Shown: positions 1 through 64,000 of the stretch, piece by piece
Layout of the letters: every line of letters begins with the position of its first letter
How positions within the stretch are numbered: the first letter of the stretch is position 1
Assembly: GCF_046299575.1 (NCBI RefSeq)
Contig: NZ_JBKBHX010000006.1
Span: 105,565-169,564 of the forward strand
Origin: Thermaurantimonas sp.
GTDB taxonomy: Bacteria; Bacteroidota; Bacteroidia; Flavobacteriales; Schleiferiaceae
Reading direction: 5' to 3'
Length of the DNA stretch: 64,000 nt
Translations under genes and position numbers: made by a program
The notes under the pieces: model-generated
Seen by the model: only the letters and a program-made list of their open reading frames with translations
Database searches by the model: none
What the model was told of the DNA's origin: nothing

Positions 1-1152
1 GGAGAAAAAAGGTTTATACCGCCATACACGATAGCGTACGTAGCCAGCCATAAGTTCATCCGATCCCTCGCCAGACAGTAATACACTGACATGTTTTTTT
101 GCAAGGCGTGAAATCGCAAGTAAGTGAGGATCATTATTGTGAATGAGTGGTTCATCATGATACCAGGACGAATCTTCAAGCGTTTTCAATAAATTTTCGT
201 CCTCAAGGCGAGTAGAGAAAAAAGGATACCCTAAAATTTCCGAAAAACTCCTGGCCAATGCAGATTCGTCATGAATTTTGTCATCAAAGCCAATATTAAA
301 ACAACTTACTTTAAAATTTTGCCGATAAAGCGAAGCAAGAACGCTACTGGAATCGAGTCCTCCACTTAATAAAACACCAACTGGAACATCGCTTACCATT
401 CTATACCTTACCGAATCCTGAAAGGTATTGTCAAACCATTCAAGAGGATTCTTTATGGTTTCATGCTGTCGCACGCGTTCTGAAAGATTCCACCAACGAG
501 TAAATGAAATCTTTCCATCTTTGCATGTAACAAAATGACCCGGAAGTAGTCGATTTACACCCTTAAATATTGTACTTTCGCCGGCTACGTATCGATATAT
601 AAGGTGTTCATCCCACTTCTTTTCATCGATTTCGAGTGGAACTCCAGCGGCAAAAAGCGCTTTTGGCTCAGAAGCAAAATATAAACTATTTTCAAAAATC
701 GTATAGTAGAGTGGCTTTACCCCCATGCGGTCACGGCAAAGAATTAATTTCTGTTCTAACTTATCCCAAACGGCAAATGCAAACATGCCGTTCAGTCTAT
801 GAAGTACATTTGGACCATATTCAATAATGAGATACAACAACACCTCCGTATCTGTAGAGGAATAAAGGTTATAACCTTTATTTATCAACTCCTTCCTAAA
901 TTCCGTAAAGTTGTAGATTTCACCGTTGTAAACGATGGTAAAACGCCCATCTGCTGAGTGAAAAGGCTGATGCCCTCTTTCAGATAAATCTAAAATAGAT
1001 AGACGACGGTGAGCAAATCCAATATTCGAATCGTGCTATATGCCGGAATCATCAGGTCCCCTGTGTGCAATACTGCGTTCCATTATATGAAGCAGCATAG
1101 GGTTAATGATTTTATCTATATCAAAATGAAATATTCCGGCAATTCCGCACAT
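1..1152 (-). pseudogene. AsnB-like glutamine-dependent amidotransferase, 5' part (3' end lies left of the window), with an in-frame TAG at codon 39
   Basis: Hand translation of the minus strand from the ATG at 1152..1150 gives MCGIAGIFHFD...RGPDDSGI, then TAG (1038..1036), then HDSNIGFAHRRLSILDLSERGHQPF...NGEIYNF...VLLSGGLDSSSV...LLSGEGSDELMAGY. The Cys2 Ntn-glutaminase start and the SGGLDSS PP-loop are asparagine synthase hallmarks. The frame is otherwise open down to position 1. It is absent from the ORF track because of the stop and the window edge. Confidence 0.7.
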
Positions 1153-1162
1153 AATAAATCTA

Positions 1163-2245
1163 TTATTTTTTTATACCTTGTAATACATTAGATTTTACAT
1201 CCATTCCTAAATCCATTAACAGAGCCAACCATTTTTCACTAACAACGTCTTCATCGTATTTTTTTACCAAATCCTTACCCCGTTTGACCATTTGAATTCC
1301 CAAATCTGGATTATTAATAATTCTTTCAACAGCTTCGGCCATTGCTTTTGAGTCTTCTGATGGAACTAAAAGTGCCTCATCATTTTGAATCAAATATGGA
1401 ATACCTCCGACATTGGTAGTAACAATAGGTAGGCCAAGTGCCATCATTTCGAGCAACGATACAGGCAAATTATCTATTCTGTTTGTGCATATATAAATGT
1501 CACATATTCTGGCAAAATGATTTTTCCCATGAATATTCAAAAAACCCGGAAATATCACATTATTTTCTAAACCCATCTCTGTGACCATTTCTTTGGTTTT
1601 TTTAAAATAACCGAGGTCAGATCCAGCCATATAAAGTTTGATTTCGGGATAAGTATTTTTTAAAAGTTTTATTGTCTCAAGAGCCATCTCCGGGTTATAA
1701 ATAGGATGAAACGACCTCATCCACAATAGATTTGGAAAAAATTGTGATTTTTTATTAAAATTATAGTTCTTTAAAGGCAACGTATTTTCAACCAAAATCA
1801 TATTAAGATTGAGGCTTGTCAAATTATTTATCAGATAAGCTGACGGACAAGTAATTATGGTACCTCGTTTCAATACACGATAGTACCATTTAGGTTTTAA
1901 TTTTACCTTGTCAGGTAATGCCCCGCCATGTAGCGTAAAGATGATTGTTTTACCCAGTAACTTTGCTAAAAAACTAGCAAAATCTTCAAGAATTAGCGCA
2001 AGTCCCCCATAAAACTGAACATTAACAATTTGGTATTTTTTTCGATGTCTTATAAGTGCAAATAATGTATCTATAAGTCGAGGGATTCTTGAAATATATC
2101 TTGAGTAGGCTAATACATGAACACCTCTCTTTTCAAGAATTCTTTTAAGCTCTTCAGCCTGAGAAGTTGATTTTTTACTTTCTGGTCCAAAGAAATTACC
2201 AACTATGAAAATTGTATTTTTTTTATTCTTCAGTTTTTTACAAAT
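1163..2245 (-). CDS. Glycosyltransferase family 4 (GT-B). The open frame extends 124 codons upstream of the tracked TTG but contains no ATG/GTG/TTG there.
   Basis: The track ORF 1163..1873 has a GT4 C-terminal domain (LPSLLEMMALGLPIVTTNVGGIPYLI-type EX7E region). My translation of 1874..2245 stays in frame (ICKKLKNKKNTIFIVGNFFGPESKKSTSQAEELKRILEKRGVHV...FTLHGGALP), which is a typical GT4 N-terminal half. An upstream stop lies at 2248..2246. Confidence 0.75.
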   Translation of the reverse strand: MCKKLKNKKNTIFIVGNFFGPESKKSTSQAEELKRILEKRGVHVLAYSRYISRIPRLIDTLFALIRHRKKYQIVNVQFYGGLALILEDFASFLAKLLGKTIIFTLHGGALPDKVKLKPKWYYRVLKRGTIITCPSAYLINNLTSLNLNMILVENTLPLKNYNFNKKSQFFPNLLWMRSFHPIYNPEMALETIKLLKNTYPEIKLYMAGSDLGYFKKTKEMVTEMGLENNVIFPGFLNIHGKNHFARICDIYICTNRIDNLPVSLLEMMALGLPIVTTNVGGIPYLIQNDEALLVPSEDSKAMAEAVERIINNPDLGIQMVKRGKDLVKKYDEDVVSEKWLALLMDLGMDVKSNVLQGIKK

Positions 2246-2279
2246 TTATTTTAACGATATTGTTTGTAAGAATACTTAT

Positions 2280-3677
2280 TTATATAATGGAATAGGTATT
2301 TTGATGACCTGTGTCTAATATTATAAAACCTAATCCATACATAAACATGGGAAGGGCAATTCGAGTAGCAGAATGTGCCATAAATAAAAAACAAAACAAA
2401 ACACCAGCAATCAGAATAACACGTTGCTCAAATTGCTTCCTTCGTTTAAATTCTTTAAAAGGAAAATAAATTAGAATTGTTAACGCAATCAATCCAAAAA
2501 TTCCGTGCTCAGCAGGCAATCTCGAAAATTCAATGTGAGCCGCAACCATATCGTGATATCCATATTCAAATCGCTTAACTGTACCTACTCCTGGTCCTAT
2601 TCCTAAAATAGGATTATCTAAAAAAATTTTTGAATCAATGAGAAGTATGTCTAATCTGCCTGAAGTATATTTACTAGCATCAACTTTCTCTCCATGACTT
2701 ATACCGATATAACGATTCAAAAGTGCGCCTTCCGTTAGTTTATCTACGTAGGTAAAAATACCATATCCTACTAAGGTTAATAAACCAGTTACAAAAACAA
2801 ATCTAATTATACTTTTCAATGAAGAAATTTTAGAGAAAGATAGGTATATGGATATTATCAGTAGAATTACTACAGGAGCAAAGATTCCTCCCCTGGAGAA
2901 AGTCAATAATCCTCTGTAGGTCAAAGCAGCTAATAATAAAAAAGCAAAAGGCCTCCATTTTGATAATGGCCATTTCATTAAAAAGCTGATTCCAATTATA
3001 AGTACACCGAGTCCAAGGCCTGAGGCCATTTGATTTGGACCATATCCGCTGGCAGCGAAGTTGGCACCAAATTCGAAATTTATCTCAGAAATGTTAGGGG
3101 TGCGAACAAAAAGCCAGGACAAGGTTGAAATTAATGGCAACAATATTTGTTGAAAAATTCGGATCAATTCACCTTCTTTTATCGTTCTTCGAAAAAAATA
3201 AAATGTAGAAACCGTTAAACACAACGGACCTGACAAATTGAAAGAAGCCATTTGTCTTGCATAATCAAAACTATCCCAATAGACCAAAAACAAGGTTGAA
3301 GGCAACAATAATATAAAATATATTAGTATTGGTCCTATTCCTTTTGGACGATAAACCTGAGCGAATAACCCATTGATTAAAATAAAAATTACAGCATACT
3401 TAGTTAGCTCGTGTGGAAGCCCCGACCTCGACATGCGAACGATCATTTCCATAGCTGCCATATAGGCGGCTGCCAGATGCGCCTGCCCGGCTATATTTTT
3501 AGTTTTATAAACCTTGTAAGTACCTTCATAAAATATTACATAAAGCACCCATAAAGGAACTAGTTGGGGATTTAAAGCTCCTACCAGGCCAAGTAAGACA
3601 TGTAGTAATGCCTTCCACTCAAAAGAGTAGCTGGCTGTTGGATTACTGTTTAAAGCAATACTTCTAGCTAAAGACAT
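2280..3677 (-). CDS. O-antigen polymerase/ligase family membrane protein (Wzy-like)
   Basis: 465 aa, about 10 or more hydrophobic segments, one larger loop. It sits among glycosyltransferases and a Wzx-like flippase. Confidence 0.65.
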   Translation of the reverse strand: MSLARSIALNSNPTASYSFEWKALLHVLLGLVGALNPQLVPLWVLYVIFYEGTYKVYKTKNIAGQAHLAAAYMAAMEMIVRMSRSGLPHELTKYAVIFILINGLFAQVYRPKGIGPILIYFILLLPSTLFLVYWDSFDYARQMASFNLSGPLCLTVSTFYFFRRTIKEGELIRIFQQILLPLISTLSWLFVRTPNISEINFEFGANFAASGYGPNQMASGLGLGVLIIGISFLMKWPLSKWRPFAFLLLAALTYRGLLTFSRGGIFAPVVILLIISIYLSFSKISSLKSIIRFVFVTGLLTLVGYGIFTYVDKLTEGALLNRYIGISHGEKVDASKYTSGRLDILLIDSKIFLDNPILGIGPGVGTVKRFEYGYHDMVAAHIEFSRLPAEHGIFGLIALTILIYFPFKEFKRRKQFEQRVILIAGVLFCFLFMAHSATRIALPMFMYGLGFIILDTGHQNTYSII

Positions 3678-3688
3678 TGGATAGGCTA

Positions 3689-4849
3689 TTATCGTGTGCT
3701 CATTCCGGCAGGGATTAAAATTTCCTGCTTTATTTTGTCGTGATAATGCCTAAAAGTGAATGCAGTAGCCATACTATGAGCTTCCAGGGCTATGGGTTTA
3801 AGGTTCCTAATTTTTAATATGTGCTCCAAGTCTTCTGCTAATTTACCTTGTTCCAACCTTTTTGGAGAAAGCAGAAATCCGTTTTCACCATGACGGATAT
3901 ATTGCCCAATGCTGGAAATATCGCTCACCACCGGTATGCAACCGTAATTGGCACCTTCGGCAATGACCTTGGGGAAACCTTCTGATTTTGAAGGAAGTAT
4001 AATGAGGTGGCATTGGGCCATAATTTGACCAACCTGAACCCGATCTAAATACCCGTGTAAATGAACCTCGAATGGCATAGATTCCATTTTTTGCTGCCAT
4101 TGTTGGCGTAGAGGTCCATTGCCTATCAAATGCAAGGATTCGATTCTCGTCCCTTTATACTGTATTAAAGCTTCCAATAACATGTCTGCTCCTTTGGCTT
4201 CAGAAAGATGGCCGACAAAGCAAACCTTCAGTGCTCCTTCATAACACTTTTTATTTAAGGCTTTTATTCCTTCCTGCCGTTCATCCTCATCCAAACAAGG
4301 GTTCTCAAAACTCAGGCAATGGGCCGGCTGCCCGGGCCAGCGACCGTTGATGGTTACTTTGCTCCATACTGCCTTTGACAACCACCAGCGCTGTAATCCG
4401 TAAAAAAAAGGAGGTTCTTCTTCCCCCCAATTTCCGGCATATTTGTGCCACCAGATTTTTTCTTGAAAAAAGAAAGATAATACTGCTGCAATAAACGCAG
4501 GACTGGAAGGCGCACGGGTATGTATCACGCGTTTTCCTCTTAATCGCTTCAGAATTTCCCAAGTCATGACAGGAGTCTGAAGCAATACACCGATTTTTTT
4601 TAGGAATGTATCTCCACCCGAACGCTTCAACAATACACACTTTACATAATCCGGTACGGGTTGCATTACAGGGTCATTCAGTAAATCAGGGCGATTGAAC
4701 CCAATCCACTCAATTGCGCCGAATAGTTCATGAAAAACCTCCAATTCCCGTACTACGGGACCAAAAGCATACACCTTTCCCTCTTTGAACACCATTGCTG
4801 TGTCTGTTACCATTAAGAAAGTAGTCCCTTTTGATAAATTTTTAGACAT
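3689..4849 (-). CDS. Glycosyltransferase, GT4-like
   Basis: 386 aa. The C-terminal region LIILPSKSEGFPKVIAEGANYGCIPVVSDISSIGQYI matches the GT4 EX7E sugar-donor region. Confidence 0.7.
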   Translation of the reverse strand: MSKNLSKGTTFLMVTDTAMVFKEGKVYAFGPVVRELEVFHELFGAIEWIGFNRPDLLNDPVMQPVPDYVKCVLLKRSGGDTFLKKIGVLLQTPVMTWEILKRLRGKRVIHTRAPSSPAFIAAVLSFFFQEKIWWHKYAGNWGEEEPPFFYGLQRWWLSKAVWSKVTINGRWPGQPAHCLSFENPCLDEDERQEGIKALNKKCYEGALKVCFVGHLSEAKGADMLLEALIQYKGTRIESLHLIGNGPLRQQWQQKMESMPFEVHLHGYLDRVQVGQIMAQCHLIILPSKSEGFPKVIAEGANYGCIPVVSDISSIGQYIRHGENGFLLSPKRLEQGKLAEDLEHILKIRNLKPIALEAHSMATAFTFRHYHDKIKQEILIPAGMSTR

Positions 4850-5877
4850 TCGTCGAAGTATTTGTCTTCAGAAAAATGAACTTCATAAAACTGTCTCATA
4901 GCAGACCCCAGCAACTGGCGATTTTGGGATAGCAAAAGCTGAATTCGCTTTATCCATTCCTCCGACTTGAAATTATCTATAATAAATTGAGGGAATTGTT
5001 TCTCCACCTGATAGGCAATCTCCCCCGTACGGTAAGACAAAAATGGAATACCTTGTGCCAAATATTCAATAAGTACAAGCGGTCCGGATTCGGATACAGG
5101 GGTATGAAGGGCCAAATCAAACTGATGAAGAAGCGGTTGAATATCCTTGCAATCGAATACAAACGTTACACAGTCATAAATACCAAATTGCCTAATTTGT
5201 GTCAGAAGTGAATCAAAATATAATTTATCAACAACTTGCCCCACAATGGTAAGTTTACACATTTGAAGGGATTTAATCAATAACAGAGCAAATTCAATAT
5301 TTTTAGGGCGACGAATGTTTGCTACAAGTATGAGCGAATAAAGCCGGTCAGGGGAAATATTGCGAATATTTTGTCGGAAAGGGTAGTCTTTAACGGTATT
5401 AGGCAATAAATGTACCTGTCGGGCAGGAACGCCAACTTTTTCTACTGCCCACTGGCATATTTTCCTGGATACCCCAATCAACTGCACCTTGGGATAGATG
5501 AGCCGTTGGTGCCATTTGACTGAAAGGTCTATTTCAATATTGCCAAAGTGCTCGTGAAAAAACAGAACTTTTTTCAAACCAAACAGCTGGAAAGCCAGAA
5601 ACACATAGCGAAGATTGTGCGAACTGTGCACATGTATGATTTCATACCCTTTAGCTATTTTCACCAGCCGATACATTATGATGGGGTTAAATTTCCATTT
5701 TCGGTTTAGGGCAATTACAGGAATTTCAGGCAGTAATTGCATTGCTAATGCTCCTGGTTCAAGTATGGTTAACACAGTTACTTCATGTCCCTTTCTTTTT
5801 TGAAGATTGGCCAATAGCACCAGTATTTTCTCAGCGCCACCTACAGCCAGGGTGTCAATGATTTGGAGGATTTTCAA
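4813..5877 (-). CDS. Glycosyltransferase family 4
   Basis: 354 aa. The N-terminus MKILQIIDTLAVGGAEK is a classic GT4 start. It overlaps the downstream gene within the operon. Confidence 0.75.
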   Translation of the reverse strand: MKILQIIDTLAVGGAEKILVLLANLQKRKGHEVTVLTILEPGALAMQLLPEIPVIALNRKWKFNPIIMYRLVKIAKGYEIIHVHSSHNLRYVFLAFQLFGLKKVLFFHEHFGNIEIDLSVKWHQRLIYPKVQLIGVSRKICQWAVEKVGVPARQVHLLPNTVKDYPFRQNIRNISPDRLYSLILVANIRRPKNIEFALLLIKSLQMCKLTIVGQVVDKLYFDSLLTQIRQFGIYDCVTFVFDCKDIQPLLHQFDLALHTPVSESGPLVLIEYLAQGIPFLSYRTGEIAYQVEKQFPQFIIDNFKSEEWIKRIQLLLSQNRQLLGSAMRQFYEVHFSEDKYFDECLKIYQKGLLS

Positions 5878-5889
5878 AAATTTACATGT

Positions 5890-6744
5890 TTAGAAATTGT
5901 CCGGAATAGGAGAATTTTCTGCCAAAAGGCTAAGTTTTTCAGGATAGGCTTCATGCTGCGGCATCAGCAACAGATGGCACCTGCCCCTGTGTTGAATCTG
6001 CTCCGGTGCTGTCAGTTCTGCAGCATCCCGCATATACCATGCACGGTAGCTGTTTCGCCGGCACCAGTGCAACACCAGACTTGCATTTTCTTTCATAGGC
6101 AACTCCGGTGGGCTATGCATTTCCACCATAAACCATGTTCTTTGCTGAGCGGCCAATTGGGTGGCGCCTTGTAGTACTTTGGCTTCGGCGCCTTCCACGT
6201 CTATTTTTACAAACTCGGGCAGCCAGCCGTATTTTCCCCATAAATCATCCAAAGTAATGGTCGGTACCAAAGTAGAAGCACCTATGGCTGCTGCAGTATG
6301 CGCATGGCCTTTGTACATACTTCCTGCCGCACCGGCGCCTACTGTAAAAAATTGCACTTTTTCATGGCTTCGTTCGCCTACAAATGCACATTCAAAAGTG
6401 CAGTGACCAGACCATCCATTGATAATTAAATTTTTCGCAGCTAAAGACAAAGCTTCCGGGTTAGCATCTACCAACAGCAACTGCTTGTCTCTGTTTTGAA
6501 TTTTAGCGTACAGGGCTGATTGGCCAATGTTGGCGCCAATATCGTAGATGAAGTGAAAATCCCCCATCAATCTAAATAACCAGGCGTCGTCTTTGTCTGG
6601 TTTAGTACGTATAGTACCTTTTATGGCTTTGAGTTGCCCCCCCCCCAATTTGTATTGTACTACCGGAAGTTCCGTTTTCCAATAGCGAGTTTTTAACCCG
6701 CTAAGGATTTTGTGCATTATGTTCATGTTGCTGTAGATATTCAA
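5890..6744 (-). CDS. FkbM-family SAM-dependent methyltransferase
   Basis: Motifs IYDIGANIGQSALY ... LLLVDANPEA ... FVKIDVEGAEAKVLQGA are typical of the FkbM family. It contains a G10 tract (6637..6646) near the 5' end. Confidence 0.8.
   Translation of the reverse strand: MNIYSNMNIMHKILSGLKTRYWKTELPVVQYKLGGGQLKAIKGTIRTKPDKDDAWLFRLMGDFHFIYDIGANIGQSALYAKIQNRDKQLLLVDANPEALSLAAKNLIINGWSGHCTFECAFVGERSHEKVQFFTVGAGAAGSMYKGHAHTAAAIGASTLVPTITLDDLWGKYGWLPEFVKIDVEGAEAKVLQGATQLAAQQRTWFMVEMHSPPELPMKENASLVLHWCRRNSYRAWYMRDAAELTAPEQIQHRGRCHLLLMPQHEAYPEKLSLLAENSPIPDNF
6637..6646. repeat. C10 (G10 on the coding strand) homopolymer inside the FkbM methyltransferase ORF
   Basis: Counted directly. It encodes the GGG of KLGGGQLK, about codon 33-36. 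The ORF is currently in frame. Confidence 0.9.
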
Positions 6745-8074
6745 TTTTTGCCCCTTCTTTTAACATTTTGTCGGCTATTCTCCAAGATTTAAAGACCTGC
6801 CAGCACACAAATGGAAAAAAAGGAAATACCAGTAAGCTACCAAACAAAAGCAAAATTGGTTGACGCTTAAATCGATATGGAATTAAAGAAGGAGGCACAC
6901 CTGTAAGTAAACTATGAATAGCAGCTTTATTTCCAAAATATTTTCTTGTAAGATACAACACACTCGGCACCGGCCTTGGTGCCAGCCAACTTTTTGGGCG
7001 GAAGCCATCCCAACTGCCCATTTGGCGAAGGCCACCTTCACCAACTTTTAAATGCAATCTTTTTGCGTAAGGATTAGACACATTTTTAAACCCTGCCAAA
7101 TAGGCTCTTAATCCAAATTCTCCATCCCCTTGTCTTTGTTTTTCAAATTGTCGATCAAATAGTCCCACTTTTTCAAAAACTCGGCGGTGAATCATCACAT
7201 TACCTGTATCTACCTGATCACCCCATCGAAAAAAACTGTAATTTTCCGGGATTTTGGCACCTACAGCAGAAATAGATACACCTGAAGATATTTCAGCATT
7301 AAAGTAATCCAGGCACTTAAGGTGTTGGCTGATCCAGTCGGGCGCTACACGAGAATCATCGTCAAAAAGCAGAAGATATTCCGCTCCCGATAATTTTATT
7401 GCTGTATTCCTCGCCAGCCACAAGGCTTTTTCCTCCTGCCGGATGAGTTTGAGGTCTAAATGAAACTGCTCATAAAATTCCGGCTGGAATGGCTCGGATT
7501 GATCCACAACGATGACCTCAAAGTTTTTGTAATATTGTTTTTCAAGATCATTTAGAGCATCTCTAAGATAGTGGTAGCGGTTTAGTGTGGGGATGATGAC
7601 CGAAACTTTTGGTGCACTTTTTAAAAGCCTGGATTCAAATTGTTGGAATGAATGTTCGTGAGGATAGACTTTTTCATATAAATCAATTCTCCTTACACGT
7701 AAATTTTTGATAAAAGCAGCAATTTCCTTTATTGGATTGTGTAATGTTAAAATGCGCAATGACAGAATATACCAACTCCAGAAAGGGTGAAAATATTTTC
7801 TGACAAAGCGATAATTATCACTTATAGTGGGCTTGATACCTTCAGTGTTTAGTTTTATGGTTGGATCTTGGAGTATAAAACCCTTGTTCCAGGCTTGGTA
7901 GGCGGCATCTATTTTGGTCACTTCGCGGCAACTATAGGCCAAGTCTAAGTTTAATAGAGTCTTATTACTGGTAGAAGACAACTTATCATAATCTGGGAAA
8001 TAAGGACAATCTCCTTCGTAAGGAAGATAATTATACCATACAGGCAATATGTATCTGATGAAAAGAAAAGGCAT
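6701..8074 (-). CDS. Glycosyltransferase family 2
   Basis: VSVIIPTLNRYHYLRDALNDLEKQYYKNFEVIVVDQS and LLLFDDDS (DXD-like) are GT2 hallmarks. There is a C-terminal hydrophobic tail. Confidence 0.8.
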   Translation of the reverse strand: MPFLFIRYILPVWYNYLPYEGDCPYFPDYDKLSSTSNKTLLNLDLAYSCREVTKIDAAYQAWNKGFILQDPTIKLNTEGIKPTISDNYRFVRKYFHPFWSWYILSLRILTLHNPIKEIAAFIKNLRVRRIDLYEKVYPHEHSFQQFESRLLKSAPKVSVIIPTLNRYHYLRDALNDLEKQYYKNFEVIVVDQSEPFQPEFYEQFHLDLKLIRQEEKALWLARNTAIKLSGAEYLLLFDDDSRVAPDWISQHLKCLDYFNAEISSGVSISAVGAKIPENYSFFRWGDQVDTGNVMIHRRVFEKVGLFDRQFEKQRQGDGEFGLRAYLAGFKNVSNPYAKRLHLKVGEGGLRQMGSWDGFRPKSWLAPRPVPSVLYLTRKYFGNKAAIHSLLTGVPPSLIPYRFKRQPILLLFGSLLVFPFFPFVCWQVFKSWRIADKMLKEGAKIEYLQQHEHNAQNP

Positions 8075-8140
8075 GTAGATGTACTCTAATAAAATTTAGA
8101 AAAGTTTTTTAGATGTTTGAATTAAAGAATAGCTGTGAAA

Positions 8141-9373
8141 TTACGAGTAAGAGCAAGTAGCTAAAGCATACTCATTAGCAAATATTCGACCTTGGCGTTC
8201 AAGTGTAAAATCCTTTAGAATTGTTTGGCGGGCCGACTGGCCAAGACGAAGTCGTAGCTCAAAAGATTGATAAAGCCGTGTAATAGCTTCTGCCAGTGCT
8301 GCAGGATTAAGAATAGGTACAATAAGCCCATTGTACTCATGAACAATAAGTTCTGACATCCCACCGGCGTCTGTACATACTATAGGCAGTTCCATTGCCA
8401 TTGCTTCCATTACGGCATTGCTTATTCCCTCGCTCAGGCTTGGGTGCACGAAAACTTGAGCCTGAGCAAGGAAATCACGTACGTGAAACTGATTTAGAGC
8501 ACCATGAAAGAACACGATCTCGCTTAAACCTAATTGATGGGCCAAAAACACTAACTTCTCTCGCTCTGGCCCTTCTCCTACTATATCAAGATGCAAATTC
8601 AAGTTCTTTTCATTCAAAATACGTATTGCTTGTATCAGTGTATCGAGTCCTTTTTTCCAGTGAAGACGTCCAACCGTTAAGATACGAAAAGGGATGCATC
8701 GCTCTTCATCTCGTTCCTTTTGCTGTTTAATTGTAGCATTATGGCCCTTTATAGGACTAAAGAGGGCTGGATCAATGGCAGGTCGATTAACGAATGCCTT
8801 AGAGCGGTCAAGCCCATAAGTCACACAAGTAGTGACCATATCGTCAGACACACAGTGCACGCGATCAACAACGTCGAATAACTCATTTAATTTTTTACGA
8901 CGTTCCAAGTCAAATAGTGGACGGATTTGTTCGGCATGTCCGCGACAACTCACATATAGTCTCGATTTTTTTTTTAAAAAGTTCATTAAAGGCAGATAAG
9001 CCACTCCGATACCTGAAAAAGAAAAATGTATTATATCAAAATTACAACCAGCGAAAGGGGTGTATAATTCCAAAATTTTAAAGCGATGTAATAAATCTGA
9101 ACATTTACATTGTCGCCATAATAAATAGAAACTTTCAAAATTTAGACAAAACGCGTAAATAATATGTAGGATGCGTTTAACTAAAGGATATGCAGAAGGT
9201 GCTGTCAGAACTCGTACTCGACCGATCAAATCTTGAGGAATTGATTCAGCCTGTTTTTTGTGAATTATAATTGTAACTTTGAAACCTAAGTCAGCCAATA
9301 AACGCACCTTGTTTACAATAAAAGACTCCGAGAGTGTTGGAAATGTATTAACGACAAGGGCTATACTGGTCAT
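8141..9373 (-). CDS. Glycosyltransferase family 4
   Basis: 410 aa. VFVHPSLSEGISNAVMEAMAMELPIVCTDAGGMSELI is the GT4 EX7E region. Confidence 0.8.
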   Translation of the reverse strand: MTSIALVVNTFPTLSESFIVNKVRLLADLGFKVTIIIHKKQAESIPQDLIGRVRVLTAPSAYPLVKRILHIIYAFCLNFESFYLLWRQCKCSDLLHRFKILELYTPFAGCNFDIIHFSFSGIGVAYLPLMNFLKKKSRLYVSCRGHAEQIRPLFDLERRKKLNELFDVVDRVHCVSDDMVTTCVTYGLDRSKAFVNRPAIDPALFSPIKGHNATIKQQKERDEERCIPFRILTVGRLHWKKGLDTLIQAIRILNEKNLNLHLDIVGEGPEREKLVFLAHQLGLSEIVFFHGALNQFHVRDFLAQAQVFVHPSLSEGISNAVMEAMAMELPIVCTDAGGMSELIVHEYNGLIVPILNPAALAEAITRLYQSFELRLRLGQSARQTILKDFTLERQGRIFANEYALATCSYS

Positions 9374-11259
9374 AATATGCTGTTTTGATAATCTTGACGA
9401 AGTTTATTGAGCCGCCGTTCATTCCACTCGAACAGAGTAAATACCGCCCATATTAACCACCCATTTTTCTCATTAGAACTGCTCTGCCAAAGCAATTCAA
9501 GTTGTTTTTTATCAAAATAATTATGCCATTGCGAAGGTAGTTCCAAAACACGCTCGCGAACGCGCTCGAGTAACAATCCATTAATCCAATCATCAATTGG
9601 CACTGTAAAACCTTTTTTAGGTAGCAAACTGAGTGATGCATCTCCATGCATTGAGGCAAATAAGTCTCTCAACGGTATTTTGCCGTGATATTTGCCAATA
9701 CACATATCGTACCTATAGTTTGTAGAAGCATCCAACATATCATTACTCAGCAGCGGTACTCTCACTTCTAAGCTGTGATACATGGAAGTTCGATCCACTT
9801 TGAGTAAAACGCGTTGCATATGCAAGTCAAATTCAATCTTTCGTTGCACATTCATCAAATCGCGTACATTGGATAGCGACAGTTCAGTCAGATCGTCTAC
9901 AATTTTTTTTAAAAAAAAAGGAGGTTCGGGTTGATGCTTGAAAATGCGACCTGCCCATTTTTTTGCTCCAGTGATAAAAATTTTATTATATACATATGTT
10001 GTAAAGTCCGGATATCTAAGCAGCTCTAGTGGTATAGATTCGCTAAGTGGGCTTATTTTGTTCCAACAAATTAGCGCTCGACGAGGCCATTTTTTTTTTA
10101 AAAAAATAGAAGCATAATTTACTGTGTATCGATTGCGCGGGTAGCCCCAAAACAATTCGTCGCCCCCGTCTCCCGACAGCGCAACAGTGATGCGTTCTTT
10201 GGCAAACTGAGCCAGCAGTAGCGCAGGAAGAGACGAATAATCAGCAAAAGGCTCAGAAAATGCCTCTGAATTTTGGCTAATTAAATTGAACAAAACATCG
10301 GATTCGTCTATTTTCCTTAGATGATGGCGCAAACCGAACGCACGAGCCACAGTATAAGCTTCATTTGACTCATCCATAAAGCCGCCCGAGGCGAGACCGA
10401 TAGTGTATGCCTCTAGATCCTGCCGCATACCAGATGCAGCAGCACTTACCAATGAAGAATCAATGCCACCTGACTGAAACACGCCTAAAGGCACATCACT
10501 TACTAATTGACTTTGTACCGATGCAGACAGCACTTCTTGGAGGTTTGGTATTGAGTATTCAGTAGCCAGCCGTTTCACCGGATAATTGTAGTAAGCGCTA
10601 AGTTTAAGTGAGCCATTCCGATCAACGATAAGGCTATGACCATGGGGTAGCAGAAACGTGTCCTTATACAACGCTTCGCCGTCAGGCACAAAACCGAGCC
10701 TTAGATAGTTAGCCAAAGCATCTGGATTTATCCTAAGGTTTTGAAAGTCTTCTTGGCATAACAGTAAATCATAATCTGAGCAAAATAACAAATGATTTTT
10801 GCTGACAGCATAGTAAAGCGGCTTTATACCGCTACGGTCGCGGGCTAGCGTCAGTGTTCCACTTTCTGCGTCATACCATGCCAAAGCAAACATTCCATCA
10901 AGCATAGGTAATGTCAACTCTATTCCCAACTGCAAGAGGCAATGCAGTAGAACTTCAGTATCAGAATGGGTACGAAATTTAACAGCAAATCTTAGACGAT
11001 TTTTAAGTTTTTCAGTATTATAAATCTCGCCATTGAATACAAGCATAAAACGCCCCGATGGATCCAACATGGGTTGATTTGCCGCTTCGCTTAAATCTCT
11101 TATAGCTAAACGCCTAAAGCCAAAAATTGCCTGACCAATCTCTGCATATCCTTCTGCGTCAGGACCACGTCGACGCATTTGTCCAGTAGCCCAACGCACA
11201 AAACGTTCGATTCCATGTTCACGTCTCCCAAAAGAAATAGCTCCGACGATCCCACACAT
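9370..11259 (-). CDS. Asparagine synthase (glutamine-hydrolysing)-like amidotransferase
   Basis: 629 aa. MCGIVGAISF (Cys2), NGEIYN, VFQSGGIDSS PP-loop and LSGDGGDELFWGY. Confidence 0.9.
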   Translation of the reverse strand: MCGIVGAISFGRREHGIERFVRWATGQMRRRGPDAEGYAEIGQAIFGFRRLAIRDLSEAANQPMLDPSGRFMLVFNGEIYNTEKLKNRLRFAVKFRTHSDTEVLLHCLLQLGIELTLPMLDGMFALAWYDAESGTLTLARDRSGIKPLYYAVSKNHLLFCSDYDLLLCQEDFQNLRINPDALANYLRLGFVPDGEALYKDTFLLPHGHSLIVDRNGSLKLSAYYNYPVKRLATEYSIPNLQEVLSASVQSQLVSDVPLGVFQSGGIDSSLVSAAASGMRQDLEAYTIGLASGGFMDESNEAYTVARAFGLRHHLRKIDESDVLFNLISQNSEAFSEPFADYSSLPALLLAQFAKERITVALSGDGGDELFWGYPRNRYTVNYASIFLKKKWPRRALICWNKISPLSESIPLELLRYPDFTTYVYNKIFITGAKKWAGRIFKHQPEPPFFLKKIVDDLTELSLSNVRDLMNVQRKIEFDLHMQRVLLKVDRTSMYHSLEVRVPLLSNDMLDASTNYRYDMCIGKYHGKIPLRDLFASMHGDASLSLLPKKGFTVPIDDWINGLLLERVRERVLELPSQWHNYFDKKQLELLWQSSSNEKNGWLIWAVFTLFEWNERRLNKLRQDYQNSIL

Positions 11260-11262
11260 AAT

Positions 11263-12720
11263 TTAAGAGTAAAGCGTTTTTAATTTAGATAACTTACGAT
11301 GCAAGTCGGGGCGGAAAAGCAAAGCATAAGCAATTAAATATGTCAAAACAAATACTATTCCTAATGTCGCCAAAGCCAATAAGCGGTTTACATGCTTTTC
11401 CGCTTCCCAAGACCACAAAAAAAATTGTACAAAAAGATATGCTACCATTACAGGTAGAATCGGTGGTAGTGTTTTTTTCAAAAAAATACGCAACGAATAC
11501 CCCAAATGACTTAAAGGTACATGGTTGGCAACAAAAAAATTTACAATAATACTCATGATGGTATAAATTATAGCAAAAGTTACTATGTTCCCACTCCAAA
11601 CACCTAATAAATAACCTACCGTAAAGGCTATCGCACTTATGATTGAGTATATTGCCATCTGACGCACTAAATTGTTAACCAAATAAAGACTACCGATGGG
11701 TGCGGTCACTGCTTGGAACGCTCCAGCAATTGTCAACCACTGAATAAGGTGTATTAAATCAACGTAGCGTTCACTATCAAATAATAAAGGCACCCACAAT
11801 GGAGCTGTTACACTTGCCAAAGCCATAAGTGGAAAACTGATAAATCCAATAAACGAAACAACTTTCACGTAAAAATTAACCAAGGCTTTTGTAGAATCTT
11901 GCATTCGAGCCAGAGTTGGATATAAAACCGATTGTATCCGAGAACTCAAGAATTTCATCGGTAGTAGCATAATTTTATACGCAATGCTGTACTGACCCAC
12001 CACACCAACATCAAAAAATCGTCCGATAATCAAATAATCTAAGTTACGCGATAGGTAATTTAATACTTGATTGCTACTTAGCCAAAACGTAAAACTCCGC
12101 TCGTCGTCACCCAGTCTCGAGCGTAGATGCGGAACGATTCGGAAACGCGAAAACAAAGTAAAACCCAAAACTACAAATGCCGGCGTAGCCAGATTGCGTA
12201 AGACCAACGACCAATAACCTCCCTTCATTGACGCATAAATAACAGCTAATACATTGCCAGCAAATAACCCGATTGTATAGTACAAAGCTGGCATTTTGAA
12301 ATCAAGAACGCGTTGATAAAGTGCATTGTAGAATGCAACTGTACTATTGAGTATTAAACCAAGGCTACTAACACTTATTATCAGTACCACATCTTGTCGA
12401 ATATCAGACTGATACCAGAGGACATAAATCTGCCCGCCAAATATGCAAGCGACTGCTAATCCTGCACTCAAAAGAAGACATTTTCCATAATAATGCCCTA
12501 ATTGCTTTTCATCAGACACGTGGTTCTTAATAACTAATTGTGGAATGCCAAAGCCATTCAAAATATCAAACAGGCCAACTAATACTGTAGAAACCGCCAC
12601 GATTCCAAAATCTTCAGGTCTGAGATACTTGGCCAACAGGATCAGTGAGACGTAATTTGCGACAAAATATGCCACTTGTTGAATAACTGTCCAGTTTAAA
12701 CCCTGTACAAATTTACTCAT
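11263..12720 (-). CDS. Polysaccharide flippase, MOP/Wzx family
   Basis: 485 aa and about 12-14 transmembrane segments. The start pattern (MSKFVQGLNWTVIQQVAYFVANYVSLILLAKYL) is typical of polysaccharide biosynthesis (Wzx) proteins. Confidence 0.8.
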   Translation of the reverse strand: MSKFVQGLNWTVIQQVAYFVANYVSLILLAKYLRPEDFGIVAVSTVLVGLFDILNGFGIPQLVIKNHVSDEKQLGHYYGKCLLLSAGLAVACIFGGQIYVLWYQSDIRQDVVLIISVSSLGLILNSTVAFYNALYQRVLDFKMPALYYTIGLFAGNVLAVIYASMKGGYWSLVLRNLATPAFVVLGFTLFSRFRIVPHLRSRLGDDERSFTFWLSSNQVLNYLSRNLDYLIIGRFFDVGVVGQYSIAYKIMLLPMKFLSSRIQSVLYPTLARMQDSTKALVNFYVKVVSFIGFISFPLMALASVTAPLWVPLLFDSERYVDLIHLIQWLTIAGAFQAVTAPIGSLYLVNNLVRQMAIYSIISAIAFTVGYLLGVWSGNIVTFAIIYTIMSIIVNFFVANHVPLSHLGYSLRIFLKKTLPPILPVMVAYLFVQFFLWSWEAEKHVNRLLALATLGIVFVLTYLIAYALLFRPDLHRKLSKLKTLYS

Positions 12721-13338
12721 TCATTCCGTCTTTTTAATTAAGATACCTGTTGTTTGATAGTAAAACCCTAAATGGTATCTGATACGCTGACGGTAACCCC
12801 AAATTGGGAAGCGTGATTGCTTAATTGAATAGTATTTAGGATCTTTGATTACGATCACCTCCCCGCACAAAAGATACCCGCGGGTTTGCTCCAATACCAA
12901 CGAAGCCAGTTTATTAGGTGTGGGGCGGAAGCCATTATCAATTGGATCGAAGTGCAAAGGATATCTCCTCGGTACAGTAAGCAGTATGTATCCGCCCGAT
13001 TTTACGACACTTATCACGTTCCGCAGCACCATCGGGATATCACTCACATGCTCAAGCATATTGGTGCATAAGGCCAGATCAAACTGGCGACATATTTGAC
13101 GTGGAAAATCCGCTGATGTAATATCGGCTACTATATCCACACCTTCTGCCTTCTTGATATCCACATGAGTAATACTCACACCTCTTCGCTCTAATGGCTC
13201 AATAACCTCCTGATGAATATGTGGCTGTACAATCTTACGAAATTCAGCAGTAGAAGCCCCGAGATTAACTGCCGTACAACCTTTTAGTTGAAGACCTGTT
13301 AGTACAGTCCTAATCCAATGTGCTTCTTCTTTAAACAT
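12721..13338 (-). CDS. Class I SAM-dependent methyltransferase
   Basis: 205 aa. Has a VNLGAS glycine-rich motif I-like segment, an LCTNMLEHV motif and GGYILLTVP. Confidence 0.65.
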   Translation of the reverse strand: MFKEEAHWIRTVLTGLQLKGCTAVNLGASTAEFRKIVQPHIHQEVIEPLERRGVSITHVDIKKAEGVDIVADITSADFPRQICRQFDLALCTNMLEHVSDIPMVLRNVISVVKSGGYILLTVPRRYPLHFDPIDNGFRPTPNKLASLVLEQTRGYLLCGEVIVIKDPKYYSIKQSRFPIWGYRQRIRYHLGFYYQTTGILIKKTE

Positions 13339-14062
13339 GTTTTCGGCAGTAAAAAAATACTTCGCTTATGCCTGAAGTATTACGCAGAGCGTACCGGTGT
13401 ATTTCGTCGGAAGTAAAAAAATCAGTATATCGTACCAATTGTACCTCGAATCCGACTTCTTGCAAGCGCTCTACAACATCCAACCCATAAATACGCAAAT
13501 GATCTTCCTGCCCAAATGTTATCTGACGATCACGGGGGTCAATAATAGTTGGATTTTCATAAGTGGGGTGCAACTCCGACGGCCAGATAGGAACTTGCAC
13601 AAAGGCAACTCCACCAGGTTTTAGAATGCGATGCATTTCAAGCATGGCCTGCCTATCGTCTTCGATATGTTCCAACACATGGAAACAGATCAAATAATCC
13701 CAATGCGCATCTGGACAATCCACTCGTGTCAGATTATAGGCGTAATCTGCATCTTCTAAACTTAAGTCAGAGCATTTGTACAAAGGCAGCATTTCAGTTA
13801 GTTTTCGGCGCAATGCTGGTTCTGGTGCAAAATGCAACACGCTTTTGTGAGGCTCGTTGACTACGCAACCAATATTAATAAAATATCGCCAAAGGATTCG
13901 ATGGCGCTCTACACAGCCGCATGAAGGACATTTAGCATTGACGCGTTTGGTATGAAGACCTCCAGGTAAGAAAGCTCTAGCCTTAAAACCACAAAGTGGA
14001 CATTCATGCTGATTTCCTGAGTATTTGAGTTTTAAAATTAACCTTTTAATTACTTTTTTCAT
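13331..14062 (-). CDS. Class I SAM-dependent methyltransferase with an N-terminal CxxC...CxxC zinc ribbon
   Basis: 243 aa. CPLCG...CPSCG, then ICFHVLEHIEDDRQAMLEMHRILKPGGVAFVQVP. Confidence 0.7.
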   Translation of the reverse strand: MKKVIKRLILKLKYSGNQHECPLCGFKARAFLPGGLHTKRVNAKCPSCGCVERHRILWRYFINIGCVVNEPHKSVLHFAPEPALRRKLTEMLPLYKCSDLSLEDADYAYNLTRVDCPDAHWDYLICFHVLEHIEDDRQAMLEMHRILKPGGVAFVQVPIWPSELHPTYENPTIIDPRDRQITFGQEDHLRIYGLDVVERLQEVGFEVQLVRYTDFFTSDEIHRYALRNTSGISEVFFYCRKHV

Positions 14063-14109
14063 TCTTGAATAGATTGCATTAAGTGTAAGAATACCTTCTG
14101 ATAGTATGC

Positions 14110-14400
14110 TCAGGTTACATAAGAGAGAAATTTAAGAAAAGTACTCTCACCCGCGCCATTGTGGCCGATGATGCCGAGTACTTCTCCCTTCTGTTCAGAG
14201 AAGTTAATGTCTTTGAGCGCCCAGTGTACTGAAGAGTCATCCTCACCATTGAAGCGGGTGAGGGAGCGAAGATTCCGAAGATTACGAATTGGGGATTTGA
14301 CGATGTCTATTATCTGACCAAAGAGTGTATCGTGTGATTGCTCCTTACTTCCAACGCGATACGCTTTGGAGAGATTTTCGACGCGTATAACTTCTTTCAT
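14110..14400 (-). pseudogene. Remnant of the Wzt/TagH-type ABC transporter ATP-binding subunit (first about 96 codons only)
   Basis: MKEVIRVENLSKAYRVG...HWALKDINFSEQKGEVLGIIGHNGAGESTFLKFLSYVT then a stop. The ORF ends just after a degenerate Walker A (GAGES where GAGKS is expected). The Q-loop, signature and Walker B are absent. The next gene starts only 47 nt downstream. Confidence 0.75.
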
Positions 14401-15227
14401 CAGGCTACGTCGGCAAATTTTCGTTCAAACTTGTTGAAATATGCTGTACCACCCAAAAAAACAAGTACAGCAACCAGAGAACCTAACCCAAACTGTGCGT
14501 AGGGAAATGTCAGCGTCGGGATAAACGCGGCCCGAAAGCCCTCAATCACCCCTACCATAGGATTAAGCGCATAGATGGTTTGGTATTTTTCAGGTATTAC
14601 AGAGGATGGATACACCACCGGACAGGCATACATCAGAATCTGAACAAGAAAAGACAAGGCATGCTTTACATCGCGGTACTGAACGGCCAATGCTGAAAGG
14701 AAGGAACCTATACCCAGTGAAAACAGCAGCATGACCAAAACAATTACAGGCAGCCACAGAATATTGGCTGAGGGAAGAATTCTGAAATACAGTAAAAATC
14801 CTATCAGTACTGCCAAACCAATCAGAAAATCCAGCAACTTGGAAAATGCCGCAGAGAGTGGCAGAATGATTCTCGGAAAATAGACTTTTGTAATCATAGA
14901 GGCATTGCCAACCACGCTGTTACTCGCTTCGGTCAGCGTATTGGAAAAGTAATTCCAAATTACCATCCCGGAGAAGCTAAAAAGAATGTAAGGCATTCCA
15001 TTGGAACTGACTTTCACCAGATTTCCGAAAATGATGGTAAATACTATTGTAGTAAATAAGGGCTGAATGATTGCCCAGCTAATACCTAATACGGATTGCG
15101 CATACTTGGCTTTTATGCCTCTGATCACCATGAAATACAAAAGATCTTTGTACCGGATCAACTCTTTGACTGATTCAGCGAACCAGTTTTTTCCGGGTTC
15201 GATAATGATTTCGTTTCTGCTTTCCAT
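14400..15227 (-). CDS. ABC-2 type polysaccharide export permease (Wzm-like)
   Basis: 275 aa and 6 predicted transmembrane segments. The ABC-2 pattern (LIRYKDLLYFMVIRGIKAKYAQSVLGISWAIIQP) is present. Its stop overlaps the start of the wzt remnant. Confidence 0.85.
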   Translation of the reverse strand: MESRNEIIIEPGKNWFAESVKELIRYKDLLYFMVIRGIKAKYAQSVLGISWAIIQPLFTTIVFTIIFGNLVKVSSNGMPYILFSFSGMVIWNYFSNTLTEASNSVVGNASMITKVYFPRIILPLSAAFSKLLDFLIGLAVLIGFLLYFRILPSANILWLPVIVLVMLLFSLGIGSFLSALAVQYRDVKHALSFLVQILMYACPVVYPSSVIPEKYQTIYALNPMVGVIEGFRAAFIPTLTFPYAQFGLGSLVAVLVFLGGTAYFNKFERKFADVA

Positions 15228-16261
15228 TACGCTAAGCCGTGGTAATTTTTATACCAATCCACAAAATTTTTCAATCCTTTTTCAATCGGAGTGTGTGGTT
15301 CAAAACCGACCAGATCAGATAGATCTGCTACATCGGCATAGGTTGTAAGTACGTCACCCGGCTGTAGTGGCAGGAGCTCGATTTGAGCCTTTTTTCCAAT
15401 TATATTTTCCAAATGGTGGACAAAAACCATCAGATTAACGGGTGAATGATTTCCGATGTTTAAAACTCTGTAAGGTGCTTTTGAAACTGCGGGGGAGACT
15501 TTACGATTTTCATCTCTGTATGGTGGCTGTCCGATAAGGCGGCTTATACTTTCGACAATGTCGTCCACATAGGTAAAATCGCGCTTCATATTGCCGTAAT
15601 TAAACACCTGGATGGGTTTTTCTTCCAGTATTGCTTTGGTAAACTTATATGTAGCCATATCTGGTCTTCCCCAAGGTCCATAAACAGTGAAGAACCTTAA
15701 ACCCGTGGTGGGGAGATTATACAAATGACTGTAGGTGTGCGCTATAAGTTCATTCGACTTTTTGGAGGCTGCATACAGCGATATCGGATGATCGACACTA
15801 TCGCCGGTAGAATATGGCACTTTTTCGTTCAGCCCATAAACACTGCTGCTGGAAGCATAAATGAAGTGCGAACACTTCTGTTGCTTTGCTTTTTCTATGA
15901 TGTTGTAAAAACCTAAGATATTTGACTGAATATAAGCCTCCGGATTCTCAAGTGAGTATCTTACACCGACCTGAGCGGCTAAATGAATAATTACATCAAA
16001 ATTGTATTGAGAAAAAACGTTTTCTACTTCTTTTGAATCAGTTATATCTATCTGAAAAAAATCAAAGTTTGATGTTTTATAATATTTTTCAGATTCTACC
16101 AATTCTACCCCCAATTCTTTAAGTCTTGCTTTTTTCAGAGCAGGATCGTAATAGGAGTTTAAGTTATCAATGCCGACGATTTTTTGAGAGTTGCCAAATA
16201 TTTTTTTGATAAGGTGAAAACCAATGAACCCTGCTGCTCCGGTAACTAAAATGTTTTTCAA
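15227..16261 (-). CDS. NAD-dependent nucleotide-sugar epimerase (UDP-glucuronate 4-epimerase-like, extended SDR)
   Basis: MKNILVTGAAGFIGFHL, an YASSSSVYG ... YAASK catalytic pattern, 344 aa. Confidence 0.8.
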   Translation of the reverse strand: MKNILVTGAAGFIGFHLIKKIFGNSQKIVGIDNLNSYYDPALKKARLKELGVELVESEKYYKTSNFDFFQIDITDSKEVENVFSQYNFDVIIHLAAQVGVRYSLENPEAYIQSNILGFYNIIEKAKQQKCSHFIYASSSSVYGLNEKVPYSTGDSVDHPISLYAASKKSNELIAHTYSHLYNLPTTGLRFFTVYGPWGRPDMATYKFTKAILEEKPIQVFNYGNMKRDFTYVDDIVESISRLIGQPPYRDENRKVSPAVSKAPYRVLNIGNHSPVNLMVFVHHLENIIGKKAQIELLPLQPGDVLTTYADVADLSDLVGFEPHTPIEKGLKNFVDWYKNYHGLA

Positions 16262-16275
16262 CGGTATATTGAAAA

Positions 16276-17229
16276 TTAAACCAATTGAAATGAATAAAAT
16301 TCCACAGTGTTTTTTAATCCCTTCAACAGATCGTCATCCGGATTGTAATTTCCTTCAATTCTTGCCCTGTTTATATCTGCGAGAGAATATAATATGTCGC
16401 CTTTACGCATAGGACCATGGATGGTATCTACCTGAGTGCCCGTGATCTGCCGGATCATTTTCCAAAGGGTGTTCAGATCAGTTGTCTTTCCGCAGGCTAC
16501 ATTCCATACATAGTGGCGACCGATTGTCAAATCGTTTAGCAATGCATTTGTATTGATCTGAACAACGTTGGCAACCGGTGTAAAATCGCGCGTAATGGTG
16601 CCATCACCATTGATAACGGGTGGTGTATTGGTTAGGGCAGCTTTGATAAACAAAGGTATGACTGCGGCATACGGACCGTTGGGATCTTGCTTTGGGCCGA
16701 AAACATTGAAATATCGAAGGCCGACAAAGGTCATATCGTAGTTGCGCGCATAGGCCTCTGCATAGAGCTCGTTGGTCATTTTGGTTGCCGCATATGGCGA
16801 AAGCACTTTTCCAACACGGTCTTCTACTTTGGGCGATTCTTCCAGGTCACCATAAACTGACGAAGAAGATGCGTAGACAATTCTTTTTATACCATGAGTG
16901 CGGGCAGCCTCGATGATGTTGATAAAGCCGTTTACATTCACATCGTGAGAGGTCCTAGGATCATCAATGCTTCGGGGTACACTGCCAAGCGCTGCCTGAT
17001 GGCAAATGGCATCCACACCCTCTGCAGCCCTCATACAGACCTCAGCATCCCGGATGTCACCTTCAATAAAAGAAAATTTGGGATGAGACATGAATTCCTG
17101 AATATTTTTCATGTACCCTGTCGCAAGGTTATCTAAGCCCACGACAAATGAAATTCGGGGATTATTTAAAAATGATTCCAAAAGATTTGAACCTATGAAA
17201 CCGGCAACACCGGTAAGTAATATTTTCAC
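16276..17229 (-). CDS. NAD-dependent epimerase/dehydratase, WbpP/TviC-like (UDP-GlcNAc(A) 4-epimerase type)
   Basis: MKILLTGVAGFIGSNLLE, GLDNLATGY, YASSSSVYG, YAATK. It is adjacent to a TviB/WbpO-like dehydrogenase. Confidence 0.8.
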   Translation of the reverse strand: MKILLTGVAGFIGSNLLESFLNNPRISFVVGLDNLATGYMKNIQEFMSHPKFSFIEGDIRDAEVCMRAAEGVDAICHQAALGSVPRSIDDPRTSHDVNVNGFINIIEAARTHGIKRIVYASSSSVYGDLEESPKVEDRVGKVLSPYAATKMTNELYAEAYARNYDMTFVGLRYFNVFGPKQDPNGPYAAVIPLFIKAALTNTPPVINGDGTITRDFTPVANVVQINTNALLNDLTIGRHYVWNVACGKTTDLNTLWKMIRQITGTQVDTIHGPMRKGDILYSLADINRARIEGNYNPDDDLLKGLKNTVEFYSFQLV

Positions 17230-17248
17230 CAGAGACTAAGTATTCGTT

Positions 17249-18568
17249 TTACAATCGTGCGTCAACGCACTCTTTTGGAAGAATGGCTTTAACATCGAAG
17301 ATTACCTGAGAGGGTGACTTGCAGAGGTTAATGTCTTTAAATTCGTTATGCGCCACTGCAAGAATTATCGCCTGATATTGCGAGAGATCAGGCATGTTTC
17401 CGTGCCCGGTAAGGATGTCAATTCCGTATTCATGTTTTACCTCTTCAGCACTAGCCCAGGGATCGTAAATGTCCACGTTTATATCGAAGCTTCTGAGCTC
17501 TTTATAGATGTCGATCACGCGGGTATTGCGTGTATCGGGACAGTTCTCCTTAAAGGTAAATCCGAGGATAAGCACTTTTGAGTCAATAACGCGCAGGTCT
17601 TTGCGCATCATGAGCTTTATGGTTTCAGTGGCTACATGCTTACCCATAGAGTCATTGAGCCGGCGGCCAGCCAATATGATTTCAGGGTGATAGCCGACCT
17701 CCTGAGCCTTCTGAGCCAGATAGTAAGGGTCGACACCAATGCAATGGCCCCCTACAAGACCTGGTTTGAATTTCAGAAAATTCCACTTGGTGCCGGCAGC
17801 CTCCAGTACTTCAGATGTGTCAATGCCAAGGAGATTGAATATTTTAGAAAGTTCGTTTACGAAGGCGATATTTATGTCGCGCTGACTGTTTTCGATGACC
17901 TTGGCAGCCTCGGCTACTTTGATAGAAGAAGCTTTGAATGTACCAGCAGTAATTACTGACCGGTAAAGCTGATCGACATACTCAGCTACTTCAGGCGTAG
18001 ATCCGGATGTGACCTTGAGGATTTTGGTGACAGTGTGCTCTTTATCACCGGGATTGATGCGCTCGGGAGAGTAGCCACAATAGAAATCTTCGTTGAATTT
18101 TAGTTTAGAACCCCTCTCGAGTATGGGAACCATCTCTTCTTCGGTTACGCCGGGATACACAGTAGATTCGTAAATGACTACATCGCCTCTTTTCAACACT
18201 TTGGAAACCGTTTCAGAGGCTTTAATCATGGGTGTGAGATCCGGACGGTTATGCTTGTCAGTGGGTGTAGGTACAGTCACTATGTAGATGTTACAAGATG
18301 ACAGATCTCCAATAGCCATTGAGGGATAGAGTCCTACACGACCGTTGTACAGCTCCATTGGATTTTTTACCAGTACCTTTTGTAAATCCTCATCTGATAC
18401 TTCAAGGGTATGGTCGTGTCCCTTGAGCAACTCATCGATACGTGCTGAATTTATATCGAAGCCTACCACTTTGTACTTTGAGGCAAGTGCCACAGCCAGT
18501 GGAAGGCCTACATATCCTAAACCTATGACTCCAATCTTGGATTCACTAAGAGGTTTGAGTTCTGCCAT
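17249..18568 (-). CDS. Nucleotide-sugar 6-dehydrogenase (WbpO/TviB-like UDP-N-acetyl-hexosamine dehydrogenase)
   Basis: [17 protein letters not shown] Rossmann motif, a GGHCIGVDP catalytic Cys motif and [11 protein letters not shown] place the start at the internal ATG (MAELKP, 18568) to minimise overlap with the upstream gene. The track ORF runs to 18598. Confidence 0.9.
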
Positions 18569-19100
18569 TTTGTTCTTCGTTTTTGTAAATGAGTACAATA
18601 GAATCGCCGTGAACCGACTTTAGCGATTCAATGTCCGAAAATACGGAAGTATAAATTTTGCGATTTATGACATTTGTTGCCTTTTGTGTAAGGAATTCAA
18701 GATACTCGACATCAATATTTTTACCTATTAAAGCAATGTCTAAACGATCTGAATCAACACCTTTAGCAAAGGATCCGGTTAGATAAACTTCATTGACATT
18801 ACCCAAGCGTTCGATCACGCGCTCTATAACTGTATCAATGCCCACATAGGAGCGAATCAACTGAAACACCGGATTGAAAAGTGGATGATTTTTGTTAACT
18901 GAGTAAAGCTTTTTGTTGCCTTGGGTTTCCGATACAAGCATTCCAGCTTCTTCCAGCTTATTTAGCTCCAGACGAATGGCATTGCTGCTTTCTCCGAATT
19001 CGGCTTCAAGTCCCCTCAGATATCCTTTCGTTTCGGTATTGAGAAAGAACTTTAAAAGCAGTTTAATGCGTGTTTTGGATGAAATAAGCGTATCCAGCAT
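18546..19100 (-). CDS. Winged-helix (ArsR-like) DNA-binding protein with a C-terminal nucleotidyltransferase-like domain
   Basis: The N-terminus ([13 protein letters not shown]...[30 protein letters not shown]) resembles a wHTH. The C-terminus ([22 protein letters not shown]) resembles the minimal NTase G-S ... D-x-D motif. Confidence 0.5.
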
Positions 19101-19101
19101 A

Positions 19102-19731
19102 TTAGTTGGTGCCGTCGAAGGGCGGCATAGGTTGGGTTTGCGAATTCTGAATGCCTTCGGCCCGAAGTACTTTGATAAAAGTAAGGAACAAAATTTTTAG
19201 GTCGAACCAAAAGCTACACTTTTCTACATATTCTGCGTCAAGACGAAATTTCTGTGCCCATGTGAGCGAATTACGTCCATTTACCTGTGCCCAGCCGGTG
19301 ATACCCGGACGCACTTTGTATCTAACCAATTGCCAGGGCTGGTGCAGAGGAATATATTTAAATAGCAAGGGGCGCGGACCTACCAAACTCATATGGCCTA
19401 GCACTACGTTGATAAGTTGTGGCAGCTCATCAAGCGAATAAGCCCTTAAAAAGCGACCTAAGGGCGTAATGCGCATGTAGTCCGGGAGCAACTTACCGGT
19501 ACTATCGCGCTCGTCGGTCATGGTTTTGAATTTTAGCACATAAAAAGCGCGTTGTTCCTTGCCCGGTCTTTCTTGGTAGAAGAATATCTTACCTTTATTT
19601 TGGAAAAACAAAACAATTGCGATGAGTAAGATTAATGGCCAAAGAATCAAAAGAGCTGTGGAGGAGATTAAAATGTCTAAAATTCTCTTGAAAAAGTCTC
19701 TGTAAACTCGCATCAAATTCGCACAGAACAA
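19102..19731 (-). CDS. Undecaprenyl-phosphate sugar phosphotransferase (small bacterial sugar transferase family, initiating enzyme)
   Basis: 209 aa. KRILDILISSTALLILWPLILLIAIVL, FKFKTM, DELPQLINVLGHMSLVGPRP-type motif, PGITGWAQVNGR. Confidence 0.9.
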   Translation of the reverse strand: MFCANLMRVYRDFFKRILDILISSTALLILWPLILLIAIVLFFQNKGKIFFYQERPGKEQRAFYVLKFKTMTDERDSTGKLLPDYMRITPLGRFLRAYSLDELPQLINVVLGHMSLVGPRPLLFKYIPLHQPWQLVRYKVRPGITGWAQVNGRNSLTWAQKFRLDAEYVEKCSFWFDLKILFLTFIKVLRAEGIQNSQTQPMPPFDGTN

Positions 19732-20093
19732 TCGTATGCTATGCGCAATAAGCCCGAATTGATTTCTTTAACGACGTAAGTCTTAATATATCTGCCTTTA
19801 AATTCTTTGCGGAGGTAATAATCAATCATAAACCAAACGTCGCTGGTTATTTTTTCACTGATAATAAGCAGGTAAATTTCCCGGCTTATATCGAGATCTT
19901 CAGGGTCGATACAAAAGACTCGTATTTCGGCTTCAAAGTCGAAAGGAAGAATGATTCTCCTGATGCGTTCAAAATCATCTTCAAAGAAGCAGGGGAAAGG
20001 AGCCAATGTGACATTTTTTAAAGGCTCCGCCACGTCAGTCCCATTAATGTGTCTGACATGGCTGCGCAGAGATTGAGCAATATTTTTGCTCAT
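19713..20093 (-). CDS. Hypothetical protein (first gene of the polysaccharide operon)
   Basis: 126-aa ORF, same strand, overlapping the next gene by 19 nt. I recognise no motif. Confidence 0.4.
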   Translation of the reverse strand: MSKNIAQSLRSHVRHINGTDVAEPLKNVTLAPFPCFFEDDFERIRRIILPFDFEAEIRVFCIDPEDLDISREIYLLIISEKITSDVWFMIDYYLRKEFKGRYIKTYVVKEINSGLLRIAYDCSVRI

Positions 20094-20380
20094 CTAATTG
20101 CACAACAAAGCTACTCAAACGACTATGAATTGCAAATTAAATTGCAAAGAAATTAGCAAACTGCCATATTTTAATTGCATAATACCCATTTTTTTGAGTA
20201 AAACCAGTTAATTGAGTAGTTTTATTACTCCAAAAGGATGTTAAGGGAATATAAAGTGATGTGAAAATTTTATGGGAAAAACCACTTACCCCCGACACCT
20301 ATCGACGAAAGCTCATGGGAGCTTTGTAGACAATTAAGGTTCTCTACATCTGTTGGACTTAAAGAGAAAGGAAATTTTAA

Positions 20381-20408
20381 TTCTGCAGATTTCGCAGAAA
20401 AACGCAGG
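20381..20408. repeat. Copy 1 of a roughly 27-nt imperfect inverted repeat (TTCTGCAGATTTCGCAGAAAAACGCAGG)
   Basis: The reverse complement of 20498..20526 reads TTCTGCGGATTTCAGAAAAATCTGCTGGA. The two align over most positions. Confidence 0.6.
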
Positions 20409-20497
20409 TAAAGAAATTTTAGCTTTTAATAAAAGTTTAATTGTAAGTACTTAAAGTTAGTTTTTAAAGCCTTAAGCATTAACTATAAGACAATTTT

Positions 20498-20526
20498 TCC
20501 AGCAGATTTTTCTGAAATCCGCAGAA
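20498..20526. repeat. Copy 2 (inverted) of the 20381..20408 repeat
   Basis: See copy 1. Both lie in the 479-nt non-coding gap between the icmF-like stop and the head of the polysaccharide operon. Confidence 0.6.
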
Positions 20527-20572
20527 AATGTTTGAGTTAAAGTTTAATTTTTTAATCCTTTAACCCACCAAA

Positions 20573-23500
20573 TTACATATTCCTCCTGTATTGACCGCCC
20601 ACCTGGAAGAGAGCCTCTGTCATCTGGCCGAGTGAACAGTATTTACTGGCTTCCATCAAAACTTTGAAGACGTTTTTGTTCTGAATTGCCGCTTCCTGGA
20701 TGGCGCGCAGCATCTGCCGTGACTTTTCAGGGTTAAAAGCGTGGAGTCTGTTCACCGTTTCAATTTGGGCTTGTTTCTCCTCTTCAGTGGCACGAATTAC
20801 CTCAGCAGGGATGATTGTAGGAGAGCCTTTTGAACTTAAAAAAGTATTCACACCTATGATAGGCAGTTCGCCTGTATGCTTGAGGGTCTCGTAGTAGAGG
20901 GATTCTTCCTGAATCTTGGACCGTTGATACATGGTCTCCATTGCCCCAAGAACGCCACCGCGCTCGGTGATGCGGTCAAATTCCATCATCACTGCTTCCT
21001 CTACGAGGTCGGTCAATTCTTCAATGATGAAGCTGCCCTGGAGGGGGTTTTCGTTTTTGGCGAGACCGAGCTCTTTGTTGATGATCAATTGAATAGCCAC
21101 AGCACGTCGAACCGATTCTTCAGTAGGAGTGGTTATTGCTTCATCATAGGCATTGGTATGCAGGGAGTTGCAGTTGTCGTAAATAGCATATAGCGCTTGT
21201 AAGGTGGTGCGTATGTCGTTGAAGTCGATTTCTTGTGCGTGGAGCGAGCGGCCGGAGGTCTGGATGTGATATTTGAGCATCTGAGCACGCGGATTGGCTC
21301 CGTATTTATATTTCATGGCCTTAGCCCAAATGCGACGGGCTGCACGGCCTATTACGGCATACTCTGGGTCGATTCCGTTAGAGAAGAAGAAGCTGAGGTT
21401 TGGGCCAAAGTCGTTGATGTCCATTCCTCTGCTGAGGTAGTACTCTACATAAGTAAATCCATTGGCCAGTGTAAAAGCAAGCTGGGTAATTGGATTGGCA
21501 CCAGCCTCGGCAATGTGGTAGCCCGAAATGGATACCGAATAAAAGTTGCGTACCTTATGGTCGATAAAATATTGCTGAACATCACCCATAAGGCGCAGGG
21601 CAAATTCGGTGGAGAAGATGCAAGTATTTTGCGCTTGGTCTTCTTTTAAAATGTCAGCCTGCACCGTGCCGCGCACGGTACTAAGGGTCTGAGCCTTGAT
21701 CCGTTCGTACGTTTCGCGATCTAGAATTTGATCACCTGTAACTCCCAGAAGCAAAAGGCCTAAGCCATCATTGCCCTCGGGCAGAGGTGCATTGTAACGA
21801 GGCCTAGGAAGGTTGCGATCGTCATAAAGCTCTTTCAGCCTGGCCTCTACAAGATGCTCCAAACCATTTTGGCGGATGTAAAGCTCACATTGCTGGTCGA
21901 TAGCCGTATTCATGAAGAAGGCCAGGATCATCGGCGCCGGCCCGTTAATGGTCATCGATACAGATGTAGTGGGATCGGCAAGATTAAAGCCTGAGTAAAG
22001 TTTTTTGGCATCGTCGAGACAACAGACCGATACGCCAGAGTTTCCGATTTTTCCATAAATATCTGGTCTAAGGTCTGGATTTCGTCCGTACAAGGTTACG
22101 GAGTCGAAAGCAGTCGACAGACGTGCTGCTGGCATTCCTAAACTGAGATAGTGAAATCTCTTGTTGGTGCGCTCCGGAGCTCCTTCGCCGGCAAACATAC
22201 GGGTGGGATCTTCTCCAGTGCGCTTAAAAGGATAGATACCTGCAGTGTATGGAAATTCGCCCGGAAAGTTTTCCTGAAGCTGCCAACGCAGCAGGTCGCC
22301 CCATGCCCGGTAACGCGGGGTTGCGATTTTCGGAATCTTGAGGTGAGAAAGCGATTCGGTATAGGTCTTTACGCGTACTTCCTTATCGCGCACTTTGAAG
22401 ATGTACTCTTCATTGTGGTACTGTTGGGCTTTTTCGTCAAATTTTTCGATCAACTGCCAGTTGTGCGGATCGAGGTCGAGTTTTACGTTTTCAAATTCTT
22501 CGCGCAACTTTTTGATGAGTCGATCCTTGTCTTCAATATCGGTGGATGAAAGGTGTTCAATGGTTTGATGAAGATTATACAGCTTTTGGGCAATTTCGGC
22601 CTGACGATTTACCCACTGATCGTATTTGCGGTTGTTTTCGGTGATTTCAGAAAGGTAACGCGTGCGATGTGGGGGAATGATATACACCTTTTCCGACATC
22701 TCATCGGTGGCGTGGAAGTTTGACCGGAGATCAGCACCGGTTTTTTCCACAATTTTGTCTATCACAGCCTTATACAGGCGATTCATTCCAGGATCGTTAA
22801 ACTGGCTTGCGATAGTGCCAAATACGGGCATTTCATCGGCAGGGCGATCCCAGAGCTGATGGTTGCGCTGATACTGCTTCTTTACATCGCGCAAAGCATC
22901 GAGGGCGCCACGTTTATCAAACTTATTTAGGGCAATCAGGTCAGCAAAGTCGAGCATGTCGATTTTTTCGAGCTGAGTGGCTGCCCCGTATTCAGGTGTC
23001 ATTACATAAAGTGATACATCGCTGTAATCGAGTATCTCGGTATCACTTTGACCGATGCCTGAAGTTTCTAAAATGATCAGGTCGTAACCGGCAGCTTTCA
23101 GTACGGCAATGGCATCGCCTACATACTTGCTCAGGGCCAGATTGCTTTGGCGAGTAGCCAGCGAACGCATGTACACACGCGGATTGTTAATGGCATTCAT
23201 ACGAATGCGGTCGCCGAGTAAAGCTCCACCGGTTTTGCGCTTTGACGGGTCAACGGAGATAATGCCTATGGTTTTTTCGGGAAAATCGAGCAAATAACGA
23301 CGAACCAACTCATCGACTAATGAGCTTTTACCTGCACCACCGGTACCGGTGATTCCCAATACTGGAGTTTTTGACTTTTCGGCCAGTTGTTTTACAGCCT
23401 CCAACTCAGCACGACTTTCTTCAGGAAAGTTTTCGGCTGCTGAAATCAATCGGGCAATGGCACCCCAGTTTTCGGGAGCAGTTCCGAGTTTTTTGACTTG

Positions 23501-23962
23501 TCCATTCAACGGATAACCCACAGGAAAGTCAGCCTTCATCACCACATCATTGATCATGCCTTGCAGGCCCATTGCACGGCCATCGTCAGGATGATAAATG
23601 CGTGTGATGCCGTATTGATGAAGCTCCTCAATTTCCGTAGGCAATATGGTACCACCCCCTCCTCCAAAAATCTTGATATGTCCAGCGCCTTTTTGTTTTA
23701 GCAAGTCGTACATGTACTTAAAAAATTCCATATGCCCACCTTGATAAGAGGTGATGGCTATGGCTTGTGCATCTTCCTGAATGGCACAATTTACGATTTC
23801 CTCTACTGACCGGTCGTGCCCAAGGTGAATCACTTCGCAACCGGTGGCCTGCATGATACGGCGCATGATGTTGATTGCAGCATCGTGACCATCAAAAAGC
23901 GATGCAGCTGTAACTATACGAACTTTGTTTTTGGGAATATAGGGGGTAGTGGTCATTGACAT
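20573..23962 (-). CDS. icmF: Fused isobutyryl-CoA mutase (IcmF-type: B12-binding domain + MeaB-like G-protein + mutase substrate domain)
   Basis: 1129 aa. The N-terminus has the [11 protein letters not shown]12-binding DxHxxG motif, the middle has [17 protein letters not shown] (P-loop) and NKFD, and the C-terminus has the methylmalonyl-CoA mutase-like TIM barrel ([17 protein letters not shown]...). Confidence 0.9.
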
Positions 23963-24133
23963 ATGTATAATTAGTTATGGACTGCAAATGTACTTGCCAA
24001 GAAAGGTATGTGCTACTGTTGTGAGTTCTCCAAAGCTATTCCAGTGTGAAGGGTTTAAAATCAATTTGTGTTTTTTTCTATTAAAATGTATTTTTAATAG
24101 TTTTATACTATTTTTGCAAAAAAATTCAAAACC

Positions 24134-25066
24134 ATGACTATAACTCAACTGGAATACGCTATTGCTGTGGACGATCATAGGCACTTCGGCAAAGCCGCTG
24201 AAGCTTGTAATGTAACACAGCCCACGCTGAGCATGCAATTGCAAAAGCTAGAGGAAGACCTTGGCGTGGTGCTTTTTGACCGTTCCAAAAAACCCATTAT
24301 ACCCACTGAAATCGGCAAACTTGTACTGGCGCAAGCGCGAAATGTGCTGCGCGAAGCGCATAAAATCCAAGACATCATAGCCGATGCTCGAAATCAGCAC
24401 GAAGGGGAATTTCGCTTGGGCATAATTCCAACCTTAGCTCCCTATCTGCTTCACCGTTTTATCGGCTCTTTTCGCAAAGCTTTCCCTCAAGTAACTTTGA
24501 TTGTAGAAGAGTTGCAGACCGACACTATTGTTGAGAAACTCAATCGCGACCACCTCGACGCAGCTATATTGGCCACTCCGCTTGACCTGCCAAACATCAC
24601 CGAAATACCGCTCTTTTACGAACCCTTTATGGCGTACATCTCGCCTTCTGATCCTCTCTGGAAAGAGGATTTTATCGTTTCAAGCGAGTTAAACAATACT
24701 AATCTATTACTTTTAAGCGAAGGACATTGTTTCAGAAACAGCGTTTTGAGAATTTGCAATGAATCAGAGGCTTTGACGCAAAATCGCCTGATGGTAGAAA
24801 TCGGAAACTTCGAAACCATCGTGCGCCTGGTAGATGAAGGCATGGGAAATACCCTGATACCTTATTTGATGGCTATTGAAATGAAAGGCGATGCGCAAAA
24901 AAACATCAAACTGATAGCTGAACCACGACCTGTTCGCGAGATTAGTTTGATTTATTCACGTAATCAACTGAAAAACAAAATGATTCAGAAACTGGAGGAA
25001 ATCGTCAAATCGTCTATACCGAAAAAATTGCTACAAAAAACTGGAACCATTATTCCCCCGAAATAA
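24134..25066 (+). CDS. oxyR: LysR-family regulator, OxyR-like
   Basis: N-terminal LysR HTH (MTITQLEYAIAVDDHRHFGKAAEACNVTQPTLSMQLQKLE). LLLSEGHCFRNSVLRIC carries two Cys 9 residues apart, as in the OxyR redox pair (C199/C208 of E. coli). Confidence 0.8.
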   Translation: MTITQLEYAIAVDDHRHFGKAAEACNVTQPTLSMQLQKLEEDLGVVLFDRSKKPIIPTEIGKLVLAQARNVLREAHKIQDIIADARNQHEGEFRLGIIPTLAPYLLHRFIGSFRKAFPQVTLIVEELQTDTIVEKLNRDHLDAAILATPLDLPNITEIPLFYEPFMAYISPSDPLWKEDFIVSSELNNTNLLLLSEGHCFRNSVLRICNESEALTQNRLMVEIGNFETIVRLVDEGMGNTLIPYLMAIEMKGDAQKNIKLIAEPRPVREISLIYSRNQLKNKMIQKLEEIVKSSIPKKLLQKTGTIIPPK

Positions 25067-25116
25067 AATGTATAAAGGTCAATATACATTTGTCTGAGCG
25101 ATTTCTCCTCTTATTT

Positions 25117-25647
25117 ATGGAACATACGGAACTCATTATCGAACTTCTCAAATACGTTTTGCCATCAGCATTTATGCTGATTCTCACATATATGCTTCTC
25201 TCAAATTTTATGGAAAACGAAGAGAAGCGAAGGCGTTACTCCTTGCACAAGGAGAACGCCAAAATTGCTTTACCCCTGCGCTTCCAGGCGTATGAACGAC
25301 TTGCCCTTTTCCTGGAACGTATCTCGCCCAATCAATTAGTAACGCGCATACCGAGTAAAAACCTCACAGCCCGTCAATATCGACAGTTACTCATTAAATC
25401 TATCCAGACTGAATATGAATTCAACCTCAGCCAGCAGATGTATATAAGCGAGCAGGCATGGCAATATGTGGTGACGGCAAAATCAGCTATGGTGGGGATC
25501 ATCAACAAACTGGCGGCTGAAACGCCCGAAGATACCGATGCTCTCGAATTTAGTAAGAAAATCATCAGCCACTTTATGGAAATGGAAGGGTTGCCAACCA
25601 AAAAAGCTATTGCTTATCTGAAACAAGAGATGCAACAGGAATTTTAA
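25117..25647 (+). CDS. Hypothetical membrane-anchored protein
   Basis: The track ORF begins at a TTG (25090). The first ATG (MEHTELIIELLKYVLPSAFMLILTYMLL) gives one N-terminal transmembrane helix. No motif recognised. Confidence 0.5.
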   Translation: MEHTELIIELLKYVLPSAFMLILTYMLLSNFMENEEKRRRYSLHKENAKIALPLRFQAYERLALFLERISPNQLVTRIPSKNLTARQYRQLLIKSIQTEYEFNLSQQMYISEQAWQYVVTAKSAMVGIINKLAAETPEDTDALEFSKKIISHFMEMEGLPTKKAIAYLKQEMQQEF

Positions 25648-25652
25648 CCGCT

Positions 25653-26183
25653 ATGACGCTGAAGCCCGGAGATGAAGTCAGCTTTTTAGACGAAACCGGC
25701 ACTGCAACCGTTGTGAGCATCACCGGGCATACGGCCATCGTGCTTACAGACGAAGGATTTGAAATTGAGTACCCAATCAGCAAACTTGTAGCACGCCCAA
25801 AATTATTAGCTAAAGACATCCTCAATGCACCAGTTACACAAAAAGACGCTGCTATACGCACCACTGGTAGCAAACAGCCTCCCAAATCGGATGTATTAGA
25901 GGTGGATTTGCATTTGCACGAAATTGCTGAACATTACAGAGGTTTCACTCGTCATGACATGGTGACGTATCAACTAAATCACGCCCGAAATCAGTTCTTT
26001 AAAGCGCGAAAAGCAGGCATTAAAAAAATCATATTTATTCATGGCGTTGGTGAAGGTGTGCTGAAACAAGAACTTCGGAAAATGCTCTCAGCCTTCGACG
26101 GAATCACAGTTTACGACGCTGACTACTCTAAATACGGACAAGGTGCAACTGCTGTAGAAATTTGGAAGCGAAGCGAAGACTGA
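25653..26183 (+). CDS. Smr domain-containing protein
   Basis: The C-terminal segment LEVDLHLHEI ... KKIIFIHGVGEGVLKQELRKML fits the Smr (MutS2 C-terminal-like) domain pattern. Confidence 0.7.
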   Translation: MTLKPGDEVSFLDETGTATVVSITGHTAIVLTDEGFEIEYPISKLVARPKLLAKDILNAPVTQKDAAIRTTGSKQPPKSDVLEVDLHLHEIAEHYRGFTRHDMVTYQLNHARNQFFKARKAGIKKIIFIHGVGEGVLKQELRKMLSAFDGITVYDADYSKYGQGATAVEIWKRSED

Positions 26184-26379
26184 AAGCTTGCAATACTTAC
26201 TTTTTTTCATAATCTGGAATGTATTGATGATTGTTGGCCCATTGTCAGAAACTTTGTCAGCCGATTGAAAATGTTCATTAAATTTTTTATTTTTTAATTT
26301 AAAAATGAAAGAATACAATCAAAAGCGAATCGATTATCTTTGTGAACGAAGGGTATAATTAATACAGTATTTCTTACAA

Positions 26380-28407
26380 ATGGAATTGAACATCTTCCGA
26401 GAGTTTGTAGTAGTTTTAGGGGTTTCCACCTTGCTTATTTTGCTTTTTCAGCGGATTAAAATGCCCTCCATCATTGGCTTTCTGGTCGCTGGAATGCTTA
26501 TGGGACCTACTGGCTTGCGGCTGATCAGCGATATTGAACAAATCGAAATTCTCTCGGAAATAGGCCTTGTACTGCTACTTTTTTTAATAGGCATTGAATT
26601 TAACCTCAAAACCTTATCAGCCATAAAATCTACTGTGTTTATCGGTGGCGGTCTTCAGGTGTTGCTTTCAGTGGTTTTAGGCGGGATTATATCTTATATT
26701 TACGGCTATAGTGCCAATGTATCCTTGTTGATAGGTTTTATGATATCGCTGAGCAGTACAGCAGTAGTCATAAAGCTTCTTCAGATTCACGGACGCATCA
26801 ACAATCCTGAAGGGCGAAATACCTTGGCAATTTTGATTTTTCAAGACCTGATCGCGGTACCTATGATGCTGCTGATACCCGTAATGGCAGGCAATGGTGG
26901 AGGAAATACCTGGCAACTTCTTGGCTTGCTTGTTTTGAAAACGCTGGTTGTGCTTATACTCGTGTATCTGGCAGCCAGATACATATTTCCGGCTATCATG
27001 TATCAAGTGGCCGCTACTAAAAGTCAGGAACTCTTCATCATCGTCATTCTACTCACCTGTTTTGCAATTGCCTGGCTTACCAATGAGGCCGGACTCTCAC
27101 TAGCGTTAGGTGCCTTTTTGGCCGGACTGGTCATTTCCGAAAGCGAATACAGCCATCAGGCAGTGGCTAATGTATTGCCATTTAGAGAGGTATTTATGAG
27201 CTTTTTCTTTATTTCAATCGGCCTTTTGGTCGATTTAAAATTTTTGTTTCAGAACCTCCACTGGATTGTCGTGCTGGCTTTAGCCGTTATGTTTATTAAA
27301 TTTATCACTGGCGCATCTGCCCTGATAATCAATGGTAAATCAACCCGACTCGCCATTATTACTGGCCTGGCGCTGGCACAAGTTGGAGAGTTCTCTTTTG
27401 TCCTGGCTAAAACAGCGATTGATCAGAAGCTTATTACAGCCGGAATGTATCAGTATTTCTTGGCTGTTTCGATTGTTACGATGATTATTGCTCCTTTTAT
27501 CATCGGTCGAATTGACACTATCTGTGATCTTTTGGGGCAAACGAATGTACCGGTTATCCTTTCTAAGTTTAACACCATCATCCGGCCAGGTCAGAACGAG
27601 GACATAGAAGGTGCTTCAGTTGATGCGCTGGAAGATCACCTCGTCATCATCGGCTATGGCATCAATGGCAAAAACGTAAGCCGCGCTGCCCGATACTCAG
27701 GAATTCCGCATGTAGTGATCGAAATGGATGGCCGGCTGGTGCGCGAAGCCAAAGAAGAAGGAGTACCGGTGTTGTTTGGCGATGCGATACATTCCGAAAT
27801 ACTTAACAGTGCCCATGTAGAAAAAGCACGTGTAGCCGTAATTGCCATCTCTGACCTGGCGGCTACCAAGCGCATCATCTCAGCCATTCGCCTTTTAAGT
27901 CAATCCATTTATCTGATTGTGCGTACCCGCTATGTGCGCGAAATTGAAGAGCTCATTGCCCTCGGAGCCGATGAGGTCATACCTGAAGAGTTTGAGACAT
28001 CCATCGAAATCTTCAGCCGTGTGCTCCATAAGTACCTGGTACCGATGCATCAAATCTCCGACGTTATCACCCGCATCCGCAGTACGCATTATGAACTCTT
28101 TCGCCCAATCGAAGCGCGCAGCTCAAGCTCAGTTGACCTTAATATTCCAGACCTGTCGGTAGCAGCTGTTCAGGTGAGCAAACTTTCTGCCGGACTTTCA
28201 GGCAAAAAGGTCTCTGAAAGCAGACTTCGCCAAGATTACAACCTAAACCTCATTGCCATTCGTCGAGGTTCAGAATTCATTCAAGAAATCAAACCTGATG
28301 AAAAGATTCAAAAAGACGATGTGCTCTATGTGGTAGGCACCTACGACAACATTGCTGCCCTCTACCGCCGTGTGAGCGATACCGGCCCCTGGGGCGTAGA
28401 TGAATAG
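26380..28407 (+). CDS. Monovalent cation:proton antiporter (CPA2/Kef-type) with C-terminal RCK (TrkA-N/TrkA-C) domains
   Basis: 675 aa. About 12 transmembrane segments, then HLVIIGYGINGKNV (Rossmann GxGxxG) and a TrkA-C-like tail. Confidence 0.9.
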   Translation: MELNIFREFVVVLGVSTLLILLFQRIKMPSIIGFLVAGMLMGPTGLRLISDIEQIEILSEIGLVLLLFLIGIEFNLKTLSAIKSTVFIGGGLQVLLSVVLGGIISYIYGYSANVSLLIGFMISLSSTAVVIKLLQIHGRINNPEGRNTLAILIFQDLIAVPMMLLIPVMAGNGGGNTWQLLGLLVLKTLVVLILVYLAARYIFPAIMYQVAATKSQELFIIVILLTCFAIAWLTNEAGLSLALGAFLAGLVISESEYSHQAVANVLPFREVFMSFFFISIGLLVDLKFLFQNLHWIVVLALAVMFIKFITGASALIINGKSTRLAIITGLALAQVGEFSFVLAKTAIDQKLITAGMYQYFLAVSIVTMIIAPFIIGRIDTICDLLGQTNVPVILSKFNTIIRPGQNEDIEGASVDALEDHLVIIGYGINGKNVSRAARYSGIPHVVIEMDGRLVREAKEEGVPVLFGDAIHSEILNSAHVEKARVAVIAISDLAATKRIISAIRLLSQSIYLIVRTRYVREIEELIALGADEVIPEEFETSIEIFSRVLHKYLVPMHQISDVITRIRSTHYELFRPIEARSSSSVDLNIPDLSVAAVQVSKLSAGLSGKKVSESRLRQDYNLNLIAIRRGSEFIQEIKPDEKIQKDDVLYVVGTYDNIAALYRRVSDTGPWGVDE

Positions 28408-28459
28408 CCCCAGGGCAAAAAATACTCTACCTTTGCCTCTCTAATTCGTAAATTTTCTA

Positions 28460-28963
28460 ATGGCTACAACAAGCGCCGACTTTCTTAAAATCGTCCGTGA
28501 AAAGTCTATCTCGCTCAACGATCAGGAATACCTCGATACCATTAACTACCTTGTCGACGAACAGCCTGTCTTAGCCTCTCTGCTCTTCGACCTTGACGAT
28601 GAAATCTCCGAAGAGATGCAGGAGTACCTCTATCAGGTCGTTGTGATGCTTGTCAACGGCTTTAAAGAAACGGGCATTCACGTAAAACTCATTTCTGAAG
28701 AATCGGTCAAAAACATCATCGCTGAAAAAGACGACCTCTACAAATCGGCTGTAGATGACGAAAATCCGGTGTTTGAAAAAGAGAAAATGCTCGCCCTTAG
28801 CCATAATCCGGCTGTGCTCGAACTTCTGTACGACAATTATTTCGACCGTGTAACTGAAAATCCGGATGCTCACAATGTGTATGACCGGCTCAACCTGCTC
28901 TTTATGCTCGATGTACTGATCTCTGCCATCGAAGAAAACACCGATCTGCAGCAAGAAATATGA
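28460..28963 (+). CDS. Hypothetical acidic protein
   Basis: 167 aa. Its stop overlaps the start of the next gene (ATGA), which supports this strand over the antisense ORF 28571..28954. Confidence 0.5.
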   Translation: MATTSADFLKIVREKSISLNDQEYLDTINYLVDEQPVLASLLFDLDDEISEEMQEYLYQVVVMLVNGFKETGIHVKLISEESVKNIIAEKDDLYKSAVDDENPVFEKEKMLALSHNPAVLELLYDNYFDRVTENPDAHNVYDRLNLLFMLDVLISAIEENTDLQQEI

Positions 28964-29391
28964 ATCCCCTACCCGAACCGTCGGCTATAGTGCAACTAAT
29001 GATGGCAAATGATGCCTTCAGTCAGTGGCTTGGCATCACTGTGGAAGAGATCAGGCCGGGATACTGCAGCCTGAGTATGATCGTACGGCCGGAGATGACC
29101 AATGGATTCGGGATCACTCATGGAGGCATAGCAATCTCACTGGCCGACAGTGCGCTGGCTTTTGCAGCGAATGCTGCCGGCCGCATGGCCAAAACCGTAC
29201 AGCTCTCCTGCCAGTACATCAGGCCTGTTAATGCCCATGAGAGGCTTCAGGCTACTGCCATCGAAACGGAGCGCACACATCGCTTCAGCTACATCGAAGT
29301 GATCATTACACGTGGTTCTGAAAAAATTGCTGCCCTTCACGGCATGGCGTATCTGAGCGATAAAGAGTGGGTTATCCCACCCACTTCCTGA
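28960..29391 (+). CDS. Hotdog-fold thioesterase (PaaI/YigI-like)
   Basis: 143 aa. NGFGITHGGIAISLADSALAFAA is the PaaI-type HGG motif. Confidence 0.8.
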   Translation: MNPLPEPSAIVQLMMANDAFSQWLGITVEEIRPGYCSLSMIVRPEMTNGFGITHGGIAISLADSALAFAANAAGRMAKTVQLSCQYIRPVNAHERLQATAIETERTHRFSYIEVIITRGSEKIAALHGMAYLSDKEWVIPPTS

Positions 29392-30061
29392 GAAGTTCTA
29401 TAAAGGTCTTTCTATCAATTTCTTCGGCCCCGAGCGATCGGAGGTGAGCTGTGCTCATCTGGCAGTCAATGAGTTTTACAGCTCCAGAAGATACCCATTC
29501 CCTGCATGCGGATATCAGTGCAAATTTGGAAGCATTGGCCTCCAGGCTGAACATCGATTCACCGAAAAACACCTTTCCGAGCCAAACTCCGTAATATCCA
29601 CCGACCAGCCGACCTTCGTGCCAGGTTTCGTATGAATGGACGATGCCTATCCGATGAAGCTCGGTGTATGCCTCAATGATGTCCCGGCCGATCCACGTGC
29701 CACGCTGTCCGCGTCTTTTTATGCAGGCACAATGGGTAATCACCTGCTCAAAAGCCTGATTTTTTGTAAGGTGAAAATGTCCTCTGTTAAAGACTGTACG
29801 CATGCTGTGGCTTACATGTACTTTCTCCGGAAAAAGTACCATCCGCGGATCGGGCGACCACCACTCTATGGTCGTGCCCGGCTCATACCAGGGAAAGTAG
29901 CCATGACGATAGGCATCTATCAAATTCGGTAATGACAGATCACCGCCTATGAAGACAGGAAAATCTCCCGGATCATTCGATGAAGGATAGGGAAAAATGG
30001 ATGACAATTCCGAATTTTGACCCTGCATACAAATACTCTTGAACAATAGCAAAATAAACAT
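29372..30061 (-). CDS. aat: Leucyl/phenylalanyl-tRNA--protein transferase
   Basis: AYRHGYFPWY..., WWSPDPRMVLFPEKVHVSHSMR, GTWIGRDIIEAYTELHRIGIVHSYETW, GGYYGVWLGKVFFGESMFS. Confidence 0.85.
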   Translation of the reverse strand: MFILLLFKSICMQGQNSELSSIFPYPSSNDPGDFPVFIGGDLSLPNLIDAYRHGYFPWYEPGTTIEWWSPDPRMVLFPEKVHVSHSMRTVFNRGHFHLTKNQAFEQVITHCACIKRRGQRGTWIGRDIIEAYTELHRIGIVHSYETWHEGRLVGGYYGVWLGKVFFGESMFSLEANASKFALISACREWVSSGAVKLIDCQMSTAHLRSLGAEEIDRKTFIELLRKWVG

Positions 30062-30407
30062 CCGCCGAAGCGATTTTTACGAAATGGTGTGGGACGTGGT
30101 GCGGCTGATTCCGCCCGGCCGAGTGACTACGTACGGTCACATTGCAGAATACCTCGGCGCCAAAGGTGCAGCCCGCATGGTGGGCTATGCGATGAACGCT
30201 TCGCACATCCATCCCGATATCCCTGCCCATAGGGTAGTAAACCGCAAAGGCCTGCTTACCGGCAAACATCATTTCGGTCACCCTCAGCGAATGCAGAAGC
30301 TCCTCGAAGCCGAAGGCATCACCGTGCTCAACGATCAGGTACTACACTTTGAAAAGCACCTCTGGATACCTTCACGGGAGTTGGGGAGTGACGCATTTTT
30401 TTCTTAA
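30039..30407 (+). CDS. Alkyltransferase-like (ATL) protein: MGMT DNA-binding domain with Ala in place of the acceptor Cys
   Basis: IPPGRVTTYGHIAEYLG...GYAM...IPAHRVVNRKGLLTG. The canonical active site is PCHRV and here it is PAHRV. Confidence 0.75.
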   Translation: MNNSKINIRRSDFYEMVWDVVRLIPPGRVTTYGHIAEYLGAKGAARMVGYAMNASHIHPDIPAHRVVNRKGLLTGKHHFGHPQRMQKLLEAEGITVLNDQVLHFEKHLWIPSRELGSDAFFS

Positions 30408-30805
30408 TCGACCATTTAACGCTCTTTATTCAGGTGGTCTGTATAAATCAATCAGAAATTTTACGGAATTAAAAAAAAGTCACCTTGATAACACAGGCTA
30501 CAGATTTTCGCTCTTTTTTATCTATCCTTCAGAAGGATTTTAGCAGAATACATCTATTGTTTGGTGAAACTTTCCCGTGGTAAGGCAAGAGGGTTAAAAA
30601 AACATGGTGTTATAATCCTTTTTCCGCTTGTGATATGAATTTTTTTTGTAGAGTCCCAGAGTATTTGTTTATTAGGTTATTGTGTTAGTTAATTAAAATT
30701 TTGGGATAAGGAAGATTTATTTACAAATTTTCCTGCAAGATTTTTTAAAGCTTTTTCTTTAATTGGATTTGTTATTTTAAAATATTCTTGCAACATAAGG
30801 CTGGC

Positions 30806-33800
30806 TTATATTCTTACCGTTAATTGGTCTGCAAACAACTCTGCTTGTTTTAATACGGTATCAATTGCCTTTTGTTGTTTATCAGGTGGATAGCCATATT
30901 TATTCAGTGTGCGCTTTACGATTACCATGAGCCTTGCTCTGGCACTTTCTCTTATGGTCCAGTCTATGGTTGCATTGGCTCTTACTTTGTTGGCTATTTC
31001 TTTTGCTATTTCTTTTGAGGTCTCGTTACCTAATACCTGAACGGCACTGTCGTTTACTTCCAAAGCATTGTAAAATGCCACTTCATCGGGTGTGAGTCCG
31101 AGCTTTTCGCCTTCTTTATCGGCTTCTTTTATTTCTTTGGCTATATTGATGAGTTCCTGAATAATTTCAGCGGTTGTAAGTAAATTATTCTGATAGCGTT
31201 TGATCGCGCTTTCAAGCATTTCCAGCAATTTCTTGCTCTTTACCAGATTTGTTTTGGCTCTTACTTTCAGCTCGTTGTTCAGAATTTTTTTCAGCAACTC
31301 GATTGCTAAATTTTTGTGCTGCATTCCCTGAACTTCCAACAGAAATTCATCGGAAAGTATTTCCAATCCTGAAATATCGGGCTTCTGAATTCCCGCAGCA
31401 TCAAAAATGTCAATCACTTTATCGCTGCTCAATGCTTCATCCACAATTTGTTTGATGGCGGTTTCTATTTCCACATCTGATTTACCACCACCAACAGGAG
31501 CATCAAACTTTACCAATCTTGATTTAACGGCTTGAAAAAACGCCACTTCGGTCAGATGAGGCTGTACTTCTTCTTTGGTAATGCAAAGCGAAAGTGCCTG
31601 ACTTAATAAACTTACCTCACGAATAAACCTCTCTTTACCGTTCTGTAACCCTAAAATGTGTTCTTCTGCTTGCAGAATGATGGAGAGTTTTTCCCGTTCA
31701 TCTGCAACAAAAAATCGGCGGTAATTGAATTTGAAACTGCCTTCGTAATAGGCCTGTGGTTCTTCAACCAAAATATCATTCCGGGTATTGCTCTCTTCAT
31801 AGAACATTTGCTGCACCACTTCCAGTTTCTCTTTGAAAATATCAAATGCTTTTTCGATGTTTTCTGCCGGGTCGCCTTTTCCACCTGCTTCACCGTAAAA
31901 TGAAAGCGCTTTCTTTAAATCGGTTCCAATGCCCAAATAATCCACAATCAAACCGCCCGGTTTGTCTTTGAAAACACGGTTTACCCGTGCAATGGCTTGC
32001 ATCAGGTTGTGTCCTCGCATGGGCTTATCAACGTACATCGTATTCAGGCAAGGAGCATCAAAACCCGTAAGCCACATATCCCGAACAATTACCAACTTCA
32101 GCTCATCAGCCGGATTTTTCATGCGTTCGGCCAACATACGGCGTTGTTCTTTAGTGGTGTGGTGTTGGGCAATTTCGGGGCCGTCTGCACTATTGGTGGT
32201 CATGACTACTTTAATAACCCCTTTAGTCAAATCGTCATGGTGCCATTCCGGACGAAGTGCAATAATTTCTTTGTAGAGTTCGGCAGCAATTCTGCGGCTC
32301 ATGGCTACAATCATTGCCTTGCCTTCAAAAACAGCCTGGCGTTGCTCAAAATGCGAAACAATGTCCCGGGCTAAATTTTTCAAACGTTCCGGATGTCCCA
32401 CAATGGCTTCCAGCTTTGTCCATTTGGCTTTGGCTTTTTGACCACCCCACCCTTCGGGTACCCCTCCATCGGAGGGGAATTCTTGGTCTTGTTCTAATTC
32501 CCGGTCGAATTCTTCAATTAAGCGTCTGCCTTCTTCGTCCAGATTTACCTTTGCCAGGCGACTTTCATAATAAATGGGTACCGTTGCCCCATCATCTATG
32601 GCATCTTTTATATCGTAGCGGTCGATGTAATTGCCGAAAACCTGAGGGGTGTTTCTGTCTGTACCTTCAATAGGCGTACCTGTAAAACCAATGTAGGTGG
32701 CATTGGGTAAAGCATCGCGCATGTATTTGGCAAAGCCGTAAGCAATGCGTTTGCCGATGACTTCTTTGGTTACTGCGTCTTTTTCGTCAATCAATTTTGC
32801 TTCAAAGCCATATTGCGTTCGGTGGGCTTCGTCGGCAATTACTACAATATTTCTGCGGTCGGAAAGTTGGGGGAACTTATCGCCCGATTGAGGTAAAAAC
32901 TTCTGAATAGTGGTAAAAACAATGCCCCCACTTGCCACCTTCAATAGTTCTTTGAGATGCTCTCTGCTTTCGGCCTGCACAGGTTCTTGCCGCAGCAACT
33001 GAACCGATGCCGCAAACGTATCAAACAACTGGTCGTCTAAATCGTTGCGGTCGGTAATGACTACTATGGTTGGATTTTTCATTTCGGGCGAAGTGATGAG
33101 CTTGCCCGCATAAAAAACCATACTCAAACTTTTGCCCGAACCTTGGGTGTGCCAAACCACACCGCCCCGCTTATCTCCGTTTTCGGCTGATGCCTGTATG
33201 GTTGATTGAACGGCTTTATTGACGGCATAGTACTGATGATAGGCCGCTAATTTCTTAACGGTATGCACCTGGATCAATCCTGTTTTGGGGTCTTCTTTTT
33301 TCGTTTTTTCAAATACAATAAAGTTGCGAACCAAATCCAGCAGTGTGGCGGGTTGCAGCATACCTCTGAGCAGCGTTTCTAATTGTGGCTTAAACCGGGA
33401 GGCCTCTCTAATTCCGTCAACGGTTTTCCATGCCATAAAACGCGAAAAATCGGCACTTACGGTGCCTGCTCTGCATTCCAGGCCATCGGAAATAATACAG
33501 ATAGCATTGTATGTGAATAAGCTGGGAATAGTGGCTTTGTAGGTTTGTATTTGCTGATACGCACTTTTGATGTCGGCCGTTTCGCTGGCGGCATTTTTCA
33601 GTTCTATGACTACCAAAGGCAAACCATTGACAAACAGCAACACATCGGGGCGTTTGTGCTGGTTGTTTTCAATAATGGTGTATTGATTTACTACTAAAAA
33701 TTGATTATTGGCCGGATGCTCAAAGTCAATCAATGCCACTTCGTGGCTGCGTTCATAGCCGTTTTCCTGATAGGGTACTTTTACCTTTTCAACCAGCAAG

Positions 33801-34105
33801 CGGTGAAATTCTTCGTTGTTGTGCAGCAAGTCAGGCGAAGCAATCCTTAACACTTTTTGAACAGCTGCTTCCTGTGCATCTAAGGGAATGTGCGGATTGA
33901 TTTTAGCAATGGCAGTTCTCAGCCGATTGAGCAAAAGAATTTGATTGAAACTTTCTCTTTCGTTACCACCCCGTACTTCGGACACCCCTCCGGAGGAGGG
34001 GAATTCGGGGGGAGAACAGGCAGAGCCCGGCAAGTATTCCCAGCCCTGCGATTGCAGAATTTCAATTGCTGACTGTTCGATGATATTTTCGGATAGAATA
34101 TTCAT
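30806..34105 (-). CDS. hsdR: Type I restriction enzyme R subunit
   Basis: 1099 aa. WHTQGSGKSLSMVF (helicase motif I), VVIADEAHRTQYG (DEAH), GFTGTPI, and the C-terminal HsdR domain. Its start ATG (34105..34103) overlaps the stop of the upstream gene (ATGA). Confidence 0.95.
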   Translation of the reverse strand: MNILSENIIEQSAIEILQSQGWEYLPGSACSPPEFPSSGGVSEVRGGNERESFNQILLLNRLRTAIAKINPHIPLDAQEAAVQKVLRIASPDLLHNNEEFHRLLVEKVKVPYQENGYERSHEVALIDFEHPANNQFLVVNQYTIIENNQHKRPDVLLFVNGLPLVVIELKNAASETADIKSAYQQIQTYKATIPSLFTYNAICIISDGLECRAGTVSADFSRFMAWKTVDGIREASRFKPQLETLLRGMLQPATLLDLVRNFIVFEKTKKEDPKTGLIQVHTVKKLAAYHQYYAVNKAVQSTIQASAENGDKRGGVVWHTQGSGKSLSMVFYAGKLITSPEMKNPTIVVITDRNDLDDQLFDTFAASVQLLRQEPVQAESREHLKELLKVASGGIVFTTIQKFLPQSGDKFPQLSDRRNIVVIADEAHRTQYGFEAKLIDEKDAVTKEVIGKRIAYGFAKYMRDALPNATYIGFTGTPIEGTDRNTPQVFGNYIDRYDIKDAIDDGATVPIYYESRLAKVNLDEEGRRLIEEFDRELEQDQEFPSDGGVPEGWGGQKAKAKWTKLEAIVGHPERLKNLARDIVSHFEQRQAVFEGKAMIVAMSRRIAAELYKEIIALRPEWHHDDLTKGVIKVVMTTNSADGPEIAQHHTTKEQRRMLAERMKNPADELKLVIVRDMWLTGFDAPCLNTMYVDKPMRGHNLMQAIARVNRVFKDKPGGLIVDYLGIGTDLKKALSFYGEAGGKGDPAENIEKAFDIFKEKLEVVQQMFYEESNTRNDILVEEPQAYYEGSFKFNYRRFFVADEREKLSIILQAEEHILGLQNGKERFIREVSLLSQALSLCITKEEVQPHLTEVAFFQAVKSRLVKFDAPVGGGKSDVEIETAIKQIVDEALSSDKVIDIFDAAGIQKPDISGLEILSDEFLLEVQGMQHKNLAIELLKKILNNELKVRAKTNLVKSKKLLEMLESAIKRYQNNLLTTAEIIQELINIAKEIKEADKEGEKLGLTPDEVAFYNALEVNDSAVQVLGNETSKEIAKEIANKVRANATIDWTIRESARARLMVIVKRTLNKYGYPPDKQQKAIDTVLKQAELFADQLTVRI
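32442..32482. repeat. 41-nt palindrome-containing element inserted in frame in hsdR (encodes EFPSDGGVPEGWGG)
   Basis: CCACCCC ACCC TTCGG GTA CCCCTCC ATC GGAGGGG AATTC. It contains a 7-bp-arm palindrome and is a near copy of 33966..34006. Confidence 0.8.
33966..34006. repeat. 41-nt palindrome-containing element inserted in frame in hsdR (encodes EFPSSGGVSEVRGG)
   Basis: CCACCCC GTAC TTCGG ACA CCCCTCC GGA GGAGGGG AATTC. Same orientation and same reading frame as the 32442..32482 copy. Confidence 0.8.
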
Positions 34106-36852
34106 TTATTCAGATGATATTTATTTTTTCTTCTTTGAAAAGCAATTTTCCCACCCTCAAGGATATTACAAACCGCAGTATTTATTACAGGATTTTCTAA
34201 TGAACCGCTGTCATAAGATAGTTTTTCTTCGTTGTTTGTTGCAACAATGACCTGTTCAGCGTCTGCATTTACTACAAGGTTTGCATTATGAGTTACAATT
34301 ATAACTTGCCTGTATTTCTTTATTTCTTTGAAAATATCAGTAAGGTCATTAAAGATAAAATCGTTATCAAGATCATCTTCGGGTTGGTCGAAAATAATAG
34401 GTTGAGAAAAAATATTTGTAGCTAATTTTAAGCACAAATAAATAGTTCCTCTCTGACCTACTGAGATTTTATTCAAAGGTTTTCCTTTATAAGTGATTTT
34501 GGGCTGAACATATAAATATTTAGAACGGGATTGAAGATCATAAAATATTTTTTCAAACTCATATCTGTTAGAACGTAAATAATTTTCAATTTTTTGAAAA
34601 GATGTATCAATGTTTCTCAGAAAATCAAGGTAATTCTCTAAATCGATAATTCCAACTAATCCTTTCAGTTCTTCATAACTGTTTTTTCCTTTGAAAATTC
34701 TGCCGTCTAACTGTTCTTTTACGAGGTCGTAAAATGCATTTATATCAAAAACTATTTCTCCCTCAATCTTGATTTCTCTGTTGTTAATAATTTTTTTCAT
34801 TAATTCCTTTTGCTGCTCATTCCAACCCTCTTTTCCTTGTAGAAGCCTACTCCAGCTTTGATCAATTGTAGATTTATGACGTAATAATTCCGAATAAATT
34901 AAATCAGCTATTTTCTTTTTATTGTTAAGAGCTGATTTTCGTTGGTTTTCTTTCTCTTCTATTTCTTTCTTTCGTCTTTCGTAAGATGAAATGGTGTGTC
35001 TGAACCGTTCTACATTTGAAAGCAGGGAGGCTATATCCCCTTTATAGTCCTTAAAATCGTTTTTAATTTTTGCATTTTCTTCTTGAGCTTCTTTTATTGT
35101 ATCGTCAATATTTTTAATAGCAGCATCAATACCATCAATTTGTGGTTTAAAATCTAATAAGGGAATACCCTTGTTTAGTTTAGTAATTTGTTCGTTTGTT
35201 TTTTGTAGAAATTCAGTTAGAGATGTTTTGAGTTGCTCTAAACTGAGTTTTTCGCTTTCACAGTCTTGCAGTTTTTCAATGTTTGCTGTATACTTTTGTA
35301 GTTTTTCTTTATTTTCCTCTGTTGTAATCCTATCTAATAAATTACGATTTTTATCTATTTCCTGCTGAATATAAGATTTCTGGTTTATAGGATTATTATT
35401 TTCATCCCGCTTGTTAAACCATTCCAGAATAGTATTAAATTCGGATCTATAATTCTGGATAGTTTCATCAATTTTCTGGTCAAATGAAAGCGTTTCAAGT
35501 TCCAAAATCTTCTTAATTTCCTCTCCCAATCCTTTTGCATCTTTTACCTTCTCTTTCACTTCACTTTGGGATATAAAAAGAAAGGGTAAATCGTACTGAG
35601 TATCCAATGGAAAAGTCTCATCCGTGCTATTAAGTGATTTTTTCCATTTTACTTTAAAATCTGATGATAGATTAAATTCAGATTTTTCAAAAGGAACATT
35701 GTATTGTTTAAACCCGTTTGCAAAATAGTTTATCAAAACACTTTTACCGGCTCCTCGTCCTCCAATAATTGTTACTAAGTTCTGATTTAATGGGATTCTG
35801 TTTTTCTCAAATTGTAATTGCTCATTCTCGAATACATTTACAGGATTTTCAATTTCAATTTCTGTAAAGGCAGATTTTTCAAAGTCATATGCTGGGTTAG
35901 TATTCTGTATTTTTACCCTTTCTTCCGGCTCATAAATGATTTGCTTTAGCCCTTCGAAAGTAAGATCTGATTTTATCCAAACTTTTCTATCTTGATTCTT
36001 TGTAAATAACTCATCAAATGTATGCGCATCACTTCCTCCAATACATGCTTTTAAACTTTTAAATTCATTAATGAAGTCTTCCGAAGAAGGATGTTTTTTG
36101 CCTAAAGCCCATTGTATAGTATTGGGGTTTGTAGCAATTAAAATGTCAGATTTCTGAATAAGTAATTTTCTTGCCTGATGATCCTGACCATTCCACGAAA
36201 CATTGCTTAAATCTTCATCAGAGGGCAAGGCAATTAGATATTTGCCTTCAAAGATGTTGCGTTTATTTGCAAGAATTTCACATATCTGTTTGTCATCAAC
36301 AACTGCATTCATCATTCCAATATACAAAGGTGATTTACCTTTGAATTGTGTGTGTTGCTCAATTAATTTTTCACCTAATTTTTCTAGATTATTTTTTTTC
36401 AATTTTCGCTTTTCATCTTCACTCTGTGGGGCGGCCTCATAAATAAAATCAATTTCATGCAGGAAATTTTCCTCAATATCAGTAAAAGAAATATCGTCAG
36501 ATAGTAAGACATGAAAGTTTATTCTATTGGAACCCACCAGTTTGTTAAGTCGAAATTCTATGTTCGGCAAGACGTAAATTGATTTGATCTTCTCAATTTC
36601 TTCTGAGTTAAAAAGCTCTTTTAATTTATCTTCTTTTTCAAAATACTCAGTCTTTATCTTCTTATAACCGTCAATTGTGAAATAGTCGGTTATTCCGATA
36701 GCTGAAACATTGTTTGCAATGGCTCTTTTAAATAATTCTTTTACATAAGTATCCCAATCGTTTCCAAAGCCATTATATAAATGAGAATATGGGGTGTGAA
36801 TATGCAAATCCCATAATCTCCATTCTGAACCTCTTTTAAAATTTTCTTTCAT
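34102..36852 (-). CDS. PHP-domain phosphoesterase fused to a coiled-coil ABC/SMC-like ATPase (Ppl-like architecture), embedded between hsdS and hsdR
   Basis: 916 aa. The N-terminal PHP motifs are WDLHIHTPYS, PNIEF, NFHVLL and IGGSDAH. Then come Walker A (IIGGRGAGKSVLINY), about 400 aa of K/E-rich heptad-like sequence, a signature-like ISVGQRGTIYLCL, Walker B/D-loop (QPIIFDQPEDDLD) and an H-loop (VIIVTHNANL). Confidence 0.8.
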   Translation of the reverse strand: MKENFKRGSEWRLWDLHIHTPYSHLYNGFGNDWDTYVKELFKRAIANNVSAIGITDYFTIDGYKKIKTEYFEKEDKLKELFNSEEIEKIKSIYVLPNIEFRLNKLVGSNRINFHVLLSDDISFTDIEENFLHEIDFIYEAAPQSEDEKRKLKKNNLEKLGEKLIEQHTQFKGKSPLYIGMMNAVVDDKQICEILANKRNIFEGKYLIALPSDEDLSNVSWNGQDHQARKLLIQKSDILIATNPNTIQWALGKKHPSSEDFINEFKSLKACIGGSDAHTFDELFTKNQDRKVWIKSDLTFEGLKQIIYEPEERVKIQNTNPAYDFEKSAFTEIEIENPVNVFENEQLQFEKNRIPLNQNLVTIIGGRGAGKSVLINYFANGFKQYNVPFEKSEFNLSSDFKVKWKKSLNSTDETFPLDTQYDLPFLFISQSEVKEKVKDAKGLGEEIKKILELETLSFDQKIDETIQNYRSEFNTILEWFNKRDENNNPINQKSYIQQEIDKNRNLLDRITTEENKEKLQKYTANIEKLQDCESEKLSLEQLKTSLTEFLQKTNEQITKLNKGIPLLDFKPQIDGIDAAIKNIDDTIKEAQEENAKIKNDFKDYKGDIASLLSNVERFRHTISSYERRKKEIEEKENQRKSALNNKKKIADLIYSELLRHKSTIDQSWSRLLQGKEGWNEQQKELMKKIINNREIKIEGEIVFDINAFYDLVKEQLDGRIFKGKNSYEELKGLVGIIDLENYLDFLRNIDTSFQKIENYLRSNRYEFEKIFYDLQSRSKYLYVQPKITYKGKPLNKISVGQRGTIYLCLKLATNIFSQPIIFDQPEDDLDNDFIFNDLTDIFKEIKKYRQVIIVTHNANLVVNADAEQVIVATNNEEKLSYDSGSLENPVINTAVCNILEGGKIAFQRRKNKYHLNK

Positions 36853-36867
36853 ATTGCCTTTCTGATT

Positions 36868-37968
36868 TTAACTCTTCACTCTTATTTCCCCGCTCATCAG
36901 CTTCGGCAGCAGCGTATCCCGCAACTGCGTAAGCGTGCGAATTTGCTGGGTGTTGGATTTGATTTTTTGGAAAAGGGGTTCAATTTCTTTATCAAAGTGC
37001 TTTATCTTTTCCTTTGGGGGAATAAGAAAATCCAGTGTTCTGAATGCTGCCTTTGAAATCTCTTGAAATACAGAACCGTTTCCTGCATTTTCTATCATTT
37101 CCATATTAGCCTTACACCACAAAAACATAAAATAGTTTGAAACGATTTTGTCGCATATAATTGCGATATACCCTTGATTGATGGCAACAGGAATTTCAGT
37201 TATAGCTAAATATCCAATAGGTGCTCTTGATGAAAGCAATAAAGTGCCAACAGGCAGAAGTCCAGAACTTATTTGCTTTAAACCTTCTTCTGTGATTTTG
37301 CGTGATGTGTCAAAAAGAAATATGGAAGTTGTGTTTGATAAATCTCTTGGAGAAGTCCAATGAATATTACCATCCCAATATTTCTGTTCTGTTGTGCTCG
37401 GTGTTGTTCCGCCTTTCATTGAAACAACATCATCAATAGTTCCAACCTCCCAACTCTCATCTGCTTCTTCTATGAACCACTGCCTGAAGAGGGTTTCAGC
37501 TAATTGCTCTAAGGTTTTGTTTTGGCGGTGCAGCAGGTCTATTTTGTCGTCTAAGCTGCTGAGTACTTCGGCTATGGCGGTTTGTATTTTTACATCATCC
37601 GTAATTGAAATATCTATTGAATTGAGTAAAGTTTGAGTTACAAGTGGGTGACTTGAACCCTCAGCATAACTGTTTAAATCTAAATTCCTCAAGAAATAAT
37701 ATAGAAACTTGGCATTGTACCCATTCTTTGGTTTTGCTGCTAATGCATTATCTGAAACCCAAATAGGTTTATCTTGATAATAAACAGAACCACAATAAGC
37801 ACCAACTCGCCCAATTATTATTGTTTCCCCATTGTAATTTGAACTATCACAATAACCTAAAATCCCGTTTCCACCAAACACGGGTATATCCCCTTTTGTT
37901 TTTGGTCTTTCCTTGCCATTTCCAAACTGAACAAATTCTGATAGTTTATATTCTTTCCACTCACTCAT
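36868..37968 (-). CDS. hsdS: Type I restriction-modification specificity subunit
   Basis: 366 aa. Two target-recognition halves are separated by the conserved spacer LDDKIDLLHRQNKTLEQLAETLFRQWF, and the C-terminus has the matching repeat IRTLTQLRDTLLPKLMSGEIRV. Confidence 0.9.
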   Translation of the reverse strand: MSEWKEYKLSEFVQFGNGKERPKTKGDIPVFGGNGILGYCDSSNYNGETIIIGRVGAYCGSVYYQDKPIWVSDNALAAKPKNGYNAKFLYYFLRNLDLNSYAEGSSHPLVTQTLLNSIDISITDDVKIQTAIAEVLSSLDDKIDLLHRQNKTLEQLAETLFRQWFIEEADESWEVGTIDDVVSMKGGTTPSTTEQKYWDGNIHWTSPRDLSNTTSIFLFDTSRKITEEGLKQISSGLLPVGTLLLSSRAPIGYLAITEIPVAINQGYIAIICDKIVSNYFMFLWCKANMEMIENAGNGSVFQEISKAAFRTLDFLIPPKEKIKHFDKEIEPLFQKIKSNTQQIRTLTQLRDTLLPKLMSGEIRVKS

Positions 37969-37998
37969 ATTATTGGTTTATTTTTAAATTGAAATTCG

Positions 37999-38024
37999 TT
38001 TTTCACTTTTCATTTTTCACTTTT
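37999..38024. repeat. Two copies of TTTTTCACTTTT (12 nt) spaced 2 nt apart, between orf263 and hsdS
   Basis: 37999..38010 and 38013..38024 are identical. On the coding strand this reads AAAAGTGAAAAA twice, 31-56 nt upstream of the hsdS ATG. Confidence 0.6.
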
Positions 38025-38029
38025 CGTTT

Positions 38030-38821
38030 TTACGCTGCTTGTTTTAATTTAGCAATGTTTTCGGGGGCATGCCTTTCGGTCCAAAGAATAAAATCGGCAT
38101 TTTTGCTACGCAAAGCGTCTAAGTATTCTTGCTGTATTTCTTTTTCTTCGTTATTGATTATAGCCAGTCCTATTACTTGTTTGTTGGTAATTTTTTCTCT
38201 TACGCTTTTAATATCCTCCCAGGTAAAAAGAAAATTGGGTATATTCAGTTTATTTAGAGTATTGAATGCTTTCAAAACAATTTCTTTCTCGCGGTAGGCA
38301 ATTTGAAAATCGAAAGTAAATTCCAGTCCTGTGCTTCCTTTAGAAATAAATTGGGGGGTGTAAATAATTTCTTGTTCGTCAAGATAATTGCGTACATCTT
38401 CTTTAAAGATAGAAGCAACGGTGTGCTTGGCGAGCATATACATATCGTTAATTTCAGAAATGGCGGAAATGAGATTATGTTTTTTCTGAGCGAAGTTATT
38501 TTCAGTGGCTTCTACAATTAACTCATCATTTTGTAATTGTATGCCATAGGTGAGTAAAATCCGTTCGAGCAAATCTTTTCGTTTAGGCGAACGAGTAATA
38601 GCCGCCCCTGTTAGTTCAAGATTTTTGAGCGTAATTCCATCATCGGACATAAGAATTTTGCCATTGTCTTTTTTGGCGTAAATTTCTAATGTATCATTAA
38701 ACAAGCCAATGAAAGGCGTGCTGATGACTGCCCAATTCGTACCTGTATCGGTTACAATGGTTGTACGTTCTTTCAAAAAATCGTAATATTTATTGATAAG
38801 TTCGTTTATCCAATGGTTCAT
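38030..38821 (-). CDS. Uncharacterised protein (263 aa); possibly DUF1828/DUF1829-type (recollection only)
   Basis: The start ATG overlaps the upstream stop (ATGA, 38821..38818). No catalytic motif recognised. The length and the N-terminal pattern (INELINKYYDFLKERTTIV...ISTPF...DTLEIY...DDG.T...L) resemble DUF1828+DUF1829 proteins as I remember them. I have not verified this. Confidence 0.55.
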   Translation of the reverse strand: MNHWINELINKYYDFLKERTTIVTDTGTNWAVISTPFIGLFNDTLEIYAKKDNGKILMSDDGITLKNLELTGAAITRSPKRKDLLERILLTYGIQLQNDELIVEATENNFAQKKHNLISAISEINDMYMLAKHTVASIFKEDVRNYLDEQEIIYTPQFISKGSTGLEFTFDFQIAYREKEIVLKAFNTLNKLNIPNFLFTWEDIKSVREKITNKQVIGLAIINNEEKEIQQEYLDALRSKNADFILWTERHAPENIAKLKQAA

Positions 38822-39345
38822 AGAAGTGAAGGTTGCAGTATGTTAAAAACAGTTTGCAAATGAATTAATTTGTTGAATGAAAAAAATGCCTGCTCAATAT
38901 CGTTATTGTTTGAGATAGTTTTCACGGGAAAACTATCCTCGGTTAATGGCAAAGCCCAATCTAAGGTAGTTTTATATCCTTCCACATAATAATGAATGTG
39001 ATGTTCGTGATAATCGAAAAACTTACCTGCAAAAGGATGAAAAATTTCAGGAACTTTGGGTGTAATTGTTTCGGGGTTTTTGTGTTGTCCGTTATAGTCT
39101 ATCCTTATCAGTCCAATTTTAGTGTCATCATCAAGCAGATATAACGTAAGTTTGAAATGATTTTTCTTGCTTTGGGTTATATCATAGATAAATGTGAAAT
39201 CGGTATTATCAGGCGAAATAAGCGTATATCTTACCGTAAATGGAAATGGTTGTTGATGGATTTCAATTTTATCTTCCAATACACCATTCATTTCTACTTT
39301 TTTTGGTAATTCTAAAAGATATTGTGCTTGTTGTATCGAGAACAT
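38818..39345 (-). CDS. Uncharacterised protein (175 aa), His-rich C-terminal half
   Basis: The ORF is translationally coupled to orf263. It contains IRIDYNGQHKNPE ... FHPFAGKFFDYHEHHIHYYVEGY. I recognise no family. Confidence 0.5.
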   Translation of the reverse strand: MFSIQQAQYLLELPKKVEMNGVLEDKIEIHQQPFPFTVRYTLISPDNTDFTFIYDITQSKKNHFKLTLYLLDDDTKIGLIRIDYNGQHKNPETITPKVPEIFHPFAGKFFDYHEHHIHYYVEGYKTTLDWALPLTEDSFPVKTISNNNDIEQAFFSFNKLIHLQTVFNILQPSLL

Positions 39346-39469
39346 TTTGTTGCAGTATTTTTAGTTGATATGTAACAAATTTTATATCTCAAATGCCTTC
39401 GTAGTTATTGATGAGTTTTATGTCGTAATTCATGGTATTGAAATTTCGTTGGTTTTAATTGTCTAATGT

Positions 39470-39916
39470 TTAATCAGTGCTGCCTTCGGGATCCTCAGGC
39501 AGCATTTGGGGAGTTTTATTATCGCTGCCTTCGAGTGCCTCAGGCAGCGGCACCTCAGGGTGGCTGAGGTTCTCGAAGCCACCCTGAGTGTTCTCGAAGC
39601 CACCCTGAGTGTTCTCGAGCTCACCCTTTTTTAAGTCACGATAAGCAAGCGCTAATTGCGGAAGTAATTCCGGTGTTCCATTTATCAACGCTTCTTTCTT
39701 CTTCCGGCTCCAACCCTGCACTTGCTTTTCGCGATAAAATGCTTCGTCAATGCGTGCATATTCCTCAAAATATACCAGCTTCACGGGTAATCTTTTCCTG
39801 GTATGATTCGCCCCTTCACCCGCCTGATGTTGAGCCAATCGCAGTTCAAGATTGGTAGTACTGCCGGTATAGTAACTGCCGTCAGCGCATTCTAATATGT
39901 ACATGTATCCTTTCAT
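39470..39916 (-). CDS. GIY-YIG nuclease family protein (core about 95 aa) with a repeat-encoded C-terminal extension
   Basis: GYMYILECADGSYYTGSTTNLELRLAQHQAG...RLPVKLVYFEEY...A...REKQVQGWSRKKKEALI is the small GIY-YIG (URI) domain. The last 50 aa or so (ENTQGGFENTQGGFENLSHPEV...) are translated from the hairpin/tandem repeats at 39479..39628. Confidence 0.85.
   Translation of the reverse strand: MKGYMYILECADGSYYTGSTTNLELRLAQHQAGEGANHTRKRLPVKLVYFEEYARIDEAFYREKQVQGWSRKKKEALINGTPELLPQLALAYRDLKKGELENTQGGFENTQGGFENLSHPEVPLPEALEGSDNKTPQMLPEDPEGSTD
39479..39628. repeat. Array of three stem-loops sharing a 13-nt loop, plus three 21-nt tandem units
   Basis: 39479..39503 is GCTGCC-TTCGGGATCCTCA-GGCAGC. 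39524..39548 is GCTGCC-TTCGAGTGCCTCA-GGCAGC. 39556..39586 is CAGGGTGGC-TGAGGTTCTCGAA-GCCACCCTG. 21-nt units start at 39566, 39587 and 39608. Confidence 0.85.
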
Positions 39917-39947
39917 ACTTTCATCTATGACGGGGGCTTCGGCTATT

Positions 39948-39978
39948 CAGGGTGGCTTCGAGAACCTCAGCCACCCTG
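39948..39978. repeat. 31-nt stem-loop, the exact reverse complement of 39556..39586
   Basis: CAGGGTGGC-TTCGAGAACCTCA-GCCACCCTG. Together with 39556..39586 it brackets the GIY-YIG core ORF as a perfect 31-nt inverted repeat. Confidence 0.85.
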
Positions 39979-40008
39979 TGTATTCTAAAAGCAAGCACCC
40001 TGAAAAGC

Positions 40009-41622
40009 TCAGCCCTCATGTATGTTTATTTTAGATAAATTAGCCATGATTCTATCATTCAATTCTTTCTCTTCCTGCATTTGTTTTTCCAGTTCGGCTT
40101 TGAGGGAAGCGAAGCGTTCGGCAAAGTTGAAGTCGTCTTCTTCTTCCGGTAGCCCCACGTAGCGGCCGGGTGTTAAGGCATAGTTTAGTGCTCTGACTTC
40201 CTCAATGGTTGCACTTTTGCAAAAGCCCTGAATGTCTTGGTAAGCTCCGCCTTCGACAGGCTCAGGCATCGCTTCGGCCGGCTCAGGCATCGCATTCCAA
40301 CGATGGTAAGTTTGGGCAATTTTTTGTATGTCGGCATTGCTAAGTTCACGGGTTCTGCGGTTAATCAAATGACCCATATTGCGGGCATCGATAAAAAGGA
40401 TTTGCCCTTTTCGGTTTTCACTTTTCTTTTTTCGTATAAACCAAAGGCAAGCAGGTATTTGCGTATTCAAAAACAATTTAGTGGGCAGGTTCACAATGCA
40501 GTCAATCAAATCGGCATCAACCAGGGCCTTGCGAATTTCGAATTCACCGCCCGCATTGCTGGTTAGCGAGCCTTTGGAAAGCACAAAGCCGGCCCTTCCG
40601 TTGGGAGCGAGATGATAGAGGAAGTGCTGTATCCAGGCATAGTTGGCATTGCCTGCCGGAGGAACCCCATACACCCATCGCGGGTCGTTTTTAAGCAATT
40701 CGCCACTCCAGTCGCTATCGTTAAAGGGCGGATTGGCAATGATAAAATCGGCTTTAAGGTCTTTGTGGGCATCGTTTAAAAAACTGCCTTCGTTGTTCCA
40801 TTTCACATTGCTGCTGTCGATGCCACGTATGGCAAGGTTCATTTTGCAGAGCCGCCAGGTGGTTTGGTTGCTTTCCTGTCCGTAAATAGAGATACGGTCT
40901 GATGGATTAAGCTGTAATTTTCTTCCGTTGTTTTTTTTGTAATAATCCTGATGGGCTTTAATAAATTTTTCGCTTTGTACAAACATGCCCCCGCTTCCAC
41001 AGCAAGGGTCAAATACCCTGCCTTCATAAGGTTCGAGCATTTCTACCAAAAGTTTTACTACACTTTCAGGCGTATAGAACTGACCTCCTTTCTTGCCTTC
41101 TGCCAGGGCAAATTGCCCCAGGAAGTATTCGTACACTCTGCCCAGAATATCTTTGGCTTGGGCTTCTTTAGTGCCCAGTGTTGCGGTACTAATCAGGTCA
41201 ATAAGTCCGCCCAGGCTGGTTTTGTCTAATTTTTCCTGTGCATATACTTTGGGCAAAACGCCTTTCAAAGAGGGGTTGTCTTTTTCTATGGCATCCATGG
41301 CATCGTCAATGTCTTTGCCAATGGAGGGCAGTTTTGCTCTGCCTTGCAGCCACGACCAACGAGCAGAAGGCGGCACATAAAACACTTTCTCGGCGACATA
41401 TTCATTTTTGTCTTCGGGGTCGGCTCCTTCATAGTCGCCTTTGCCTTCTTTCAGTTTGTGGTAAAGTTCTTCGAAAGCATCGGAGATGTATTTTAGGAAA
41501 ATAAGCCCTAAAACCACATGTTTGTATTCGGCTGCATCCATGTTTTTACGGAGCTTGTCAGCCGCTTTCCAGAGTTTTTTCTCCAAGGATTCTTCTGCTA
41601 TTTCTTTTGCTTTTTTGGCCAT
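40009..41622 (-). CDS. hsdM: Type I restriction-modification N6-adenine DNA methyltransferase subunit
   Basis: 537 aa. N-terminal HsdM domain ([32 protein letters not shown]), [12 protein letters not shown] (motif I) and IIANPPFN (motif IV). Confidence 0.95.
40251..40292. repeat. Two 21-nt tandem units inside hsdM (encode [14 protein letters not shown])
   Basis: CTTCGACAGGCTCAGGCATCG (40251..40271) and CTTCGGCCGGCTCAGGCATCG (40272..40292). The core TTCGRNNGGCTCA resembles the loops of the GIY-YIG-flanking hairpins. Confidence 0.8.
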
Positions 41623-41905
41623 TATTGAGATTTTAATTGTTTGCTAAATTAGGTTTTGGTTATTTCTTTTCGTAATCAGAGCTTTGGCAGGAAATAGGGC
41701 CGGCTATAGTTGAATCTGGTTTTGCTAAGGGACAAATTAAATATTCTGATACAGTTCAGCATTGAATTATTCGTGTTTTTCTCTAGGCGTCAGTTGTAAG
41801 TCGCTTCACAATAAAAAAAATCGAAGTAAAAAATTAAAACACAAATAATATGGCAATGCATGTAGGTTTATTCGTTGTCCGTTTTAAATTTGTCCTAAAT
41901 ATTAG

Positions 41906-42905
41906 TCACCTGTCAGAATGGTTTATTTTTTTCTTAATTATAAGTTGTCTGTATGTTGTTGTCAGGTCGTCTTTTACAATTGCTGTCAATGGTTTAAAAC
42001 GGTATAAAGGTCTGCAATTGTTAGGATTTTTAGCATTGAACTTGATTTGAAGCACAAAACTTTTGGCTACCACTGAAATGTAATCGAAGGACGAAACCCC
42101 GAATTGCAAATGTGCTTTATTGTACAATTTTTATCATTTTCGAGGTCTCTCATTGGTGAAGAATAAGTCGTAAAGTTCATGCAGTTCAGGCTTTATACTG
42201 TCAAACAGTTTTTTTAGTTTCTTTAATATTTATAGATGCCACTTCAGGAAAAATTCTCTTCAAATGTTTTATCTTCTTTATATAGTCTGGATAATAAAAT
42301 TTCACCTATCTGCCATTAAATTCATTTATTTCAATGAGTGGCCAGAGATATTCATATGCATTCCACGTTGGAGTTTTTCGAACTTTTCTTATAACACTGT
42401 CTTTTGGGATGGCAGGATTCACCCTATTTTGAATGTAACCTTCTATTGTAAACCATTCTTTCGGTAAAAATCATATGTGCAAGTTGTTTTTCTACAACTA
42501 GTCTGGCACCTTTATTTCTTTTTTCAAGTTCAACTGCTCGAAACAATACATCGCTATTGGGAATCTGCTTGACAAAGTTTTTTAGATCAAATATTGGGTC
42601 AATCGTCAACTGTCCATAAACTATCGCACCGCGCAATAAAAGGTTATTTTGAAATAAGATAGAATAGAGATATCCTAAGTGTATAAGTGTCGAGCTTAAA
42701 ATTGTCCCTGTAATAAAAATTTCACCCCCCCAAAAATATACATTAAAATCGAGCTTAATCTTTCAATGCGCTTTTTGTGACCAGAGACGAAAAGAGCTTG
42801 GATTTTTACCTGTTATAGGATAATTCAATTCTTTTAAAATGACATTTATCGATATGAATCTTACCAATTTTTCATAAAAAATTCGTACTCATTAACATCG
42901 CTCAT
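41906..42905 (-). pseudogene. Decayed gene of unknown family (about 330 codons with frameshifts and in-frame stops)
   Basis: Hand translation of the minus strand gives MSDVNEYEFFMKNW, a frameshift, VRFISINVILKELNYPITGKNPSSFRLWSQKAH, an in-frame TGA, KIKLDFNVYFWGGEIFITG...LLLRGAIVYGQLTIDPIF...AHMIFTE, a frameshift, WFTIEGYIQNRVNPAIPKD...EINEFNGR, a TAG, VKFYYPDYIKK..., a frameshift, FDSIKPELHELYDLFF... Only short fragments appear in the ORF track. Confidence 0.4.
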
Positions 42906-43059
42906 AGGGTTGGAAGCTGTTGTGAGTAATCAAGATAGTACATGCCCACTTGGCGAAGCCATTCCCTTTTTGCAATTTATCCGTTACACACGAGATAAAA
43001 TCCCCACCCACATATTCCTTAAAAACACTGTATGTTTGAGCATCTAAACGAATTTTTGT

Positions 43060-45081
43060 ATGAAAAAACTTTTTTTCGCCATCCTATTCCTATCATATAT
43101 CGTTCAGGCTCAGATTACTATGACGCCTGACCTGCTCTGGAAACTCGGGCGTGTCAGCCTCGAAGACCTTTCAACCGATGGCCGTACAGCGCTTTATGGA
43201 GTTACCTTCTTCGACGTGGACGACAACAAAGGCACCAAACTGATCTATGAAATACCTGCGTCTGGCGGTACGGCTACCCTGCTGGCCGATGACCAGAAGT
43301 CCATCTCAGCTGCCGGCTATATCGACCGTCAGCGAATCTGGTACCTGCATTCAGGCCAACTTTATCTGAAAGACGGAAACCGCACCACTCGGCTGACCGA
43401 TTGCGAGGAGAGCATCCTTTCAGCCAAAGTGGTACGACTGACCAACGGCAATCTTCGGATACTCGCCGTGATGGAAGTACCAAACCCCGCTTACCGCCTC
43501 CCTCAGTACAAAACACTGACCAAAGCCAGATTTCGCCTCTACGACGACCTGATGTACCGCCATTGGAACTATTGGGAAGACACTCGTGTACAACACATCT
43601 TCTACGCCGACGTACCACTTACAGCGGAAAAGTTGAAGATGAATGCCTTCCGCGACATTCTCGAAGGTGAACCCTTCGACGCCCCTTTAAAGCCTTTCGG
43701 CGGCTCCGAACAATACACTACCACTGCCGACGGCCGCTACATCTTCTACACATGTAAAAAAATGACCGGCCGTGAATATGCCGTAAGCACCAATTCGGAC
43801 ATATATCGATATGAGGTAGCCACAGGTCAAACCATCAACCTCACAGAAGGTCAAAAGGGGTATGACATGAATCCAACCCTCTCACCCGACGGACGTCTGC
43901 TGGCCTATCTAAGCATGGAAAACGACGGCTACGAAAGCGATGTGCCCCGACTGATGCTTTATGACCTTGCCAACGGAAGTACCCGCCTGGCCATAGACAA
44001 TACGTATTTGCACGACCTCGTGTGGGAGAGCAGCAGTACACTGCTCGTCACCTACGACGACAGCGCCACCGTACAAATCGGCCGTGTGACCATCGATACC
44101 CGACGCAATCGCTTTACCCTTACGCCAGTAACCACCGGTTGGTACAACTATGGCAGCCTTCGCTCAGCCGGAGGCACCCTGCTGGCCACGCGCATGGATA
44201 TGAACCATGCGCCGGAAGTCTTTCGCATCGACCGCCGGGGTCAGTCCTCTCAACTTACACAGGTCAATACCGGCATCTACAGTGCCATCCGCAAGCCTAC
44301 CGTCACACGTCGGCTTGTGCCTACCACCGATGGCCGACGAATGCTCGTGTGGGTCATTCTGCCCCCCGACTTTGACGAGTCCAAAAAATATCCCGTACTC
44401 CTCTACTGCCAGGGCGGGCCGCAGAGTCCGGTGTCGCAGTTTTACAGCTTTCGGTGGAATTTTCAGGTCATGGCCTCCCAAGGTTATATCGTCGTCGCCC
44501 CTAATCGGCGCGGTGTGCCCGGTTTCGGTCGCGAGTGGAACGAAGCCATCTCCCGCGACTGGGGCGGACAAGCCATGCGCGACTACCTCAGCGCCATTGA
44601 CCATGTGGCTGCTGAGCCTTGGGCCGATGAATCCCGCATGGGTGCCGTAGGTGCCTCGTACGGTGGCTACTCGGTGTACATGCTCGCCGGTCTGCACGAG
44701 GGCCGCTTCAAGGCTCTGGTATCGCACTGCGGCCTCTTCCATATGGAGAGCTGGTACGGCACTACCGAAGAACTCTTTTTTGCCGATTGGGATCTCGGTG
44801 GCCCCTATTGGCAGCATCCTGTGCCGCGCAGTTACACCGAGTTTTCCCCTCACCTCTACGTCGATCGTTGGACAGCGCCTTTGCTTGTCATTCATGGTGA
44901 GCTCGACTTCCGGGTGCCCGTAGAGCAAGGTCTTCAGGCCTTTCAGGCAGCTCGTTTGCGTGGCTTACCGGCGAAGCTACTGTTGTTTCCCGACGAAGGC
45001 CACTGGGTACTCAAGCCCCAGAATGCCCTCATCTGGCATTCGGAGTTTTTCCGCTTTCTCGAAACACATCTGAAAAATTAA
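43060..45081 (+). CDS. S9-family serine peptidase (prolyl oligopeptidase/dipeptidyl aminopeptidase type) with a signal peptide
   Basis: 673 aa. MKKLFFAILFLSYIVQAQ signal, an N-terminal beta-propeller-like region, GAVGASYGGY (GxSxGG nucleophile), and HGELDFRVP ... DEGHW (Asp/His of the triad). Confidence 0.9.
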   Translation: MKKLFFAILFLSYIVQAQITMTPDLLWKLGRVSLEDLSTDGRTALYGVTFFDVDDNKGTKLIYEIPASGGTATLLADDQKSISAAGYIDRQRIWYLHSGQLYLKDGNRTTRLTDCEESILSAKVVRLTNGNLRILAVMEVPNPAYRLPQYKTLTKARFRLYDDLMYRHWNYWEDTRVQHIFYADVPLTAEKLKMNAFRDILEGEPFDAPLKPFGGSEQYTTTADGRYIFYTCKKMTGREYAVSTNSDIYRYEVATGQTINLTEGQKGYDMNPTLSPDGRLLAYLSMENDGYESDVPRLMLYDLANGSTRLAIDNTYLHDLVWESSSTLLVTYDDSATVQIGRVTIDTRRNRFTLTPVTTGWYNYGSLRSAGGTLLATRMDMNHAPEVFRIDRRGQSSQLTQVNTGIYSAIRKPTVTRRLVPTTDGRRMLVWVILPPDFDESKKYPVLLYCQGGPQSPVSQFYSFRWNFQVMASQGYIVVAPNRRGVPGFGREWNEAISRDWGGQAMRDYLSAIDHVAAEPWADESRMGAVGASYGGYSVYMLAGLHEGRFKALVSHCGLFHMESWYGTTEELFFADWDLGGPYWQHPVPRSYTEFSPHLYVDRWTAPLLVIHGELDFRVPVEQGLQAFQAARLRGLPAKLLLFPDEGHWVLKPQNALIWHSEFFRFLETHLKN

Positions 45082-45143
45082 TTCTCCACTGATACACCCA
45101 TCAGCCTATCTTCGCTCAGCAAATCACAAAATCTATTACTACT

Positions 45144-45680
45144 ATGAGCACACCCTCTGATGCCACCATTGCAAGAAATATTGGCCTCAACAATGGCTAC
45201 ATTTTCGGTGCCCTCTACGGCGGCTACACCCTTGCAGCTTATCTCATTAATCTTGAATGGTTTACCATCACATGGGCAGGTACCGTCCTGTTTGTTGTGG
45301 GAATTGTGATGATGATTTTATCGATCAATACCACCAAAAAAGCCCTCGGTGGCTACATCGGCTTTCGCGACTCCTTTATTACAGCTTTTATCACAGCACT
45401 GGTCGGCTCGCTCATCAATACAATTATTACCATATTGATTTTCAACATCATAGACAAGTCAGCTGCCCAGACCGTCATCGACATACTTACTGATAAGATG
45501 GAGGCTATGATGGAACGCTTCTCTGTACCCCAGGAAAAAATCGACGAGGCCGTAGCCAATCTCGACAAGACCTTTGCACTAGCCACACAGCTTCGCGGCT
45601 TTGCCGTAGGACTGGCATTTTACGCAGCCATTTCCGCTGTACTTGCCGCATTTCTCAAAAAAAAGCGACCACTGGAATAA
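45144..45680 (+). CDS. DUF4199-like small membrane protein
   Basis: 178 aa and 4 hydrophobic segments. The N-terminal pattern (GLNNGYIFGALYGGYTLAAYLI) is as I remember it for Bacteroidota DUF4199 proteins. Confidence 0.6.
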   Translation: MSTPSDATIARNIGLNNGYIFGALYGGYTLAAYLINLEWFTITWAGTVLFVVGIVMMILSINTTKKALGGYIGFRDSFITAFITALVGSLINTIITILIFNIIDKSAAQTVIDILTDKMEAMMERFSVPQEKIDEAVANLDKTFALATQLRGFAVGLAFYAAISAVLAAFLKKKRPLE

Positions 45681-45709
45681 ATGCTTATCTTTCAAAATTA
45701 TTCAAAGTT

Positions 45710-45750
45710 CCGGAAATAGTTTTTTAACTTCAATTTCCGGGACTTTTTTT
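45710..45750 (+). terminator. Rho-independent terminator after the DUF4199-like gene
   Basis: CCGGAAAT (45710..45717) pairs with ATTTCCGG (45733..45740) and is followed by a T-run. Confidence 0.6.
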
Positions 45751-46064
45751 TCTCAATATCTTCTCCGGAATTTCAAAGAACAATTCCAACATATTATCCA
45801 ATAAAAATTTTATTTTTCTTGTTGAAAGTCAACCATGAATTTGTGAAGCAAATTTTTTATATTTTATCTTGCTACAAATTAATTAATTATGATTGAATTG
45901 ACATCAATATTTATCATTTTAGAATTAAAATAAGTGGTGACAATACAGATAAAATAATTTAGAATGAGCAGTTTTTTTCCTGTTTATTACGAATTAAAAA
46001 TTGAAAAAAGATAAAAAATTGATATGTTCGGAATTCGTATGGATCAAAGATTCTAATAAAAAAT

Positions 46065-46086
46065 AAAACCCGGCAGACCGGGTTTT
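46065..46086 (-). terminator. Stem-loop terminator downstream of tRNA-Arg
   Basis: AAAACCCGG-CAGA-CCGGGTTTT. It is flanked by A/T runs on both sides, so it could work in either direction. Confidence 0.65.
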
Positions 46087-46136
46087 ATTGATCAAACTTA
46101 ATTTAAATTTTAAAACTTATGCTCAAAAAACGCTTG

Positions 46137-46210
46137 TGACTTCGTAGGGATTCGAACCCCAAACCTTCTGATCCGTAGTCAGATGCTCTATCCAGTTGAG
46201 CTACGAAGCC
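46137..46210 (-). tRNA. tRNA-Arg (anticodon ACG)
   Basis: The reverse complement is GGCTTCGTAGCTCAACTGGATAGAGCATCTGACTACGGATCAGAAGGTTTGGGGTTCGAATCCCTACGAAGTCA. It folds as a cloverleaf (7-bp acceptor, GCTC/GAGC D stem, TCTGA/TCAGA anticodon stem, loop CTACGGA, GGTTCGAATCC T-arm). CCA is not encoded. Confidence 0.9.
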
Positions 46211-46281
46211 ATTTTTAATTTTAGGTGTGCAAAAATACTACTCAAAAAGTATTCAACAAGAACTTTTTTCAAAACGATTTC

Positions 46282-46557
46282 TTAATGTATCTCGGCAGAT
46301 AGACCGCGGTTCAATAGCTCTGTGCACATCGGCACCAGCTCTTCGTAAGTGCCGTTTTTCACCTCGCATTTTCCTTTCAAATGTGTGATCCAAGCGCATT
46401 GTTCTGCTTGCTCGGCTGTGTGTCCGCACACCTGTATAAGCGACTCAATCACCCAATCAAAGGTGTTCACATCGTCGTTGTAAAGCACAATGCTTTTAAT
46501 GGAGGTGAGCTCTTCGAGTACGAGCGTTTTTGTATCGGTCTGATATTCAAATGCCAT
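46282..46557 (-). CDS. clpS: ATP-dependent Clp protease adaptor ClpS
   Basis: 91 aa. VVLYNDDVNTFDWVIESLIQVCGHTAEQAEQCAWITHLKGKCEV is the conserved ClpS core. Confidence 0.85.
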   Translation of the reverse strand: MAFEYQTDTKTLVLEELTSIKSIVLYNDDVNTFDWVIESLIQVCGHTAEQAEQCAWITHLKGKCEVKNGTYEELVPMCTELLNRGLSAEIH

Positions 46558-46616
46558 AATACTTCAACTCCATTTTTAAATCTACTTACAAAGGTACATA
46601 AAAATAGCAACTCCTT

Positions 46617-47423
46617 CTATAATCGTACTTGCTCAAGCACGGGTAAAAATCCAAGAAAGTGACCCGAGATTTCTTTGAAGCTCTCCGTTAGGTCAGAAAG
46701 ATAAAAGTGGTATTCGCCTTTGTATTGCGAAGGCGATAGCAGGCCTGTATCCTCAAGTACCTTTTTTAAGTGCTCAGCAACAATTTTTGGAGTATCGAGA
46801 ATCTGAATAGAGTGGTTAAAAAATGCGCTTACCTCAGGTTGAATGAGCGGATAGTGCGTGCATCCTAATATTAGGCCCTCCATCTTCTCGAAATTTTCGC
46901 CTTCCATATAGTGTCGAATGAGCGATTTACTCACTTCAGTGCCATACAATCCCTCTTCGATCATACCGGCTAGTAATGGAGTAGGCTTTGCTTTTACTTC
47001 AATGTTTTCACAAGCTTTCAAAAGCTTAGCTGTGTACACTCCACTGTTGATGGTAGCTTTAGTACCAATAATTCCGATTTTTCGAAAGCCATTTTTGCAC
47101 ACGTACTGCACTACCGGATCGATTACATTTACAATGGGCAATCTATCGCCCCAGTGGGCACACAATGGGTCATAAGCTGCAGCAGAGGCTGAATTACAGG
47201 CTATTACGAGTATTTTAATACCCTTATTGTAGAGAAATTCGCTGATCTCAAGAGAATACCGAATGATGGCCTCCCTACTCTTTTCACCATATGGCAAGTG
47301 TGCTGTATCGCCAAAATAGAGAATGTCTTCATTGGGTAATGCTGCCATTATGGCTTTAGCCACCGTGAGTCCTCCTACTCCACTGTCAAAAATTCCGATG
47401 GGCGAATAGCTGTCTCTGAGCAC
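46617..47423 (-). CDS. murI: Glutamate racemase
   Basis: IGIFDSGVGGLTV, LVIACNSASA and GCTHYPL catalytic Cys motifs. Confidence 0.9.
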   Translation of the reverse strand: MLRDSYSPIGIFDSGVGGLTVAKAIMAALPNEDILYFGDTAHLPYGEKSREAIIRYSLEISEFLYNKGIKILVIACNSASAAAYDPLCAHWGDRLPIVNVIDPVVQYVCKNGFRKIGIIGTKATINSGVYTAKLLKACENIEVKAKPTPLLAGMIEEGLYGTEVSKSLIRHYMEGENFEKMEGLILGCTHYPLIQPEVSAFFNHSIQILDTPKIVAEHLKKVLEDTGLLSPSQYKGEYHFYLSDLTESFKEISGHFLGFLPVLEQVRL

Positions 47424-47436
47424 GCTGAGAATGTTT

Positions 47437-47886
47437 TCACTGCGAAAATACAGCCGAACCAGCCCTCCACTCTACCCAAGAGTCTCGAGTTTCGTGCAAC
47501 TTACAGAATTCCAATCGTATGCCCTCAGGTAAATATTCTATTAAGCGTGTGATGATCCACTTCAGCATATTTTCAACCGTTGGTGTTTCGTGTAAAACGA
47601 GCACTTTCATATCAGTCGGTATGCTATAGCCATTCGAAAATTCGGATTTTTCAATGATTAATGCATGGTCTAGTACATCGATTACTGAAGTTTGTACAAC
47701 TGCTTTTAAACGCTTTAGATCGATGATCATCCCGCGTTCGGGACCTGAAGTTTGTATTTTACCTGAAACTCCAATTTCCAATACATACGAATGCCCGTGA
47801 ATATTACGACAGTATCCGGGATAATCGGGCAGAAAATGTGCAGCCTCGAAGTAAAAACGACGGTGTAATGCAATGGAAGAATTCAT
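47437..47886 (-). CDS. queD: 6-carboxytetrahydropterin synthase (QueD / PTPS family)
   Basis: FEAAHFLP...C.NIHGHSYVLEI and the C-terminal ETP...E motif. Confidence 0.8.
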   Translation of the reverse strand: MNSSIALHRRFYFEAAHFLPDYPGYCRNIHGHSYVLEIGVSGKIQTSGPERGMIIDLKRLKAVVQTSVIDVLDHALIIEKSEFSNGYSIPTDMKVLVLHETPTVENMLKWIITRLIEYLPEGIRLEFCKLHETRDSWVEWRAGSAVFSQ

Positions 47887-47948
47887 TTGGCCTTAGGCAT
47901 AAACAGCTGGCAAATGAATGATGTACAAACTCGCAGAGAAATGACTTT

Positions 47949-48764
47949 TTACAGCTGTTTCAAGTTTATGTCAAAAGCGTTTTTCAGTACTCTAAGCCGA
48001 TGGGAGTACTTCTTCAGGTCAGGGCGATAAATGCCATTTTGATCAAGCATATCGATTCTGACCATACCGCTACCGGCATGAATAATTTTTTTACCGGGTA
48101 GAACTATACCAACATGAATGATTCTTCCGTCTTCGTCGTCAAAAAAGGCTAAATCGCCGGGCATGGCCTCTTCCACAAAGCTGAGTTGCATGCCTACAGT
48201 GGCTTGCTGATAGGAGTCTCTGGGCATGCTGACTCCGGCCATGCGGTAGGAAATCTGCACAAGGCCGGAGCAGTCGATGCCAAAATGGGTACGCCCTCCC
48301 CATAGATAGGGAGCATACAAAAAATTAAGAGCCGTATCGACGATAGTAGCTCGAGTTTTCACTCCTTTTACTGTAGGGCCGCTAAACACAAGAGTTTCAC
48401 CGCCAATCGTAAACTCACCATTTTCAATTTTCGGAATTTTACTTCCCAACAAGATAGAAAAGAAGTGGTTGCTGTTTTTTTTCAGTATCAAATCCACCAT
48501 GTCGGCGCTATAGCCTGTATAATCGGTGTAATGAACTTGAAAGGTCTCATTGTCGATCAGGCATATTTGTTCAGTTAAAACCCATCCCTGGTAGTCATCG
48601 TGTGATAAACGCACTTTGACCCATTCATCATTTTTGGTCTCAAGTATGTGCATCAGCTCCCCAAAGAGTATCTGATTGACCATTTCAGATCGATGGGAAG
48701 GTTCCTTTCTCATCGGAATAACTGACAGCAGCGAGATTGCCTTATCAAGCATAGCGATCGACAA
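47949..48764 (-). CDS. C40 (NlpC/P60) peptidase with an N-terminal SH3-like region
   Basis: GIDCSGLVQISYRMAGVSMPRDSYQQ (catalytic Cys) and HVGIVL (His). The track start is a TTG at 48764 and the first ATG is at 48752. Confidence 0.85.
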   Translation of the reverse strand: MSIAMLDKAISLLSVIPMRKEPSHRSEMVNQILFGELMHILETKNDEWVKVRLSHDDYQGWVLTEQICLIDNETFQVHYTDYTGYSADMVDLILKKNSNHFFSILLGSKIPKIENGEFTIGGETLVFSGPTVKGVKTRATIVDTALNFLYAPYLWGGRTHFGIDCSGLVQISYRMAGVSMPRDSYQQATVGMQLSFVEEAMPGDLAFFDDEDGRIIHVGIVLPGKKIIHAGSGMVRIDMLDQNGIYRPDLKKYSHRLRVLKNAFDINLKQL

Positions 48765-48767
48765 GAA

Positions 48768-48785
48768 GTTTTTTTTTTTTTTTTT
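48768..48785. repeat. T18 homopolymer (A18 on the coding strand) immediately upstream of the NlpC/P60 start
   Basis: Counted directly: positions 48768..48785 are all T. The tract lies between the thiolase stop (48793) and the peptidase start (48764/48752). Confidence 0.9.
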
Positions 48786-48792
48786 AGGCTTT

Positions 48793-49974
48793 TTACATCA
48801 AATTTTCAATGACGATGGCTGATGCCCCTCCCCCACCGTTGCAAATTCCGGCAGCGCCATATCGGGCATTGTTTTGCTTGAGTACATTTATCAGAGTAAC
48901 GATGATTCGCGCGCCACTACATCCCAGAGGATGCCCCAGCGACACAGCACCACCGTTTACATTAACTCGAGCCGGATCGAGGTTCAAAATCTTTATGTTA
49001 GCTAATCCTACGACAGAAAAGGCTTCATTAAGTTCAAAATACTCAACATCTTCGATTTTAAGACCAGCCTTTCCGATGGCTATTGGCAATGCCTTAGCGG
49101 GTGCCGTCGTAAACCACTTGGGTTCTTGTGCAGCATCGGCATAGCTAACAATTCGGGCCAGAGGCTTTAGGCCGAGCTCCTGAGCTTTTTCCAAACTCAT
49201 TAGAATTAGGGCCGCAGCTCCGTCGTTTAGCGTTGATGCATTAGCTGCCGTGATCGTACCATTCTTTTCAAAAACAGGTGGTAGAGTGGGTATTTTATCA
49301 AATTTTACGTTTTTGTATTCTTCATCTTCAGCGAAAACAATGGGATCACCCTTGCGCTGAGGAATGGTCACAGGTATTACTTCATCGGCAAATTTACCCG
49401 ACTCCCATGCTTTTGCACTTCGCTTGTAGGATTCAATAGCGAAGTTGTCTTGATCCTCTCTCGAAAAAGAATATTCTCTTGCGCACAATTCACCACAAGT
49501 TCCCATGTGCTGACCGTCGTAGGCATCTAGCAAACCATCGCGAAGCATTCCGTCGACCAATTTTAAGTCTCCCAACTTTTGACCGGTTCGACCTGTAGCC
49601 AAATAATGAGGTACCATGCTCATATTCTCCATACCGCCGGCCACTACCACTTCATTATCGCCCGTTTTGATCGACTGGGCAGCCATCATCACTGCCTTCA
49701 TGCCTGAAGAACACACTTTATTTACAGTGGTACAAGGCACTTCGGGCGATAAGCCACCTTTCAGAGCAGCCTGGCGCGCAGGTGCTTGCCCCAAATTGGC
49801 CTGTAATACGCAGCCCATCAATACTTCATTTACCAGTGACGGATCGAGTTGAATTTTGGATAGTGCTCCACGGATAGCCACTGCTCCAAGCTCCGGAGCA
49901 GGTACTGTACTAAGGGAGCCGCCAAAAGAACCTATAGGAGTACGAACTGCTGAAACAATAACAACATCTTTCAT
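48793..49974 (-). CDS. Acetyl-CoA C-acetyltransferase (thiolase II)
   Basis: 393 aa. VNKVCSSGMKAV (active Cys), NVNGGAVSLGHPLGCSG, and GICNGGGGA at the C-terminus. Confidence 0.95.
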   Translation of the reverse strand: MKDVVIVSAVRTPIGSFGGSLSTVPAPELGAVAIRGALSKIQLDPSLVNEVLMGCVLQANLGQAPARQAALKGGLSPEVPCTTVNKVCSSGMKAVMMAAQSIKTGDNEVVVAGGMENMSMVPHYLATGRTGQKLGDLKLVDGMLRDGLLDAYDGQHMGTCGELCAREYSFSREDQDNFAIESYKRSAKAWESGKFADEVIPVTIPQRKGDPIVFAEDEEYKNVKFDKIPTLPPVFEKNGTITAANASTLNDGAAALILMSLEKAQELGLKPLARIVSYADAAQEPKWFTTAPAKALPIAIGKAGLKIEDVEYFELNEAFSVVGLANIKILNLDPARVNVNGGAVSLGHPLGCSGARIIVTLINVLKQNNARYGAAGICNGGGGASAIVIENLM

Positions 49975-50029
49975 TTCTGATAAAAATTAAATTGCGCGCA
50001 AGTTATATATTAGATGTGTTTCAAAATTT

Positions 50030-50785
50030 TTAGGGTTGAACGCCTATTAAAAAAATTGCAGGTACTTTTTCAAGTGTAACGAGATTTTCTTTAGCCCAAT
50101 CGGAAATTCTTAAAGTTTTAATAAACTGCGCTGGACCCGTTAAATCTGAAGCCACACAGAGAAAAGTATCAGGCCGAAGGGTTTGAAGGCATTCTTCAAC
50201 TAGTTTAGTGTTTCTGTAAGGCGTTTCAATAAAAATAAAAGTTGTTTTGTCTTTTAATGAACGGGCTTCGAGCTCTTTAATTTTTCTCCTTCTTTCGTGT
50301 TTTTCTACAGGCAAATACCCCACAAAGGCGTAATTCTGACCATTGAGTCCCGATGCCATCAGCGCTAGAAGTAGCGAAGAGGGCCCCACCAAAGGTACTA
50401 CCTCAATGTTTCTTCTGTGGGCTTCCATCACGAGCAAACTGCCGGGATCAGCTACAGCCGGGCAGCCAGCTTCGCTTAGCAGTCCCACATTTTCGCCAAC
50501 TTTACATTTATCCAGAAAGGAAAAAAAATCGCTCTCCGTCCTGTGCTTGTCGATTTGTACCACTTCAATGGAACTCTGCTGAATATAGGGGACTACTTTT
50601 TTTAGAAAAGCGCGGGCTGATTTGGCATTTTCAGCAAGGTAAAATTTCGTGTTTTCAATCACTTTTTTGGTGCCCAAAGGGATGACTTCCAATGGATTGA
50701 TTTCAGAAATCAAAGAAGGTATCAAATACAATTTACCCATTTTGGGCGGACTGTTTTTTGACGAAATACTTTTGAATAATGGCAT
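50030..50785 (-). CDS. Tetrapyrrole-methylase-superfamily SAM-dependent methyltransferase (RsmI-like)
   Basis: [12 protein letters not shown]..., LLSEAGCPAVADPGSLLV. The likely real start is Met16 (50740), which reduces the overlap with the upstream gene. Confidence 0.7.
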   Translation of the reverse strand: MPLFKSISSKNSPPKMGKLYLIPSLISEINPLEVIPLGTKKVIENTKFYLAENAKSARAFLKKVVPYIQQSSIEVVQIDKHRTESDFFSFLDKCKVGENVGLLSEAGCPAVADPGSLLVMEAHRRNIEVVPLVGPSSLLLALMASGLNGQNYAFVGYLPVEKHERRRKIKELEARSLKDKTTFIFIETPYRNTKLVEECLQTLRPDTFLCVASDLTGPAQFIKTLRISDWAKENLVTLEKVPAIFLIGVQP

Positions 50786-51218
50786 CGCAAGCTATATCGA
50801 CTAATTTAAATACTGACTCAAAGTCGTTCTCCGTTCCATAATAGGGATCAGGAACTTCCAACATCTGGCCTGGAAAAGCTTCTTCAGTCATCATTTTTAC
50901 CTTTCTTAAGTGCTCAGGCGTTTGAGCCATCGAATACAAAGCATCGTAAATCGATCTGTCAGCAGCATAAATAAGGTCGAAGTGTTCGAAGTCTTCCGGT
51001 CGAAACTGTCTGGCGCGTTGGTCAGAGAGGTCAATACCGTGTTTTCGGGCATTTTTCATCGTACGCGGGTCTGGCTTTTCGCCAATGTGATACGACGAAA
51101 TTCCCGCCGAATCTACTACAACATCTTCTACGCCTAGAGCTTTAAGTTTACTTTTTAAAATGCCCTCAGCTAAGGGCGAACGACAAATATTTCCAAGACA
51201 AACCATTAATATTTTCAT
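50733..51218 (-). CDS. Low-molecular-weight protein-tyrosine phosphatase
   Basis: [19 protein letters not shown] (the CX5R(S/T) P-loop) and a DPYYG Asp loop. Confidence 0.9.
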
Positions 51219-51718
51219 GCAATCCCCTTCCTTAGTTCTTCGCTCATTTGGTGAACGGCAGCTTTAAGCTGTTCTTTGTAGGCAATAACCTTCGCCAGAA
51301 TTGACGGGTCAGATTGTCCAAGGATTTGAGCTGCCAAAATTCCTGCGTTTTTAGCACCATTTAGGGCTACTGTGGCTACTGGCACACCAGTAGGCATCTG
51401 TAGGATAGAAAGCACTGAGTCCCAACCATCGATGCTGTTTGATGATTTCACAGGTACGCCCACCACAGGCAGTGGCGTGATGCTCGCTACCATACCTGGC
51501 AAATGAGCTGCTCCACCGGCACCTGCTATTATTACTCGAATGCCTCTCAAGTGGGCATTCTTTGCATATTCAAACATTTTATCGGGTGTACGATGTGCTG
51601 AAACCACATCCAATTCATAGGCAATTCCAAACTCTTTCAACACATCAGCAGCCCCTTGCATCACTTGTAAATCGCTTTTCGAACCCATGATGATGCCTAC
51701 GAGCGGAGCATGTGTCAT
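51215..51718 (-). CDS. purE: 5-(carboxyamino)imidazole ribonucleotide mutase
   Basis: [46 protein letters not shown]. Confidence 0.95.
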
Positions 51719-52287
51719 TTTATTCGATTAATAAGTTTTTTATTCTCTGATTTTTTTTCTTGAAGAGCCACCACTTCAAGCGCGTTTTTATCGACCACAG
51801 CCGTAAACTCCAGTCCTGCACTGTAGAGGCGAATGCTCACCATGTTTTTGTTTACCTGAATTACCTCGCCTTCATGCGACACCAGTGGTCCCTCGATGAT
51901 CTTTGCCTTAGCTCCTACAGGTATCTCTTTTACTTCGATTACAGCATGCTGAAATTCAGCGAGAAAAGATTTAAGGCGATCCATTTCCACATCGCGCACA
52001 ATTGCAGGCTTTTTAAGCCAATACACAAAATTGAGAACACCAGGTGTCTGCAGTACTTGGATGCGTTCATTCTCTTCCACGCGCACAAATACATAGGATC
52101 GTATTATTACCTCATCTACGTATTTTCGCCTATCGCTCCATTGTTTGAGCACTCTGCGAATCGGACAGTAATTTTCGATACTTTGTCGGGTGAGCAAATC
52201 GGCGACCTTCTTCTCATTTCTGGGTTTTGTGTAAACGATCATCCATTGCTTACCCATAAAAAGTGTTTTACGTTGTTTAGCTTGCAA
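51715..52287 (-). CDS. NusG-family transcription antiterminator, UpxY-like
   Basis: [18 protein letters not shown]...YCP...[18 protein letters not shown] (NGN domain) plus a C-terminal KOW-like [15 protein letters not shown]. Confidence 0.7.
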
Positions 52288-52345
52288 AGTAAAAACGCTC
52301 TGATATAAAGCCGATCATGATGTGAAAAAATTATTTCAAAATTTT

Positions 52346-52368
52346 TGTACTATGTATAGCATAGTACA
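52346..52368. promoter_or_regulatory. Perfect 9-bp inverted repeat TGTACTATG-TATAG-CATAGTACA upstream of padR (candidate autoregulatory operator)
   Basis: Read directly. It lies 43 nt upstream of the padR GTG start, in the divergent gap with the UpxY-like gene. It contains ATGT...ACAT half-sites of the kind reported for PadR operators, but with 10-nt spacing. Confidence 0.4.
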
Positions 52369-52410
52369 TTCTTTTATTTATATCTTTGTTTAATAAACAT
52401 CATCTGTAAA

Positions 52411-52743
52411 GTGAATGAATTAAAGGAGCAAGTCAACGCACAAATGCGCAAAGGCGTTCTTGAACTCTGTGTATTAGCTATTCTAAATCAAAGCGATGCA
52501 TATTCAAATGATATAATTGAGGCATTAAAAAAGCACGAAATTATCCTGGTAGAAGGCACGTTATATCCCCTACTTACGCGCATGAAAAACCAGGGACATC
52601 TCACCTATCGATGGGAAGAAAGCAACCAAGGCCCACCGCGTAAATACTATTCGATTACTCAAGCGGGAAAAGAATATTTCAATACATTAAGAACCATATG
52701 GATTGATTTTTCTTCTTCTATCAACAAACTTTTGCAACAATGA
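52411..52743 (+). CDS. PadR-family transcriptional regulator
   Basis: GVLELCVLAILNQSDAYSNDIIEALK......EGTLYPLLTRMKNQGHLTYRWEES..GPPRKYYSIT..G is the PadR wHTH signature. Confidence 0.85.
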   Translation: MNELKEQVNAQMRKGVLELCVLAILNQSDAYSNDIIEALKKHEIILVEGTLYPLLTRMKNQGHLTYRWEESNQGPPRKYYSITQAGKEYFNTLRTIWIDFSSSINKLLQQ

Positions 52744-54251
52744 AAAAAGCAATATCAGTACAGGTAGCCCGTGTACCATTTACTATGAGCTCAGAAGCTT
52801 TTGAAACTCTGGCGTTGTATTTAGAAAATATCAAGAAAGTCATTCATCCTGATTATCGGGAAGAAACGCTGAATGATATTGAATTGAGAATTGCAGAGTT
52901 GTTAAATCAAAAAAAGCAAAATAATCATATCATTGAAAAAGAACTCATTGACGAAATTGTACAAATTATAGGAAAACCAGAAGAATTTTTAGATCATAAA
53001 GAAACCTCAAATACCTCTTCAGAACTTTATAAATTTGATAAGAAACTTTTTAGAGATCCCGACAATAACATTTTGGGAGGAGTTGCTGCCGGATTCTCTC
53101 ATTATTTTTCTGTTCATAAAATCGTTTTTAGGCTTTTTTTCATAGTTCTAACTTTTTATCAAGGTATTGGGATTTTATTATACCTTTTCTTTTGGGTTAT
53201 TTTACCAAAAGCAAAAACATATGTAGAAAAAATGATTATGAAGGGCGAGGAGATTCCATCTCAATATTTAGATCAAGTAATAATTGACAAATACAATTCC
53301 AAAAAATTTTTAGATTCGAGAGCTTTACATAACAAATTATTTGAAAAATTACTTGATTTTATAGGAAGTATTTTGATTTATACCAAAAATTTTTTGGTAA
53401 ATTTACTTTCCCGTAGCTCACTGGCAATTTTGTCTATTGCAATTATATTGTTTTTAATAATTACCTTTTTAGCTAGTTATGAAATTCTAACAGATAGCAT
53501 AACAATCAATAATGTTAAAATTACAAAGGAAAATGCATTAAACTATATTTTATTAATCTTCCCTTCTACCCTTTATGCAGGTTTATTTTTTATAAGTATT
53601 ATTACTTTAATTGTAAGTCTATTAGCTGTATTGAAAATAGGATATAGAAATTTGACTAAGAAGAATGGTATAAAACGGGCTAAAAGTCTTTATCTTGCAC
53701 TTTTAGCATTATTACTTTCTTTTGTTATAACAAGAGTTTTAATATATTTTATTGAAAAAAATTTTTCTGTGCAAACTTCTTTTATACTTCAATCGGATAA
53801 TTTTTCAATATCAGAAGGTGAAATTTTACATGTTGTACCAAATAATATATTCGCATTTGATGTTCTTCCTATTGTATTAAAAGGAGATTCAGTATATTCA
53901 TCAAATATTGATTTTGTTTTTATTAAAAGTCAAACAGATAAAGCGATGTTTACTGTAAAAGCTGAAGCTAAAGGAGCGAATGAATTGGAGGCTTTTAAAA
54001 ACATTCAAGGCGTCAGATATCAAGTATATAAAGAAGGCAATAGAATAAATGTTTTTTCCTATTTTTCATATCCAAAATACATTGGATTTAGAGATCAAAA
54101 AATAATTATTGAAATTCACCTTCCTGTAAATCAAATAATATATTTACCCGAAAATTTCTCAGGTCATTATGATGTTTTTGAAGATGAAGAATCAGAAGAC
54201 TTATTACCAGGATATTATAAAATGACAGAAGAAGGACTAATTAAATTATAG
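52740..54251 (+). CDS. PspC domain-containing membrane protein
   Basis: KLFRDPDNNILGGVAAGFSHYFSVHKIVFRLFFIVLTF is the PspC domain. The start overlaps the padR stop (ATGA). Confidence 0.75.
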   Translation: MKKAISVQVARVPFTMSSEAFETLALYLENIKKVIHPDYREETLNDIELRIAELLNQKKQNNHIIEKELIDEIVQIIGKPEEFLDHKETSNTSSELYKFDKKLFRDPDNNILGGVAAGFSHYFSVHKIVFRLFFIVLTFYQGIGILLYLFFWVILPKAKTYVEKMIMKGEEIPSQYLDQVIIDKYNSKKFLDSRALHNKLFEKLLDFIGSILIYTKNFLVNLLSRSSLAILSIAIILFLIITFLASYEILTDSITINNVKITKENALNYILLIFPSTLYAGLFFISIITLIVSLLAVLKIGYRNLTKKNGIKRAKSLYLALLALLLSFVITRVLIYFIEKNFSVQTSFILQSDNFSISEGEILHVVPNNIFAFDVLPIVLKGDSVYSSNIDFVFIKSQTDKAMFTVKAEAKGANELEAFKNIQGVRYQVYKEGNRINVFSYFSYPKYIGFRDQKIIIEIHLPVNQIIYLPENFSGHYDVFEDEESEDLLPGYYKMTEEGLIKL

Positions 54252-54294
54252 AGTTCCTTACCAACATATGTTCTGAAAGTGTGAATTTCTATAT

Positions 54295-57200
54295 TTGTCA
54301 AAAATCTCAAATGTGAGAAAATTTTTTATTTTTTTAATTATATTTCTACATTCCATATTTATTTATTCCAATCCAAAGCCTTTATTTAAAACATTTGGCC
54401 CTACTATTACCAAAGGAAGTGGAATAAACTGGCAAGTAACCCAAACTAAAGAAGGATTAATAATTGTTGCATCTTCAGCAGGAGTTAAAATCTTTGACGG
54501 TTACAACTGGGAAATTGTAAAAAACAGGCTCAACTCAGAAGTATATTCAATACATTACAATCCTGAAGATTGCAATATCTATGTAGGGGGATTAGAAGAC
54601 TTCGGTTATATTGAGCTTGACAATTCAAATAAATGGACATATATCTCCTTATTCAATCTTTTACCGCTCTCCCAAACTTCATTCGGAAAAATATGGCAAA
54701 CGATTATTACTGAAAATGTTTACTTTATAAGTGAAAAATTTATTTTTGAATACGATCAAATGAAAATCACTATTCATCAACCTGAGAACAATACATTTTA
54801 CAAAGCTTTTGTGTATAAAAATACTTTTTTCGTTCAGGAGGAAGGTGTGGGCCTTTTTGCAATCGTTGGTGGAAAGAAAAAATTCATAAAAAACAGTAAT
54901 ATTTTTAACGACAAATTAATTGAATTTATACTTCCAACAACACAAGGTGCTAAAGTTTTTTTTAGCGATGGTGTAGTTGCACAATGCAAAATAGAAAACA
55001 ATGAAGTAAAAGACGTAATATTTGAAAGCAATCAGGTTTCAAAATACATTAAAAATGGTTCTCTTAGAAAAATTCTTCATCTGTTTGACGGAAATTATGC
55101 ATTTGCATTGGGAAATGCAGGTGTTGTCATTACAGATTCCTCTTTTCACATCAAATGCATTTATAACCAAGAAAATAAAATAATAAATGAGTTTGTAAAC
55201 GATATATATGAAGATTATTTTGGAAATCTTTGGACAGCGGAAGAATATTTAATCCGATTTATCAATTATGGATCACCCTACAGTATTTATACAAACTCAG
55301 ATGGCATATTTGGCGTAATACATTCATTTGTTGATCTCAAAAATGCAGTTTACTTATCGGATCAATACAACATTTATATTTTTGAAAACAGCGAACTAAA
55401 AAAAATTCATCAAATAAACGAGATTATCCGAAAAATTTATAAAATAGATGAAAATTCATTCTTTGTATTAACAAATAAGGCTATTTATATATTTGAAAAA
55501 CAAAAGTTCACTAAGTTGTTTGAATTTTCCGAGGGAAAAAACATTTTCACCTTCGATAATGCCAACAAAATTTTTGGAGTTTATAATAATCATTTAATTT
55601 TAATTTTTTCGATAAAATTCTCAAAAGTTTCTTTTGAATTTCTGAAAACCTTAGACCAGGTAGAAATAAGTGACATTGTAGTCGATACAAATAAAAGGAT
55701 ATGGTTTTCTACTACATCAAGTGGAGTAGGATTTTTATTTGAGGGAAAAATAAAATTTTATGATACAAAATCAGGATTACCTTCCTACTTCAATAATCGA
55801 ATAGTATATGTAAACAATCAGATATATATACTGACTCAAGAAGGTATTTTTAAACCAGATAAATACTTAAATAATTTAAGAAGAACTTCGGACTTCGGCG
55901 ATTATATTTCAAAACAATTCGTAACAAATATAAATCCTTCAAAATTTGGATTATTTATTAAATTAACAAACGAAAAAAATCAAAATGAATTTTACTTAAT
56001 TAATTCGTCTCTCACAATAGATAGTGATTTTAATAAAATTTTTAAATACTTGCCGGAGAGAGGATTTGCCGGATGGCATTTAACACATGACGATAAACTT
56101 TTGATTTCTTTTATTGAAGGACTTTATGTACTTGATTTAAATAAATCCCATAGACTGTATCAACCGCTTGAGATTACCGTTCAACAAATGTTGTACAATC
56201 AAAAAGGATACTACGATGAAAAACGAAATAGAATAGTACTAAATTACGATTATGGTCCTTTGCAAATATTTATCACGTCTCCTTATTACGAGGGTCAAGA
56301 TAAGATTACATATTTCTATCGAATAAAGAATGGCAACAACGAATGGCAAGAATTAAAAAATAGCAATATTATTGTGATACCGCAATTACATTTTGGTAAT
56401 TACGAAATTCAAATTTATGCACGCAACATTTATGGAATTAATAGTGAAATAAAATCTATACCTATACATGTCAAAACACCCTGGTATTTAAATCTTTATT
56501 TTATTATTTTCTTAGTTATTTTAATTGTAATTATACTTTTATATATCCAAAAACTTAGAGAAAGTTATCTTGCAAAAAAGAACAAAGAACTCGAAGAATT
56601 AATACAACTCAGAACGAAGGAATTAATCGATGAAAAGAAGGAACTTGAGCGTTCAAAGGAAGAATTATATGAATTATCAAAACAGCGCAATCAATTGCTC
56701 GGTGTATATGCTCATGACCTAAAAAATCCTCTAAGTGCAATAGATGGCATAAAAGAGTTGATGGAGGTAACTATTTCTACTACCGATCTCGATGAAAGTA
56801 TAAAGAAGGAGTTGATGGAATACCTGTCGATGATTAAGAGCTCTACGACTCAGATGATGAGCATCATCCAAGACATTTTAAGCAGCGTTCGTCAAGACTC
56901 ATTTAAACAAAAAATTGACAAAAAAATCGTAGATATCATTGAAATATTGAGTGAGCATTACTCTTTAATGAACAATTATGCTCGTCAAAAAAATATTCAA
57001 ATTCACTTTCAACCTAAAGGCAAATATTTGGTAAATGTGGATGAAAGAAAAATAGGAGAAGTTTTTCAAAATTTGCTTTCGAATGCAATTAAATATAGCA
57101 ATGAAAATTCCACTGTTGAAATAGGTATCAACACTGAGATTAGAAACGGTAAAGAATTCGTAAAAATTAGTATCAAAGATCAGGGACCTGGCTTTACTGA

Positions 57201-57399
57201 AGAAGATAAGAAAAAAATGTTTGGGCTTTTTCAACGTCTCTCTGCTAAGCCCACAAAAGGAGAAAGTTCTACGGGTTTAGGTTTATATATTGTAAAAAAT
57301 TATACGGAACTAAATGATGGATTTGTAGAGCTCGAAAGCACTTACGGCGAAGGATCTACCTTTCATATTTACTTACCTCTGGTAGAAAAAATTGTTTAA
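54295..57399 (+). CDS. Sensor histidine kinase with a large periplasmic beta-propeller/Y_Y_Y-type sensor region
   Basis: 1034 aa. A long extracytoplasmic region, one transmembrane segment (YLNLYFIIFLVILIVIILLYI), a coiled coil, an H-box (GVYAHDLKNPLSAI), an N-box (FQNLLSNAIKYS) and G-boxes (DQGPGF, GLGLYIV). Confidence 0.85.
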   Translation: MSKISNVRKFFIFLIIFLHSIFIYSNPKPLFKTFGPTITKGSGINWQVTQTKEGLIIVASSAGVKIFDGYNWEIVKNRLNSEVYSIHYNPEDCNIYVGGLEDFGYIELDNSNKWTYISLFNLLPLSQTSFGKIWQTIITENVYFISEKFIFEYDQMKITIHQPENNTFYKAFVYKNTFFVQEEGVGLFAIVGGKKKFIKNSNIFNDKLIEFILPTTQGAKVFFSDGVVAQCKIENNEVKDVIFESNQVSKYIKNGSLRKILHLFDGNYAFALGNAGVVITDSSFHIKCIYNQENKIINEFVNDIYEDYFGNLWTAEEYLIRFINYGSPYSIYTNSDGIFGVIHSFVDLKNAVYLSDQYNIYIFENSELKKIHQINEIIRKIYKIDENSFFVLTNKAIYIFEKQKFTKLFEFSEGKNIFTFDNANKIFGVYNNHLILIFSIKFSKVSFEFLKTLDQVEISDIVVDTNKRIWFSTTSSGVGFLFEGKIKFYDTKSGLPSYFNNRIVYVNNQIYILTQEGIFKPDKYLNNLRRTSDFGDYISKQFVTNINPSKFGLFIKLTNEKNQNEFYLINSSLTIDSDFNKIFKYLPERGFAGWHLTHDDKLLISFIEGLYVLDLNKSHRLYQPLEITVQQMLYNQKGYYDEKRNRIVLNYDYGPLQIFITSPYYEGQDKITYFYRIKNGNNEWQELKNSNIIVIPQLHFGNYEIQIYARNIYGINSEIKSIPIHVKTPWYLNLYFIIFLVILIVIILLYIQKLRESYLAKKNKELEELIQLRTKELIDEKKELERSKEELYELSKQRNQLLGVYAHDLKNPLSAIDGIKELMEVTISTTDLDESIKKELMEYLSMIKSSTTQMMSIIQDILSSVRQDSFKQKIDKKIVDIIEILSEHYSLMNNYARQKNIQIHFQPKGKYLVNVDERKIGEVFQNLLSNAIKYSNENSTVEIGINTEIRNGKEFVKISIKDQGPGFTEEDKKKMFGLFQRLSAKPTKGESSTGLGLYIVKNYTELNDGFVELESTYGEGSTFHIYLPLVEKIV

Positions 57400-57401
57400 G
57401 T

Positions 57402-58337
57402 TTAACAGAAATACATCCAAAATCCGAAGAGTATATAAATAGTTAAAAAGACCAGGGAATCAAATTGTTTTATAGATGTTTTTCTCTTTAAATATATATA
57501 AAAATAAACAGTGATCAAGGAAAAGAAATAAGCTCCAAACATACATCGATAATTAATTGAGCTATCATCAGAATTACCCCAAAAAAACAATGGAAATACG
57601 AAAACTACTACCCAATTAAATACACCGCTTCCCATCAAATTAGATATGGCGACAGATGAAATATTTTTTCGAATTAAATAAATGGTAAGTAAAAATTCCG
57701 GAATGCTTGTAATACTACCTATGAGTAGAGCACTTGTTAGCACATCTTTTCCGCCAAACACGAATGAAACAGCCTGGCCTGATTCTACAAGAAAAATACT
57801 GCCAAAAAACGTCAATAATACTCCATAAAGAAGTGATGAAACGGGATGTGTTTTAATAAAGGACGATGCAGGAAGTTGCCTTTCATTTAAATTCCTTAGA
57901 ACACTTTTACGAACTAAATAACCAAAGAGAATAAAAAGAATGAAAAAAATTATGAAAGTAACGGGATGAATTTTTGATGTATATATGAAATTCAAAAACA
58001 GTATAAAACCAAATAAAATCTGCACCCATAGATCTTCTTCACGATGAAATCCTGAAACCCTCACAGGATATCGCCATACTACCAGACCTAGCAACAGTGT
58101 GAAATTAAAAACATTACTGCCGATTACTAGAGGAAATGGCACAGACGTATAGTGAAAATATATGCTGTATAAAACACAAAAAATTTCTGGTAATGATGTA
58201 AATGCCGACAATATTAAAAAGCCCACTGCAGCAGGCTGATGGCGAAAAAAAACTGAAATGTGAATCGTAAACCTAAATAAAAAAAAATATCCTGATCCGA
58301 TGAGAATAACAGCAGGAATCAGGAGTAATTCGATCAT
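57402..58337 (-). CDS. Ca2+/cation antiporter (CaCA) family membrane protein
   Basis: 311 aa and about 10 transmembrane segments. Two internally similar halves carry alpha-repeat-like segments (SAFTSLPEIF ... GSNVFN and GSITSIPEFL ... GSGVFN). Confidence 0.65.
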   Translation of the reverse strand: MIELLLIPAVILIGSGYFFLFRFTIHISVFFRHQPAAVGFLILSAFTSLPEIFCVLYSIYFHYTSVPFPLVIGSNVFNFTLLLGLVVWRYPVRVSGFHREEDLWVQILFGFILFLNFIYTSKIHPVTFIIFFILFILFGYLVRKSVLRNLNERQLPASSFIKTHPVSSLLYGVLLTFFGSIFLVESGQAVSFVFGGKDVLTSALLIGSITSIPEFLLTIYLIRKNISSVAISNLMGSGVFNWVVVFVFPLFFWGNSDDSSINYRCMFGAYFFSLITVYFYIYLKRKTSIKQFDSLVFLTIYILFGFWMYFC

Positions 58338-58338
58338 A

Positions 58339-58599
58339 CTAACGCTTTCGGCTTATGGTACCTTCGATTTCTTGTTTTACTTTTTCGATTTCTTTTGTTG
58401 TATCATTAAGTTTATCTTTTTCGATTACTTCTTCAGCCGAACGAGTGATTTCATTTTTTATCTCCTGAGTAGCTCTGCGAATTTCATAAATACCTCTCCC
58501 TAAACTGCGAGCAATTTCTGGAATGGAATCAGCACCGAAAAAAAGCAGAACAAACAGTAGAATGAAGACAATTTCACCAAATCCTATAAAAAGAAGCAC
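58339..58599 (-). CDS. tatA: Twin-arginine translocase TatA/E family protein
   Basis: 86 aa. An N-terminal transmembrane segment, then FGADSIPEIARSLGRGIYEIRRA (amphipathic helix). Confidence 0.8.
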   Translation of the reverse strand: MLLFIGFGEIVFILLFVLLFFGADSIPEIARSLGRGIYEIRRATQEIKNEITRSAEEVIEKDKLNDTTKEIEKVKQEIEGTISRKR

Positions 58600-58641
58600 T
58601 TTTTAAAACGCTTTATGATGAGCAAAGATATAGCCAATAAA

Positions 58642-58666
58642 TAAAAAAGCCGGTTTTCATCCGGCT
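58642..58666 (-). terminator. Stem-loop terminator downstream of secDF
   Basis: AGCCGG-TTTTCAT-CCGGCT flanked by an A-run and a T-run (58643..58671). Confidence 0.65.
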
Positions 58667-58703
58667 TTTTAAAAGTGCTAAATTTCACTCAAGCAAATTA
58701 CAA

Positions 58704-61700
58704 CTAAACATTTGCAGCCTTGTGTGCTTCTTGCAGCTTTATACGATCCTCTTCGCTGAAGGTATCGTATACTACAGGAGTTGCGATGAACAGAGATGAG
58801 TAAGTCCCTACGATCACGCCCATCATGAGGGCAAACATAAACCCGCGAATTACTTCACCACCAAAAATGAAAATTATTACCAATACAAATAAAGTGGTAA
58901 GAGAGGTGTTGATCGTGCGACCTAATGTATTGTTCACCGCTTCATTGATTACTTCGTTGATAGGTTTACGACGGCTGTGGGTTGCAAAATACTCGCGAAT
59001 GCGGTCGAAGACAATAACAGTATCGTTAAGCGAATAACCAATAACTGTAAGCAATGCCGCGATAAAAGCCTGATCGATTTCCAGCGTAAACGGAACGATG
59101 CCGTAGAGCAACGAGAAGAGTGAAATTACCACCAGTACATCGTGGAAGGCTGCCAGAACTGCGCCAAGGCTGAATTGCCAACGGCTAAAGCGAACAAGAA
59201 TATACAAGAAGATCACCAGCAATGAGAAAACCAATGCCCAAATTGCTGACTCCTTGATGTCGTCGGCTATGGTAGGACCAACCTGTCGCTCAGCCACTAT
59301 ACCGATTCCGCTGTCGTTATCCAGAAACTGGCTTTCAGGAACTTCAGTTGCGTAAAAAGGTTTGCAGGCCTGGTAGAGTTTGCCTTTTATTTCATTTTCT
59401 ACCTCGAGTCCGGTCTGATTGATTTTGTATTTGGTGGTAACAATTACCTGATTGGCAGATCCGATGGTTTTTACGGTAGGTACAATCTTTTTTCCTGACT
59501 CATCGATAAAATATTCACCTATTGCAGTTGCCAGTTTTACTGTATTAACGGGTTGATCAAAGCGAATTTGATAAGATCGGCCACCTACAAAGTCAACGCC
59601 ATAATCTAATCCTCTTGTAAACAGAGAGATGATACCTGCAACAATAATAGCTCCTGAAATAAAATAAGCGCGCTTGCGCAGAGCTAGGAAGTCAATTTTT
59701 GAATTGGTAAATATTCCTTCCGTAAACTTTGAAGAGAAAGTAATGCTTTTCTTTTTTTCTAAACGAGCCTCAAAAATCAAGCGAGTGATGAAAATGGCAC
59801 AGAAAAGAGAAGTGAAAATACCGATGATCAATGTAGTAGCAAAGCCTCTGATCGGACCCGTACCAAATACATAGAGGATGATACCGGTGAGCAATGTTGT
59901 AACATTAGCGTCGATGATGGATGAGTAAGCAGCTTTGTAACCGTCAGAAATAGCCAGTTTCAATCCCTTACCGGCACGCAACTCTTCGCGAATGCGCTCG
60001 TAAATAATCACATTGGCGTCAACTGACATGCCTATGGTAAGAACTATACCGGCAATACCTGGCAAGGTTAGCACCGCACCAAGTGAGGCCAGCAGTCCAA
60101 AAATGAAGAACATGTTTACTACAAGTGCAACATTAGCAGCCACGCCTGCATTTTGGTAATAAAAGATCATGTAAATCAACACGATCACCAGCGCAATTAC
60201 AAAAGACCAAATACCAGCTCTGATGGATTCTTTACCAAGAGAAGGTCCCACGACGTCAGCTTGAACGATGCGGGCAGGCGCGGCTAGTTTACCGGCTTTT
60301 AAAATGTTTGCCAAGTCTTGAGCTTCTTGGATAGTAAAATTGCCTGTGATTTGAGTACGACCACCTGGAATTTCATTTTGCACCTGCGGAAAAGAGTATA
60401 CAAGATTGTCGAGCACTACTGCCACTGAGCGCTTTGGGTCTTGGCTTGCTGCTTCGCGAGTAATTTTCTGCCATTTTTGAGCACCCACGGCATTCATAGT
60501 CATGGTTACGATGGGGCGATTTCGCTCGTCAAAGTCCTGACGGGCATCGATCACCACATCGCCAGACAGATCTGGACGATCGTCGCGATTTCCTTTAATG
60601 GCTAGCAAAAACAATTGTTGTGATGACCCTTCAGGCTTAGCTGACCAAAGAAATTTCACGTATCTTTTGTCTGCCGGGAGTAATGCTCTGATTTGAGGCA
60701 TTGAAAGATACTTATTTACTTTAGCTGTATCTTTTACAAGGGCTATACCAACGATCGGACCCGGAACTGCACGGTTGTTTTGAAAATCGTAATAGGGTGC
60801 AAGTACTTCAAAGAGAGGATTGTATTGATTTTCTACCACAGAGGTATCGCTTTCTGCTTTTGCAGTATCTGTAGTTGTCCTGGTTTGCTCGGCTTGCGCG
60901 GTAGTTTGTTCGTCATCTACGCTCTTGATATTAAGTATATCTGAGGCTTTTTGATCTTTCTTCTCATCAATAGTAGTTGATTCCTTATCTCTTGGCACCA
61001 GTACTCTCAAGCGCTCATTGGCCTGGCTGAGAAAGTCAAGAAATTCGGAACCTTCATAAAGATTCCAGAATTCGAGCTGAGCGGTGCTTTGCAAAAGTTT
61101 TTTCACACGCTCAGGTTCTTTCACACCCGGAAGTTCGATGAGAATGCGTCCACTGTTTTCGAGCTTTTGTATGTTTGGCTGCACAACGCCAAATTGATCA
61201 ATACGGGCGCGCAATACAGTAAATACATTGTCAATAGCACCTTGTACCTCACGGCGAATTTCTTCCTTAATTTTTTCATCAGGCGCATTAAAACCTACGC
61301 GGTCGTTGAGCATTTTGGTGCCAAAAAGCGTGGGGTCGGAGTAACGCAGAGATAGGCCTTTAGCCTTCATCAGTGCATCGAGCTCTGTAAAGAACAGATT
61401 GGCGTAATTGTCCTGAGTGCTTCTCAGCTTTTTGTCTGTATTGTCAAGTGCTTCGAGGATGAGAGGATTGTTTTTATCACCAGCTAAGCTGCGAATGATG
61501 TCGCGTACCTGTACCTCTAGAATAACATTCATACCTCCCTTCAGGTCGAGGCCAAGGTTCAGTTCCTTTTGCTTGACTTCGGCGTATGTATATTTTCTTA
61601 TAAGAAGATTTAAAACTTTTTCAGAAGCCATTGAGTCGAGATAGCGCTGCTCGGCTTCTCTGTCGCCCCTGGCATATTCACGGGCTTTTCGCTCTATTCT

Positions 61701-61787
61701 AGAAGCTGTAAAGGTAAAAGTGAGCTGGTAAAGGCAAGCGATGGCAAAGGCTATAGCAAAGCCTTTGATAAGTCCCTTATTTTGCAT
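58704..61787 (-). CDS. secDF: Protein translocase subunit SecDF (fused)
   Basis: 1027 aa. SecD-type periplasmic domain, then two 6-TM RND-like bundles (GLDLKGGM..., LGPSLG..., IVLTIGMSVDANVIIYERIREE, VVISLF...LTVIGYSLNDTVIVFDRIRE). Confidence 0.95.
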   Translation of the reverse strand: MQNKGLIKGFAIAFAIACLYQLTFTFTASRIERKAREYARGDREAEQRYLDSMASEKVLNLLIRKYTYAEVKQKELNLGLDLKGGMNVILEVQVRDIIRSLAGDKNNPLILEALDNTDKKLRSTQDNYANLFFTELDALMKAKGLSLRYSDPTLFGTKMLNDRVGFNAPDEKIKEEIRREVQGAIDNVFTVLRARIDQFGVVQPNIQKLENSGRILIELPGVKEPERVKKLLQSTAQLEFWNLYEGSEFLDFLSQANERLRVLVPRDKESTTIDEKKDQKASDILNIKSVDDEQTTAQAEQTRTTTDTAKAESDTSVVENQYNPLFEVLAPYYDFQNNRAVPGPIVGIALVKDTAKVNKYLSMPQIRALLPADKRYVKFLWSAKPEGSSQQLFLLAIKGNRDDRPDLSGDVVIDARQDFDERNRPIVTMTMNAVGAQKWQKITREAASQDPKRSVAVVLDNLVYSFPQVQNEIPGGRTQITGNFTIQEAQDLANILKAGKLAAPARIVQADVVGPSLGKESIRAGIWSFVIALVIVLIYMIFYYQNAGVAANVALVVNMFFIFGLLASLGAVLTLPGIAGIVLTIGMSVDANVIIYERIREELRAGKGLKLAISDGYKAAYSSIIDANVTTLLTGIILYVFGTGPIRGFATTLIIGIFTSLFCAIFITRLIFEARLEKKKSITFSSKFTEGIFTNSKIDFLALRKRAYFISGAIIVAGIISLFTRGLDYGVDFVGGRSYQIRFDQPVNTVKLATAIGEYFIDESGKKIVPTVKTIGSANQVIVTTKYKINQTGLEVENEIKGKLYQACKPFYATEVPESQFLDNDSGIGIVAERQVGPTIADDIKESAIWALVFSLLVIFLYILVRFSRWQFSLGAVLAAFHDVLVVISLFSLLYGIVPFTLEIDQAFIAALLTVIGYSLNDTVIVFDRIREYFATHSRRKPINEVINEAVNNTLGRTINTSLTTLFVLVIIFIFGGEVIRGFMFALMMGVIVGTYSSLFIATPVVYDTFSEEDRIKLQEAHKAANV

Positions 61788-61866
61788 TCCTTACGATGGA
61801 TTAATGAGTTTTTTAATTTGAGGCCGCAAATATAGCCGACCGTTTCTAATTCAAAAGTCCTGAGTT

Positions 61867-63684
61867 TTATTTAAATGGCCACACCTGGTTTTTAAAATCC
61901 ACTCGTGCCAATCTGTAATATTTGTCAAGCGTTACTTTCTTAACTTCCTTGTATGGTACATCAGTTTTAAGCTCATAAACTGGTCGTACCCAAGGCCAAT
62001 AGGGCGCTGTAACAAATCCTTGGCGAGGTTGAGTCTGATACATTAAATCGATTGGAACGAAATAGGCATATTCTTTATCGGCTTCTACATATACCTCTAC
62101 AGGCATGATTGCTTTACCAGAATTTTCAATCACAACCACTGCTCGTCCGTCTGCATCTTCGCGCACCTCTTTGATGGCTACTTTAAGTGTTTTGGTGGAG
62201 TTAATCCATTGATGAAAATACCAATAGAGCTTTACACCCGACACTTTTTCCATACACTTGCGCAGTTCATCAGGGCCGGGATGTTTAAATTTATAGGTAT
62301 CATAGAAGAGCCTTAGCCCCTCAATCACTTTCTCGCGACCGATGATACCTTCGAGCTGAGCTAGTAATAAAGATCCCATGTAATAGGCCGCCGTACCATA
62401 GTTTCTGTTTGTGTGAAAATGATCAGCATGAATAGCCATAGGTTCAAAATTGCCATCGCGGGCTAATGCCACATAGCGCTCAAGCGAAGGGATGTGCGGA
62501 TTAGCCCGGCGGAGAGGATCGTCAGGAGGAAAGAGCTCATTCATAATCAGATCTTCCACATACGTAGTAAATCCTTCGTCCATGTAGTGATGTAGCGATT
62601 CATTAAATCCCAGAATGCCGTAAAACCAGCAATGTGCTGCCTCATGCACGCATAGGCCAACCATACCTTTTAATTCTCCGCTACCTAACACAAGTGTGGC
62701 CATCGGATATTCCATTCCTCCATCCCCACCCTGAATAAAGGAATACACAGGATAAGGATACTTTCCAACGTATTTCTCCATCAGTTTAAAGAAGCGCTCC
62801 ATATAGGCAGGAAGCTGTTCCCATGTGGCTACGTTTGCGGTTCGTGGCTTGTAAAAAAATCGTAGTAGCGGGCCATCAGAAATTTGATAGGTATTATGGA
62901 CATATTCCGGATCGGCAGCCCACACAAAGTCGTGCACATTTTCAGCCTTGAAGTGCCACGTAATACGCCCGTTGGGATTGTGTTTTACGGATTTTTTTGA
63001 ATAACCATAACCGATTTCATCTGCATTTTGCAAAACTCCGGTAGCTGCTACTACATATCGTGCCGGCAAGGTGATGCGCACATCCCAATCGCCAAAAACG
63101 CCATAAAACTCCCTGCCGACGTAAGGATTAGGATGCCAGCCGAGCCGGTCGTAGTTGCACAGCTTCGGATACCATTGTGCCATGCTGTAAGCTACGCCTT
63201 CTACGTTGTATCGGCCTGTACGTCTGATTTGCACAGGCACCTGACTTTGGTAGCGCATTTCTATCACTGCACTATCGCCCGGCAATACAAGTGCTTTAGG
63301 TATATGGAGAATGGTTTCGTACACATTGAAGGGCGTATCCTTGCCATTCACCTTCAAAGATTGAATTCGATGGTATCCGATTTCCTCTGGCTTGAGCCTT
63401 GAGATGCGGTCACCTACCCTTCGGTCGGGATCGGCTATGGTGCGCGAGCGCACATCCATCATGCTGCCCGGCTGAAAGGCATTGTAATACAGATGAAAAA
63501 AGAGTTCATTAAGCGTATCCGGACTTTGATTGTACAACACCAGCCTTTGCAAGCCCGTAAATTGATGCCTGCGGTCGTCAAAATCTACAGTTATATCATA
63601 TTTTACCCGGAGCTGCCAGTCTGTAGCATGTGCGATGTGAACGAAGAAAAATAAGGTAAGGAAGAAAAATCGTCTGTTGATCAT
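61867..63684 (-). CDS. M1-family zinc metallopeptidase with a signal peptide
   Basis: VHEAAHCWFYG (HExxH) plus a downstream MDEGFTTY glutamate, and a GGMEYP (GxMEN-like) motif. Confidence 0.85.
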   Translation of the reverse strand: MINRRFFFLTLFFFVHIAHATDWQLRVKYDITVDFDDRRHQFTGLQRLVLYNQSPDTLNELFFHLYYNAFQPGSMMDVRSRTIADPDRRVGDRISRLKPEEIGYHRIQSLKVNGKDTPFNVYETILHIPKALVLPGDSAVIEMRYQSQVPVQIRRTGRYNVEGVAYSMAQWYPKLCNYDRLGWHPNPYVGREFYGVFGDWDVRITLPARYVVAATGVLQNADEIGYGYSKKSVKHNPNGRITWHFKAENVHDFVWAADPEYVHNTYQISDGPLLRFFYKPRTANVATWEQLPAYMERFFKLMEKYVGKYPYPVYSFIQGGDGGMEYPMATLVLGSGELKGMVGLCVHEAAHCWFYGILGFNESLHHYMDEGFTTYVEDLIMNELFPPDDPLRRANPHIPSLERYVALARDGNFEPMAIHADHFHTNRNYGTAAYYMGSLLLAQLEGIIGREKVIEGLRLFYDTYKFKHPGPDELRKCMEKVSGVKLYWYFHQWINSTKTLKVAIKEVREDADGRAVVVIENSGKAIMPVEVYVEADKEYAYFVPIDLMYQTQPRQGFVTAPYWPWVRPVYELKTDVPYKEVKKVTLDKYYRLARVDFKNQVWPFK

Positions 63685-63722
63685 TCGGCCAATGTTTAAA
63701 CGTCAAAGAAAACCACCGGCCG

Positions 63723-63750
63723 AAAATAAAAAAACCGACAATATGTCGGT
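63723..63750 (-). terminator. Stem-loop terminator just downstream of tmRNA
   Basis: ACCGACA-ATA-TGTCGGT (63734..63750) is followed on the minus strand by a T-run (63723..63733 is A-rich on plus). Confidence 0.65.
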
Positions 63751-63758
63751 CGATTGAG

Positions 63759-64000
63759 TGGAGCTGGCGGGATTCGAACCCGCGTCCAAACAAGGAATAC
63801 ATCAGCTTTCTACATGCTTAGTCTGTCGTTGCTTTTTCGACCACCGGATGGAGACAGACACCCTGCCGATGGCTTAGCTGCTTCAATTTCGGGGTGTGAC
63901 TGCAGCATTCACTCCCCTATTCACCCTTTTATGACACCCTGTAACCCACCGCCGGGCGAATCGGCTGTGGCAGGATGACTTGCTCTGCCACCTGGTGACA
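63759..64000 (-). ncRNA. ssrA: tmRNA, 3' portion (5' end beyond the window)
   Basis: The reverse complement ends ...GACTAAGCATGTAGAAAGCTGATGTATTCCTTGTTTGGACGCGGGTTCGAATCCCGCCAGCTCCA. The GACTAAGCATGTAG box and the GGACGCGGGTTC.A.TCCCGCCAGCTCCA tRNA-like 3' end closely match the E. coli tmRNA terminus. Confidence 0.9.

Follow-up and report, generated by a model that had tools for sequence, protein, structure and literature searches.

A GIY-YIG nuclease gene with flanking hairpin repeats, inserted in a type I restriction-modification operon, as a candidate nuclease-hairpin module

Introduction

The 64-kb window analyzed here (the whole stretch of Thermaurantimonas sp. DNA, 64,000 nt) contains a small GIY-YIG nuclease gene, located in a type I restriction-modification (R-M) operon and bracketed by a perfect inverted repeat. 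Do the gene and the repeats belong together, and what would the nuclease do at the repeats? The initial annotation saw in this geometry what a small mobile cassette would leave behind. In our reading the region is a compact module, a nuclease gene together with its cognate hairpin repeats; we give the model as a whole a probability of about 60%.

Organization of the locus

The nuclease open reading frame is located at 39470..39916 (minus strand, 148 aa), and residues 1-97 (about 39626-39916) form its core. The gene for the type I methyltransferase, hsdM (40009..41622, minus strand; Pfam N6_Mtase with E=1e-111, and HsdM_N), is directly upstream of the cassette. The operon also encodes PDC-M24A/B and a Ppl-like ATPase and is a defence island.

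A repeat search finds two arms, at 39556-39587 and 39947-39978, which are 100% complementary and 359 nt apart. The annotation had described a perfect inverted repeat of 31 nt; both of its sequences are in place, and the arms are one base longer, at 32 nt. Each arm folds back on itself, with a stem of 10-12 bp (GGTGGCT/AGCCACC core) closed by a loop of 11 nt. The right arm (39947..39978) is the upstream hairpin. It lies in the spacer between hsdM and the nuclease gene, at -62..-32 from the gene start and in F orientation on the gene sense strand, with a stem of 10, a loop of 11 (GAGGTTCTCGA) and a folding energy as single-stranded DNA of -12.5 kcal/mol (z -4.7 vs shuffles). The left arm corresponds to the first complete downstream hairpin (39554..39588, at +328..+362), which is in R orientation, with a 12-bp stem, the sense-strand loop TCGAGAACCTC and a folding energy as single-stranded DNA of -15.1 kcal/mol (z -6.4 vs shuffles).

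The related hairpins that had been noted outside the left arm are also found. There are two of them, both in F orientation: the second downstream hairpin at 39523..39549 (stem CGCTGCCT/AGGCAGCG, loop GAGGCACTCGA, peptide LPEALEGS; -10.1 kcal/mol, z -3.5 vs shuffles) and the third at 39478..39504 (stem TGCTGCCT/AGGCAGCA, loop GAGGATCCCGA; -9.2 kcal/mol, z -3.5 vs shuffles). The downstream hairpins together span +328..+438. A tandem array of 3.1 hairpin-derived 21-nt units (39564..39627; Tandem Repeats Finder period 21, 93% matches, score 105) abuts the left arm and reads as TQGGFEN repeats in the translation. The degenerate fragment beyond the right arm is located at 39996..40014, at the left edge of the insert, where it overlaps the hsdM stop codon (40009-40011) and provides the last codons of hsdM (IHEG) and its stop.

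The arms had been said to flank the GIY-YIG gene. They do bracket its core, but the left arm is inside the reading frame and is read as C-terminal tail; residues 99-148 are a read-through of the downstream hairpin repeats.

The motif TTCGNNNNNCTCAG has six copies in the window, all within 39485-40286, with 0.38 expected. A further match to the loop expression, at about 62157-62169, has no stem and is therefore considered a chance match. No second GIY-YIG copy is found in the 64-kb window. Rfam gives no match at E ≤ 1 for 38800-40600, and no intron match. Promoter and terminator scans stay at chance level, and the hairpins have no T-runs.

The nuclease protein

The protein belongs to the GIY-YIG nuclease superfamily. 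Residues 2-74 match the Pfam GIY-YIG model (PF01541) with E=9e-19 and 68 bits, vs a cut-off of 22.6, and the family core ends near residue 97 (about 39626). The conserved Tyr, Tyr, Arg and Glu of the superfamily are present: Y6, Y16, R26, H30 and E63, residues of the catalytic type, are invariant across 20 homologues. AlphaFold2 models the core as strand-strand-helix-strand-helix (pLDDT 81-91) and the tail as disordered (pLDDT <50).

This is a single-domain nuclease of the UPF0213/SLX1-like kind (CDD cd10456/cd10449), as placed by phmmer, Foldseek and tblastn, with its closest similarity in sequence and fold to UPF0213 members. A phmmer search of the Protein Data Bank gives 1zg2 (E=2.9e-16) and 1ywl (E=6.5e-12), Foldseek ranks 1zg2, 1ywl and then Slx1 entries, and tblastn finds matches to yhbQ and yazA. 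The best match among species-representative genomes is 79% identical; no exact copy of the protein is on record in public assemblies. PADLOC has no model that matches it. A place among group I intron or I-TevI-like homing endonucleases was rejected, as the only NCBIfam match is below threshold (grpIintron_endo TIGR01453, 12.7 bits vs a cut-off of 56), no Rfam intron is present, and the tail is disordered read-through.

Insertion and empty sites

The cassette is a real insertion, with boundaries that can be mapped and with presence/absence polymorphism. Against L221, an orthologous operon without the nuclease gene, homology to the hsdM 3' end is lost at 40024 and picked up again at 39461. The inserted cassette is therefore located at about 39462..40023 (minus strand, about 562 nt), and its insertion point is about 35 nt before the end of hsdM. 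At 39394..39461 (minus strand) there is a remnant of the original hsdM 3' end, which the insertion has pushed downstream, and with it ~45 nt from the start of the gene (306 aa) located after hsdM in L221 (local alignment score 96).

The annotation's view of a discrete, polymorphic nuclease and hairpin cassette is borne out by this comparison. Among hsdM operons that are 85-89% identical, L221, L222 and L223 have no cassette and an intact operon gene content, and L220 carries a class-C nuclease gene at another position. In L195 there is a rearrangement at the hairpins. On the other hand, the target duplication that had been envisaged is not convincing, only ~15 nt of low-complexity sequence being similar between the two flanks. 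The hsdM insertion point has no pre-existing hairpin in the empty relatives.

Close homologues of the protein, 57-87% identical, are distributed over at least eight phylum-level groups, with hosts in Bacteroidota, Kuenenia, Ignavibacteria, Anaerolineales, Dehalococcoidia, Spirochaetota, Fibrobacterales and Cardiobacteriales. The hsdM genes that adjoin them are only 23-75% identical to that of the window. The module spreads by horizontal transfer, for the most part carried along by type I R-M operons.

The hairpin family in homologous loci

The hairpins recur at other copies of the gene, as the annotation's cassette would predict. A loop motif search finds 273 matches in 732 kb, in 63 of 81 loci; 69 are located at -300..-1 and 139 at +282..+700 relative to the gene, and only 4 within the core. 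A downstream hairpin is present in 70 of 80 loci (R orientation in 51), and 33 of the 80 have hairpins on both sides. The inverted F...R geometry of the window is the commonest two-sided arrangement, with 15 loci, and the upstream hairpin is absent in 40. Perfect identity of the two arms is peculiar to the window; in other loci the loop is shared and the stems usually differ between upstream and downstream copies.

The repeat unit has 25-31 nt, with a stem of 7-10 bp that is free in sequence and an invariant 11-nt loop, GAGGYWCTCGA. Its consensus is cG-GTGSCT (loop) AGSCAC-C. Over all 256 distinct copies, the set that gives the unbiased pairing figures, stem positions 1-7 show Watson-Crick pairing in 98/97/91/93/82/77/60%, and position 3 is occupied by GC in 113, CG in 93, AT in 20 and TA in 8. 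The covariation score is 0.508, compared with 0.099 in shuffles (0 of 500 reach 0.508) and 0.04-0.16 with the partners slid, for a set of 72 sequences that was shortened by hand from 119, with some poorly paired copies dropped.

Depending on the homologue, the hairpin is translated in any of the three frames (FENLS, SRTSA/SRASA and REPQP) or lies beyond the stop codon, and the tails vary from 0 to >120 aa. At the sequence level, selection acts on the hairpin structure and not on the protein sequence of the tail.

Solo copies and arrays are common: 110 of 128 hairpin-selected loci have no GIY gene in the stretch covered. The multiplying unit looks like the hairpin more than the gene. Viral contigs give 8 hairpin matches, none of them adjoining a GIY gene; there is no sign of a phage origin.

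Nuclease classes and loop sequences

The subfamily has an extra C-terminal helix-turn that ends in AYRD, NYTQ or CxNxTH, and this ending tracks the hairpin class. Proteins of the AYRD class have the loop GAGGnnCnCGA in 53 of 56 loci, those of the CxNxTH class have GAGCGnAGnCGA in 9/9 and those of the NYTQ class have GAGCnTGnCGA in 6/6. Cross-matches between the AYRD, CxNxTH and NYTQ classes and the loops number 1, 1 and 0. In metagenome loci selected by the hairpin, 16 of 18 adjacent GIY genes are of the AYRD class and 0 of the other two. The loop classes are referred to as A, B and C; the window's resident hairpins are class A, and the class B and class C loops are GAGCGTAGCCGA and GAGCTTGTCGA.

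In sequence terms, the three nuclease subclasses thus pair one-to-one with three loop sequences. This pairing argues for specific recognition between nuclease and hairpin, and we infer that the protein recognizes the hairpin loop.

Linkage to type I R-M operons and in-frame copies

About 40% of the 80 homologues are located in type I R-M operons, usually between hsdM and hsdS. One of hsdM, hsdS or hsdR is found within 5 kb in 33 of the 80 genome loci, Pfam adds two more R-M neighbors, and 6 of 18 hairpin-selected GIY loci carry type I R-M genes. The nuclease gene often abuts hsdM and hsdS, with overlapping stop and start codons, and in this it resembles an established part of the operon no less than a selfish element. 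Housekeeping neighbors (transporters, RtcB, CTP synthase, BipA and others) are found in more than half of the loci.

Hairpin units are also found in frame within hsdM, hsdS and hsdR. In the window, a 2 x 21-nt repeat is located in frame within hsdM (40251..40293, minus strand), with loops GAGCCGGCCGA and GAGCCTGTCGA and decayed stems, and it folds no better than shuffles (z 0.7). Its loops are of the class-C type, not that of the resident class A. It is absent from 5 orthologues, and close orthologues have 0, 1, 2, 5 or 8 copies; these 21-nt (heptapeptide) units form variable-number arrays at one HsdM loop. A search for the hsdR repeats with the pattern CCCCTCCNNNNGGAGGGG gave no match, the loop length in the pattern being wrong, and the coordinates of the hsdR repeats stand. 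Several other palindromic repeat families are inserted in frame in the same genes of these genomes.

Proposed mechanism and alternatives

By analogy with Ssn and SLX1, the hairpins would extrude from single-stranded DNA during replication, conjugation or transformation. The nuclease would recognize the folded hairpin, chiefly through the loop, and nick nearby; by the same analogy, the window nuclease is expected to cleave single-stranded DNA. Break repair or slippage at the nicked sites would multiply the hairpins, mostly near the gene; the tandem 21-nt units, the alternation of orientations and the presence of in-frame copies in neighboring genes would all be explained in this way. Nicking may also promote local rearrangement. 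The nuclease would in this way drive both the multiplication of the hairpins and the movement of the cassette.

A classical transposon is an unlikely alternative. Here a GIY-YIG transposase would bind the two inverted hairpin ends and mobilize gene and ends as one unit, as an insertion sequence or as the autonomous partner of MITE-like hairpins. The perfect 32-nt inverted repeat round the gene, the true insertion with its empty sites, the prevalence of F...R among two-sided loci (15 loci) and the dispersal of solo hairpins like MITEs are all consistent with this. However, F...R is found in only 15/80 loci, 40/80 have no upstream hairpin, and the stem sequence usually differs between the two ends. 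In several loci the gene ATG overlaps the hsdM stop, without any upstream end. Target duplication is ambiguous at best. Moreover, for each of the two identical proteins that were checked, a single operon arrangement is found and no other genomic context, so no evidence is seen of multiple copies per genome. To our knowledge, no GIY-YIG transposase is known in bacteria. An insertion sequence with terminal inverted repeats is rejected on the F...R count of 15/80, the ambiguous flank similarity and the single operon arrangement found for each of the two identical proteins checked. Of the mobile-cassette geometry seen by the initial annotation, the insertion and its polymorphism hold and the classical terminal-inverted-repeat transposon does not, with F...R in 15/80 loci and half of the loci without an upstream hairpin.

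It is similarly improbable that the nuclease is an accessory of R-M or defence which acts on incoming single-stranded DNA or DNA ends, with the hairpins as regulatory or self-recognition sites. The R-M neighbors (33/80 loci within 5 kb and two more by Pfam, and 6/18 hairpin-selected loci), the typical position between hsdM and hsdS with overlapping codons, the defence island of the window operon and the modulation of transforming DNA uptake by Ssn in Neisseria (PMC11893778) would fit such a role. But the housekeeping neighbors in more than half of the loci would not, the nuclease is far more conserved than the adjoining hsdM genes, close relatives of the operon keep their full gene content without it, and the PADLOC models do not match it.

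More speculative still is an extension of the module model, in which the module, more than a passenger, works as an engine of breakage and repair and diversifies type I R-M and defence operons, with loop-specific nuclease classes distinct from Ssn. The hairpins would mark module boundaries: the hsdM-hsdS junction, a permissive HsdM loop, the HsdS inter-TRD linker and hsdR. Cuts there could drive the gain, loss and shuffling of cassettes (the window compared with L220, L221, L222 and L195) and the in-frame heptapeptide copy number (0, 1, 2, 5 and 8 units in close HsdM orthologues), and possibly change the geometry and hence the specificity of HsdS. The three classes and their three loop 'codes' would in that case amount to a natural family of DNA nucleases, specific for hairpin loops and reprogrammable.

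A coincidence, in which ordinary REP-like, terminator or RNA-stability hairpins collect in gaps independently of the nuclease, is strongly disfavored and has a slim chance. Most hairpin copies are solo, and other palindromic families are in frame in the same genes, as such a coincidence would have it. Against it, protein subclass and loop sequence pair in 53/56, 9/9 and 6/6 loci, across loci of many phyla the hairpins cluster no farther than 700 nt from the gene, T-run terminators are not beyond chance and Rfam gives no match. The hairpins are found in both orientations, which argues against an RNA-only role.

The weakest alternative, disfavored and with next to no chance, is that the C-terminal heptad repeats have a function as a protein domain, from which the symmetry of the DNA would simply follow: GGFENLSH and LPEALEGS do recur in homologue tails from several phyla, but the tails range from 0 to >120 aa with pLDDT <50, the DNA is read in all three frames or lies beyond the stop codon, and compensatory stem changes alter amino acids non-conservatively.

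If the nuclease-hairpin module is correct, it provides a candidate enzyme for one in-frame palindromic repeat family in Bacteroidota genes. Type I R-M operons would be preferred carriers, and possibly beneficiaries, of such modules. The three natural specificity classes, visible in the sequences alone, would offer a directly testable set of enzymes and substrates, which may interest developers of tools for cutting single-stranded DNA.

Comparison with known systems

Full-text literature searches with the loop sequences and tail peptides return only unrelated primers, and among titles and abstracts none is found that describes a module of GIY-YIG with hsdM/hsdS or with RAYT/REP/UPF0213/YhbQ.

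Phage GIY-YIG homing endonucleases (T4 Seg/Mob, I-TevI) are likewise encoded by small genes, inserted between conserved genes or at their ends and present in some close relatives but absent from others. In contrast to them, the window protein has no DNA-binding extension, and I-TevI is a weak fold match (E 0.48). Hairpin repeats are not known as a feature of these free-standing phage genes.

The Rickettsia palindromic elements and intragenic REPs (Di Nocera et al. 2013, PMC3733652) are likewise palindromic repeats tolerated in frame in genes. They are a different sequence family, however; the hairpins of the window have no CGTC tag, they have a linked cognate nuclease gene, and they form 21-nt variable-number arrays at one HsdM loop.

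The best sequence and fold matches are to UPF0213 (E. coli YhbQ, B. subtilis YazA, BH0048/1zg2 and EF2693/1ywl) and SLX1, and the core G-x-G-A-x-x-T motif after the YIG strand is shared. Eukaryotic SLX1 is a nuclease of the structure-specific type. Conserved housekeeping genes surround the YhbQ and YazA loci, which have 0 matches to the SRM pattern (this pattern only, in records of the plasmid collection); the extra C-terminal helix-turn is a feature of the window subfamily.

The analogy with REP/RAYT, which the initial annotation drew, is apt, and Chenal et al. 2025 made the same comparison, as well as one with IS, for Ssn (PMC11893778). In both cases a nuclease gene, in one context per protein where this can be checked, is flanked by palindromic repeats on which it presumably acts, the repeats are found as solo copies, inverted pairs and clusters, and recognition of single-stranded hairpins is proposed. 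Unlike RAYT, the enzyme has the GIY-YIG fold and not an IS200/IS605-like Y1 HUH fold, and the hairpin consensus has no GTAG or CGTC tag. With neither a Y1 HUH transposase nor GTAG-tagged repeats, the module is not a REPtron. In addition, REP/RAYT systems are described as mostly vertically inherited (10.1101/2022.05.22.493013), whereas the window module is spread across phyla. REP/RAYT is the broader analogue.

The closest known system is Ssn/SRM. The annotation knew of no established mobilization mechanism for units of GIY-YIG and hairpins. Such units are now on record with Ssn: these small GIY-YIG nucleases cleave single-stranded DNA next to the hairpin repeats that flank their genes (Chenal et al. 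2025, Nat Commun, PMC11893778). [quoted passage not shown] In both, solo hairpins far outnumber the genes, the horizontal distribution is wide, and the 'repeat-gene-repeat' look is IS-like.

The sequences differ. Against the proteins of Shinella, Azospirillum and Sphingobium the window protein reaches 43-50 bits, vs 62-74 bits against UPF0213 structures, and it does not have the W-x-R-x-W-K...NP-x-W C-terminal signature of these SRM-flanked references (Shinella L216, Azospirillum L219, Sphingobium L081), which score 80-120 bits to each other. The Ssn family is defined by a clade nearly synonymous with CDD cd10448, or by blastp E < 1e-10 and 75% coverage to N. meningitidis SsnA (PMC11893778); with the three SRM-flanked proteins as proxies for SsnA, ~50 bits is estimated to be short of 1e-10 in a one-genome search. 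As the window protein is outside the tight SRM-flanked cluster, Ssn activity can be transferred to it by analogy only. The SRM pattern HGTCWYN(0-2)YYVSBRHN(0-5)WNVSBRGN(0-2)RNCYNB (Chenal 2025, PMC11893778) matches the positive controls (the NTS consensus, 4 sites around L216 and 4 around L219) and has 0 matches in the 64-kb window and 0 in L001-L080 (668 kb). Therefore, the hairpins are not SRM or NTS. The strong linkage to type I R-M operons and the in-frame spread into genes are absent from the main text of the Ssn paper (PMC11893778).

The hairpin-flanked nucleases described here are apparently a separate, undescribed branch, which resembles the nuclease/hairpin pairs of Ssn. The logic of recognition appears to be different: in Ssn, specificity resides in the stem and flanks and the loop can be dispensed with (PMC11893778), whereas here it is the loop that is conserved, and the stem varies freely. 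Proteins of the UPF0213 type are widespread, and both bacterial relatives with a solved structure entered the database as hypothetical proteins. If the inferred recognition holds, the pairing of GIY-YIG and hairpin, established for Ssn in 2025, would reach this UPF0213/SLX1-like branch as well.

The GIY-YIG cassette of the window

The cassette belongs to a type I restriction-modification (R-M) operon on the minus strand, with genes for the methyltransferase HsdM (40009-41622), the GIY-YIG protein (39470-39916, 148 residues), a DUF6978 protein (38818-39345), a DUF1828/1829 protein (38030-38821), the specificity subunit HsdS (36868-37968), a Ppl-like PHP/ATPase (34102-36852, 916 residues, between hsdS and hsdR) and the restriction subunit HsdR (30806-34105). 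The two DUF proteins match the PADLOC candidate defence pair PDC-M24A (E=9e-61) and PDC-M24B (E=2e-99), respectively. The top PADLOC match of the 916-residue protein is Ppl (E=5e-25, C-terminal part only), and none of the PADLOC models matches the nuclease.

A Pfam profile search locates the GIY-YIG domain (PF01541) at residues 2-74 (E=9e-19). The perfect inverted repeat that the initial annotation described around this core is confirmed by a repeat search, with arms of 32 nt (39556-39587 and 39947-39978) spaced by 359 nt. Both arms are themselves hairpins (stem of 10-12 bp, loop of 11 nt), the orientation of the loop being the sole difference between them. Folded as single-stranded DNA, they have energies of -15.1 and -12.5 kcal/mol, respectively (z of -6.4 and -4.7 relative to shuffles). 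The reading frame does not end with the core but takes in a tandem array of 21-nt units (39564-39627, 3.1 copies), the left arm and two more hairpins (39523-39549 and 39478-39504), and the resulting tail peptide is ELENTQGGFENTQGGFENLSHPEVPLPEALEGS...LPEDPEGSTD. A degenerate piece of hairpin at 39996-40014 covers the stop codon of hsdM. Six copies of the motif TTCGNNNNNCTCAG are present in the 64 kb (0.38 expected), always inside 39485-40286; two of these copies are an in-frame 2 x 21-nt repeat within hsdM (40251-40293).

Elsewhere in the window, a 17-nt inverted repeat (8424-8475, ATTCCCTCGCTCAGGCT / AGCCTGAGCAAGGAAAT, 88% complementary, 18-nt spacer) has a loop unrelated to the GIY-YIG hairpins. 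The G+C content of 52000-58000 is 28-31%, compared to about 42% elsewhere, and this stretch may be foreign DNA.

Insertion, empty sites and rearrangement

Close HsdM orthologues (80-89% identical) were followed to their own contigs, and operons without the cassette are found in three of them. In L222 (Hydrotalea, HsdM 86% identical), hsdM is followed after 5 nt by M24A, M24B and hsdS. In L221 (88%), a gene for a 306-residue protein lies between hsdM and M24A, M24B and hsdS, while L223 (85%) has a NOV_C gene between hsdM and hsdS. The fourth operon, L220 (89%), has hsdM, M24A, M24B, three genes, and a GIY-YIG gene of the NYTQ class, with class-C hairpins, immediately before hsdS. The recurrence of M24A and M24B after hsdM in L220, L221 and L222 makes them a stable insert in this lineage of R-M operons.

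The window's cassette has been inserted into an operon lineage that is in flux. In the alignment to L221, hsdM homology ends at 40024, about 35 nt ahead of the ancestral stop, and resumes at 39461, and the insert is therefore placed at about 39462-40023 (562 nt). What remains in the segment 39394-39461 is the 3' end of the ancestral hsdM and, from the gene for the 306-residue protein, the first ~45 nt; the remainder of this gene is deleted in the window. The edge of the insert provides the present C-terminus of HsdM (IHEG*). Its two flanks share a low-complexity similarity of ~15 nt, which could be taken for a target duplication but is not convincing.

In a metagenome contig selected for its hairpins (L195:1-1300), the order is M24B, GIY-YIG gene, hairpin array, a 3' pseudogene fragment of hsdM with an internal stop, hsdS and hsdR. 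The fragment begins at residue 461, just beyond the insert site in the window's hsdM (residues 445-458). The locus has been rearranged, with the hairpins marking the breakpoint.

Family-wide layout and linkage to type I R-M operons

Thousands of homologues are found by protein searches, the closest having cores ~65-90% identical and tails of 0 to more than 120 residues. Many of the tails carry the peptides GGFENLSH and LPEALEGS, as in the window. A scan of one genome per species gave 80 loci, with proteins 57-87% identical to that of the window, in Bacteroidota, Candidatus Kuenenia, Ignavibacteria, Anaerolineales, Dehalococcoidia, Spirochaetota/Leptospiraceae, Fibrobacterales/Chitinispirillaceae and Cardiobacteriales.

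Hairpin copies accumulate beside the gene. The loop motif (GAGG..C.CGAAG or its complement) was searched in these loci and the window (732 kb), giving 273 matches at 63 of the 81 loci; 69 are within 300 nt upstream of the gene, 139 at 282-700 nt from its start, and only 4 in the core. Other copies of the gene are hairpin-flanked as well. A stemmed hairpin is located downstream at 70 of the 80 loci, starting directly after the core and usually in the R orientation on the sense strand (51 loci), upstream at 40 (F orientation in 26), and on both sides at 33. The inverted F...R arrangement of the window is seen at 15 loci. Identical arms are particular to the window; at the other loci the loop is common to both sides and the stem usually differs. 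At L010 (1054-2643 and 4273-5907) and L058, the six-frame ORF holding the GIY-YIG gene runs via its hairpin tail in frame into hsdS (521 and 513 residues), and L010 has two GIY-YIG copies ~3 kb apart.

The gene has spread horizontally. Probing with the window's proteins alone, hsdM, hsdS or hsdR is found within 5 kb at 33 of the 80 loci, and Pfam scans add two more (L025 and L048). The end of hsdM is usually 0-300 nt before the GIY-YIG gene, on the same strand; its stop overlaps the GIY-YIG ATG at L003 and L049, and at L013, L073 and L077 an upstream ORF reaches right to this ATG. The neighboring hsdM genes are 23-75% identical to that of the window, compared to 57-87% for the nuclease, and thus the nuclease has moved between unrelated operons.

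A true transposon with terminal inverted repeats would carry the gene between arms such as those of the window, and is an unlikely explanation. The homologues P0004 and P0081 are in an hsdM-GIY-hsdS operon in every sample where they are found, with overlapping or abutting stops and starts. The two identical proteins that were checked each have one operon arrangement only, unlike a typical IS, and nothing points to more than one copy per genome. A working accessory of the R-M or defence system, which the proximity to hsd genes would suit, is also doubtful; at loci with no hsd matches, 18 of 20 adjoining ORFs appear to have nothing to do with R-M (transporters, RtcB/RlaP, an aminotransferase, peptidases, BipA, CTP synthase and others). 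From the linkage to R-M, the module might also have a part in diversifying these operons, although we consider this unlikely.

Pairing of nuclease and loop classes

The strongest evidence that protein and hairpin may be a cognate pair, with the loop carrying the specificity, comes from three matched classes. The 80 proteins were sorted by the motif that ends the core, and stemmed hairpins were scored at -400 to +730 of each gene. AYRD proteins have the loop GAGGnnCnCGA (class A) at 53 of 56 loci, CxNxTH proteins the loop GAGCGnAGnCGA (class B) at 9 of 9, and NYTQ proteins the loop GAGCnTGnCGA (class C) at 6 of 6, with 1, 1 and 0 cross-hits, respectively.

For a partly independent check, metagenome contigs were scanned for class-A hairpins alone (at least 120 stretches and 8 viral ones, 128 loci). 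A GIY-YIG gene of the family lies within 70 nt of a hairpin at 18 loci, and 16 of these genes are of the AYRD class and none of the other classes. At the other 110 loci there is no GIY-YIG gene within the sequence retrieved. Of all 266 hairpin copies, 141 (slightly more than half) have a stem of at least 6 bp that pairs perfectly. Besides accompanying the gene, the hairpin is thus dispersed in the manner of a REP repeat. Loci of this kind would fit hairpins that are REP-like elements unrelated to the nuclease, a very improbable reading that leaves the class pairing aside.

The hairpin as a DNA structure

The repeat is structured and its loop is essentially invariant. In the consensus of 256 distinct copies, the loop GAGG(C/T)(T/A)CTCGA is flanked by the stem strands G-N-T-G-S-C-T and A-G-S-C-A-N-C, with Watson-Crick pairing of 98, 97, 91, 93, 82, 77 and 60% at stem positions 1-7. 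The pairs are GC 113, CG 93, AT 20 and TA 8 at position 3, and GC 124, TA 37 and CG 30 at position 6. In a subset of 72 copies, shortened by hand, which makes the paired fraction somewhat flattering, 94.8% of the cells are paired, and there are 94 double-sided changes (29 expected). The covariation score of this subset is 0.508, compared to 0.099 when shuffled (0 of 500 as high) and 0.04-0.16 with slid partners.

Across homologues, the hairpin DNA is read in all three frames (FENLS, SRTSA/SRASA, REPQP) or located past the stop codon, and compensatory changes in the stem give non-conservative amino-acid changes. In the predicted structure of the window protein, the core is confident (pLDDT 81-91) and the tail from residue ~99 is predicted to be disordered (below 50), and the tail is therefore read-through of repeat DNA; a functional peptide tail, despite the recurring peptides, is on these grounds extremely improbable. 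Moreover, both hairpin orientations are found on either side of the gene, Rfam has no match to the hairpins, and their terminator signal is not above chance, which argues for a role at the DNA rather than the RNA level.

Hairpins and repeats inside host genes

Hairpin copies accumulate within neighboring genes as well. Stemmed class-A hairpins are located within hsdM (L001) and hsdR (L002, L048 and L195); in the HsdS of L001 and L007 they separate the two recognition domains. The HsdM of the window has 12 extra residues at the loop after 'YHRW', absent from five orthologues. Among proteins 80-89% identical, the loop after 'YH(N/R)W' contains 0, 1, 2, 5 or 8 heptapeptide (21-nt) units, an insertion hot spot seen at 40251-40293 and in P0122, P0157, P0145, P0192 and others. 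Other HsdM orthologues hold unrelated repeat peptides there (SPPLEGVGGG; LNYDSSDLHDEHDL...). The two units in the window have class-C loops, which do not fit the resident class-A nuclease but do fit that of the sister operon L220, which is of class C. The units have lost their fold (z of 0.7), and our reading is that an earlier class-C occupant left them behind.

Another palindromic repeat is present in hsdR of the window (minus strand), in two in-frame copies (33947-34012 and 32423-32488) with the pattern GAATTCCCCTCC-nnn-GGAGGGG...CCGAAG...GGGGTGGT and the peptides EFPSSGGVSEVRGG and EFPSDGGVPEGWGG. The same peptide (FPSxGGVxxGRGG) has been inserted into close HsdM orthologues (P0121, P0123, P0141, P0162, P0192 and P0218), at other loops. 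In a Spirochaetota MAG (L031:2962-4989, OY760686.1), a whole DUF559-like endonuclease sequence, enclosed by direct APRPPEGG repeats, is inserted in frame in hsdM at the loop after 'YH(N/R)W'; this is a different kind of nuclease-plus-repeat cassette.

A model for the cassette

The reading that we prefer, with a probability of about 0.6, is that the nuclease would recognize the extruded hairpin via its loop and nick nearby, by analogy with SLX1 and with Ssn, a group of nucleases with hairpin repeats. Repair and slippage at the nick sites would multiply the 21-nt units and the hairpins, mostly in cis, and the module would be carried along chiefly by type I R-M operons. The mobile nuclease-hairpin cassette of the initial annotation is retained here, but not as a transposon with terminal inverted repeats, nor as a kind of system new to the literature.

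Comparison with known systems

Systems of this kind are already published as Ssn. According to Chenal et al. 2025 (PMC11893778), Ssn proteins are GIY-YIG enzymes of the 94-aa type (CDD cd10448) that cleave single-stranded DNA beside NTS/SRM hairpin repeats, and 42% of homologues are repeat-flanked on both sides; these authors also pointed out the IS-like layout and the REP/RAYT parallel. In Ssn recognition, stem and flanks are specific and the loop is dispensable (PMC11893778), whereas the window family conserves the reverse, the loop rather than the stem. Neither the window nor the homologous loci (668 kb) match the SRM pattern, which in positive controls detected NTS and, around each of two plasmid-borne genes of Ssn type, 4 sites.

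The SRM-flanked proteins of Shinella, Azospirillum and Sphingobium score 80-120 bits with one another and 43-50 bits with the window protein. The latter gives 74 and 62 bits with the UPF0213 structures BH0048 and EF2693, and 61 bits with YazA, and Foldseek ranks 1zg2, 1ywl and then Slx1. Di Nocera et al. 2013 (PMC3733652) described two REP superfamilies, tagged GTAG and CGTC, and found no dedicated enzyme for the CGTC repeats; the hairpin of the window has neither tag. The loop sequences and tail peptides were not found in a full-text literature search.

Judging from these sequence comparisons, the window family is probably a second branch of GIY-YIG proteins that has a hairpin family of its own, the Ssn side being represented by the three SRM-flanked proteins. 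Compared to Ssn, its new features would be this branch, an apparent three-class, loop-based specificity, a marked association with type I R-M operons, and in-frame heptad expansion in host genes; the nuclease and loop classes offer ready-made enzyme-substrate predictions.
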